From NCBI GenBank assembly GCA_001687465.1, contig LVLI01000215.1, forward strand, positions 1-56,481: a stretch of 56,481 bases of DNA. Direction: 5' to 3'. Source of the DNA: Halocafeteria seosinensis (taxonomy: Eukaryota). The notes below the pieces were generated by a model. It was not told the origin of the DNA, did not search any database, and was given only the letters and a program-made list of their open reading frames with translations. Position 1 is the first letter of the stretch. Every line of letters starts with the position of its first letter. Shown here one piece after another: positions 1 to 56,481 of this stretch. The translations under genes were made by a program, and so were the position numbers.

Positions 1-233
1 TTGATCCAATTAGTGCGAGGGAATGCTACGTTGACATCCCCTAATCAATGGCATTTTATAATATCATTAAACTGCAGGGCATTGAAGAAAAGATTGCTGC
101 GTCTCAGAGACACAAGTTACCCCTGGCAATGTTCTACCATATTAGTTGCATCGTGGAGCACCAAATAACATGAAGGTTCGTTATCTTCCATATCTCGTCC
201 ATTCTAACACCTTCAACGCATAGACGCGAGACA

Positions 234-1506
234 ATGGCGAACGCCGACAGGGACGGTGGTGCGGCTACCAGTACTGTCGACGGCAGGAGTGCTGTACCGA
301 ATGAAACATACTCCTGTCCATCATGGTGTCGTGCAGGAGTTATTGGCCCCATCCTTCTACCGATATTGGTTTGTGTGGTGGTTCTAGTGGACTCGACCGT
401 GTTCTACTTGGATAGGTCAGTCGAGTGGAGGCTTCCAACCTTGGTCAACGCTAGCTCACCACAACGTCGAATCATAAATACCAGTTTGGAAGGGGTGAGA
501 ATGCCGTTGGAGGACACCAAGAGTAGAAATATCAGTCAAAGAGGTAAGCGTCAACACACGGAATTCAACTGCTCCCAACACTGATGCGCTGTAGCACACG
601 GAAAATGATGCAGATGAAGCCGTGCAACAACAGCCAAGGCACCCTCAGGGGCTTGTTGGCACGGTTAGTTCTTTGGGCAACACTAAAGCTCACCAGAGTG
701 GAAGTGGGGAATCGAACCCCGTGGATACTTGCAAACGGAAAATAATGTACTTCTTGCACGTCCATAAAGCAGGCGGGACTACGCTGTGCAAACTTGCGTC
801 TCAGAATGGACTTCGAACTGCAAAGAAGAATTGCAATGTCTTCGTATCCCATAAAGTGCCATGCTGTGGCAAAACGATAGCAGAACAAAGGAAATTTGCT
901 GCGACGACTGAGTATGATATTGTGGCCAATGAGAAGTATATGCCTGATGAACTGGATTACGGTTGTTTCCAATATGTTACTGTTTTGCGTGATCCCCGTG
1001 ATCGTTACGTCTCACATTATCTTTTTGCGAGAGATGTCTTCTTTGGAGAGAAGCGCATGGGAAAATTTGCAGATTGGGTTACTCACCAGCCTGATAACTA
1101 CCTGCTCAGAGTCATATGCGGTGAGAGTTGCAAGTCTATTCCCAGAGGTCAACTAAACCATACCCATTTAGAGTTCGCAAAGGAGCGCCTTGAACGCTTC
1201 AGCGCTGTTTTAATATTGGAAAATCTGGATGACGGTTTGGCGATTATGCAAAGACGATTTGGGTGGAAAACGGGAACCGCTAAACCGATAAATCGTGGTA
1301 AGAGCCCGGATAAAGGAGAATTACAGCAGACAGCTCGGAGGAAGGAATTCAGTGACTTGGTAACATGGGATATGGAATTGTACGCGTACGGACGGTACCT
1401 TAGTGAACGCCAAGTCCAAGAATCGTCTACGCGGCAACAGTACGTGGCGAAGAACGCGAAGTGCACGAGTAGTTGTTGCTCACCTAAGTGCAGCCAGTTC
1501 CGGTAG
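234..1506 (+). CDS. Golgi-type (type II membrane) sulfotransferase, Sulfotransfer_2-like; probably two exons (234-543, 614-1506)
   Basis: PAPS-binding motifs YFLHVHKAGGTTL and YVTVLRDPRDRYVSHY in ORF 622-1506. Hydrophobic anchor (VIGPILLPILVCVVVLV) in upstream ORF 234-584. Donor GTAAGC at 544 with an in-frame CAG acceptor at 611-613; the acceptor choice is uncertain. Confidence 0.8.
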
Positions 1507-2166
1507 AGGGAGCATAGTTCCCACCACCGGAGTCCATCGCCAGCAGAAAAGGGTGGTAAGCGAGGGACAGTTTAATGCTCCGACTGCGAAGATCATCCTC
1601 GCTTTGGATTCTACGGTATGGGTTTTTCGATTTTTCTCTATATTTGGGTCACTTGTGAACACTGTATGTACCTGGTACTGGTAATGTGGAACTTCTTGTA
1701 GTCTGTAGCTACCATCCTGATATTGATACCCAAGCTTTCTAAAGAGAAAACCTTTAAAAGCACTGCCATATCGTTCATTTGCTGCTGAATCCAAGTGAAG
1801 AGGCCAAAGCGACGCGGCCCACTACGGTCCGTATTGGAACGGCGAGGGACTGGATAGGAAGCGTACCGACACAATACTTTGCCTATTAATAGAGTGACAC
1901 ACAATATGAGAGCTCAAAATGTCGTGGCCTTCTTCGCAAGAAGGTTGGAGGCGTTGAATGTGAACGAGGGAGTTGAGGTACTTCACAGAAAAGAAAACTC
2001 TCATCGATAACCAAAGCTGATTATCCACAAAGCGCATGGTGTGTTAATACACACAAGGTGTACGAAATAAACATACTGAAACGTTTTCGAAGTTCTCCCG
2101 TTTGATGTTTTAACTCTGCATGGAGGCGCAAAGAACTGTGGGTTGTTGAAGCGACCATCCAACATC

Positions 2167-5100
2167 ATGGAGTCAATTAAGTCTGCTGCTTCATTCAATG
2201 CAAATACAGAAGCTCCGTTTCCTCCGCAAGAGGCGGATGATCTTGTCCAGCAAGTGAATAAAGACGTCTGGAGAACAGTCGAGGTTCCGAACTATGAAGA
2301 GGTCAACCCTTACCACCACTTTAAAGCCCTGGACTCCAGCGATCCCCGTCGATACAACATCCATTTTCGTGATGGTCTTCGCCTTTTGAGTGAAGTACAG
2401 CCGCGCAAAGAATATCAGGCAGATTGTAACTTCTGTCATTCACCCTATGGAAGCTACCTCTACGAATCCCATGCAGAACGCCTTCAGCCGGAAGATTATG
2501 ACGCTTTGCTAGACAGTGGGTGGCTCCGTATCGGACAGTTTCTGGAGCAGCCTATATGCGAAAAGTCGTGCTGTCCAAGCATCCCCATTCGCTTGGATGT
2601 CACACAATTTCAGGCGGCCAAACGGCACAAACAGGTTCTCAATCGCATGCAAGCGTACATGGACGGAAGGAGACCTATCCTTAAAACCAAGCGGGAGTCG
2701 GCAACAGGACCAACAACAGCTCACAGAGGATTGACAAATACCGGTGCTTGTTGTGGCACTCGAAGGAAGCGAACAAATAATCGTGGTGAACTACTTCAGA
2801 CTATCCACTTAACCTTGCGAAGTGCGTTGGAACTTCTTGGAAGAGCAAGGACCTCTGTGTCTGATTATTGCCCGTCGGAGTTACACAACGAGGATGTCAT
2901 CATTGATAGCATCGTCCAGGGACTGCAGCTATGGCACGAAAACTCCGATGAAGTTATCCACAAGATGAATGAAAAATCATATTGCTCCCATACTCCCGCC
3001 GAAATCCGTAAACAGCATGAGTACCTAGTATCCTCTCCTGTGCCGCTACAGTTAGCGCAAGCAATCGTAAGACTGGACAAAGACATTTTCATCGACAATC
3101 ACTTCCTGAGCACACTCCGTTTGGCAATGGCTGAGACCTTGTGTAACTGGATTAATGTGAATGCAGTATGTGCCAGAGTATTTCAATGCTCTGTAAGTTC
3201 TCCTGGCTATTTGAACTTCGCCCTCCGCAAGGGCCACAACGGTTCTCTAGAACACGCGAATGCAGTAGCTTCGGATGTTTACCCTGAAGTATTTAGACAA
3301 TTTAGAGCTGTTACCGGTCCCGAAGTACCTGCAATGCCACTAGATGAAAATGCCAGAAACACGTTTTCCTCAGATTCTGAGGGAAGTGAACCAAGGCAGT
3401 TCTACGGCAGCGATTGCTCTCGGAGTGCTTCAGGTGTGCAGTCTTGTCTCTCCGACAATCCACAGATGTACAACTACACGAAATTGCAAAACGACCACTT
3501 CTCGAAGTATGGAGACGGTTATAAACACACTCTTGCTGTCCGACTTACGAGACCGTACTTCACCGATGCCCATTTGGAACTCTACGTTCGGTTCAACACC
3601 GAAGTTCACGATATGGACGAGGAGCAGGATTGGAAACGCTTTTTCATGTTACATTTGGTTAACTCCCCACTTGTCTTCCGTCCAGCCATCAACCCACAGG
3701 GAAACGCAGCAGGCGATACAGCAAGCTCGTCTGTCAGTTGTAGCCGTCCATCTCAAACGAAGGGTTTTCGTCGGGGTCGGTATCGTTGCTCAGCAAGATG
3801 TCTAAGACATCATTTACAGTGGAAGGGCAGAGACATGATTTGGGATGATTGGGAACAGTATCTGAGTTTCACACCTGCTCATCTGATTCACCTCTTGACT
3901 TATATGAGGCACCGGAGAAGCGTCACCTGTTCCCACTCGTCTCTTAACAAAATTAACGATTGCTTAAGTATGCCGCCGTCGTACAGACCGCGTCGACGAG
4001 AGGGAGTTCGCTGGACACATGGGATGGAAGGAACGTCCAAATTTAATTTGTTATATCGATTGTTTGCAGACAATGAGTGGCGCTCTCCTCCGATGAGACA
4101 CCCACCAGGAGATTTTGATTCGGACGATAAGCCTTTAGAGCGGTTTCTCTGTTTAAGAGCACGGTACTTGCAATTTTTAGAGGAAAGCTGTCCAAGTGTA
4201 CTTCCATCGGCCGCATATGTCACGTCGGTATTACAGGAAGCGTGGGATAGTGTATATGTTCCCGACAGTCTGCAACTGCCATCCTTCGAAGAACTAGTTC
4301 AGGCTTGTGAAGACGTGTCACATGGTATACGCAAGATGGAAATCGGGATCGCAGCTCACAAGAAGTTGAACAATTATCACAAGAACATTGTTAGAACAAA
4401 TTGTATCAAACAAAATGACTACGCAGATGGCAGAACTATGTTAGACAAGTATCTTGCCAGGGATTGTCACGGCAATGAACGTAACGCAGAAACTGACGGA
4501 TGGGATCTTCGTATGGGATATGGCACTTTTTTCCACGAGTGAGTGTTGAATTGGACCTCCTGAGCTTTAATTATTGACATTGTTGACTGTGCGTATCGCA
4601 GATATTGGTTGGATGGCTTCCTTGTGTGTGTTTCTGTGCTGGACATTCTGCCGACCAGAGTAGCCTCAGTCTATTGTTTCTATAATCCGGATTTGCGCCA
4701 TATGGAATGGGGTAAGGATTTGATAAGACTCCCGGAGTGTATTGGTCGTAATAGTTCAGCTTTGCGCTCAACTTTTTATTGCAGGGAAGTATACGGCACT
4801 TACAGAGATTTACTGGGCTCAAAAAGCAGCAGAACACTCACCAATCCTTAGATATGTCGACATGAATCACTACGTCCACCGGTGTGGTAAAATGAACTAC
4901 AAAAGATCGTACTGTCCTTCTGAGTTGAAGTGTCCCTACTCTTTGAAATGGGTTCCGATGGACGAGGCTCTACCACGGTTGGACGCCGACGTCCATGCTT
5001 CACTGTATCCGGAAGGAAAATACCTAAAGGAACAGACACTAGCGCAATACGAGCAGTTAGCTCCAGAGTTGATCCCATCACTATGTTTACGTGAGCTGAA

Positions 5101-5413
5101 TTCGTTTCGAAAGACCAGAAGACTCCAGCTCTCGTTGCCTTGCTCAGCTGTTTTCAATAGGAGCTTCTATATTTCCTGGGATGGATTGTCCTCCGCTTAC
5201 AGAGAAACTTTGTTTCACGCAATTGTCGAGTGGGTCCAGCGCGTCGGCCCAGAGCTTGCAAAAAGGATTCTTGTTGATCCCTCGTATCTCATTGCCCAGC
5301 GTGGTCTGTCCACAGACAGGAAATCGATTAATGAAGAAGGCTCGACAGGAAGACGATTGCGCAAGGTAACGATGTTCTTACGTGCATTTAAGCGCACCAG
5401 ATCCAACAACTGA
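2167..5413 (+). CDS. ATE1: Arginyl-tRNA-protein transferase, copy 1 (~1036 aa); exons 2167-4538, 4602-4711, 4785-5413
   Basis: ATE_N motifs CNFC, YDALLDSGWLRIG, CCPSIPIRLDV. ATE_C motifs GYGTFFHEYWLDG, VLDILP, SVYCFYNPD, GKYTALTEI, HRCGKMNYK. GT-AG introns 4539-4601 and 4712-4784 join the ORFs in frame. Confidence 0.9.
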
Positions 5414-6927
5414 ATTCTTCATGAATACATATGTACCAGCCCCAGTCTTTCTTGAAAATTCCACGCACTCATGTACAAGAGACGACCCTCAGCCGTAATG
5501 CATACCGGTAAATACATAAGCTACAATTGCGTGACAGTAACTGCAGGGTGGGTGAAGGAAATGCATAGAAATGGATCCAAGGAATCAAGAAGCCGCCATT
5601 CGACTAGGGATATCGACCTGGTTTAACCACACACAACAATTTCCAGTGTATATTAGTATTGCTCCTACCTGAAGACGAGTAAACCCATGTATACCGCATG
5701 TCCTACTACCCCTTCCCGGGGTAAGCATGGGCAAGACATCCATGGATCATTACACACAGGCGCGCGTACACCCAAATAACTTCATAAAACGTTCAATGAC
5801 TTGTTGCTTAGTCTTTTTTCTGTTTTGTGTGCCTTCTTCTTAGTTCGCTCTTCCGTCTGGCTACAATAAAAGAAGGTTCGGTAAGTTGGGCATGTTCCCC
5901 CTAATCCATTCATTCTCCCCGTGAATGTACTACAGAGTACAGACTGTGAGTACCGTTGTATACCGTAGACGGAAATTCCAGGAACTTTCATTGGTTATCT
6001 ATTTTACCATCCCTTTGACGTACAACTGAGTTGGTCCATTCCTGATTCCTCGCTCGCAGCAACGAGGCTTTATCATATCATGAAGCTCTCCTTCTCTAGC
6101 TCAAAATACAGTATGCCCCTTCATCCCAGAAATAAGACCCTCGCTGTCTTTCGTATCGTATAGCTCATCAAACTCGTGTCTATCTGCCGTTTCGCCGTCG
6201 ACGGCACGGAACTTCGTGACAGAAGTCACCATCGCCGAAGCCAAGATCTTGTTTACGGCTTGACTCGTCACAACCCGACACAGGCACACACACTGGAGAT
6301 ACTAGTACACGCTGGAATGGCTTGAAACGTACTAGTCGCTTGACTCACTGACCTGCATTGCTAGCGAGCAGACCGGCTGACCGGCATCGCACCCTATAAA
6401 TCCATGCTCAGTGGTGAAGAACCGAAGAACACCCTATCAGGGCGGCCATCCATTATGGCTCACTGTTTCCTGGAGGGAGAAATTCCTTTTTGCACCTACT
6501 TGAGCTACTGTCTCTATTACTGCTCATCGCTTACAGCGACTTTTTCAAGGATGACGAGCATGAACGCCATTTGGACGGCTCTCGAACTAACCTGTATCTT
6601 AAGACAACCACGCCAATTGCATAAAATGGTGTAAAGCACACTATACTCAGTTGTGGTCAACTGTTGTTGTACTTGAACTAAATTGTAAAGCCTAGAATTC
6701 ATTTTCAGACTGTAGCACCATAGGAGCCGGAAAGAATTATGTGATTCTAACAGCAAGGAGACCATGCGGTACGTGTTGCATTGAGCACAGACGCCACAAT
6801 GAACTCGCTCCGTTGTAACGAGGGAGCTACTCTTATTAACACTGGATCGGGACCACTGGTTACAGAAAATAGCGCATACCATTAAGTTTCATGTTGCAAC
6901 CCACGCCGAGACGCTGAGCTTAGTGGT

Positions 6928-7977
6928 TTACATGCTGCTCCCCTTTGGTTTGCTACCATATACCAAATACAGATTTGCGAAGCGATGAAACTCCCAGTCC
7001 TCTCTGTCCACAGAGACTTGGAATTTATGATTCCTCAAAATGGCTTGGATCTTTGCCAGCGAATCATCTTCGTCGTGAACTTCTACAACCACATTTTCAA
7101 TGAGGCTGAACGTAGCATCATCAATGCCACGAAGAACTTGCAGCTCTGACCCTTCGACATCAACTTTGAGTAGATCAATCGCCCGCGACGTTGCACGGAT
7201 CTCATTATCTAGGAGCCATTGCAGCGATACCATCTCGCACGTGACTTTATGTGCTCCTTGAATCATGAACGGCAACGTGTGATACAAAGAATAGCACCAG
7301 TTCCGGATATCTTTGAAACATGATGGCTCCTCTCCTTTTTTGTTAAATGCTTTTCTAAAGTCTCTATTGAACGCACTAAGCCATTCTCGTACACCAATTT
7401 CACTGTCATTGTTATTCTGAGAGGAGGAGCCAGACTTTGTAGCACTATCCACGATTCCTTGGGCTGAAGTCGCTCCCGAAGCAAATCCGAGATTCACGTT
7501 GAACTGGGCTTGCGTTTTCTCTCGACAATCTGATAGACCGTACTGATACACATGTACGTCACTCAAATGAGCGACATTATGTCTTAGTAGTTCTGCACTT
7601 TCCGGTATTGGCTCCACGGCGTGGACAATGGCTTGAGGCCACTTCCACTTCACATAGCGGGTAAAAAATCCCACATTGGCCCCAATATCCAGTATTAAGG
7701 GCTTTCCCCGTTCAATGGAGATGCCTTTGCGAAAATGCGATTCGGAATTGAAAGTCTCGTACGAGAGAAACAGAGCCTCCGCTGGGTTAAACACCCGAAT
7801 ACGTCCGCAAGGCGTCTCCATGTCCTGCGTCGATGGCGGCGCCTTTCTGCGTAGTGTCTTCACCACTAGTACAGCAATCAGCCATCCAACGCCCACGAAG
7901 AAAACGAACTTGATGACGCCGAATGCAGTAGATCCTTCTGTAAAGGAGCCAAGACTATCCTCCCCGGCGGACATCAT
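6928..7977 (-). CDS. FkbM-family SAM-dependent methyltransferase with N-terminal membrane anchor
   Basis: ILDIGANVGFF, VHAVEPIP and IDLLKVDVEGSELQVLRG motifs; hydrophobic N-terminal segment; single 349-aa ORF. Confidence 0.88.
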   Translation of the reverse strand: MMSAGEDSLGSFTEGSTAFGVIKFVFFVGVGWLIAVLVVKTLRRKAPPSTQDMETPCGRIRVFNPAEALFLSYETFNSESHFRKGISIERGKPLILDIGANVGFFTRYVKWKWPQAIVHAVEPIPESAELLRHNVAHLSDVHVYQYGLSDCREKTQAQFNVNLGFASGATSAQGIVDSATKSGSSSQNNNDSEIGVREWLSAFNRDFRKAFNKKGEEPSCFKDIRNWCYSLYHTLPFMIQGAHKVTCEMVSLQWLLDNEIRATSRAIDLLKVDVEGSELQVLRGIDDATFSLIENVVVEVHDEDDSLAKIQAILRNHKFQVSVDREDWEFHRFANLYLVYGSKPKGSSM

Positions 7978-8712
7978 ACTCCCCTCTTGATATCAGTCTG
8001 TAGTCGTCGTCACGAACAGATGGACGCTCAGTTTAGCACATTGCCGTATTCATAGATAAAGTAGTCTCCACAAAAATTACGATACTCTTGTTTGTTGGTT
8101 TGCGAATACCTACCTACCTACAATTGTAGTAATCCGTCTCGACTTCACAGACTTAAGAACTTGGTTACTTGAAGTACCTTACTTCGAATGCCGTGATGAT
8201 GCATCGGGGGCATATCGTCAGCGGAAGTAGTCGAAAAAAAATAGCGAAGTTTCATGCAGACTGGAAGAAAAGAAAAGAAAAGAAACTCAAACTTAGGAAC
8301 TGAGGGGGTTTGCCGTGTAACCCATTGGTTCTACAAGTGTTGTACATGATTCTTTGGTTACGCTTAATGAATTACGCCCGCCCATTGACTGATGTTAACA
8401 TTCCATCCATCCACCAAACACTGTTTTCTCTTCCAAACTCGCGTCGGAACAAAACTGATTCCTTTCCGTTGTGACCGGGTTCCGAGTCGAACTTCCGATA
8501 TTGGTAGCACAAGTCGTCGTTGAAGTTGGGATGGTGCGACAGCGGTGCAGCTTGCAAGTGATTCAGGAATTTCAGGTTTATAAGCGGTATTGACTGTGAC
8601 TGAGATTGTTTGTCAAGCTCTGCACCCTCCTGAGGTCTTTGTGCATTGCATGTGCGAGTGTGCGTTGTAGCTAGTTCGTGTTTTTGTCTGAAAGGAGCAG
8701 TGAAGAGAAAGA

Positions 8713-11700
8713 ATGTCCTTTGCCCCCCGAGCTTCCTGCCCATCCGAGGCCTCGTATCCTCCACAAGAGGCGCTTCGGTTGATCGAGCAAGTGAATAGGG
8801 AAAATATGGAGACTCTGGAAGTGCCCGAGTACAAGGAAGCCAACCCTTACTACCATTTTGACACGTTCCAGGGCAGTGATTCCCCTGGATACAACTTAGA
8901 TTTTCGTGATGGAATTCGTCTTTTGACTGAATTGCAGCCTCATCGAGAGTATCAGTCAGAATGTGCCTACTGCAAGCGCCCCGGGAACACTGACCGCTAT
9001 GCGTATGGGTCCATCGCGGAGCGCCTTCAGCCTGGTGATTATGAAGCGTTCTTGGAAGGTGGCTGGATGAGAAGTGGGCGATTTTTGTACTTGCCCATAT
9101 GTGAAAAAGCGTGCTGTCCAAACATACCCATTCGTTTGGATGTCACACAATTTCAGGCCGCCAAACGGCACAAACAGGTCCTCAGTCGAATGCAAGCGTA
9201 CATGGAAGGGAGACGACCAATTTTCAAGAAGACACCACACGAAGCATCCTCAGGCCAGCAACCGGATGTACGAATGAGTAACAGTAACATAAATAGTGAT
9301 AATAGCAAAGTTCCTTCTGTTACTTCAGCAGTGGGAAGCAGCTCCAAGGATGACAATTGTTTGCTACGAACAATTGATTTGACCCTGCGAAATGCGTTGA
9401 AACTAATCGGCCGAACTAGAACGTCCGTGACCAACTTCATCTCCACGGAAGCACACCGAAAAAAACCAATCATTGATGGTATCATCGAGAGCCTTCAACT
9501 ATGGGACGAAGGCTCGAGTGGACTCATTCATAAGATGAATGAAAAATTATATTGCTCTAGTGCTCCCGCCAAAATGCGGAAAAAGTATGGATATCAAGTG
9601 TCCTCTCCAGTTCCGCTCCAATTAGCCCAAGCAGTCGTAAAACACAACGAGACCCTATCAAACGACAAACAGTTTCTGAGTTCTCTGCGGCTAGCAACAG
9701 CCGAGATTTTGTGCAACTGGATTAATTCGAATGCTATATGTGCCAGAGTGTTTCAATGTTGCATTAGTTCTCCTGGCTATCTAAACATTACTTTCCACGA
9801 AAATCGGCAGCATACTTCTCAGGAAGAAGCAACAGCAATTGCTTCGGAAGTATACCCTGAAGTACTGAGCCGGTTTAGATCCATGACAGGATGTGATGAT
9901 CCTGCAATGCCCCACGCGCAAAATGGGGCTAACGGCAACTCGCAGTTTCCGAGAGGCTCACGACGAGACGCCTACGACACCTGTGAATCGGAGCGACAAG
10001 ATACTTTCGGGGTCCATACTTCTCCCTCTAACACGCCGTTGATGTACAACTATACGAAATTCCAAAAGGAGCATTTTGCAAAATATGGAGAGGGGTATAA
10101 GCATACCCTGGCCGTCCGACTCACCAGACCGTATTTTACGGAAGCCCATCTGGAACTATACGTCCGATACAATACTGAGATACACGAGACAGAAGGAAAG
10201 GAGCAGTCAAAGACTTCTTTTATGAGACATTTGGTCAATTCTCCTATCGTCTTCACGCCGGCACTCACTCGAGCAGGCGACTCAGTTGTAACGACCTCGT
10301 GGCCTCCAGCTCATGATAGGTCGTATCACACATCGACTCCAGCGTGCAGCGCTCATCATCCTTTAGATCTATACCAACCAGCACGTGATGCCAGGCCTCA
10401 GTTACATTGGAAGGGAAGAGACCTGGCATGGGATAATTGGGAGAACTATTTGAGTTTCACGCCTGCTCATCTTGTTCATTTTCTAGCTCACATGAGGCAA
10501 CGGACAAGAACAGAATCTTCCTCATCATCATCAGATCACGAAGAAGATAGCTGTCTTGACATTCCTCCCTCATACCGACCGCGTCGGCGTGAGACACGGT
10601 GGACACATGGGCTAGAAGAGAGTTCTACATTCAATCTGATGCACAGGCTGTTTGCAGAAAGTGAATTTCACTCATCAGATGTGGAGCATCGACCAGACGA
10701 CTTCGACTCGGACGACAAACCTTTGGAGCGCTTTTTCTGCCTGAGAGCAAGATACCTGCAACTGTTGGAGAGAAGCTTCCTTCGTTTAATTTCCTCGGCG
10801 ACCTACAATGCTCCGTTACTACAGGAGGCGTGGGAAAGTGTATATGTTCCTGACAGTCTGCAACTTCCCTCGTTCAAAGAACTAATTAAAGCATGTGAAG
10901 ATGTGTCGCACGGTATGCGCAAAGTGGAAATGGGTATCGCAGCTCACAGGAACTTGGCCAATTCTCACATGGATAATGTTCGAACTAATTATGTAAAGCG
11001 AACTGATTACGCAGATGGCCGAGATATGCTAGACAAGTATCTTGCTAGGGATTGTCATGGCAATGAGCGTACTGCAGAAACTGATGGATGGGACCTCCGG
11101 ATGGGATATGGTACATTCTTCCAAGAGTGAGTACTATGCTGAGTTGGACTTTGTATTTGTTGCTTCGCCATTGTCGAATGTGGGTATCGCAGATACTGGT
11201 TGGATGGGTTTCTGGTGTGTGTTTCTGTACTGGACATTCTACCGACCCGATTGGCTTCGGTTTATTGCTTCTATAATCCAGATTTGCGCCATATGGAATG
11301 GGGTAAGGATCGGTGACTCACCAGTTTTAGTGTGCATTACACCTCTGACTTTGAGTGTCATTCGTCCTGTTTTGCTGCAGGAAAGTATACGGCGCTGACT
11401 GAAATTTACTGGACTCAAAGAGCAGCAGAGCACTCACCAATCCTCAGATATGTGGATATGAACTACTATGTTCACCGATGTGGGAGGATGAACTACAAAA
11501 GATCTTACTGTCCTTCGGAGTTAAAGTGTCCGTATTCGTTGAAATGGGTCCCGGGGGAAGAGGCGCTACCACGGTTGGACAACGACGACCATGCTTCCTT
11601 GTATCCGGAAGGGAAGCGTATAAAAGCACAGAGGCAAGCTCAATATGAGCAGCTAGCTCCGGATGTCATACCAGAACTATGCTTTTGTAACCCTTCGTCT

Positions 11701-11997
11701 ACGAAATATCCCCACTTGCTTGCTTCGCGGAAAGTGTCACCAACTTGGATCGTGTCTGCGGATTCCTCAGCAGTGGCTCTCAACAGGATCCGATATATTC
11801 CTTGGGAGCGATTTACTGAGCATTACAAGAGTATACTGTCTCCTCGAGTAGTTGACTGGATTCAGCGTGTCAGTCCAGAGCTCGCAAATAGGATCATTGT
11901 TGACCCTTTTGCTCTTGTGTACTATGCGCAAAAAGATGAAGACGAAAAGGAACAGTCAAAACAATCAAGTGAAGGGTCGATGGAGGAAAAGGATTAG
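8713..11997 (+). CDS. ATE1: Arginyl-tRNA-protein transferase, copy 2 (~1046 aa); exons 8713-11126, 11193-11302, 11381-11997
   Basis: CAYC, GWMRSGRFLYLP, CCPNIPIRLDV, GYGTFFQEYWLDG, HRCGRMNYK. Same two intron positions and same 110-nt middle exon as copy 1. Confidence 0.9.
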
Positions 11998-12134
11998 CGC
12001 TGACCTCTTTGCTGTGACTTAAGGGAAACTTCGTGGATGGTCGTACGTTGTTAGGGCCCAGCAAGGACTGCAACGCCAGTAACAAAAAACACAGCAGTAA
12101 TGCAACAGCACTGTATATTGATGATCACCTGGAG

Positions 12135-15100
12135 CTATGTCGTGGTACGACTCTGCTGAGCGGCGGAAGCGGTAGTTTGCGCCCCTCCTGTTGATTCTTT
12201 CGTTTCAGTATTAGGAATTCCGGGGGCCACGTCTGTTATGGCGGTAGAAGTGGGTAAAGTAGTACCGGTTACGCCAGTATCTCCCCTCGGCGAAGACTTT
12301 CCATCCTGTGATTCTCGGCGGGAAGTTCCGGTTGAAGATCTTGAGCGACAGCTCGTTGCATTTTGAGGCACAGACATAGCGCGACCACGTCTCTGAAGAG
12401 CCCTTCTGGAAATATATTTCAGGCACTTCTCCAAATGGTTATTCTCGGAGGCGCTGGATTTTTCTTCTTTCTCCGCTTCTTTCCGCGCATGCTCAGGAAG
12501 GGATATGGCATTCATCAAAACGGCTCGTACAGCCTCATGTACTCTCCTATAAACAAAGAGAGGACCTCCTAGTAAATCAACCACACCGGATTTCGCGAGG
12601 GCTGTCTCTACACCGCTATTCGGGCTTGATAAAACTATTGGAACGCCTTCTTTATGATAATACTCCACAATCTCCTCGAAAACCTGAATAGCTGTACTGT
12701 CTACACTAGGAACTGCGGCTAGACTCAAGACCAAAGCTTTCCATTTAAATTTTGGGGGAGCGCGACGCCGTTTTGTCAATTCTGCAGAGAGTGCATCTTT
12801 CAAGGTGCCTACATTGGCAAAGTAAAGTGGCGCATAGAATTTCATGATTTTGACGTTGCGCACGGGAACAACACCGACCAATCCCACATGGCGATACACG
12901 ACAGTGCCAGGAACTCGACCCAGTTCGGCAATACGAGCATGAGCGGATACGTAAATGAAGAAGACAAGACTCGCCCCCATGGCAGCTAAGACACCGAACT
13001 GAACACCCAAAAATAGAGTGAGGAGCAACGACAGCATCATAATGAAGAAGTCACGCTTGTCTTCCCTCCAAAGTCGCTTAGCGCTGTGTATGTCAATCAA
13101 TCCCAGTACGCTGGTGACGACCAATATCGCCAAAACGGCGCGAGGGAGGAAAAAGAGAGCCGGGGTTATTGCAACTAACAATACCATTACCCAAAGCCCC
13201 GCAAACATAAGAGCGATCTGACTGCGTGCACCAGCCTGCACGTTAATAGCTGATTGGGAAAATGCACCCATAGCTGGAAATGATTGAAAGAATGATCCTA
13301 CGACATTACAGATGCCTACGGCTCTTAATTCCTGACTTGCCTCAGTTTCATAGCCAAACTTAACAGACCACGTCTTCGCCACGGCAACATGTTCTAGGTA
13401 GGCAACAAACGAGATCGTAATGGCCGAGGGTATCAACGTCACTAGTTCCTTGCTCGAAAACGATGGAATTTCAGGGGCAGGCAAAGCGCTCGGGATGTCA
13501 CCAATAACCTCTATGCCCATGTCGTTTGACTTTTCAGCCGTCGAAGTACCATCGATCTCGAACCAAATTACCATAACGATGATGAACACTACAACTGTCA
13601 CCAGCGCTCCCGGAAGTTTCTTCGACACTTTAGTGCGCTTATAAAGCATCATACCCAGAAATGCGATCACAGAAAGAACGAATGTAGGAACGTGAATGTC
13701 AGGGATAGCTTTGGCAATCTCAGCTACAGTGTTGTGAATTCCATCTGTCTTCGGAATCGATGTGCCGAAAACGTCGGAGAAGACTGAAAGCATTGCAATA
13801 ATAGCAGAGGCGCTGGTAAATCCTTTTAGCACGGGTCGACTTATGAAATTCACCACGAAACCAAAACGCAGAAGCCCCAATAGACCCGAGAAGATGCCAA
13901 CAAGCATGGTCAACACCATCACTAAGCGAATATATTCGGAGCCTGTGGGCGTCGGATTGAAGCTTTCGACGGCAGTAGCGACCATTAATGCGGGAATGCT
14001 CATCGGAGCTACAGCGGCGTGCTTGGAGGTGCCGAAGAAAATATACACCAGTGCGGGAGTCATACTCGAGTAGATCCCGTATACAGGAGGTACACCGGCT
14101 AACAGAGCCCGTGACAGACCCTGGGGGATAGCAACAATGCCACTTGTTATACCAGCGACAAGGTCTTTAAACAAGTGCTTTTTTACGTTATAGTCACCTA
14201 GCCAATCAAAAATTGGTGGGAGTATTTTCTTTGCGTTTCGTTTCCAGCACTTCTTGCTGCAGTTGTCCAAGCAAGAGCAGCGACTTCCATCGTTATCTTT
14301 GTCATCATCGCTACCATAACCAGCAGGCGCTTTGTGTGGCTCTCCCGCATTCTTCGAGTCTCCCACAAGGTGAGACAGTGCGAAGTCAAGGCCCGCATTG
14401 GTACGAGGAATTTCATCTTGCTGCAATGTACGTCCAGTGCTCACGTCTCCTTTAGGTTGTGGATTCTCGTCCGCACTCTCCTCGTTCGTCTGCGACTTCA
14501 TTCGTTTGCTGTCTGCTGCATAAATAGCTCGATCTTGATAAACTGGTTTTAACAACTTGGCCACAGCCCGGGCCACGGCTGGACTACTAATGCTCTGTGT
14601 GCTTGTGCTCTTTCGAAACAGGTTAGACGTTGATTCGGCTCCCCGCCGAGGTGCTAAAGACCTATGCTGAAATGGGTTTTGCTCTGAAGGAAGCCTGTTT
14701 GGATCGTTCCTTGTGCTTCCTTTTTGGGGGTCTTTGCCCCAAAATCTCTGCGAAAAAGGACTAAGTTTCTTTTGCTCCCTCTTCTTCGTCGATGAACCTT
14801 CAGAATGATAATGTTCAGGGATAGAAACCCCTGTATCCTCGGCAAAAGCCTGGCTCGGATGGCCGTGTCCAACACTTCGATGGCTACTGAACAGAGTATC
14901 CGCCCCCATATCGTCTTGCGAAAGCTCCTGAGAGATACCAGATTCATCTCTTTTATCATTCTTTTGCCCCGAGCCGACACTCTCGGGCACTCTCTTGGAG
15001 GACTTAGCCGATTCTTCATCGATCCTTCCCAATATTGACATTGATTTGCCCTGTTTCTTCAAATGATCCTCGGTATCAGACTCATTGACTGTTTCGGGGG

Positions 15101-16776
15101 TGCTCTCAGCATGTGGACTCTCCCGAAACAACTGCTTCATTTGGGATAACTGGGGAGTGGGTAGCATCTCCGATATTAACTTAACGCGCTTGGTAGACGG
15201 CTTTTGAACTCTTGATGACATATACATGTGAAACATATCAAAATGAGCATGAATTAAACTTTCTAAAGCAGCAGCACCTTCAGGATAAGTCAACTCCATT
15301 TCTCGAACTATCACCTTGACCATATACCGATACAGCTCCAGCTTCGAAGCTAAACCATAGGTCCGAATTTGCTCCATCGGATAGTCTTTTTTGCAAGCAA
15401 AATTGAGTTTCCGATAAGCCCGTTTGGCCGCAGTGGCGAACCTCTCTAGTTTAATATTTTCTTCATTGGTATCTTCCATTTCCGGACTCATCACACGCAG
15501 TGAGGCTGTGACATAGCTGTGCGCGTTAACCAATTGCTGTCGAAATTCGCGTATTACCTCTTCCTTTGACGATGAAGTTTGTTCGACTTGGTCGGCGCGA
15601 ATCCTTAATTGGGAAGTATCAGCGGTCTTCGTAACGGAAGATTCTTGCTCTATTTCTCCAGGTTTATCCGCATCAATTCTATCGTTCGGCGAAAGAGGAG
15701 CCACCATACCGTCAAGCTCATTGCCTTCATGGCTTGGAAGAGACAGTAAGTCATCCGGTGATTTGTTTGAGGGAATTACAGACGACCTCCCGTAGATGTC
15801 TCCTTCTACACCTTCCTCAGGTATGATGTTATGGCTTTGAAGGACCGCTCCTATGCCTAACGATGCGGCATCCCCAGAGTCCATAGATGGAGGATCTAAA
15901 ATCTTCATGAACGGCATTTTTTCAACTTCTCCTAAGAGACTGTCCATCAATGGAATCCCTGTTACCTTATCGTGCTTCTTCATGATTTTATAAATTGCAG
16001 TGTAATTTAGCTCCACAAAATCTCTTAACTTTGCTGCACACTGCCATACAAAGCTTTCCATGTCTAAAACCTTTTTCCTGTTTTCAGCTGACTCCGAGGC
16101 ACTCTTAGCATAATGCACATTCTCCCGGTAGGCTGCCATTCGGACCAAGCGGTAGAAAACCAATGGTATGACAACGAACCATAATGCAATGCAATGTCAA
16201 TTCCGCTTACCATTGGCTTTTTGCTTTTGCTGTTCAATGTATGCCCTCTGAGACTTGACAAATTCACCAACGTGCGCAATTGCCTGTGGAGGGAAAACAC
16301 GGCGAGTCGGACCTCGGAATCCTCCATACACTCCCACCAACATAACTTACTTCTTTGAGTCTGGTTAAGAACTTTGCCGACACTTCTCGATTCCTTCGCG
16401 TCTGTTGCTCATTCAAGCCGGGAATTACGTCGGCGTCGTCACCTCCCGTCGGTGTCTGATACTGCAGCTCCGATTCCCCTCGAGTACGACCGGTGGCCCT
16501 TCCGGTGTCATCCACAACAGTGGATTCCTCCCCTTCGGTGTAGGGTGTCCGACCCTGCAAGGAGGCATTTTGTGCCTCTATATCGTCTCCTGTCTGCTGC
16601 CGCGCAGCAGCTCGTTGGTTGTCTTCTTCAATATCATCGTCCGAGCCTCCGTCATCTCCCTGTCCATGCGCTGGGGAATACGATTTTTTTAGGATCTTCT
16701 TGAGCTCTTTATACGGTATGTAGTGCTCGGCCCACTCCTCAATAGCCTCTTTTTCGAGGCGCTTGGCGAACTTCAT
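12135..16776 (-). CDS. SPX-domain / SulP (SLC26) anion transporter / STAS fusion protein (~1498 aa); exons 16776-16351, 16283-16211, 16132-12135
   Basis: SPX start MKFAKRLEKEAIEEWAEHYIPYKELKKILK and SPX end KLRDFVELNYTAIYKIMKKHDK. SulP signature KDLVAGITSGIVAIPQGLSRALLAGVPPVYGIYSS followed by many TM helices. STAS motifs KFYAPLYFANV and VPSVDSTAIQ. Two GT-AG introns restore the frame. Confidence 0.88.
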
Positions 16777-16974
16777 GGTGACGAGAAGTTCGTGTTCTCC
16801 ATGCACAACACACTACGCTCAGCAAATAAACAAATAAAAAAATAGATACACAGAAAGAGTTAATCTAGTAGACGTGCAACAATCGAGGCGTTGGCGTAAT
16901 ATGTATTCGAAACGATTGTACGCGCCTCGGGGACCGGGGTGCCAGCTGGAACTTCAGCCTGGAACTTCTTCAAG

Positions 16975-18723
16975 ACTGTCAGGTACAAGCCGGGTACGGT
17001 ACAACGTTGTACAAGTGCCAGGTACAGTCAGGTACAATCAGCTAATTTACACGTTCATTATTTTCGGATTCCATTGATCTCGCATATTTCACTGCTTCTC
17101 AACAGAACGTGTGATACTGTTTTTACTTCCCTCTGGTAAGTATGGATAGTGTGGATGGATGGATTATAGGGAAACTGGGGATTTTGGGGGAGCTACAAGT
17201 AGCGTCTACGACTTATGCAGCGATTTTGTGCCCATTTCATTCATCGCGGGTATACATTGTTCTCATCCTCGTACATTCCGTAGGAATCATTCGATACAAT
17301 GGCGTATAAAAGCGTGAAATCTGATATATGGCGCCATTTTTGCCCCAGCACCGAGAGGGAACCCAACTCGCGGCGATTTCTGTACGCACATTGCCTGCAC
17401 TGCGGTGGGAAAATCCAAGCAGCTAAAACGGAGAAACCCGTTGGTATTCAGCGGAGAGTATGCTTCGAGCAGTTGCGGATCACGAACCTATATTCCGTAA
17501 CATTGCCGATCCGGAGGCCGAGGAAAAGCTGCCCGAACGTGTGGAAGAAACGATCACAAATCGGCGATTCTTCGACAACATACAAACTGTATTGTCTGTG
17601 TGCGCTCCTAGTGCAGAATCCATAGGTCGATTAGAACAAAGAAAGTCGACCTTGGCGGACTGTTTAATCGAATTTTTGCGCATAGTTTACCGGTTACAAA
17701 AGAAGCAGAAAACCCTGGATCAGGACTTATTATCCCATGTCAAAAAGGTTGTAAATTTACGGTACAACCAATGCGTTACGGGCTATCACGTGCTCGCACT
17801 GTATTTGCATCCCTCCGGCAAGGATCTGTTCCACAGCAGTTAATGGTACTCTGTCTACATTGCTTCCTACTATGAAGAAGTGGAGGTACACAGACGTGGG
17901 TGGTTGAGCAATTGCAACAGTACGCAAGAGGGCTCTCGAACTTTAGCTCGTCTGCTCCTCCGAATGACGCATACCTATGGTGGAAGCGAATGAGGCCTCT
18001 ACCTGAAAATGAATTGCTACGATCATTCTCCTTGAGGCTATTAGCGATAACTCCCACCGCTGTGGAAGCAGAGAGACTGTTTTCAAGCCTAACTTGCATA
18101 AATACGAAGCGGAGAGGCCGCATGTCTGCCGGAACGCTGAAGCAGCTCGGACAGATAAAAACATACCTCCGATCGGAGAAGACGGACAGTCTCTCCAAAG
18201 CGAAGAAGGAGTTCAAAACAGAGTAGACAGACGAAAACTCGACTGGTGAATCTGACGACGGAGGGGATAGTGATTCCGATGATACTGTACTTGCGGCTTT
18301 CGCCGACCATGACTTTGAAAGACTGCTGCATGAAATGGACCCTGAGGACTTCAGCGAGTGGGATGTTGGTGTGAGCGTCAATGATGTCTTAGAGACTATG
18401 GATGCGGAGGGTACTGAATCGTCAGAATTCATCTTGGCCAAGCACTTCGATCTAAGTCATCCAATGATTTCAGGGAGGAATCGCGGTAGTGGAGTATCCT
18501 CCCCTCCCGTAGCTCAGAGTAAGGAGTGGAGCGCTCAAGATCTCCTCAGCAAACTAAAAAACAAATAATACAGGTTAAGACACAAATCATTTCCATTATT
18601 AGCGCATAACAGACCCTCCTAACATACATCAAGTTTGTAGCCGTTGCAAACTGTACCTGCTTGTACCCAGGTACGGTCCGGAACCCAAGGGGGGTGGTAC
18701 AGCTTAAGGGCGTACCTGACAGT
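16975..18723 (+). mobile_element. Non-autonomous, internally deleted hAT DNA transposon
   Basis: Perfect 12-bp terminal inverted repeat ACTGTCAGGTAC (16975-16986) / GTACCTGACAGT (18712-18723); many subterminal GGTAC/GTACC motifs; hAT transposase fragments inside; no 8-bp TSD seen. Confidence 0.75.
17299..18568 (+). pseudogene. Fragmented hAT transposase (BED zinc-finger start, partial catalytic region, C-terminal dimerisation domain)
   Basis: SDIWRHF...AHCLHCG (BED-like); LALYLHP; YLWWK...LRLLAITPTAVEAERLFSSL...TKRRGRMS (hAT dimerisation motif). Split over several frames and too short for a full transposase. Confidence 0.8.
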
Positions 18724-19258
18724 GGAGAGACTCTCAGAAGACGTTGCCACGAGTGGATACATCGAAAGAGAGGCGTCAAGATGGGTGAAACACATTCGTC
18801 GTATGTTTGTCTACCTCTCGCATAGTTCTATACCTCGGTACTCCGCTGTACGCCTTACCGGGAATTCACGAGATTCAGGGGGATTGCACCCTTCAACACT
18901 GCTGGGTCCTATGTTAGCACATACCGATTTGCATGGTTGCAAGTACCAGTCAAAAGAGAAGCGACCACTCAGACTGTGAGTGATGGCTAAATTTGACTGC
19001 AAATTGGCACCGCAATTTGGCGGTTCTTGCGACCGAGCGCTTGCGAAAGGCCGACTCACTTCACAGTGTTCACACCACACGGTGAAGGCGGGGGTGGCAC
19101 ACGCTGGGATGCTGCCGTGGGATCACACTATCAGGTACCTATGTAAAATTCACCAATTTGGTTTGGCAGACCGTGTCAAGTAGGGATATGCTCATATCGC
19201 TTTACTCTGGTTAGCCAGTGCCAGGTATCCTGCAAATACGAGGGCGTGAGAAAGCAAG

Positions 19259-20953
19259 ATGACGGTATACGCTGTGCTAGCATGGATTGTGTACCCCATG
19301 CTCGGTTTACTCATGGGATTGGCGGCTGTCGCCATAGCGTGGTGGTTTTCGAGACCACATTTGAATGGACCAAGCGGCGCTGACTTCCAGAAGCGCTTCA
19401 AAGAGCACCGAGAGAAGGTAAGAAGTTTGTGTTGAACATGGACTTCCGCTTGAGCGAGTGGCCATGGCACTTGCCCTTCCCCTGATTGAGCCAAATTAAC
19501 ATGTGATGATGGTTATGCATGGTGCGCAGGTTTACGTCCCGATCTTGCAAGAATGCGGCTCGCTCTCGGCCGAAATCAACAATATGGTCTGCACAGCGGA
19601 CCCCGCAATTATTAAGAAGTTGCTAAATCGGAAAGAGTACTTCGAAAAGCGATCACGTATATATAAGGTATGAAGACAGTCTGAAGAACGTTTCCTACGG
19701 AAGCCAGCACATTGGGGTGTTTGGTATTGCAGCTTGGGCGTTACATCCTATCAGGTCAAGATGGCATCTTGCTGATGGACGGCGAGGTGTGGAAGCAACA
19801 TTCCCGCGCTTTGAAACCACTCTTCCAGGGTTCGCATGTTGACTCGCATGGCGAAGCAATAGCCAAAATTACGATGAACCATTTGCGGTATTGGGAGTGT
19901 GGTGAAACTGGAGAGATGGGAGTATTGCCTTCTCGCAGAGCTGCCTTTGGAAGCGAGATGTATAACTCCCCTCCTTTTCCTCGCGGTCGAGATGACTCAA
20001 CTCCTGAGAGTGTCCCCGATAATTTAAAAGGAGGTGAAGATTTATTTTCTGCTGTTCAGGGAATGCTGATGGACTTTATCCTACTGTATGGGTACAACAT
20101 CTCTCCGCGTAGCCGTGATGGCGTCGCTTTGGCCAGTGAGCTTTACTTATACCGTAACTTAATGGGTGAGACAAGTGCACTTAACTATTTGCGGCTAGCT
20201 CGTTGCACGAACAGAATAAGAAAGCTTGTCAACGAGCTAGCGCAGAGGGAGCAAGAAGACAGGAAGAATCAGGACTCTATGGTCACCGACGGCGAAAAAC
20301 AGGGAACTCGTCCAAACTTTCTCACCAATCTTATGGACCATGGTTTCGATATGAAAGAAATATCGGCCGAAATCAATCACATCTACGGGGCGTACAAAGC
20401 TGTTGGATTTGTCACTACGTGCATGATTTGGCGGCTGTCGAAACATCCCCAATGGGTAGAAAAACTGCGGGAAGAATGGAAATCGAAATTAGGATGTCAC
20501 GGCTCGGCTACACCAACACGGGGTGATCTAACGAGACTGCCGCTTACAACTGCGGTAATACACGAGTGTTTGCGCATGCATGTCGTGTCATTTGGTGTAG
20601 TGAGGCAAATTAGCTCCCCACTGGAGATTGACGGCAAAACTTTCCCGGAAGGAACCGAGGTCATGATCTTGCTCCACGCAGTTCACCATCATCCGGATTT
20701 CTGGGAAGATCCATTGACGTTCAATCCTTCACGATTTTTAGAGCAGGCGCCCACTGCGTATACTTACATTCCGTTCTTATCAGGACCGCGAATGTGTGCT
20801 GGGCAGTATCTGGCAGACTTACATCTCATTGTCATCTTGCACTCGATTTTTTGGAACTATAATATAAGCACTGGGGTGGATGATCTTGCGCTTAAACCCG
20901 ATAACTACTCAACCATTGATGGTAAGATTCCTTTCACCGTCCAAAAGCTCTAA
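19259..20953 (+). CDS. Cytochrome P450, copy 1 (~505 aa); exons 19259-19417, 19530-19667, 19733-20953
   Basis: N-terminal TM anchor MTVYAVLAWIVYPMLGLL; ExxR (HECLRMH); FNPSRF; heme motif PFLSGPRMCAG; two phase-0 GT-AG introns. Confidence 0.9.
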
Positions 20954-21288
20954 GTTGTTCCGCTTATCGAGAAACATGGACGTCGATTCCTACCTCGACT
21001 GCAATCCGTGTACCTGAGAGTCCAATTAGCAAAGATACGAATATACTTACATGTAGTAAATTCGCCCTATATAGTTCCAGTCTCTACAGTACCGTTTTGT
21101 GAAATGGTTGACTTTTCGTCTTGACTACCGCAAAGACGGGTATTACGAGCTACGTTTCCGCATCACACACTTTGATGACGAGGAACTCTGCAATACACGT
21201 ACAGTAATACGGTTTGACTTTTTCTGCAAATATATTTATCATCACGGAAAAAATCCCCCAGGAGCCAATAAAGTTCATAAGAAGGTGA

Positions 21289-22975
21289 ATGACGATGGCC
21301 GTGGAATGGGCAAAGATCCTGTGGAGCGCCACTTTGTACGTGGTGCTTCCACTTTTAGGAAGTGTAATCCTCGCCGGGATACTCTGGTGGCGTTCACGGC
21401 CGCATTTGAAAGGCCCTAGTTTCGGGACGATGGGAAAGCGGTTCGAACAAGAGCGCGAAAAGGTAAAATGCCCTGGTTTATGGTGTGGAAATATTGTACA
21501 GGGCAACAATGGCATGTATTCGTCCTCCTTCCGCAGATGTTTGTGCGTGTCCTGGAGGAGACAGGGGATTTATCGATCGAATTGGGGACCTTTATCGTCA
21601 CGGCAGATCCTCAGGTGATTAAGACTCTGTTCAACAGCAAAGAACATGTGAAAACGAGGTCGAGGCTCTACAAGGTATGTGTGTAGCAGCGTCCAAAAGT
21701 GGAAGCGATCTTCAACATCTCCCTGGGATGGTGCAGTTTTCACGGTATGTCTTTTATGGCATGGATGGCATTCTAAATTTGGACGGCGATGAACATGCAC
21801 GACATGAGCGCACTCTCAAAAGCATTTTCCATGGAAGCCATGTGGACAAACATGAGAAAATGGTGGAGACGGTAGTCGGTAAACACCTGGCAAGCTGGAA
21901 ACGTGGAGAAACAGCCGAACTTGGTGTATTGCCCTCGCGGCGCCACGACTACGGATCCAGTTTCTATAATCAAGAACCTTTCCCATCTGGGAAGAGCTTT
22001 GGTTCAACAAGTACGATCCCGGAGGAATCCTCAACCGGAGGACCCGACTTGCTATCGGCTGTCCGTGGGATTGCACTTGATGTGATCCTATTGTATGGAT
22101 ACAATGTCAACCCGTCATCTGAAACAGGGGTTGCTCTTGCTAGTGAATTAAGCCTATATCCACAGCTGGTTGGAGTGTTCTCCAATACTGGTGCATTGAT
22201 GGCTTGGAATTTCCGCAAATTGGTTCAGTGCACTAACAGGATTCGTCACATCGTGAAAGAAATACGCGATGAGCGACCTGCCAAAAATGATTCTCAAGGA
22301 AGCACCATTTCGGATGGAGAAAATTTTGGTTCCAGTCCAAACTTCATCGACAACATGATACGAGATGGGTATGAGCTCAAAGAAATGGCTGCCGAAGTCA
22401 ACCATATCCATGGAGCCCACAAGGCTGTCGCCTTTGTACTTACTTGTATGCTATGGAGGCTGTCTAAGCATCCTGAATGGGTTCAAAAGCTGAGAGAGGA
22501 ATGGCGGAATAATTTGAAAGCGGGAGAATTACCTCGTCAAACTGATTTGGAAAAGTTCCCTGTCACAAGAGCGGTGATCCATGAATGTTTACGGATGCAT
22601 GTCGTCTCTCTAGGCGTTGTCCGTCGGACTGGCGAACCATTGGAAATAGGAGGCAAAGTAATTCCTGCCGGGACGGAGATTGTGGTCTTACTCCATGCGT
22701 TGCACCATCACCCAAAGTTCTGGGAGAATCCCTTGACATTCGATCCGTCGCGTTTTCTTGAGGGCAAGCCGGCTCCATACACATTCCTTCCGTTCCTCAC
22801 GGGGAAACGCATGTGCGCAGGAAAACATTTGGCGGAACTGCAACTAGCTGTGGTGCTATACACCCTCCTACGGGATCATGATATCCGCACCGGAGTGGAC
22901 GAACTGGTGCTTAAAGCAGATATGTACTCTGCATTAGATGTTACCATTCCTTTTACAATGCATGCAATTAACTAA
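21289..22975 (+). CDS. Cytochrome P450, copy 2 (~516 aa); exons 21289-21462, 21537-21674, 21737-22975
   Basis: TM anchor; HECLRMH; FDPSRF; PFLTGKRMCAG; same intron positions and 138-nt middle exon as copy 1. Confidence 0.9.
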
Positions 22976-23200
22976 GCTTCAGGATACTTCTTCTATTAGT
23001 TGCGGGTACTGCCAACTCTTGTTATGCTTTTGCCACAGTTGTTGCAAAGGGAATACGTTACTCTTAAGGTTTGGCAGCGGCGTTTCTCTCTGTTAGAAAA
23101 AGAAATGAACATGCACCGCGTTCATCGAATTTATATCGTTACTGTTCGTCGTCGATGTTCGTTCTTCATGATCACGTGGAAGCAAGAGCTTTCCTAGGCT

Positions 23201-23866
23201 TCAGCTCTTCGACATCCCTCCCATGAAACTCCGCGCATCTGGTACGTTACCATTGAATTCTGCGTTGCTGAAGTCGAAGCCGGGGTGCTCCTTTTGAAAT
23301 CTCTCTAACATAATATGCTTCCGTTCTTCTTCTTGTTCGTTAGGAGCCAACTGCAGGCACAACCCGACCCGATGGTTTATTCTGGAAATGCCAACTCGGA
23401 GCTTCTGCAACCTACCTGGTCATGACCCTTGAACACACACGGCCACGTTTCCCCTTCACTCATCTTTTGCATTGTAATCGACAACTCACCATCGCCTGTA
23501 AGCATAGAAGGCGTTCGATAGCATTATCGCAATCGGCCTTTGGATTCCTCACGTACCATACGTCCACGTGCTTTCTTCGGTAACTATCGTGGCATGCAAG
23601 GGCTCCTGCGCATTAGGAAGGAACACACGATAGCAAGAGTGAGCACATGCCCTAGTAACCTGGGAACTTACGTCAATGATAGGGTCGCTACTGGACTTCA
23701 GTCCTATTGAGAGTGAATTGGGCTTCATTTTGACGCTGAGATCTCTTGACGCGGAGGCAATTTGGTCTGGGGGAAACTTCATATATAGGTTTACTTCATC
23801 CAGAGTCTGATCCCATTCATACAGGACCTTTCCATCCTTCTTAAACTGATGCCTCTTGTCCTCCAT
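23201..23866 (-). CDS. NUDCD2: NudC domain-containing protein 2 (CS/p23 domain co-chaperone), three introns
   Basis: YEWDQTLDEVNLY, ESTWT, GETWPCVFKGH, MLERFQKEHPGFDFSNAEFNGNVPDARSFMGG. Confidence 0.85.
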
Positions 23867-24140
23867 CTTCCATCCAGAGCTTGATAACACTTGGTTCGTC
23901 GATCGAACTCTGGTTGAACTTGACAATTCCGTCCATATAGCTGCTTCTACTAGGATTCCTCGGTTTGTAGGACGACTCAACAATTCTTGTTGTAGTATCT
24001 GTTTCGGATTCCTTTGTCATTTTTGGTGTTGTTGTTGAAGGTGTCCAAGAAATACTACCTTGGTATTTATCTGCCTCGAGCGGAAGCGACAAAGCAGTCC
24101 AACGCAAGATTCAGATACCTATATACACCACACAGTAGAG

Positions 24141-24761
24141 ATGTCTCAGCATCAGGAGGGCAAATTGATCGGTATCATTGCCGACGAGGTAAGAGCGCTC
24201 GAGAAACGTAATAAAACCTCCTATGAGCACTGGGAAAGTCATGTTCTCCAGGACACCGTCACTGGATTCCTCCTCACGGGCATCGGGTGCACAGATGGAC
24301 AAAGCAGTAACTATTTCGTCGTCGATGAGAGTATGTTTTAATCCAGGAATGTAGGAGGACGTATATTATATACCTCGTGGATGATCGTCATCGCAGAAAC
24401 ATCGGTGAGCGACATTGAGGATAGGTTTACAGAACTCGTCACGCGGGATGATATCGGACTCTTATTTATCACCCAAGAAGTAAGGCAGATACAAGCATTT
24501 TTAGCTCTCGTATGAGACTTACATTCCGTCTGGGATGATAATGCCAGGTAGCGGGAGACATCAGGCATGTCATACAGCGCCATGAAAAAGACCAGACAGT
24601 CGTCATGGAAATACCCAGCAAAGACAAACCGTATGTGTTGAGCTCGACGGGAACGCTACCTTCCTCTTGAGTAACGACTACCTCTTACCTCTGTATGCTG
24701 CAGATATGACCCTAATGCTGATCCCGTAATGCAGCGGGTGCAGCAGTTGTTAGGCATGTAG
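24141..24761 (+). CDS. ATP6V1F: V-type proton ATPase subunit F, four introns
   Basis: Spliced product KLIGIIADE|DTVTGFLLTGIG...RDDIGLLFITQE|VAGDIRH...EIPSKDKP|YDPNADPVMQRV. Confidence 0.92.
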
Positions 24762-24949
24762 ATCAACCTACCTGTGAAAATGGAGAACATATATCAATTC
24801 ACATTAACACTCGGAACTACTTCGTTTTATGAAGTTACATAGTAACTTTAACAAATCAATGATTATTTTTAGATGGTATATTGCTGGTATTAGTGAATCA
24901 GCATTCACAATACGAACAACTGCTGGGCGGAAAGAACTCTATGTGAGAA

Positions 24950-25521
24950 TTACTTGCTAGCAGCAGCTCCCTTCTTGGATGATCCTTTAGAAGAAGCTCC
25001 CTTGCTCGCTTTAGCGGCTTTGCTGCTTTTTGCTTTCTCTGTTAAGACCTTCTTTACAATTTTCTGCTCCTCCACAATGAATGCGCGTAAGATACGTTCA
25101 CGGACTGCGGCATGACTCAAGTTACCACCGTAAGCTCGGGACACTGTGCGTTTATGTTGAGGCAAGCGGGCGAATGCTTTCGGCCTAGCACGAGGAATCT
25201 GCAACAAAGCACCCACAAATGCATACTCGGATGAAATCCAAGACTACGAGTACCATCCTAATAGCACAAGCTACATACCCCGTGCAAAGGCTTTCCCGTA
25301 TCACCACATTTCGGTACTCCAGCGCGCTTTCTCAAGTTGTGTGCAAGAAGCCTTCCACCTGTATCACATTAAAACGACGCCATAAAGTGAATAGCAGTGA
25401 CATTTCAGCTTTCCATCGCAGCGCCGTCGCACATACCTGGGGATTTCACCACCCGAATTCGGTTCGAGGTTGTGTTGTAGGAGTGGCGTTTGCGATAGGT
25501 TACTCGGATATCTTTGACCAT
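24950..25521 (-). CDS. RPL34: 60S ribosomal protein L34 (eL34), two coding introns
   Basis: [27 protein letters not shown]...[14 protein letters not shown]...[37 protein letters not shown]. Confidence 0.95.
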
Positions 25522-26238
25522 TTTACCTGCCTATCTTTCTGTAAAGCAAAGTAGCGTTAAATGAATATATGAACCTAATACAGCCCTGTCTGTGGATGAA
25601 GCCGCCCTCTTCCAGTCCTCAATGTCTCCGATCAATCCTCTGAAGCAACGTGTGCATCTATGCACAATCTACACCATACACATAACCGCCCTTGTATTAC
25701 ACAAGCATTGCCATTTCTCTCTTAGAAGGCCCTCAATAAAGAGTGTTTCTGTGCCCCGTCGAAAGGGAGACGAAAACGACAAAAAATGAAAGGCCAGAGG
25801 CAAAGGGGAAACAACAAGGGACACGAGACCCGAGGGTCTCCGTATGCAAGGGGAAGTAGCAGAGAACGGCAAGGGCTCTACCATATCAACCTGAGACTAT
25901 GCACTTACATCCAGAAGGTAAAAACGTAATAGATCTCCCTACTAAGAGAATTTATAAACGCCTCTAATCTCTTGCCGGCTATCAAGTCCGCCCAGCGTGC
26001 ATTGTGGCCGGAAGTGGATAGTGTCACTGGAGGGAGCAAACTTTTGTTGACGTTGAAGTTGGGAGTAGCTTTTCAGGCGAAGTGTTGCTGACAGCAGCTG
26101 TGACCGGTATTATACCCGAGGAACTCCATAAGATGAACGTTTGGCAGAACATGCCCCTACCAGTTCACTAACTGACTCAGTCCATTAGCGTTATTTGTTA
26201 GAAGATGAAGGTTGTCTTTACCCATTGTCAGACGAGAC

Positions 26239-26262
26239 GTGTGTGTGTGTGTGTGTGTGTGT
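26239..26262. repeat. (GT)12 microsatellite
   Basis: Read directly from the sequence. Confidence 0.95.
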
Positions 26263-26399
26263 ATGCCATACTGAGAATTCATTCGATGGTAACGTCGTTT
26301 TCGAAGGTACTGCAGAGAGCAACCTTTTACTCGTAGCCCTGCGCGTTCTGCAACTCAGGGGAAGAGAGGCTTTGAGGGTGAGGCTTTGTCCGCCCGGTC

Positions 26400-27110
26400 A
26401 AAGAAATGAGCCTTCAGCGGGTTATGTATGGTTACGGGCTTCCGTAGTACTGTAGTAGCAGTGTATATAATTATGTCAAGATCAGTAGTCCTGAATTAAT
26501 AATAAGACCAGCCGTTCACACAAGCAATGTGTGAAAGCTTTAACGTCGGTTCCTACACTTAGGCAAATCGCGGCAGTGTAATACCGTAAGCCCACGATCG
26601 ATGGAAGTCTTTGTGTTTACCCATATCTCATTTCTGATCTCTCTCATTTCACCTCCTGATTTCGTTAGCAGCGCTTGGGTGACACGCCATTCCAATAACT
26701 TATTTTCCAATTCCTGCTTATGGACATCGGTAGGTTCTTCGTCCACTTGTTGTTGTACCATCGAGATCATCAGTTCGCATATCTGTGAAACTTGCCGTAT
26801 AATAGGTAACAAAGATATTGTTGCCGTACCATGCCTCTGCCGCTTACCTCGACATGTAACTGGAGTTCCTGTAGGCCAGCGGGTAACCCACTGCGGGTTG
26901 TAGCTTGTCGCCCGTCTGACCTTGCGCTTCCAATGCGTTTCGAACCATTTCCTGATGCACTGCCAGTTCTTCCGCGGCTTGCTTTAAAGAACACGCATGT
27001 GTGCCTTTGTCTCCCAAACAGTCATTTTTATGCGCTTGAAGCAGCTTTCTGACCTCCTTGACCCGCTCACGTTCACACAGAAATTTCGATTCCTCTGCCA
27101 AATTTTGCAT
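26400..27110 (-). pseudogene. Frameshifted paralog of the TPR-like gene at 28282
   Basis: LKQAAEELAVHQE..GDKLQP, LLEWRVTQALLTKSGGEMREIRNEIW and, after a frameshift, YYTAAICLSVGTDVKA and KAHFF match the 28282 gene. Same intron donor position; at least two frameshifts. Confidence 0.75.
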
Positions 27111-28281
27111 CTTAAGTTGGTATTATCGAATCTAACCTGTACCATACAATAGAAAAACAAGTAAAGTTACCCATAATGCTTTGTGGTAAAGAATGGCTGC
27201 GTTGCTTGACACTGTATTAGAGCGCGGAGTGTGTCCAGCGAGAAACGAAAAGATACGGGGACTTACACCTCGATTCCTTTCGTTCAACTATACACAACAC
27301 AGACGGTAATTTGCAAACTACACCTAATACACTTTCCGACACTTTCCTTTTTTGTGTATTCCGTTGGTGCAATTATCAATTATGCCCAATTTATTAGTTC
27401 TGTCAAGGCCTTCTTCGTGGTGTACGAAGCCGCGGCCTTGTGAGATACAATGCTTGTGCTTTATAAGACCATATTATAATGATGCTCTGCAGCACGTCAA
27501 TGTTATAGATAGCTTAGCCATACTAACGCCTCGAAGCTACTTCAGGTATTTACCTCTTGTTCTATCGGATACATCGTGTACGTATTGCGAGCGGGCGGAG
27601 CGTTTCCTCGATTCCTTGCTCCAGCATTATGCGCAGATATCCATTGACAAGACGTAGCTGTCGGTCCTGGAAGCACGCAAGCTTCCTAAGAGTACATCAT
27701 TGCCTATTGTAGCTTACAAATTGGGTGTATATTGTACTACCATACATATGTATGATGAAGTGCAGTCCCTCCGGAGTTCGCCGCTTCCATTTCGATTCCT
27801 TTCGTACAATTTTATACCACACAGACGATAACTGTAATAAACCACGCACAACAGAGCTATAGAAGATGATCAGTTGCTTCTGTGTTATTCGAAACAACCA
27901 ATAGGCAATCTCATATAGCTTGTATCCGCCGGCAACCACATTGGGTCAGGAGTTGGATTTCCGAGTGGAATATTCCACTCTCGCCAACAGTACAATGTGC
28001 AAAAAGATTTGTTTAATTTATTCATTTTGACACTTGAAGAAGGAAAATACCTACATTTATTTTTGCCGAAGGTTAGTGCCCTTGTTTTTACATTTAGTGC
28101 TACTGTGCAACGTAAAGATTCCATATCTTTCCTTCTATGTGTGTCTCAAGAGGTCTGGATTCCTCTTGGGTAATTTAGTCTTTCATTCCTTCCCCACATG
28201 ATATATATCAGCATCAATGCCTTTGTGTATATAAATACTCTGCCATCGAAACGCAGTATAAGCCTAAGAGTCTAAAACGCA

Positions 28282-29704
28282 ATGGCAACATTGCAGGAGG
28301 AATCGAAGACGGAGTTGGTCTTCAAATTTGAGCAGCTCAACAAAGTCAAAGAGCTTCTCCAAGAGCATAATATTCTGAGAGATAAGGATTTATGCTGCGC
28401 ATCTAATGGTACTCTTGGCGAGCCGAAGCGTTCTTCTGAAAACGAAGCAGAAGAAGGACTCGACAACGAGTCCAAAAAGCTCAAAGACTACTTGCGCAAG
28501 GCTGGTGAAGCGCTAGCACCATTTCAAGAAGAACTTCGAACCATCTTGGAAACCAATCATCGCGCAGGGAAAAGACTGCAACCTGTAGATCCGGAAGAAT
28601 GTAAATTTTACGCCGAGGTATGCTTCATATATGTATCAACTCAGATACAGACAGCGTTCCAGCTCCTCACTGCTTCACTGTGTTTATGAGGTCTTAATTG
28701 TCTGTTTGCAGGTTTGTAATCTCATGGAACGCCTTTTGAACCTTCAGACAGATAACCGACAAAGGAAGGAAGAGTCCAAGAAAATCCAAGAAATGATCTT
28801 GGAATGGCGGGCCACTCGGGGTCTAATGACGAAATCCGCTGAAGAGATGCGTCAAATCGGAAATGAAATGTGGACCTACCACAACAATTTCCATCGAGCG
28901 TGGGCTTATTACACGGCTGCTATTTGTCTGAGTTTGGGGAAGGATTTCAAAGCATTATGCAATCGAGCGGTAATTGCTTACGGCAATTATGTGAATCCCA
29001 GCACTGGTGAAGCGTGTGACACGGACAATGAGACGCTGAAAGCTTTATATGACGGATACTTTTCCGCCATTGCAGCGTACAAGTGTGAGCCGACCCACAC
29101 AAAAGCTCATCTCTTTGCAGCCAAACTAGCGAAGGCTCTCGGGTTCTATGACACACTCTCTGAGACTATCAATGGGGCTTACGGGCAAATTCTAGGACGG
29201 TTGGCATCGTCTTCCGGTTTTTTTACTGTCGCTCGTATTTCGGAGTGCATCAACCAAGGCAGACTGGGCATGGGTTCATATAATCCCGACACCCTCGACA
29301 AGAAGTTGGAAGCAATAAGGGCGTCCTGGAAAACCGTCGGAGCTCTGATAGAGGGATGCGCGGAATGCGATGCTAAAACTCAACTCAGAGCACTGGTTGA
29401 TATTATATATCAGGAGCGTGAAAGGACCGCTACGATATATGGAGAGAAATGTACAGCGTTGGAGCAATCCAAGAAGAAATATACTGGGGATGTAAAGTCT
29501 CAACAAGTGATGCAAAGCCACTGCGAGGAATCATTGGATAAAACTGCAAGAATCCCATCTGAGCAACAAGTCCCCTTAAACCAACGGTTTCACGCGATTC
29601 ACGACAACGGGAATTATTTCGAGATGAAGAGCTCTTGCATTGCCTTATCCTTAGCAGAGAATATCTGGCGGAAAAAGTGGATAAAGGGATACATCCTAAT
29701 ATAA
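28282..29704 (+). CDS. TPR-like helical repeat protein, interrupted at ~29667 by the AT-rich island; exons 28282-28617, 28712-29704
   Basis: EMRQIGNEMW...AWAYYTAAICL...KALCNRA...EPTHTKAHLFAAK resembles a TPR triplet. Intron 28618-28711. The last 12 codons (WRKKWIKGYILI) come from the island's palindrome. Confidence 0.65.
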
Positions 29705-29874
29705 TAGGGGATTATTCCCAAAATTTTATAGCAGGGGGTAAAACCCTAAATCCACAGGGAACCTACTACCTGAAGGTAGTAGTCCTATACATTTAGGGCT
29801 TAATCCTCTATAATAAAACTTAGGGGTTTATCCTCAATCATACAGGGATGTATCCCTATATCCACCTTTTCCGC
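29668..29874. repeat. 207-bp imperfect palindrome (long hairpin) at the left boundary of the viral island
   Basis: GCGGAAAAAGTGGATAAAGGGATACATCC... pairs with ...GGATGTATCCCTATATCCACCTTTTCCGC, ungapped over ~84 bp; apex CTACTACC-TGAA-GGTAGTAG. Confidence 0.92.
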
Positions 29875-29875
29875 A

Positions 29876-29928
29876 AAATTACACTTAAAATTAAGTTTTA
29901 ACTTAACTTTTAAATTACACTCAAAATT
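29876..29928 (+). repeat. Two 17-bp direct repeats AAATTACACT(T/C)AAAATT with a short palindrome between them
   Basis: Copies at 29876-29892 and 29912-29928; TTAAGTT-TT-AACTTAA lies between them. Confidence 0.8.
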
Positions 29929-30122
29929 TCATTTTTAAATAAGTAGCTTGAAAGCGAAGCGTGGTTATTGGATTGTAGTCCGAAGCTACAATGACCGAGG
30001 CGTCATTGAGCGTCCTATTCTTATTATTATATTTTCTCTAAATAGAAATTTTTATAATTAGTTTANANTAATTTTAAAAAGAAAATCAATTTCTTCTTTT
30101 TTAATATTTTAAAATTAAAGAA

Positions 30123-30130
30123 AAAATTGA
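30123..30130 (+). promoter_or_regulatory. AAAATTGA, Mimiviridae-type early promoter motif
   Basis: Exact octamer 37 nt upstream of the ATG at 30168. A near copy (GAAATTGA) on the opposite strand at 30086-30093 forms an inverted repeat. The AT-rich context lowers specificity. Confidence 0.55.
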
Positions 30131-30167
30131 TTTTTATATTTTTAAAAATAATAAGTAATATAAAACA

Positions 30168-30449
30168 ATGGGACGAATGAAAGACCACTTGATAGAACAA
30201 GAAGAGAACGAAAATTGCGACTATATGGTTAATACTTGGGGTTCTACTTATTTAGAAGCTAGAAGAATTTATGAAGAAGGTGAACCTAAACATTATTTTG
30301 AGATAGATACTAGTTATACACATGATGAAAGGGAAAACTTTTTTGAAGATTTGAAAATATTTGATTATCCAGTATGGGAATACTTGGCATTTGAAAACCC
30401 AGCTGGAGTTTTACATTGTGTTGATTATATATTTTCTGACCTAGAATAA
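30168..30449 (+). CDS. Small acidic viral hypothetical protein (93 aa)
   Basis: ATG-initiated intronless ORF with AT-rich codons, downstream of AAAATTGA. Confidence 0.7.
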   Translation: MGRMKDHLIEQEENENCDYMVNTWGSTYLEARRIYEEGEPKHYFEIDTSYTHDERENFFEDLKIFDYPVWEYLAFENPAGVLHCVDYIFSDLE

Positions 30450-30452
30450 TAT

Positions 30453-30611
30453 ATGATGAAACAACGATATTTGGTGTGGATGAAACGCAGAACTCCTACA
30501 GGAATATCAAGAAGAAAAATAATAACTTATGCTTTGAGTCCTGATCAAGCTAAACACTTTGCTAAACACAGACTAAGAGGTTATTCTATTCAATCTGTAA
30601 AACGTGATTAG
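30453..30611 (+). CDS. Small basic viral hypothetical protein (52 aa; not in the ORF track)
   Basis: MMKQRYLVWMKRRTPTGISRRKIITYALSPDQAKHFAKHRLRGYSIQSVKRD. Starts 3 nt after the previous stop; its stop overlaps the convergent protease stop. Confidence 0.6.
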   Translation: MMKQRYLVWMKRRTPTGISRRKIITYALSPDQAKHFAKHRLRGYSIQSVKRD

Positions 30612-31159
30612 ATATCCTTTGTGAGCCAACTAACCGTTTGATCAAAGGTTTTTAGACCGAATTTATTACGCTTTTTTTCTAAAAAGTTAATAAAACCTTT
30701 TATCGTTAGGTGTTTTTTACGATAGCGTAAGATGACATAACGACCGCAAGTTTCACTATCCGTATACTGTAATTGTAATTGCTGATCATTATAGTAAATA
30801 GGTTTGGGATTATTTCCTTTAACAACAGATTCAAGAATTCTAGCTCGTGATTGATTTAATTTTTTGTTTTTAGAAAGAGTATTTATACTTAAACTTTGGT
30901 CAGGATAATCACCGTAGCTATCAAAAAAACTAATATATTTACCGTGATCTAAAAGCAGACACCAATGACCGTAAGATTTTTTAAACAAATACAGAATGAT
31001 AACCGCTTTAGAGGGGTTATTTAAAACATCATAGATAGTTTTGTTTTTAGGGATCTCAGCGTATGTAATTATAGGAATTTTTTGTTTGGTGGCTTCTTGT
31101 ATTTGAGCACCACTTAAAGCTTGATATTTTAACTTACTAATAAGATCACTATTGACCAT
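30608..31159 (-). CDS. Adenain-like (clan CE) virion maturation cysteine protease, virophage/Polinton type
   Basis: Catalytic His-Asp-Gln-Cys order: YGHWCLL, ISFFDSYG, QLQ...SETCGRYVILR; 183 aa. Confidence 0.9.
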   Translation of the reverse strand: MVNSDLISKLKYQALSGAQIQEATKQKIPIITYAEIPKNKTIYDVLNNPSKAVIILYLFKKSYGHWCLLLDHGKYISFFDSYGDYPDQSLSINTLSKNKKLNQSRARILESVVKGNNPKPIYYNDQQLQLQYTDSETCGRYVILRYRKKHLTIKGFINFLEKKRNKFGLKTFDQTVSWLTKDI

Positions 31160-31187
31160 TTAAATCTCTATATTTAGAGATTTAAAT
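31158..31187. terminator. Perfect 13-bp stem / 4-nt loop hairpin (mimivirus-style transcript 3'-end signal) containing a TCTA late-promoter-like motif
   Basis: ATTTAAATCTCTA-TATT-TAGAGATTTAAAT fills the whole intergenic gap between the 49-aa ORF stop and the protease ATG. Confidence 0.6.
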
Positions 31188-31336
31188 TAATTTTCTGTTT
31201 CAACGCTAGATTTACATTCAGAATTACCGCACTTACTTTGAAACCAACATTTTTTACGGATCAACTTGTAGATGAGTGGTGAAATTCCAGCACTACCCCC
31301 AATTACTGTTGTAAGGATAATGGTAAGTAGTTCCAT
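31187..31336 (-). CDS. Small viral membrane peptide (49 aa; not in the ORF track)
   Basis: MELLTIILTTVIGGSAGISPLIYKLIRKKCWFQSKCGNSECKSSVETEN: hydrophobic N-terminus, basic patch, three Cys; fills the gap between neighbouring genes. Confidence 0.55.
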   Translation of the reverse strand: MELLTIILTTVIGGSAGISPLIYKLIRKKCWFQSKCGNSECKSSVETEN

Positions 31337-31357
31337 TTCTATAATTAAGCTCAGATT

Positions 31358-32530
31358 TTATTTAAGCTTTTGAATAACTTTTTTGTGTTGAAGTGGAGGA
31401 CCATATGTAGATTTTTTTGTACCGAGATTAGCACCACCTTTCTTCTTACCTTTCTTACCCTTTTTATTTTGCTTCTTTTGCTTTTGTTTTCGTTCTTTTT
31501 CTTGTTGTTTACGAATTTGTTTCTTTTCTTTTTCTGTGGCTAGTATTAAATCGTCAGGATCACCTTGGAAAGTTTTTGTTGCGTGTTTAGGTTTAGCACC
31601 CTTGTTCAACTTTTTGAAAAAGTTAATAGTATCTTTGATATTTTTTACAGGACCTCCACCTTTTTTACCACTTCCTTCTTCAGGTACAGCTTGACCAGAT
31701 TGAGCTGGTGTAGATTGTCCTTGAGTTGGGGCTTTTTCTCCAGTAATACCATTTTGGATAGTATTTAGTTTTTCATTGGGAAGTTTAGACTTATTAGCTC
31801 TAGTCTTAACCATGGACATTAATTGTTCACCATTGGATTCGATCAATTGATCATAGAAAACTTCTAAAGCCGGAACACGATCTCGAGTGTTAAGAGTACT
31901 TTGTAATTTTATTAAATAAAGATAAATGATTATAATTAGACGAAATTTACCCCTGAAAGCTCTTAAAGTAGCTGGCTGAGCTCGGCTTAAAATAGTTTCA
32001 ATTTTAGAGATTAAATTCTTGAGTTGGTCTGATTTAAGTTTTTGACCGTTTTCTTGGAGCATAGTTAAAACCTTTTGAATAGATTCGGTTTTAATTTCAT
32101 CTACTTTGGGATTTTTACCCTGAACAGCTAAAACCCATTCTGAAAGAAGATTTTGGATTTGGAGAATTTCACCTCTAGCTTCAGTTAAGGGCATACTTTT
32201 AGGATTGGGGAGGGCTGTTTCACCACTTTCTTCACCTTGTTCAAAGTTTTGAGCATTTCTTTTTTTTAACCTTAAAAGTTCTTGCTGAAGATTTGGGTTT
32301 TGGCTATTACCCCCTCCTTTTTTATCCAGTGAAAGACCATTTGAATGATTGTTATAGAAGCGACCTTCAATACTACTAGCGATAACACTATTATGTGGGG
32401 CATTATCTAAACGTCTTTTGGTTTCAATTCTGTTTCTAGCTAAATCATAAGCTTGTTGATTAAGGGGATTAGAAAGATTAGCATGATATCCTTTAGGTTT
32501 CTGAGCGAAGTTATCATTTCTACCTAGAAT
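31358..32530 (-). CDS. 5'-truncated basic viral protein with three KKGG motifs (putative core protein precursor)
   Basis: The frame of ORF 31358-32194 stays open without a Met for ~112 more codons up to the island edge; Lys-rich C-terminus. Confidence 0.7.
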   Translation of the reverse strand: MLGRNDNFAQKPKGYHANLSNPLNQQAYDLARNRIETKRRLDNAPHNSVIASSIEGRFYNNHSNGLSLDKKGGGNSQNPNLQQELLRLKKRNAQNFEQGEESGETALPNPKSMPLTEARGEILQIQNLLSEWVLAVQGKNPKVDEIKTESIQKVLTMLQENGQKLKSDQLKNLISKIETILSRAQPATLRAFRGKFRLIIIIYLYLIKLQSTLNTRDRVPALEVFYDQLIESNGEQLMSMVKTRANKSKLPNEKLNTIQNGITGEKAPTQGQSTPAQSGQAVPEEGSGKKGGGPVKNIKDTINFFKKLNKGAKPKHATKTFQGDPDDLILATEKEKKQIRKQQEKERKQKQKKQNKKGKKGKKKGGANLGTKKSTYGPPLQHKKVIQKLK

Positions 32531-32532
32531 TC

Positions 32533-35500
32533 TGCCGGGTTTGTCTTACTGGGTTTGTTCCCGCAAGCAATCGAACCACATGCGTGCGATGTGGCACTGG
32601 GGAGGTGGCCGGTGAAACGAATGTACAGTCCAACAAATGCCAAGCCAATGAAATTTCCGATAGCAACCGAGGAGAATGTAATAGTTGTGGTAAAGGAAAA
32701 GTACCAAATGAAGACCAAACACTTTGTACCGAATGTCCATCTACCCAGGTGGCAAGCGAGGAGGATGCCACTTGCCAACCGTGTGGTCCGGGCAAGGTAC
32801 CCGACGGCAACAATGAGGTGTGTATTACCTGCGGTGTAGGTAGAAAGCCACATGAAGACGGAGATAAATGTCAGAATTGTCCAGTGTATTCGTATGCCGA
32901 GGACGGTGATGTCACTTGTACAAGCTGTGGTGTGGGAAAGATTCCCAAGGGTGACCAAAGTGGGTGTGATGTGTGCCCATTACATCAATACTCGGGAGAA
33001 TTTCAAACTACCTGTCAGAACTGCAATCCGGGAAATATACCGACTGTTGATCAATCGGCCTGTAGCGTCTGTGCTGCCCATGAGGTAGCGACAACGGGAG
33101 ATACATCGTGTAAATCATGTGCGGACAATGAAGTCCCTGATGATGAGAATGAATTCTGTGTCGTTTGTGGAAATGGGGAAGCTCCAAGTGAAGATCGAAC
33201 GAGTTGTGTAGCCTGTGCTGAACACGAATATTCCGGAACCGATGACAGTGAATGTCGGAGTTGTGGTGCGGGAAAGATTCCAACTGGGAACCAGGATGGG
33301 TGCATATCTTGCGAACAGTATGAGGTTTCCCGCGAGCAGGAAACATCCTGTCGAATTTGTCCGACTGGGTTTGTGCCCGCTTCTAATCGATCAGCATGTG
33401 TGGAATGTGGTACCGGTAAGGTGGCTGGTGAGACCGACGTATTTTGTCGAAAATGCGAAGCCAACGAGATTTCGGATAGCAACAAAGAACGATGTATTAG
33501 TTGTGGAAAAGGCAAAGTACCTAATGAAGACCAAACACTTTGTGTAGATTGTCCGTCAACGGAAGTGGCTACCAAAGAGGATTCCACTTGCAAGCCGTGT
33601 GAGCTTGGCAAAATCCCGGACAGCAGTAACGAGCTGTGTATCACGTGTGGCGCAGGGAGAATCCCACATGAAGATGGAGACAAATGTGAGGAGTGCGCGG
33701 CCTATTCTTATGCTGAGGATGGAGATGTCAGTTGTACTGCTTGTGGGATTGGCCATATTCCCAACAGTGGTCAGAGTGATTGCGACGCATGTCCATCACA
33801 CCAGTATTCCGGCGAATTTGACCCCACATGCCAGAGTTGTACCACAGGACGTGTACCGAATGGCGACCAGTCGGCTTGCACTGCTTGTGCTGACGACGAG
33901 GTGGCGACAGTAGGTGATACATCGTGTAAAGCATGTGCTGCCAATGAGGTACCTGATGATAAAAATGAATTTTGCGTTGCTTGTGGGAATGGGAACGCTC
34001 CGAATGAGGATGGCACCAGTTGTGAGGTCTGTGCAGAACATGAATACGCAGGAACCGATGACAGTGAATGTCGCAGTTGTGGGGAGGGGAAGATTTCGAA
34101 TGAGGACCAGTCCGGGTGCATATCGTGCGAGCCATATGAAGTTTCCGAAAATGAAGAGACTTCCTGTCGGATTTGTTATACGGGGTTGATTCCCGCTAGT
34201 AATCGTTCCACATGTATTCAATGCGGGAGAGGGGAGGTGGCCATGGTCACCGATATAATATGCCATTCATGTGACGCCAATGAGATCGTTGACGACAACA
34301 AAGAGGAGTGTGTACGTTGTGGGACAGGTAAGGTACCAAATGGGGATCACACGATTTGTATGCACTGCCCGGTGGACGAGGTGGCTTCGGAACAAGATTT
34401 CATTTGCCACCGCTGTGCTCCGGGAAAAATACCGGACGACAAAAACGAAATGTGCATTAGTTGCGGCGTGGGCATGATACCGAATGAAGACGGTGACAAA
34501 TGTAAAAAGTGTCCTTCATATTCATATTCTAGGGTAAATGATTTCACTTGTACTGGGTGTGGTGTCGGTCATATTTCGAACAGTGATCAGAGTGACTGTG
34601 AGGCCTGTCCGATGCACCAGTACTCGGGAGAATTCGAGAGTACGTGCGAAAACTGTGACTCAGGAACTGTGCCTAACGGCGATCACTCCGCTTGTACTTT
34701 TTGTGCCGATAACGGGGTAGCGAAATCCGGGAAAGCATGGTGTCGTTTGTGTTCTGCCACAGAGATATCCGATGACGAAAATGAGTCCTGTGTCGCTTGC
34801 GGGGATGGGACAATACCCAGTAAAGATGGTACCAACTGTGAGGCATGTGACGAACACGAATATTCAGGCACAGATGATATCCAGTGTCGGACGTGTGGTG
34901 CTGGCAAGGTACCCAATAAGAATCGGAATGGTTGCACATTCTGTAAACCGTACGAAGTCTCCGGTATTGATGATGCATATTGTCGGAGCTGTCGTAACGG
35001 ATTCGTTCCCGCTGCAAATCGATCAACATGTGTCCAATGTGGTATTGCGGAGGTAGCCAGTGAGTTTAACGTATTTTGTCGAAAGTGTAAAGCCAACGAG
35101 GTTACTGTTAGCAACCAGGAAGAGTGTATAAGTTGTGGTGGGGGTGCTGTACCGAACGGGGACCAGACAGCATGTATGGAATGCTCCTCTAACGAGATAG
35201 CAACCGTCACTGACGCAACCTGCAAACTGTGCAAGCCAGGAACGATTCCCGACGAAGCCAAGAAGTTCTGTATCCCTTGTGGGGAAGGAAGTATACCGCA
35301 TGATGGTGGTGATAAATGCGAGGAGTGCGCTGCCCATACATATGCAAGGGAGAATGACGATACATGCGAGGAGTGTGGAGAGGGACGCATTCCTAATGCT
35401 GGACGTGATGGGTGCGTTGTTTGTCCAAGGCATCAGTACTCGCAAGCTGAGGAATCAATTTGCAGCAGGTGTGGCCGTGGAAGGGTACCCAACGATAACC

Positions 35501-38500
35501 AGTCTGCATGTACAGAATGCACAGACAACCAAGTTGCGACAAGCAATGATGCAATATGCCGGTTCTGTGAAAATACCGAAGTACCAGATACGAACAATGA
35601 GTTTTGTGTACGCTGTGGGCCAGGAAGAGTCCCCAATGAGGATGGGGCTGCATGCGTCGCCTGTGCAGAGCATGAGTATGCGTCCATGTACGACGCAGAA
35701 TGTAGGAAATGTGGCCGTGGTAGGGTTCCAACCCCAAAACAGGATGGGTGCCTCGCTTGCGATGCTTATAAGGCATCTGGGAATGAGGATGCTTCGTGCA
35801 AAGTATGTGGTTTAGGCTCCGTACCCTCTGTAGACCGATCAACTTGCGAGGCATGTCAAGCTGGAAAGGTGGCAGGTGTGGCTGATGTTTTTTGCCGTTC
35901 TTGCAACGGTAATGAAATAACGGACTTTAACAACGGGAAGTGCAAACCTTGCGGTCCCGGAATGGTTCCTAATGCAGATCAGTCGAGTTGCACTTTGTGT
36001 CCGTCGAACCAGGCAGCGAGACTATGGGATGCAACTTGTAAACCATGCAATTCAGGGAAAGTACCTGACGCGAAGAACGAAGTATGTATTAGCTGCGGCT
36101 CAGGAAAGATACCAAATAATGATGGGGATAAATGCGAACATTGCGCACCGCACATGTACGCTGACGAAAATGATGCTGAGTGCAAGATGTGCGGGGTTGG
36201 AAAAATACCCAATGCTGACCAAGATGGTTGTACAAGCTGCCCTGCGCATATGGTGGCTTCAAGTGGTGACAGTATATGTAACCTCTGCGGGCCGGGAATG
36301 ATACCGGATCAGAACCAAGCTGCCTGCAAATCATGCGATGTGGGGAAGGTCGCGAGAGACGAAGATGGCTTCTGTCGATCATGTGAGCTGTGGGAGATTG
36401 CAAACAGTAACGCGGAAGAATGTGTTACTTGTGCGCCTGGATCGGTTCCTAATGCCAATCAATCTACATGCGTTGCTTGTAGCGCTGATGAAGTGGCAGA
36501 GCCGGGTGATGCGCTATGTCGATCATGTGATGGGGCCACTGTACCAGATAGGAGGTATGAAAAGTGTACCACCTGTGGTCCAGGAAAGGCTCCCAATGAT
36601 GATCATACAGACTGCACTATTTGCAAGAGCAATGAAGTTGCCAGTACAGGTGATTCGACGTGCAGACTATGTCAAGGTGGTACAATACCTGATGATAAAC
36701 ATGAGACGTGTATAAATTGCGGTCCTGGTACGATACCGAACGAAAATGGGAACAAGTGTATATCTTGCTCTTCCGCAACGTACGCGTCAGGGAACGATGA
36801 TACATGCAACAGCTGTGGAGTGGGCAAAGTGCCGAATTCGAGGCAAGATGGATGCAAAAGGTGCCCTGCACATCATGTAGCTGGAATGGATGACGATGTC
36901 TGCAAAACCTGTGGTCCAGGAAAAGTCCCGTCCAACAACCAGTCGATTTGTGTCCGATGTGCAGATGGATTTGTTGCAGCTGATGAAGACGCTTCATGTC
37001 GCTCCTGTGAGCCGAACGAGATCCATGACAGCAACCAAGAAGCGTGTATCAGCTGCAGTGGTGGAACGGTGCCAAATGAGGACCAATCTGGTTGCAAGGA
37101 ATGTGAGGATGATGAAGTGGGCTCACCAGAAGACGCATTATGCCGACGCTGCGAAGATGGAACGGTGCCAGATGACAGTCGAGAAGTGTGTGTCAGCTGT
37201 GGTCCAGGAAAGGTGCCCAAGCTTACGGGTGATAGTTGTGAGCCATGTACTCCCTATGAATATGCGGCGAATAGTGCAGCATTATGTGCATTGTGCGGAC
37301 CCGGCTCAGTTCCCAATACTGCCGGCGATGGTTGCCAAAGTTGCCGTGCCTACGAAGTAGCTAGCACGAAGGATGACATATGTCGGAGCTGTGGACTTGG
37401 TATGGTACCTAATGCAAATCAATCCAGCTGCGAACACTGCGGCGCGGGTGAAGTGGCTGGAAGTGAAGATGGATTGTGTCACCGCTGTGATGCCGGTAAA
37501 GTTACTGATAGCAAGCACGAGCACTGTGTAGATTGTGGTCCCGGCAAAATCCCAAACACTAACCAATCGACTTGTGTTGAATGTGAATCCAACAAAATTG
37601 CGACTTCAGGGGATGCAACGTGCCGATCGTGCGATTCTGGTCAAGTACCAAACAGCAAGCAGGATTCTTGCGAAAGTTGTGGGCCGGGAAGAGTGCCAAA
37701 CGTAGCAGGAGACCAATGCAGCACATGCGCAAAGCATGAGTATGCTACGGAGGAAGATGCCGATTGCAAAATATGTGGAGTTGGTAAGGTACCAAATGCA
37801 GAACAGGATGGGTGTACCAGTTGTCCGCTACCCCAAGTGGCTGATTTTGAAGATGACGTTTGCCAAAGCTGTCCTCCGGGGCATGTACCCGCTGAAAATC
37901 AATCTTTGTGTATAAGATGTGAGAATGGTTTCGTTGCTGGTATCGACGATAGTTCATGTCAGTCGTGCGAAGCGAATGAGATTTCGGATGGCAACCATGA
38001 GATATGCGTTAGCTGTGGTGCAGGAATGGTACCGGACGAGGACCAATCCAACTGCAAATCGTGCGACGATAATGAAGTTGCTGCTCCAGAAAATTCGTCC
38101 TGCCAGGCCTGTGGACCGGGCGAAGTTCCCGATAGCAAACAAGAAGCTTGCATCATCTGCGGTGCCGGTACTGTGCCTAATGCGAATGGTGATAGGTGCA
38201 CAACGTGTAGCGGGCACGAATATGCCGCCATCGGAGATGATGAGTGTAAATTTTGTGGTCCTGGTAGCGTTCCGAACGCTAAGCATGACAGCTGCACCAG
38301 CTGTGAGGCCCATGAAGTTGCGGGGCTTGTTGATGATATATGTCAAAGCTGCGGTCCTGGAACAAGACCCAATTATGATAAATCCACCTGCCTAACATGC
38401 GATGTTGGTCACATCTCGGGTTCCGAAGAAGATATATGTCGTTTGTGCGATCCCGGCATGGTCCCCGATTTCAAGCAGGAACAGTGTATCAAGTGTGTCA

Positions 38501-41500
38501 AAGGACATACACCCACCAATAACCAGTCGACCTGCATTCCTTGCGCCGCCAATGAGGTAGCAAGATCCGGGGACCCAGCGTGCCAAGTATGCGCGCCCAA
38601 TGAGATTCCGAATAGTCTGCACGAGATGTGTGTAAGCTGCGAAGCGGGAAACGTTCCAAACACTGCCGGGGACCAGTGCGAATCTTGCCCTTCATACTTA
38701 TATGCCACGGCAAGTGATGCTGAATGCCGAGAATGTGAGCCTGGCGCTGTCCCTACGAGGGAACAGGATGGGTGTACGAGTTGCCAGGCTCATGAGGTAG
38801 CTGGTCGTCAACATGACGTATGTCAATCATGTGGCCCGGGACGAATCCCTGATGCGAGTCGGTCGAGTTGTGTGAAGTGTGATGCTTGGATGGTCGCGCG
38901 AAACGAGGATATTTCCTGTCGGCTATGTCAGCCTGATCAGATCCCAGATAGTAACCAAAGAATATGCATTAGCTGTGGAGCAGGGAGTGTATCTGCCGCT
39001 AATCAAACGATGTGCACTCGGTGTGCGCCAAATGAGGTGGCCTCATCAGACTCGTCGTTTTGCCGCGCGTGCGGTACGGGCAAAGTGCCAGATGATAAAC
39101 AAGAAATGTGCATAAGGTGCGGGTCCGGGAAAATACCTGACGCTAGTGGACGCACCTGCATATCCTGTGGACCACACCAGTATGCGACAACCAGGGACCT
39201 GGAGTGCAATTTGTGTATGCCGGGAAAAGTACCAAACGCTGGTAGAGATCGGTGCACTAGCTGCAAGGCATATGAAGTTGCTGGATCAGATGATGATATC
39301 TGTCAGACGTGTGGGTCAGGTAGGATGCCCAATGCTAACCATTCTGCCTGTCTAACATGCGGCGTTGGTCACATCTCTGGCCCGGAAGAAGCAGTATGTC
39401 ACATGTGTGAACCTGGCAAGGTCCCCGATTTCAAGCAGGAATACTGTCTCAGCTGTGCGCCAGGACAAGCACCCAACCACAATCAGTCGACCTGCATTCC
39501 TTGTGGCGCCAATCAGGCAGCAAGGTCAGGGGACGCGTCGTGTCATTCATGTGCTCCGTATGAGATTCCTGACGCTCCGCACGAGACTTGTGTAAACTGC
39601 GGAGCAGGAAAAGTGCCAAACAATGACGGCGACCATTGCGAATCGTGCCCCGCTCACTTATATGCCACGACAAATGATGCTGAATGCCGAGAATGTGAGT
39701 CTGGCACTGTCCCTACGAAGGAACAAGGTGGATGTACGAGTTGCCAGGCTCATGAGGTAGCTGGCCCTCAAGATGACGTATGTCGATCATGTGGTGCAGG
39801 ACAAATACCGAACGCTGATCAGTCCAGTTGTGTACGGTGCGATGTTGGTTTGGTTGCGGCGAGGGAAGATGTTTCCTGTCGGTCCTGCGAGTTGAACGAG
39901 GTCGCAGATAGTAACCAAGAAATGTGCATCAGCTGTAGGACTGGCAGCGTCCCTATTGCAAACCATTCCGTTTGTACTCGATGTGCTGTGAATGAGGTCG
40001 CCACCACACAAGATGCCTCGTGCCGACCCTGCGGTGCTGGAAAAATTCCCGATGACAAGCAAGAGGTTTGTATTGGCTGTGGAGCAGGCAGAACGCCTGA
40101 TCCTATTGGAGCAGTGTGCGTGTCTTGTGCCCCACATGAATATTCTCGACAAAATGATCAGGAATGCATCTTATGTGGGCCGGGACGAGTCCCCACCGCT
40201 ACCCAAGACGGATGTGAGCCCTGTCCAAGGTCTCACGTTTCTGGTTCAGACGAAGACGTGTGCACGAGTTGTACCTTTGGGATGATTCCTAACGCTAAAC
40301 ACTTTGCATGCATGAACTGCTCTGACAATCAGGCAGCCGGGATAGGCGACGAACAATGCAAAACTTGTGGACGTGGCAAAATGCCGGATGCAAACAGAGA
40401 GCATTGTGTGAGGTGTCCAGATGGTGAAGTTGCGACTATTGAAGCATCCACGTGCCAACGGTGCGGCCCTGGACAAGTCCCAAACCCCGATAAGGATGAG
40501 TGCCGAATCTGCAGTGTAGGACAGTATGCTTCGTATTTTGACACTGTTTGCCACGCTTGTGAGAATGGCATGGTCCCGTCGGAAGACCGAAGTAGTTGTG
40601 TGGTATGTCCTCCATATGCCGTTGCGTCTTCAAAAGACACACAGTGTACCATTTGTGGTTACGGAAGCACCCCAAATGAAGAGCGTGACGGCTGTATTCC
40701 ATGCGCGTCGCACGAGGTCTCCGGGTCCGAGGACCATACCTGCAGGAGCTGTGGACCTGGAAAAATCCCTAGCGCTACACAAGGCACATGCATATTCTGT
40801 GCTCCGCATCAATTCTCATTGTCCACTGATTCCATGTGTACTACCTGCGGAAATGGAGAAATCCCTACAACAAAAGGTGATGGTTGCGAGCCCTGTTTGA
40901 AATTTCAGGTTGCGTCAGATCTAAGTTCTCGCTGTGAGACATGTCCCTTGGGTATGGTTCCTGATCCATTTCAAAGAGAATGCACCAATTGCACTAGTTA
41001 CCAGATTGCTACCAAGTTTGATACGGAATGCCGCAGTTGTGGAAATGGAATGATACCGACGCTAGATCGAGGCACTTGCCAACGCTGTCCAGCTCATGAG
41101 TTTGCTGCAGATGGAGACGTGGTGTGCCAGCAATGCGGAGCTGGAGAGGTTCCTAGTAGTGAGCGAAATGTGTGCATTCGTTGCGCAAGCTTCCAATTCG
41201 CCACAGCATCCGATAGTACGTGTCAGATTTGCGGTGCTGGAGAAATACCAACCGCAAGTCAAGACGGCTGTCAGAAATGCTCGCTGAATCAATTTGCTAC
41301 CGAGGCAGATGATCAATGTCAGTATTGTGGTGCAGGTAAGATTCCGAACGAGAGTCACGATGGATGCAATGATTGCCCTGCCTTCGAGTACGCAAAAGGT
41401 CTCGATGTTGAATGTCAACCTTGCGTACCCGGCCAAGTCCCTAATGCAGCTCAGGATGGTTGTACAAATTGTTCTTCTCATGAAATTGCAACTCTCCAAG

Positions 41501-43110
41501 ATTCTGAATGTATATCCTGTGGCACAGGAAAGATACCAAATGCTGCACAGGATGAATGCCTGTCTTGCAGTCCCAAGAAAGTATCTGCGGATACTGACAG
41601 TGAATGTCATCCCTGTGGTGGAGGGGCTGTACCAGATTTTATCAGTGGCTTCTGTGACACATGTCCTCCTCATATGTTTGCAAGTGAGTCAGACACCGAG
41701 TGTCAATACTGCGGGTATGGAAGGGTCCCCAACGAAGATCAAAGTGATTGCGAGGATTGCCTCGACCGCGAGATCGCGACGAGAAACGATTCAACATGTC
41801 ACGTCTGTAACGGCGGAGAGATTCCTAATCCTGGAAAGAATGGATGTACCGCTTGCCCCGATTTCGAAGTCGCTGACGATAACGATGTTTCTTGCCAACC
41901 GTGCGGTGTAGGAACAGTTCCACGTTTAGACAGAAAGGCCTGTATAGAGTGCCCTGTATATCAGTTCGCGACACTGACAGACGTTGCTTGTCAGATTTGT
42001 GGGGTTGGACGCATCCCATCCAATTCCCAAGACGGCTGTTTCACTTGCCCGGAGAATGAAGTTGCAACGGAGCAATCGTCCGAATGCTCCCCGTGCGCTG
42101 GCGGCACTATCCCTAACCGGAACCAGTCGACATGCATACCTTGCGAGCCGTTCGAAATAGCAGGAGCCAACGACACTACCTGCCACTCATGCGGGGAGGG
42201 CTACGTTCCTGCCGATTCCCGAAGCCGTTGTGAGAAGTGTCCCTCTGGGTCAACTGCTTCCTTTGGCGACGCGACTTGCCATTCGGTGGTAAGTAGCGCA
42301 GCCGCCCCAAATATTGGAAAGATCGCCACCTCATTTGGTCTCCCTAGTGTCTTAGGAGTTGCGCTCATAGCGCTGCTTGTGTTGGTCTCTTTTCGTCGAC
42401 GACGAAATGCTGAAAAAGCGTGTAAGGTGAATGACACTAAAGTTATCTACGCACAGCAATTGGGGGTACCACTCAAAGTTTCCAAGTTTTTTACTGACGA
42501 TGAAGATATACCAAGGCTCCATCGACAAGGTGTCGTATCATATGGAGATGCTGACGAGGGCTTCACAGAAGACTCCGTACGTAATATTAATCCAATTATT
42601 GAAGAGTCGTCGAGTAAGTCTATGGTGACCTTCGTTGAGTTTGAAAACACTGAGATTGTAAGGAGGAATGCCTGGTCCATTGTTTCACTGGACCCACCGA
42701 TTCTTGACCATTCCACGCACGAGAACGAGATTCAAGTAACTAGCATCGACCAGATTGAAAAGGCCCGCCTCTCAGTGGCGCGAAGAACACGTTTGACCCT
42801 TCGAAAATGGAAGGCCTGGGTTCTTGGGGACGTGTCGCCACTTGTCTGCATTACTGTCTTTCCACCCCGAATACGAGATCGGAAATCACCCTTTTCAAGG
42901 GAGGATTCATTCGACTTCGACTGTAAGCTGGATGCAGAAGGGGAAGCCCCTGTTTCCGCAATGAAAATGATCAAAGGCAACAGCAAGCGACAATTTAAGC
43001 AGGTTAGATTGGATGACCTCGAGAGAATCAATGGCTTTTGTCGGAAAGCATACCATCCTGATGGTGTTCAAGTGTCACTAAAAGCCAAGCACGGACCGCA
43101 GAAAAAGTGA
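32533..43110 (+). CDS. Giant Cys-rich repeat (GCC2/GCC3- or furin/VSP-like) type I membrane protein, ~3525 aa, lacking its N-terminus
   Basis: Roughly two hundred CxxC units with GxxP(N/D) spacers; TM helix FGLPSVLGVALIALLVLVSF followed by RRRR (~42334-42405); ~240-aa cytoplasmic tail. The frame begins mid-repeat (CRVCLTGFVPASNR) with no ATG or signal peptide. Confidence 0.88.
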   Translation, partial: CRVCLTGFVPASNRTTCVRCGTGEVAGETNVQSNKCQANEISDSNRGECNSCGKGKVPNEDQTLCTECPSTQVASEEDATCQPCGPGKVPDGNNEVCITCGVGRKPHEDGDKCQNCPVYSYAEDGDVTCTSCGVGKIPKGDQSGCDVCPLHQYSGEFQTTCQNCNPGNIPTVDQSACSVCAAHEVATTGDTSCKSCADNEVPDDENEFCVVCGNGEAPSEDRTSCVACAEHEYSGTDDSECRSCGAGKIPTGNQDGCISCEQYEVSREQETSCRICPTGFVPASNRSACVECGTGKVAGETDVFCRKCEANEISDSNKERCISCGKGKVPNEDQTLCVDCPSTEVATKEDSTCKPCELGKIPDSSNELCITCGAGRIPHEDGDKCEECAAYSYAEDGDVSCTACGIGHIPNSGQSDCDACPSHQYSGEFDPTCQSCTTGRVPNGDQSACTACADDEVATVGDTSCKACAANEVPDDKNEFCVACGNGNAPNEDGTSCEVCAEHEYAGTDDSECRSCGEGKISNEDQSGCISCEPYEVSENEETSCRICYTGLIPASNRSTCIQCGRGEVAMVTDIICHSCDANEIVDDNKEECVRCGTGKVPNGDHTICMHCPVDEVASEQDFICHRCAPGKIPDDKNEMCISCGVGMIPNEDGDKCKKCPSYSYSRVNDFTCTGCGVGHISNSDQSDCEACPMHQYSGEFESTCENCDSGTVPNGDHSACTFCADNGVAKSGKAWCRLCSATEISDDENESCVACGDGTIPSKDGTNCEACDEHEYSGTDDIQCRTCGAGKVPNKNRNGCTFCKPYEVSGIDDAYCRSCRNGFVPAANRSTCVQCGIAEVASEFNVFCRKCKANEVTVSNQEECISCGGGAVPNGDQTACMECSSNEIATVTDATCKLCKPGTIPDEAKKFCIPCGEGSIPHDGGDKCEECAAHTYARENDDTCEECGEGRIPNAGRDGCVVCPRHQYSQAEESICSRCGRGRVPNDNQSACTECTDNQVATSNDAICRFCENTEVPDTNNEFCVRCGPGRVPNEDGAACVACAEHEYASMYDAECRKCGRGRVPTPKQDGCLACDAYKASGNEDASCKVCGLGSVPSVDRSTCEACQAGKVAGVADVFCRSCNGNEITDFNNGKCKPCGPGMVPNADQSSCTLCPSNQAARLWDATCKPCNSGKVPDAKNEVCISCGSGKIPNNDGDKCEHCAPHMYADENDAECKMCGVGKIPNADQDGCTSCPAHMVASSGDSICNLCGPGMIPDQNQAACKSCDVGKVARDEDGFCRSCELWEIANSNAEECVTCAPGSVPNANQSTCVACSADEVAEPGDALCRSCDGATVPDRRYEKCTTCGPGKAPNDDHTDCTICKSNEVASTGDSTCRLCQGGTIPDDKHETCINCGPGTIPNENGNKCISCSSATYASGNDDTCNSCGVGKVPNSRQDGCKRCPAHHVAGMDDDVCKTCGPGKVPSNNQSICVRCADGFVAADEDASCRSCEPNEIHDSNQEACISCSGGTVPNEDQSGCKECEDDEVGSPEDALCRRCEDGTVPDDSREVCVSCGPGKVPKLTGDSCEPCTPYEYAANSAALCALCGPGSVPNTAGDGCQSCRAYEVASTKDDICRSCGLGMVPNANQSSCEHCGAGEVAGSEDGLCHRCDAGKVTDSKHEHCVDCGPGKIPNTNQSTCVECESNKIATSGDATCRSCDSGQVPNSKQDSCESCGPGRVPNVAGDQCSTCAKHEYATEEDADCKICGVGKVPNAEQDGCTSCPLPQVADFEDDVCQSCPPGHVPAENQSLCIRCENGFVAGIDDSSCQSCEANEISDGNHEICVSCGAGMVPDEDQSNCKSCDDNEVAAPENSSCQACGPGEVPDSKQEACIICGAGTVPNANGDRCTTCSGHEYAAIGDDECKFCGPGSVPNAKHDSCTSCEAHEVAGLVDDICQSCGPGTRPNYDKSTCLTCDVGHISGSEEDICRLCDPGMVPDFKQEQCIKCVKGHTPTNNQSTCIPCAANEVARSGDPACQVCAPNEIPNSLHEMCVSCEAGNVPNTAGDQCESCPSYLYATASDAECRECEPGAVPTREQDGCTSCQAHEVAGRQHDVCQSCGPGRIPDASRSSCVKCDAWMVARNEDISCRLCQPDQIPDSNQRICISCGAGSVSAANQTMCTRCAPNEVASSDSSFCRACGTGKVPDDKQEMCIRCGSGKIPDASGRTCISCGPHQYATTRDLECNLCMPGKVPNAGRDRCTSCKAYEVAGSDDDICQTCGSGRMPNANHSACLTCGVGHISGPEEAVCHMCEPGKVPDFKQEYCLSCAPGQAPNHNQSTCIPCGANQAARSGDASCHSCAPYEIPDAPHETCVNCGAGKVPNNDGDHCESCPAHLYATTNDAECRECESGTVPTKEQGGCTSCQAHEVAGPQDDVCRSCGAGQIPNADQSSCVRCDVGLVAAREDVSCRSCELNEVADSNQEMCISCRTGSVPIANHSVCTRCAVNEVATTQDASCRPCGAGKIPDDKQEVCIGCGAGRTPDPIGAVCVSCAPHEYSRQNDQECILCGPGRVPTATQDGCEPCPRSHVSGSDEDVCTSCTFGMIPNAKHFACMNCSDNQAAGIGDEQCKTCGRGKMPDANREHCVRCPDGEVATIEASTCQRCGPGQVPNPDKDECRICSVGQYASYFDTVCHACENGMVPSEDRSSCVVCPPYAVASSKDTQCTICGYGSTPNEERDGCIPCASHEVSGSEDHTCRSCGPGKIPSATQGTCIFCAPHQFSLSTDSMCTTCGNGEIPTTKGDGCEPCLKFQVASDLSSRCETCPLGMVPDPFQRECTNCTSYQIATKFDTECRSCGNGMIPTLDRGTCQRCPAHEFAADGDVVCQQCGAGEVPSSERNVCIRCASFQFATASDSTCQICGAGEIPTASQDGCQKCSLNQFATEADDQCQYCGAGKIPNESHDGCNDCPAFEYAKGLDVECQPCVPGQVPNAAQDGCTNCSSHEIATLQDSECISCGTGKIPNAAQDECLSCSPKKVSADTDSECHPCGGGAVPDFISGFCDTCPPHMFASESDTECQYCGYGRVPNEDQSDCEDCLDREIATRNDSTCHVCNGGEIPNPGKNGCTACPDFEVADDNDVSCQPCGVGTVPRLDRKACIECPVYQFATLTDVACQICGVGRIPSNSQDGCFTCPENEVATEQSSECSPCAGGTIPNRNQSTCIPCEPFEIAGANDTTCHSCGEGYVPADSRSRCEKCPSGSTASFGDATCHSVVSSAAAPNIGKIATSFGLPSVLGVALIALLVLVSFRRRRNAEKACKVNDTKVIYAQQLGVPLKVSKFFTDDEDIPRLHRQGVVSYGDADEGFTEDSVRNINPIIEESSSKSMVTFVEFENTEIVRRNAWSIVSLDPPILDHSTHENEIQVTSIDQIEKARLSVARRTRLTLRKWKAWVLGDVSPLVCITVFPPRIRDRKSPFSREDSFDFDCKLDAEGEAPVSAMKMIKGNSKRQFKQVRLDDLERINGFCRKAYHPDGVQVSLKAKHGPQKK

Positions 43111-44408
43111 AGTTCTCTTTAGAATGGCTGAAATCAACTGTGCAAAGTTAGTGTGTATAATCTATGGCCTACCGGCTAAGTGGAAATGTAGTTGGGGGAT
43201 CTTCACGCCGTCGAAGATGTCCCCAGGGCCCTCTTGCATTGCCTCCACCTGTGGTCACCAACACTCGGACTCTTTGTGAGTATGAGGTTCTTCACACGTA
43301 TCCTTTCAGAGCGCCTTGGGCCTCGCTCCTCCGGAGTGAGCATTCGTCACCGGGCCTTGTTCTTCTGCGATTGCCTCGTCAGTTTCCCCCGTTCCTGGTG
43401 TTGTTGCTTCTGCTCTGCTCCTAAAGTCCTGCATGTGCTTCTCGAATCCTACAACTCCAAAGTCCAGCCGTGATCATCCGCCGCGTGCCAAGTGAAGTCT
43501 TCGCGTTATTTGTATGAAAAGTAGCGTAGAAGTCAATAATCCTAGTCTTTTTTTAATAAATGACTCGCGTGTTTTCTGTAAACGTTTGTGAGCGCATTTA
43601 TGTTTGTCTTCCCAGTAACTCAGGAAGCATACTCCCCAAGCTTAAGTGTGATAGCTCTGGAATAAGACGCCGAGGAACAGTCTGCTCTCTCCCTCTCGTG
43701 CGTTCTACTCCACTACGCTGATCTCTGCTTGGTGTTATGTGCATGGCGATCTAAAGTTAGCATCGGGTTCTCAGATATTCTAGAGCGTAGAGACCCTTGC
43801 AGTCGGTGGAGTAATGTAGAATGGTGCTACTGTGGTGATGGGGCCAACCGAACCGACGAAAATCGTTTTGCATCGCTACCTCTTTTGCTTTCAATGAAAC
43901 GCAAATAGAGCCATAGTATTTCGTTACGCTCCCTCGCTCGTTTTCTTCATATACCGGAACGACTGCAGTGTATCATATGTGATGGGGCGGCAGGCGGACG
44001 GTACTTTCCATGTTCTGCATTTCACAAATGAAATCATTACAGCACAGGGAGGTAATCTTCAGTAACGACCTTAAACATCAATAACAAACTGTCCCAACAT
44101 CCGCAGATTGGTGAAATGGCCGTCTTGTGTGGCCACCTAACTGGCGAGGGACCAACTCCGAGGCAGAACTGATGGACCAGGGAAATATTCATCCCTTTGT
44201 ACTCGCACATTCATAGCTTATACCGGGAAGCTGTCGGTGGAAAGCCACTGGGACAGTTTGTTCTCAGTTTAACGCGGTTCTTGCATAAATAGAAGCGGTG
44301 GTCGCGTTAAGCCTACGGTGATCGTCAGAAGAAAACGAAGAAACCCCTTATAAGCCTTATACACAAGACAAGAAAACAAGAGGATAAGCTTAAAGAGGAT
44401 AGCAAATA

Positions 44409-46540
44409 ATGAAGTTAGCAACAGTGATATCATGTCGTCCAGGGATTCGAGTTCAAGTGTTCGTCGTGGTGACTACTACTTTGATGTGTCCTGCTCGAAA
44501 GAAGGTAACCCCGGACTCGAACCCACTCGAGACTCTAGTCGAGAGCGAATTTAGTCTAACAGGCTAACAGAAGACGGCTATGCCGATGAGAAAAGCCATC
44601 CTGGTAACTAATGGAGAGGTGATAAAATACAGGTCAAGTATCCGATTGATGTTACCCGTATACATGTACATCCGGCTAGCGATCTTGATTCGAAGTACGT
44701 AATGGTGGCTATATTTCACGACAATCCCACTAGCAATATACTGGTTACAGTATTGGCAGACGACAATGTAGGAAGCGAAAAGAGTGGCATGAATGAGGCA
44801 TCAGTGTTGGGAGTTCATCCTGTACTGGTTGAGGGAGACGTTTGAGAACGGACGATGCGAACGCCAAGTGGGAAGAGGTCAACTCCATTGATATTCACGG
44901 TGTAAAACGAGATCACCTAATAAAGTCTTGGGGGCCTTTCGAACCCGGCGAGGCCTTCCAACTTGGAAGTGGTGGTCAGCAGCCGGGTGATCTGCTTGGT
45001 AATGAGCTTAGCAAGGAGCCCGGGCCACCCGATATTGGATTAAGCTACACAATCAGGGAAACTTGTGGTCCTGGCAAGGCTCCTGATCCAGAACTCAGTA
45101 CAGTAGACCTGTGTCAAAGGTGTACTGCGGGGAAATATTCGGGGGCTGGTGATTTCACGTGCAACTTGTGCAACGCTGGTACTATCCCGAATGCGGACCA
45201 TGATGACTGTGTTTCTTGCCCAAGTCACCAGTATTCAGAAGGAGCGGATTCGAATTGTATGACATGTGGACCCGGAGAGGGCTTAATGACGGTCGATCTG
45301 GTTGCAAGGAGTGCAAAGCCGAAGTTGTGGCAACAACGGTCACCAAAAACGACGCAAGGTGTCAATCTTGTGGTAGTGGCAAAATCCCAGCCGCGAACCA
45401 CGAGTACTATATAAGCTTTGGATCTGGGACGGTACCCGATAACGAAGTTGATGATGCAAAGACTGCAAAAGGCTATGAATATGCGCGTACAGATGGCAAC
45501 AAATGCACCGTGTGCGGACTTCAAAAGGTTCCAAATCCATAAAGAGATGGGTGCGTCCCATGTAAGGCCTATGAAGCATCTGGTAATCAAGCAGCGTCCT
45601 GTCAGGTTTGCGCGCGTGGCTCTGGTCCACATGAAGATCGAGGACGTTGCAAAGAATATGATGCAGGAGGAAAGTCGCTTCTGAAACTGACGTATTATGC
45701 CGATCATGCAAAACATACGAAGCAACAAATCGTAACAAGGAGAAATGCATAAGTTGGCCCTGCAAATATCTCTAATGCAACGAAACGAAGTGCAAACCAT
45801 GCGGGCACGACAAGGGAACGTAAACCACCGACCACGACTGTGAAGGTTGCGGTTCGGGGAAAGTACCTGACATGGTGAATGCATTTTGTATCTTGTGTCC
45901 CTGTTACGAGTTCGCTGATGTTAATGATACTGTATGCAGCCCGTGCAGCCTCGGCGAAATTCCAATTTCCAACCGGGATGGATGTGAGGGTTGTCGACGT
46001 CGCATAGTCGGGCACGATTCCTAATAAACAGTGACGGCCTTGTTGAGGGTCCCAGGTGGCAGGAAGGAAACATTTCACATGTCGTGCTTGTGGTGTTTGG
46101 GTAGTACCGAATAACGAAAAGGAAGAGTGTGTAAAGTGCCCTTCTCATCAGTTTGTGACATTTGCGTATTTTCCCAGGTCCGCAAACCTTACAGGTCGGA
46201 TCTTTGGACCCCGAAAATTCCTGTGCATCACAGTAGTAGCGTCCACCACCGTTTATCTTTGGAACCTTACCTGGTCCCAATACTTCTTGCAAACTCATGT
46301 TCACCGCACACGGAACAACCATCGGGCACTGTACCCGGTCCGCAACTTTCGTACACCAAACGCTACACAAAGCGGGTGCGCTCCGTGTGGTGACAATGAG
46401 TACACTGGGACAGGAGATAGGATGTACAAGTCATGTGGGAAGGGAGCAAAGCCCAGTGTCAATAAGGATGGCTGCACCACCATCCACGATCCATCCGTTG
46501 TACAGCTTTGTATGAGAAACGTTTATACTGGAAGCTAAAC
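44409..46540 (+). pseudogene. Degenerate Cys-rich repeat surface protein gene
   Basis: CGPGKAP, CQRCTAGKYS, CPSHQYS, CQSCGSGKIP and CAPCGDNEY fragments in shifting frames with stops; the start coordinate is approximate. Confidence 0.7.
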
Positions 46541-47329
46541 TCATAAAAAAATTGGATAGCAACTGTACGAGCATTGGCCTTGTATGTATCCATTCGTGCT
46601 ACACACGCAGGATAGATGTTTTTCGCTCCGTCAAACCAGAATATATGTCTGAGAGCGTTTGTACTTTTAACGGGGAACGGAAATTGTCCCCGCCACCTAT
46701 CCACAGCACCTGGACCGTCACAGCTTCGTCCAAGCAATAGTCGAAACAACCCGATTCCATCGCATCCATGTTGCTTGGTTGCGTAGTTGAAAGCGTTCAG
46801 CTTTGAAAGGGTAAAAAGATCCTATAACTGTGCGCGGATTGCAAGAGATCGGGGCATACGTCTCTAGTTATCCCTACGCAGTGGTGGACATGAGACGTTG
46901 CCGGCTGAGAGCTATATTCTAAAGCTCTACTGTCCCAAGGATACCGGCTGTGTCTGTGCGGATTCAAGGAATTCAGCAGGATTGGTGGCAGTAGTTACCG
47001 GATTAACCCACCCTAGCGTAGAACGCTACAAGGTGATAGTAGCATTCGTATTTGCAGCTACGTTGGGAGGTCGCTAACACCAGTACAATAGCGTCAAGTC
47101 TGTCATTCAATGGGTGTGACCACTGTCAGCGATTCAAAGTAGAATGCATTATAAGAAGCGGTACAAGTAGCTGCACAATAGTGCACCGTTAGGCTCTTAG
47201 CTATCGTAGTTGTAACAGGCAGACACATGCACGTAAGTGTTCTTTGGCCGTCGTCGATTCTTGGATACCCGCGGTTTTACATTTCATGAACTTGTCTTTT
47301 TTAAAAGCACAGTGATGTCAAAACGACAA

Positions 47330-49260
47330 TCAGCATACAGTTAGACCTGAAAGCTGGCCTAACACCATCTTACACTCTGTTTGTCCTTCTTCAGGCTCCA
47401 CTTTATAAGATGGACAGGCAACACAACGTTTAAAGCAGGCAAGGCTTTCAAATCGCGGGGGACAATCAACGCAACGAGCCTGACCTTCAGCCGGAGCAGC
47501 GCCTGCTCTGCACCGACGGCAGACTCCTTGAGAAATGTGCGACACTTCGTTGGATGCACACGGTGGTTGAATTTCTGCATCGCAACTATAGCATTCCGGG
47601 CTGGCCGTATGTTACCAGCACAAATAGTGTCTATGCGCTCTTCAGCTGATGTGCTTACTGACACTTGATATGGTGCACAACGTGTGCAATGACTTCGTCG
47701 ATTATTTGGTACTGATCCTCGACCGCACGCGTGATATACACTTTCGTTGTATCCCGATATTTTGTTCGGCGCACATGTAATGCAGCTACTTACTGCACCG
47801 TTTGGCTCAAGTCCGCCACGGCACGACATCCATCCCTTGGCTGTTTGCAGGCAATCTCTGCACCTATTAGCAGTTACAGACGAATACTGATAATTGAAAC
47901 GAGCACGGCAACTATCCCACTTTATTTTGGGAACTTTACCCGCACTGCAGTTGTGGCATTGGCCTTCCTCTACGGCGGAGTATTGGTGATTCGGACATGG
48001 GATACATCCACTCTTATCGCCATTGGGAATTTTTCCCGCTCCGCAATCATAGCATTGATAATCCTCAACTGGGGAATATTGGTGACTTAGGCATGGATTA
48101 GAAACGTCTTGGTTGCCATTCGGAGTTTCAACCGCAGCGCAAATGTGGCACTCACCATCCTCTACGGGCGAATATTGATGCCTCAAACAAAAGGTACAAC
48201 CATCCCTCCGGTGATTGGGAATTTTACCCGCACTGCAACTGTGGCACTTATGGCCCTGAACAGGAGAGTACTGATGCCTCAAATAAGAACTGCAACCATC
48301 TTGCTTGTCATTGGAAATCTCACCCGCATCGCAATCGTGGCATTGGCCATCCTCTACGGGTGAATATTGATGAATTGGACATGGGGTACATGCACTCTTA
48401 TCACCATTGGAAATTTTACCCGCTCCGCAATTATGGCATTGATGATCCTGTGCTAGGGAATATTGGTGACTTGGACATGGATTACAACTGTCTTGGTCAT
48501 CGCCCGCATCACAAAATTGCGAGCTATAGGAGGAACACGCCGATCGTATTTTCGCTTTTACGCACCCTTCGCACGTAATTACCATCCTGTCAATACTAAT
48601 TTTGACGTCAGCAATGTCCCCAGAACAGAAGGCTCCATACGCTTGGAATCCAAACCTTTGGCCGTTGTGTTGCTGATCATCCGTCGATGCTTCAATTTCC
48701 AGGTTGTCAAAACCCCCTGTAAACACTTTGACTTCGATTGTTGGGTCTTCGAAATACACCCTCATTTTGTATGTCCCCCTTCAAGTAGCACTCCCTCCTA
48801 AATACTTTCGTTTCCATTCCCTCGTGCCCTCAAATTTCATTATCCTGATCCCATGTTCGTCGGTAGCACGGTCGGGGTAGAACACGTGCTGGACTCTGTA
48901 GGTATAGTCTATATGGCTTCCTCCAAAGACAAGCCCAATATGAGGATCACACCAGCGACCTCGAAAAGCATGAACGGGATACACAGCCTCAATTATATCA
49001 CCTCGTTTAGGCTAGTAATTGAGCCTGTTAGTACAACCCCTTATCCCAGATGTGTCCACGTACAGTGAGTTGCTACCGGTATCAACCCATTTAGAGTCTA
49101 CACTGAAGGCACTTATATCTCCAGAATATTCATTAAGCTTCCCATATTTGAGTTATCTATCGTAGTTGTGTTCTTAGCCTCTGCTGCGGCAGCAATTATT
49201 GCTAAGAAGACAGCGAATACTCCAGAGGACGTGATCTTCGGTATAGTCGTTAACTGCCCC
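47330..49260 (-). pseudogene. Disrupted Cys-rich repeat surface protein gene with an N-terminal beta-rich domain
   Basis: 96-bp (32-aa) repeats CPxHQYSPVEDGQCHxCxAGKIPNGDKxxC in ORF 47359-48765. Signal-peptide-like GVFAVFLAIIAAAAEA near 49175-49225. Stops and frameshifts lie between the parts. Confidence 0.65.
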
Positions 49261-50726
49261 CGTATGAAGGAATTATGGAGAAGTACGGTGTACTCCCGAT
49301 GTAAGATTTTTTCTGTGTTTAAACTACCCTACCACTTTTTCTTACCCGTACCGTCGTACCTTTCCTTTGTACCGACGTTTCACTGTTAGAAGCAACAGAC
49401 TTCGTTCGTGGAATAGCGTGGAACAAGTTTTCGCCAGAGCACATCTCTCAGTCTGGCTAACGGGCCTACAACAAACGAACGCATAAGGCATGACAACATT
49501 CCATGACGTCATATTTAAGTCAATCCTATCACTTTCATTGGCTGTGCAGCTGCTGGTGTGTCATGGAATCTGCCGAGCCATTGAGGACTCCAGGAAGGGT
49601 ATTTTCGAGGGAGAAAGAAAACGTATGGTCAGGCAATTGTCCCCTTTACAAAGGCGGCGGACTGAAGGAAGGATTGCCAAAGGGAACAAAAACAAAGGGG
49701 GAATAATCTTTGTAATGGCAATCCAATGTAGTGCATGGCGAAAAGGGAGTATGTACATTGTCCTTTCTATGCGCTGGATCATATGGGTGCAGGCAAAATG
49801 CATCAACGTGGTCCCAAATACTACCTAGCAGTCGCTATGGCCCAGCACCAGCTGTTCGTGGATGATGACGTGCCTAGGGCACTTGCTAGGCTCCCAAATG
49901 AAAGCATTTTGGGGTACCCAGCGATCTAGACGACGTTGCACTGCATGGAAATCGGGTATTGTTATCAAGCAAATGATATACATTTTCGTCTCTATGTGCG
50001 CATTCGAGCTTGGTGAGTGTAGGTGTCGCAATGCAGCTGCCAAAGTCAGTACCCATCGCCCAACATCAACGTCTTGGATATTGGCACACATGAAATGGTG
50101 ACCAGACGTGAAACTGCACGTAGTTTGTTTAATTGGATGTGTTTTATAGACGTCCACATATTTGATGTATCACTTCAAAGCTGGGGCCCGGGGAACTAAG
50201 AGAAAATTTGGGGGAGCCAAAATTACAAAAAAGGAAGACCCGGGGAAATAAAGCGGACTTGGGGAACCACAAAAAGGCTCCCAGGGGCGACTGACGACCG
50301 TCCCAGTCACCAGGTTAGGACTGTTTCAAGTGGACTTAGTGGAGAGCCACAACAGCAGCAACAATTCGTTGCGTATTCCAAGCGGTTCAACAGGGGGTGT
50401 CTTGTCTCTGAAATCGTGCAAGCGAGAGAAAAAAGTGTCAGTCACCAAGCAGGTGCTTTATTTGTCTTAATTTTACGTGTCCGTGCCTTGCGGTTTTTGA
50501 ACCCTGGTAGCGCGTGGGTCTAAGCTCTGTTCCGTCGAACACTCCATGCAATGAAAATTTGATTTGTGTTGTCTTTTGTCTTGGGTACACGATTGAGGAA
50601 TGGAAATACAGTTACATCGGAGAGGTTGTATATAGACGAGAATTTTCTGTTGCGATTATTACGCCACCAAGTGCAACAGTTACCACAGCACCAGCACCCT
50701 GTAGCATGTGAATTTCACGCCTCTGT

Positions 50727-52418
50727 ATGCGATGCAGAATGTATCAGAGGATGGTTATCGGGCACGGAATCTTTATTTTATCGTGTGTGCTACCCATGGT
50801 GTCTGCCACATTGGAAGCAAAGGGATCATTCACTTGGACAGACGATCTCTGCGATGCGACGCGTGGTTCACATGACATCTCCGTGGATGAATTGCTTCAT
50901 CCACTGAAAAGGAACGCCGACGCTGCCATACACACGGTACAGGGACAAGGTGATGTAGGCCATACCCAAGATAAGTGGCTTGAACTGGAAGGTGTCGTCG
51001 CGAAAGGGAGGGAATGTCCTGCCAACCTCACTGGAGTCGACCGTCCCTTCAAGCTCATTGACGCTCACAATGCAGACGACTTCACGGGAACAGTGTATTT
51101 AAGAGAGGGTGCTACTCTACCGGCAAAGTCCTGTGATACATATGAAATCACAGTGGCAGCCTATGCCAACGCAAGTGTCTTTACAAGTTGCGACGAGGTG
51201 CCGTGGGGAGGCGGTTTGTGTTTAATAGATCCATGGGGCAATGGCAACCCACAAAGTGCGTTTTGGACCCAATGTAAAAATGGATTTACGGAGATCACGC
51301 AGCGCATCGCCAAGGATTTTCTCGGGGCGAAACTGACATCGGAAGGAGATGTCATTCAATCAGGCTTTCTCAATGATACCCGCCCTTACACGGTGGATGG
51401 TAATGGGGATCATTATGCCCACTACGACATCCCGATACCATTCGGATATACACAGTTTTATCTGGATGGTTTCCACATCCGCTCGACGTCGTATCGTTTT
51501 GACTGTTGTTGGTCAGAGATCAGTCATAACAGCGATAGAGTCTTTACACGATGGGATCGGACGGGAATTGATCCGGCTGATGGCGATTTTGCCTTCGGCT
51601 CGCCGGCAGAAGACGGTCCGGTCACAAGTTACGCCCGCTTTCAGTCTATAGAATCCCACAACGGTATTCACAGGTTCGACGGAAATGGGATTGTTTTCAA
51701 CGTGTCCTCTGAGTCAACAGTGTTTCGGCTTCATTGGGGGGAAGGCGGTGGGCAAGCCGAAGGATGGGCCTGGTGGAGCGGATCAATTTGGGTGAAGAAC
51801 ACCAATGTGCGAGTAATTTCAATACCGGTCAAAGCTGATACATGCACGTTTAAGCTCCGCGTAGATCCTTGTCCGGACCATACAATTTCAGATGGAACAG
51901 AGCTCCGTTGCAAATTTTGCCTGAATGGTACTGTTCCAAATGCGCCACGAAATGAGTGTGTTTCCTGTCAACCGTATCAGGTGGCTAACGAAACAGACAC
52001 AATGTGTAGAACCTGTTTCAAGGGGAAAATCCCAAACGCTGCACGGAATGTTTGCACGCCATGTGCACCCTATAAAGTGGCAAATTGGACAGACACCTCG
52101 TGTCAACCGTGTTTACACGGAAAAGTACCGTTTGACACGCAAGACTATTGCATCTCGTGCTTTATGCCTCGCGTAGCTAACCGTACAGACACAACTTGTC
52201 GTTTGTGTGGCGCTGGTATGGTGCCCGATTCTTCCCAAACGCACTGTGTAGTATGTCCCCCGGGTACATTCAGTCACCCTGGGTCCAAGGGCTGCTACTC
52301 ATGTGAGGCATTCGCGGTACAACCGTATTGGGGCCAGGGTGATTGTCAAGTCAAAGTAGTGGAAGCGCAATATCCGTCCCGAAGAGTACAAGTCAAGCGC
52401 AGGAAAACGCGTCGGTAG
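50727..52418 (+). CDS. Secreted Cys-rich repeat protein with a possible cadherin-like N-terminal module
   Basis: Signal-like IFILSCVLPMVSA; PFKL...TGTVYL...YEITVAAY (cadherin-like pattern); C-terminal CxxC repeats of the same family as the giant ORF. Confidence 0.7.
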   Translation: MRCRMYQRMVIGHGIFILSCVLPMVSATLEAKGSFTWTDDLCDATRGSHDISVDELLHPLKRNADAAIHTVQGQGDVGHTQDKWLELEGVVAKGRECPANLTGVDRPFKLIDAHNADDFTGTVYLREGATLPAKSCDTYEITVAAYANASVFTSCDEVPWGGGLCLIDPWGNGNPQSAFWTQCKNGFTEITQRIAKDFLGAKLTSEGDVIQSGFLNDTRPYTVDGNGDHYAHYDIPIPFGYTQFYLDGFHIRSTSYRFDCCWSEISHNSDRVFTRWDRTGIDPADGDFAFGSPAEDGPVTSYARFQSIESHNGIHRFDGNGIVFNVSSESTVFRLHWGEGGGQAEGWAWWSGSIWVKNTNVRVISIPVKADTCTFKLRVDPCPDHTISDGTELRCKFCLNGTVPNAPRNECVSCQPYQVANETDTMCRTCFKGKIPNAARNVCTPCAPYKVANWTDTSCQPCLHGKVPFDTQDYCISCFMPRVANRTDTTCRLCGAGMVPDSSQTHCVVCPPGTFSHPGSKGCYSCEAFAVQPYWGQGDCQVKVVEAQYPSRRVQVKRRKTRR

Positions 52419-53252
52419 CCGTTCTTGTGTTAGGAAAGGTCTTCAAAGCTACCAAAAAAATCCGTTTGTCTACGATCGATGCTGTTCACCGACGATACAG
52501 CTTGGTATTTGAAAAGCGATAACGAGTTTGAGCTTATTATCACGAAAGGGTCTTCATGGTCATCGGTAGGAAAAGCATCGTCTACCTTTGCATTCGCTTT
52601 CATCGGTCGCTGTTCTAGGAGACTCTCCTGCTTGTCTATCCCCAATGTTACGTAGATGCAAGGAAATGCACCGATACCGACTTAGGATTCGGATATCAAC
52701 TTGTGCATACTTCGATTCAGCGCTATTTTTGCTAAAATACCGAAACATCAACATGAAAAATCGTCGTTTTGGGATACAGAAACATATTAACGGAACACTA
52801 ACAAAACGCTATGAGCTAACCCTAACCTTCAGTACAAAATAAAGAAAAATGTGACCGGATACAGGAAAGTGAATTAAATAAGAAAAAAGTCCTGGAGTGT
52901 GTCCGACTAATAAACAGAAAATATTATGTACATATACGGAAACAAATGGAGAGATTGTATGGCGTCGTACAGCATGGTATTTCGGAAATCGTTGAGATGT
53001 TCAATGTACCATTCTTCGTTTCCTTTGAATGCGGTTATGGATGAAATCGGAGGATTGCTGGAACACACAAACCAAATGAAATCAGCAAAGCCAATAGACG
53101 ATTGGTGTCGGACATTTACTTGCATTGCAACGTTCATGGGAATACTGCAGAAGATTCTGTATTGAAATTCGTAGTCCCTACGCGTTTAAAAGATGTCATG
53201 GCGGAAAAAAGCTATTGGTTGCCTTCCAATGAAAAGCAAGGAACTCTCCCTT

Positions 53253-56048
53253 TCAAAATGTGAAAGGAGGAGAATCACGTCGTATATAGTCCATCGGATG
53301 CGTATTTGTTTCACCTCCGTGTAGACGACGACGCGAAGATTCGGTTACGGGAAAATACATGTCGGCAATGTCTGTTATAGATAAAGAAAAAAACATTTCT
53401 GCCCATCTGGTTCCATGATTCGGCAGAGTGGTTTGCATATTCTCTTGGGGGTAATGGTCCTGCCCCTCCGAATACGAAACATTTGAGTCATCTACAGGGG
53501 AGTCATGCAGTGACACCCTTTCCAGGTCGAAGATCGTCGAGTACGTTTCGGAAGACATTTGTGGCGTCGATGTTGCTGTTGATGTATCAATTGACGAAAA
53601 CGGGTATGGCATACTTGCCTCCTTCTGGTATTCATGACTATCGTAGGGAATATTGTCTGTTTTTGAAACGTATGCGTTCCCGGTTTCGTATATCCTTTCG
53701 ATAGAACTTTTCGCAGTATGAATTTTTCCCGACGGTGATCCTTTCTCCAATTCCGCAGCAGAATGGGAAAATAATGAAGTAGTTGCACCATGCGACATAG
53801 AAGAATACTCTGAAGTAGTTTGCTGCGATGAATGACGCCTTTTTGTGCCTCTTTTCTACTCTGTCGTTCACTTTGACGATTTTCCTCGTTTGGTGGACCA
53901 GTGCAAGAACTTAGAGATATGCTCGGCGCCGTACTGCATGCTGTCGACTCGCTTTTTTCCCTTCTGTGAGCGGAACGACGAGACCGAGACGGAACATCCA
54001 AACGCACTGACCGGAATTCTTTTTGGTTTTGGATGCACGCACTAAAGCATTCCACTGATGTAACAAATAATACAAATACGTGGCCCAAGTAGAATCTCCA
54101 TGGCGTTTGTTCTGCAAATTCGATTTTCGCGCAAAGTCTAAGGAAATCCGAGGGGAATCGGTAAAAGTACTTTCTGTTGATAAAGAGTAAGCAGACGTTT
54201 TGGCAACAAACGCATCGTAATCTTCAGACCCAATTTGCTCAACCAAACAATAGAGAGCTGCAAACGACGACGGCGGTGTAGTGTTTCCTTCTTTGTAATC
54301 TTGTTTATGTCCTCTTTCCAAATTTTTTCCGATAATTCGGTGGTTGTAATAAAACGAAATAAATCACCTCCTGAGAGTGTAAAAGTAGACGTGGGTCTAA
54401 TTTCGAATGGTTCCTCTTCCTCCTCCTCCGTCCGTCCGCTTTCTTCAGGCGAACAATCTATATTCTTCGTTGAGGTTGGTTGAGGCGGGCTAGCATTCAG
54501 TTGCTCGGTTGACATTAAGTGGTACACTATGGAATTGCTGTTGACCTCCGGTTTACACCCAATATTTTTCTCGTTTTCGGAATGGAATGAGTGTTTTATC
54601 TGTGGAACGCCCCAATGCGCACATAGAATTCAATAGGAACGTCTTCCGTTCTGCAACATCTGAAGCCAGTTCACGTAAAACTGTTTTCGGCAAGTCTGCG
54701 TGTCTTTCCGTAAACAACTGAAACATGCCTTCGATTTCTTTTTGAATCATCATATTCTCAAAGGTGCTTTTTCTTGGCGTCTGGTCTTCGTCTTCCGTTT
54801 TGTCGTCTGTCTTTTTTCTCGCATCTGGCAAAAGTACTGCGTTTGACTGTGTGGGAAGGATCTCCACATTCGTTGCTGTCTGTCTTTCGAATGCTTGTTT
54901 AAGAGCCAGGAGGTAAAATGTCACTATCTGCAAGCAGTAAAACGGACATCGGAAATTGTCTCAATACTAACGGCAAACAGAAAACTTCCAACGTACTTCG
55001 GATGTCTCCGATGACAGCAGTACTTGAACAGCAGCAGTTGCTGGTTTCTCCTGTTTTGTCACCATGAGCACCGCTTCTCCAATGGGGCACTTACCGTTAT
55101 AGTGTGCCTCCAGAAGGTTAACGTTATCCACCGGTGGGAGCCCTGGTCTCTTGTAAAAAAGCACGAAGCGACCGTCGTCTTCGTGCACGAACTTGTCCAG
55201 AAGCACTCGGTCGTGGTGCAACAGTCGCAACTGCGTCGTCTGCTTCCGTTTGTGATAGGTTACAAAATCATCTACGTCCAACGGATGCAGGGACAAGTCG
55301 GAGATATGTGCCGCATCCCTCATTGAGTCACGCTGATCCAAAGCTGAAAATTGCTCTGAAATCATGTCGGCCAACTGTGGTCTTTTGTACAATGTAATGT
55401 CCCTGGTTCAATTGACCGTGAAGAGCTGATGTAGTTAAGCGCAATTTGGTTGGCCTTTGGACGTCTCTGATATCCAGCTGATGGGTGTTTCTGGGGAAAT
55501 ACCTAACGTCAATCGTGTTGAACGATCGGATTACTGTAAGTCCCCCTTCTTGATGCCCTTAAAGAACGTTTGAAGAGCCATCCGTTCCCCTCCTCGTATT
55601 TTACATAAAGTTTGCCCTGGGAAATGCATGATGGTCTATCACAGTGCTCTTGTAGATAGCATCGGGTTTCTCCGCTCCAGTTGCCACCTCGGCGGACATA
55701 ACGTGAGCCACTGTAGATGAATACCCCGTCAATCCAGACGAGGTATTCGATCACTGCCGCCCCTCCCTCAAATTCCTTCATAACGGACTCCGGGTATTTC
55801 TCGTGAAAGCTCCAACAGGCCTCCACTTTTCCATTTCGCTGCGTCAAGACGTAGGAGCTGGTTTGCCCGTTGTGATGTGTTTTCGAATGGGTGTATAGGT
55901 CTTCGTTTGTGGTGCTGAAGTGCTCACACTCCGGACACTTTTGGGATCCGACCTTGCAGATGTTTGGATGCCGAAATATCTCATGTTTCCTCCGTCCGCT
56001 ATACGACCGAAACGTTGCAGAGCACTGTCTGTCTCTACAAGTGTACAT
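53253..56048 (-). pseudogene. Fragmented C2H2 zinc-finger gene, possibly a Mutator-like (MULE) transposase remnant
   Basis: Two C2H2 fingers (YTCRDRQCSATF...KHEIFRH; KCPECEHF...YTHSKTHH). LHHDRVLLDKFV...VLFYKRPG...VLMVTKQE resembles the segment preceding MULE catalytic domains. Several co-oriented broken ORFs; no DDE core or TIR recognised. Confidence 0.45.
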
Positions 56049-56481
56049 CTTGATAAATGATGAACAACAACTTTCAAATTCTTGTTCTAGTACGACACTG
56101 TAAGTGTAATGCCCACGGTTTCTTAGGTTGTATATTTTCTCACTGAATGTACAGTATGTGCTTCTCTATGGTCGCCATACAAGTGCAATACAATATACAA
56201 CCGGCAGATTCGACCGACTGGCATTCACTCCGGTCCCTCACCGGGTAGGACACTTATTAATTTGAATGTTCACACTTCCCGGGGCACAGAGTTGGCACTC
56301 TTTTAACGACACATATCACCATTCCATTCTACAATTACCACTACGGTACTCGGTTAACATCAGTTAGCCCAGCGACATCATATTTGGTCCCTCAGGTGCG
56401 CCGTGGTACTGTCGCCTCATTTCACTTCCGGCAACGCCTTTGCATATGCGCTTGTGAAATAACTACAGTATTGTAAAACCC

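Follow-up and report, generated by a model that had tools for sequence, protein, structure and literature searches.

A 2,863-bp block at positions 29668-32530 of a 56,481-nt stretch of Halocafeteria seosinensis DNA (contig LVLI01000215.1; hereafter the window) is, with a probability of roughly 87%, of endogenous virophage origin, virophages being parasites of giant viruses. The account of it that we prefer, tentatively and at slightly below even odds, is that its 2,863 bp are the left part of a virophage genome, which would have entered a single host exon at full length and subsequently lost its right-hand part. As far as the sequence can tell, the junctions favour a real integrant, and the preliminary description of this DNA, which took the block for the terminal part of a virophage-like genome, is borne out by a predicted hairpin at the left junction and a viral gene cut at the right one. 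The features of the block and of the host gene around it are given in Table 1.

Table 1. Features of the virophage-derived block and its host flanks (positions in the window).
Feature	Position	Strand	Remarks
Host gene, 5' part	28282..29667	+	Exon 28282-28617, GT-AG intron 28618-28711, exon from 28712
Left TCTG direct repeat	29664..29667		Putative target-site duplication; abuts hairpin base
Imperfect terminal palindrome	29668..29874		207 nt, predicted hairpin
Non-coding stretch	29880..30049		Several short predicted stem-loops
AT-rich imperfect palindrome	30050..30165		Contains both Ns (30066, 30068) and the AAAATTGA motif
ORF A	30168..30449	+	93 aa, acidic; without relatives detected
ORF B	30453..30611	+	52 aa, basic; without relatives detected
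Protease (PRO)	30608..31159	-	183 aa; virophage maturation cysteine protease, adenain-like fold
Predicted hairpin	31158..31187	-	13-bp stem, 4-nt loop, -12.7 kcal/mol; immediately past ORF D stop
ORF D	31187..31336	-	49 aa, N-terminus hydrophobic, three Cys; no significant relative
ORF E	31358..32530	-	At least 390 aa, Lys-rich tail; 5' end lost at right junction
Right TCTG direct repeat	32531..32534
Host gene, 3' part	32531..43110	+	About 3,500 codons: Cys-rich repeats, hydrophobic segment, tail

The GC content of the block is 0.319, compared with 0.463 and 0.487 in the adjoining 1-kb flanks, and 2,863-nt segments from the rest of the window go no lower than 0.435 (mean 0.477, sd 0.018); the earlier remark that the block is far more AT-rich than its flanks (32% against 47-49% GC) thus stands. 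A GC change-point places the right edge at 32530. The left edge is not resolved in this way (best 29786-29874) because the terminal palindrome has a GC content of 38%. The five close-packed ORFs that had been reported in the block were recovered with coordinates, at successive gaps of 3, -4, 27 and 21 nt, and their GC3 of 0.20-0.28 compares with 0.43-0.50 in five host ORFs. The only non-ACGT letters of the whole window (30066 and 30068) both fall inside the block, again as first noted.

ORFs A, B, D and E had no match in PHROGs or in 102 fetched related loci, A, B and part of E had no Pfam match, and E had none in the Atlas or the protein database, its AlphaFold model (pLDDT 47.5) being unusable. 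A PDB sequence match to protein A repeats was discarded as spurious, given that no single stretch passes. The viral gene ORF E is cut by the right end of the block, where there is no terminal repeat; 112 open codons precede its first ATG, a run equalled by 3 of 20,000 sequences drawn at random with the composition of the island. Neither MCP (best E about 1) nor packaging ATPase (best E 2.6) nor penton was found in the window, and polymerase is absent from the block. No Pfam match to an integrase, either rve or tyrosine recombinase, was obtained for the four island ORFs scanned, the fifth being 49 aa long; an integrase gene may have been in the missing part of the element. Judged by this gene content, the remnant is defective, incapable of making virions and, because MCP, penton and ATPase are absent, of protecting against a giant virus itself.

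The 183-aa protein is, on its sequence and predicted structure, a virophage-type morphogenesis protease. The GHW, FFDSYG, Q and CG motifs singled out in the preliminary description all lie within this ORF and the catalytic residues are intact (H65/D80/Q129/C138); in an alignment of 40 protease sequences, G64, H65, N124, Q129, C138 and G139 are invariant and D80 nearly so. A word-index protein search of 70 candidates returned no relative, and a full HMMER search returned 1,811 at E<=0.001. The protein scores 139.8 bits with a profile that was built in this analysis from the proteases of 54 entries at MCP-bearing loci and is distinct from the ICTV profile. Its top Foldseek match is Sputnik V9 (E 2.9e-16, TM 0.87) and its Atlas look-alike clusters are 83-100% viral. 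Adintovirus and giant-virus proteases reach a TM of at most 0.57 (adintovirus and MELD 0.44-0.57), the solved adenovirus and cellular structures among the matches listed all stay below 0.5, and the structural Z is 11.7 for adenain versus at most 8.6 for SENP/DEN1.

The four nearest relatives of the protease are unnamed metagenomic proteins (best 49%), and identity to V9 of locus L014 is 35% over 178 aa. In a tree computed without an outgroup and including no mavirus sequence, the island protease falls into a separate long-branched clade (100/100), apart from Sputnik and Zamilon-like virophages and nested among proteases of MCP-bearing loci. This clade has no named member among the sequences placed, which agrees with the earlier suggestion of a possibly undescribed lineage. 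Among 46 related loci of at least 9 kb, a Sputnik-type MCP is present in 39, ATPase in 43 and penton in 43, several rows in these counts being one contig entered twice. All 102 fetched loci lie outside the near clade (40% to P0003 at best), and no matches were obtained when viral contigs were scanned with single proteins (P0001, P0002, P0004 and P0006) or when the clade alignment was run against prokaryote genomes. Virophage PRO is monophyletic, and a cysteine protease of virophage-like type is required of Maveriviricetes; a complete genome must also have a virophage-like MCP, the main criterion, and a packaging ATPase, with penton and 15-45 kb of dsDNA expected (Roux et al., 2023). Such a protease is what the island carries, and the MCP and ATPase requirements concern complete genomes, here represented by a 2.86-kb fragment.

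It is very improbable that the block derives from a Polinton, a Polinton-like virus (PLV) or another element with an acquired virophage-type protease, or that the protease is cellular. Polintons, PLVs and adintoviruses would be recognised by a Polinton- or PLV-type MCP, pPolB and a Polinton-type adenain. The block holds no MCP to fix its class and four of its ORFs are without relatives; moreover, gosseviruses, which are PLVs, have a cysteine protease, PLVs and virophages exchange genes, and the top Foldseek rows from the PDB are bacterial CE-clan enzymes. These rows, however, have a TM below 0.5 against 0.87 for Sputnik V9, the monophyly of virophage PRO (Roux et al., 2023) and the nesting of the protein with MCP-bearing loci, in a tree without an outgroup, both point away from such a source, and the PLVs of H. 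seosinensis lack PRO according to a preprint (bioRxiv 10.64898/2026.07.28.741278). A cellular Ulp1/SENP or bacterial CE-clan identity was rejected on the lack of any Pfam match (including Peptidase_C48), the low Z and the TM below 0.5. The check by profile, structure and tree that the preliminary description had called for thus groups the protease with the virophage type and with neither Ulp1/SENP nor bacterial enzymes; of its double label, virophage or Polinton-like, the structure and the gene neighbours of the relatives favour the first, in the sense of virophages sensu stricto, and lend the second no support.

At its left end the block opens with a terminal palindrome, the first base of which directly follows the TCTG repeat, the base of the predicted hairpin being the left junction. 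Its arms form Watson-Crick pairs at 69 of 96 positions (72%), with 2 mismatches in the outer 28 nt; the folding energy is similar on both strands (-44.0 and -45.5 kcal/mol) and the z of -8.2 was equalled by none of 100 shuffles. An amplification fold-back artefact is an unlikely source of the hairpin, as the two arms disagree at 27 of their 96 positions. Both the 207-nt palindrome and the 4-nt flanking repeat had been missed in the preliminary description. The left 500 nt have no inverted counterpart at the right end of the block or anywhere else in the window, and with no second terminal repeat the block is a fragment and not a complete element.

An exact DNA scan of viral contigs with the hairpin stem gave 0 matches. 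Two distinct virophage contigs among the 46 loci, L060 and L050 (the same as L071), also end in palindromes. They have virophage gene sets and terminal repeats opening in palindromes of 233 and 347 nt, with stems perfect up to an irregular tip, maybe from closed-end read-through, whereas the island palindrome is imperfect; they show no sequence likeness to the window, their proteases belong to other clades, and no integrase was found in 9 of their ORFs scanned. It is conceivable, if unlikely, that the island represents an undescribed clade whose telomeres are closed 207-nt hairpins with mismatches, similar in type to the poxvirus flip-flop or parvovirus ends, and which enters host DNA one end at a time with a nick at the hairpin base. 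If true, this would be a one-ended integration knocking out the gene of a cell-surface protein of about 3,900 aa, and it would supply an exact sequence for testing the hairpin-priming model of virophages.

The two TCTG copies flank the block exactly, in the manner of the target-site duplication (TSD) that marks endogenous virophages. When the block is removed in silico, both host flanks form a single open frame of 3,843 codons, and the 3' part lacks a start codon at the junction. Given that the flanks share one frame and the 4-nt repeat, the block probably splits one host gene, and the two broken genes of the preliminary description are likely one. An exact 4-nt repeat with a shared frame arose in 3.3% of 4,000 null draws, a 4-nt repeat alone in 10%, and a 12-of-14 likeness of the junction contexts in 49 of 8,007, 33 of 8,007 and 90 of 20,000, all by statistics devised only once the repeat had been noticed. 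It is not clear that the Cys-repeat consensus carries on into the left flank (P 0.43-0.49 with a protein profile and 0.02-0.15 with a DNA profile), and this test is weak to negative. The 5' part, which by eye we take to be TPR-like, has no Pfam match. The restored frame would combine a TPR-like region with a Cys-rich membrane protein and no clear signal peptide, an odd protein. No longer relative of the left host protein was found in the database, which is weak evidence. The inverted paralogue of this protein at 26500-27110 has decayed too far to reveal a natural end.

That the end of a free, co-sequenced virophage contig was misjoined between unrelated host pieces, with the repeat and the shared frame arising by chance, we consider improbable. 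The free virophage contigs L060 and L050 likewise end at the palindrome base, and the oddness of the restored protein and the weak fit of the left flank to the Cys repeats would agree with it; two independent false joins would nevertheless have to restore strand, frame, duplicated 4-mer and likeness, at a joint chance well below 1%. A Helitron was rejected as well. Helitrons begin with 5'-TC, end in 3'-CTRR with a hairpin just inside the 3' end, insert between A and T and leave no TSD; here TC lies at 29664 and CTAG at 32524-32527, but A follows CTAG and the last 51 nt fold at -2.8 kcal/mol.

Insertion of the terminal fragment alone, through host double-strand-break repair at short matches at both junctions and with no integrase, is unlikely in our judgement. 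AGAAT precedes the right repeat (32526-32530) and recurs in the left flank (29658-29662), and with three of the first four bases after the left repeat both block ends resemble the host target, as in about 0.5% of null draws; there are also one natural and one broken end and no second terminal repeat. Repair insertions frequently gain or lose bases; the join at the exact hairpin base, with a clean 4-nt duplication and no host base lost, is instead integrase-like. Rather doubtful, too, is that a full-length virophage is integrated at this site and that the assembly passes from its left 2.9 kb to host DNA because repeats collapsed or because the element was merged with an empty allele at a short near-match. 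Partial EMALEs were mostly assembly effects (PMC8547959) and short reads misassemble multi-copy protist viruses (PMC10120064). The right repeat copy is the exact trace expected of a full-length element, all five ORFs appear fresh (GC3 0.20-0.28), the two Ns hint at conflicting copies, and a near-match of 9 of 10 bases before the right junction is a possible merge overlap.

Under the preferred reading of full-length entry and later right-hand loss, the parent virophage would have had linear DNA with fold-back ends that prime replication or are resolved during it, and an integrase would have attached the hairpin base to the host exon at a cut with a 4-nt stagger. The corresponding palindrome at the other end could later have broken, by cruciform cutting or failed excision; resection of the break into the element and closure at a short microhomology might then have spared the host side. 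The right-hand 80-90% of the virophage genome was likely lost after integration, and a deletion ending exactly at the target duplication requires a break at the element terminus. Against this reading, truncated EMALEs retain both terminal repeats and this piece has one end only, no integrase is present in the block or in the scanned L060/L050 ORFs, and repair capture or an assembly overlap would account equally well for the additional AGAAT match.

Signals resembling those of giant viruses accompany the genes. The AAAATTGA motif, known as the Mimiviridae early-promoter motif (PMC6163669), lies at 30123-30130, 45 nt upstream of ORF A; it is weak, and 2.1% of 50,000 shuffled versions of the 99 nt upstream contain it. 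The predicted hairpin past ORF D is similar to a Mimiviridae-type hairpin transcript end, and CroV-type TCTA promoters were not found consistently upstream of the island ORFs. These motifs, resembling a promoter and a terminator, suggest that the virophage of origin relied on a Mimiviridae-type giant virus for transcription.

Sputnik, whose V9 is the closest structural match, likewise has a hairpin at the gene end of its transcripts; its genome is circular and integrates into its giant virus. According to the available text of the Halocafeteria preprint (bioRxiv 10.64898/2026.07.28.741278), endogenous virophages of H. seosinensis have 35% GC in a 47% GC host and carry PRO, their terminal palindromes adjoin TSDs and are proposed as replication-priming hairpins, and 18 fragments are without most core genes, some having TSDs. 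The island, likened to them by description only, shares the low GC, PRO and a palindrome beside the TSD; the palindrome figured in that text is of 52 nt, whereas that of the island is of 207 nt, 72% paired and at one end only. EMALEs/mavirus in Cafeteria burkhardae are integrated virophages with TSDs of mostly 3-5 bp, often in exons (13 insertion sites). They compare with the island, a probable integrant, in the short TSD, the exon site and, for some of them, truncation, although the truncated ones keep both TIRs and their host is high-GC (PMC8547959). Terminal inverted repeats at both ends, the feature of full-length EMALEs, were not found in the island, and the string "palindrom" is absent from the main text of the EMALE paper (PMC8547959).

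Earlier descriptions from Cafeteria and Halocafeteria cover endogenous virophages, their fragments flanked by target duplications and palindromic termini, and the island adds a further case to a type of element already known; what is new is the junction-based 207-nt palindrome, the exact TCTG repeat and the restored frame. A protease clade of solely unnamed metagenomic proteins is now tied to a eukaryotic host genome. The island also offers a base-exact junction at which host DNA and a 4-nt duplication meet a terminal hairpin that is long and imperfect, which bears on end replication in virophages without a protein-primed polymerase; the hairpin model rests, within the literature found, on a single preprint (bioRxiv 10.64898/2026.07.28.741278). 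As a one-ended remnant with an intact duplication, the block would illustrate a route of provirophage decay and host gene disruption.

The block is a real feature, with a GC content of 31.9% versus 46.3% and 48.7% in the flanks and a minimum of 43.5% among all other 2,863-nt stretches of the window. Its five close-packed ORFs (A and B on the plus strand, the protease, D and E on the minus strand) encode 93, 52, 183, 49 and at least 390 aa, with a GC3 of 0.20-0.28 versus 0.43-0.50 in five host ORFs, and the only two Ns of the window lie inside it. The preliminary description of the block and its coordinates proved correct. The surrounding DNA is eukaryotic, judging from its GT-AG introns and its Pfam matches to arginyl-tRNA transferase, SPX plus sulfate permease, P450 and Cys-rich repeats.

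Features of the window and of two related metagenomic contigs
Feature	Position	Strand	Remark
Block	29668-32530
TCTG direct repeat	29664-29667; 32531-32534		likely target-site duplication
Terminal palindrome	29668-29874		207 nt
N bases	30066; 30068
Restored host frame	28712 to 43110		3,843 codons
ATG	29625		possible start of a short leader ahead of the Cys-rich protein
Pyrimidine-rich run	29644-29657		ends TTAG-CAG; like a tandem splice acceptor
Candidate splice acceptor	29651-29657		before left TCTG
Patch inside ORF E	31900-31960	-	20% GC; starts GT, AG 52 nt on
Onset of host Cys-repeat register	about 32531		abrupt
Inverted paralogue of interrupted gene's 5' part	26500-27110	-	decayed, frameshifted
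Arginyl-tRNA-protein transferase genes	2080-5413; 8704-11997		tandem duplicates, unusually long; repeats 70-82% DNA identity
Sulfate permease and STAS domain fused to SPX domain	12135-16812	-
Cytochrome P450 genes	19685-20953; 21623-22975		tandem duplicates
Further Cys-rich repeat genes	44833-48780; 50712-52418		some split into short frames
Palindromic terminal repeat parts, L060	1-233; 16915-17147		contig complete-looking
Palindromic terminal repeat part, L050	17553-17899		contig complete-looking

A HMMER search of 1.84 billion representatives returned 1,811 protease relatives at E<=0.001, the best with 49% identity. In an alignment of 40 sequences H65, Q129 and C138 never vary, and D80 hardly does. 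AlphaFold models the protein with high confidence (pLDDT 95.2). Of the predicted viral structures, Sputnik V9 resembles this model most (E 2.9e-16, TM 0.87); five further structures without names match at TM 0.84-0.86, and adintovirus, MELD and giant-virus proteases reach a TM of at most 0.57. Among the solved structures listed by Foldseek, the first being bacterial CE-clan enzymes, none matched at TM 0.5; on realignment adenovirus protease led with Z 11.7, a tie to within 1 unit with OtDUB (11.4), and SENP/DEN1 reached at most 8.6. Atlas look-alikes belong to clusters with a viral share of 83-100%, chiefly of Preplasmiviricota. Given the V9 likeness, the SENP/DEN1 scores and the viral Atlas clusters, the protease is not a cellular Ulp1/SENP or bacterial enzyme, in agreement with the viral affinity first proposed for it.

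Among 102 collected loci encoding protease relatives, L014, which encodes capsid protein V20 of PDB 3j26, was used as seed. Loci of at least 9 kb matched MCP in 39/46, ATPase in 43/46 and penton in 43/46 cases (several rows being one contig twice), and these profiles found no match in the window (best E about 1). When 54 proteases encoded by MCP-bearing loci were combined into a profile, the block protease scored 139.8 bits against it. A tree of 47 rows out of 121 (the 47 being the block protease, its 20 best matches and 26 proteases from loci of at least 12 kb) had no outgroup, and its bootstrap was not fully settled. There the block protease pairs with P0003 (98/96), and both belong to a clade of five (100/100) that is separate from the one holding L014; the rest of this clade, P0003 included, consists of four proteins from ENA, JGI and Logan assemblies that are unnamed or labelled 'hypothetical'. 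Virophage PRO is monophyletic according to the available part of Roux et al. (PMC9952930), and this, together with tree placement, profile score, MCP-bearing loci and V9 likeness, identifies the gene as virophage-type; that a non-virophage element carries it is scarcely credible. The same source asks that a complete genome carry MCP, ATPase and PRO; a fragment such as this does not suffice for full assignment to the class.

The block opens, at its first base, with an imperfect palindrome (E 1.6e-28). Pairing covers 69 of its 96 arm positions, its predicted fold is much more stable than those of shuffled sequences (z -8.2, 0/100 as good), and the two strands fold about equally well. Two distinct contigs among 46 long loci (L060, and L050, identical to L071) have terminal repeats with palindromes of 233 and 347 nt at the contig ends, a count that is no frequency, many other loci being cut or incomplete. 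These repeats start as perfect stems, about 110 and 150 bp long and topped by irregular tips, a pattern that closed hairpin telomeres or palindromic ends would give; since the stems are perfect up to the tip, they may represent read-through of closed ends. Pfam recovered a DUF5906/VapE-like domain, a nucleotidyltransferase and penton, and no integrase, in nine ORFs of these contigs. The available part of the Halocafeteria preprint (10.64898/2026.07.28.741278) describes palindromes in terminal repeats adjoining target duplications in four virophage subtypes, links them to replication genes of non-pPolB type and puts forward a hairpin-priming model; poxvirus hairpin telomeres receive only a mention in this context in the accessible part of PMC11296320. 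Based on the palindrome's position, the ends of L060 and L050 and the preprint, we interpret the left end as a natural virophage terminus.

No inverted copy of the left end was found at the right end or elsewhere in the window. ORF E is open up to the right edge and, since 112 stop-free codons precede its first ATG (matched by 3/20,000 random draws), is a gene cut there. Its low-GC patch, with a TCTA motif followed by AT-rich bases, resembles an intergenic gap or intron, yet the reading frame runs through it without a stop and would be lost by a 52-nt splice.

TCTG flanks the block exactly, and removal of the block with one copy leaves a single open frame. A repeat of at least 4 nt, boundary slack allowed, occurred in 10% of 4,000 null draws, and one that also kept the right frame in 3.3%. 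When the junction contexts of 24 nt each are aligned, 12/14 positions match, owing to AGAAT ahead of the repeat on either side; this likeness was reached in 49/8,007, 33/8,007 and 90/20,000 null draws. All these tests were designed after the repeat had been noticed. EMALE target duplications are mostly 3-5 bp, with 13 insertion sites in exons (PMC8547959, in part). Two broken host genes had been proposed, and the shared frame and exact repeat make one split gene likelier. A chimera with free virus would need two false joins, and one gene split by insertion is far likelier on the same grounds; we therefore consider a chimera highly unlikely. The restored protein is odd, joining a TPR-like part to a Cys-rich membrane protein, and the last left-flank codons do not match the Cys-repeat at the protein level (P 0.43-0.49) and score weakly at the DNA level (P 0.02-0.15); the candidate splice acceptor may explain both.

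The exact repeat and shared host frame make an endogenous origin, whether by integration and deletion, assembly shortening or repair capture, very probable, as originally suggested over a co-assembled free virus. Our main reading, with a probability of roughly 0.45, is that a hairpin-ended virophage was integrated full-length by integrase and then lost the rest through a break and short-match repair. The integrase of a linear, hairpin-ended virophage would join the hairpin base to a 4-nt staggered cut in the host; the far palindrome would later break, and repair at a short match would remove the remainder. Partial EMALEs are mostly assembly effects (PMC8547959) and multi-copy protist viruses can be misassembled from short reads (PMC10120064), as the available parts of both sources state, and an intact integrant shortened by assembly is accordingly conceivable, if unlikely; capture of a broken virophage end by host repair, with no integrase involved, appears rather unlikely.

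The remnant, from which MCP, penton and ATPase are missing, cannot form particles. AAAATTGA, 45 nt before ORF A (a motif that 2.1% of shuffles contain, seen upstream of one ORF among five), matches the Mimiviridae early promoter, and a 13-bp hairpin directly after ORF D matches their hairpin terminator (PMC6163669, PMC6723459, in part), which may weakly hint at giant-virus dependence. Neither a one-ended fragment with intact duplication nor a 200-nt mismatched terminal hairpin was found described in a limited search of the virophage literature, and the preprint's tables may matter for the question whether a fragment of this kind is already catalogued. Its available part reports H. seosinensis virophage fragments that, as here, keep target duplications and terminal palindromes, with the same contrast of 35% in 47% GC (10.64898/2026.07.28.741278), and endogenous virophages are widespread in protists (PMC10120064, in part). 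Endogenous virophages, duplication-keeping fragments and terminal palindromes are thus already known, and the block adds one more example.
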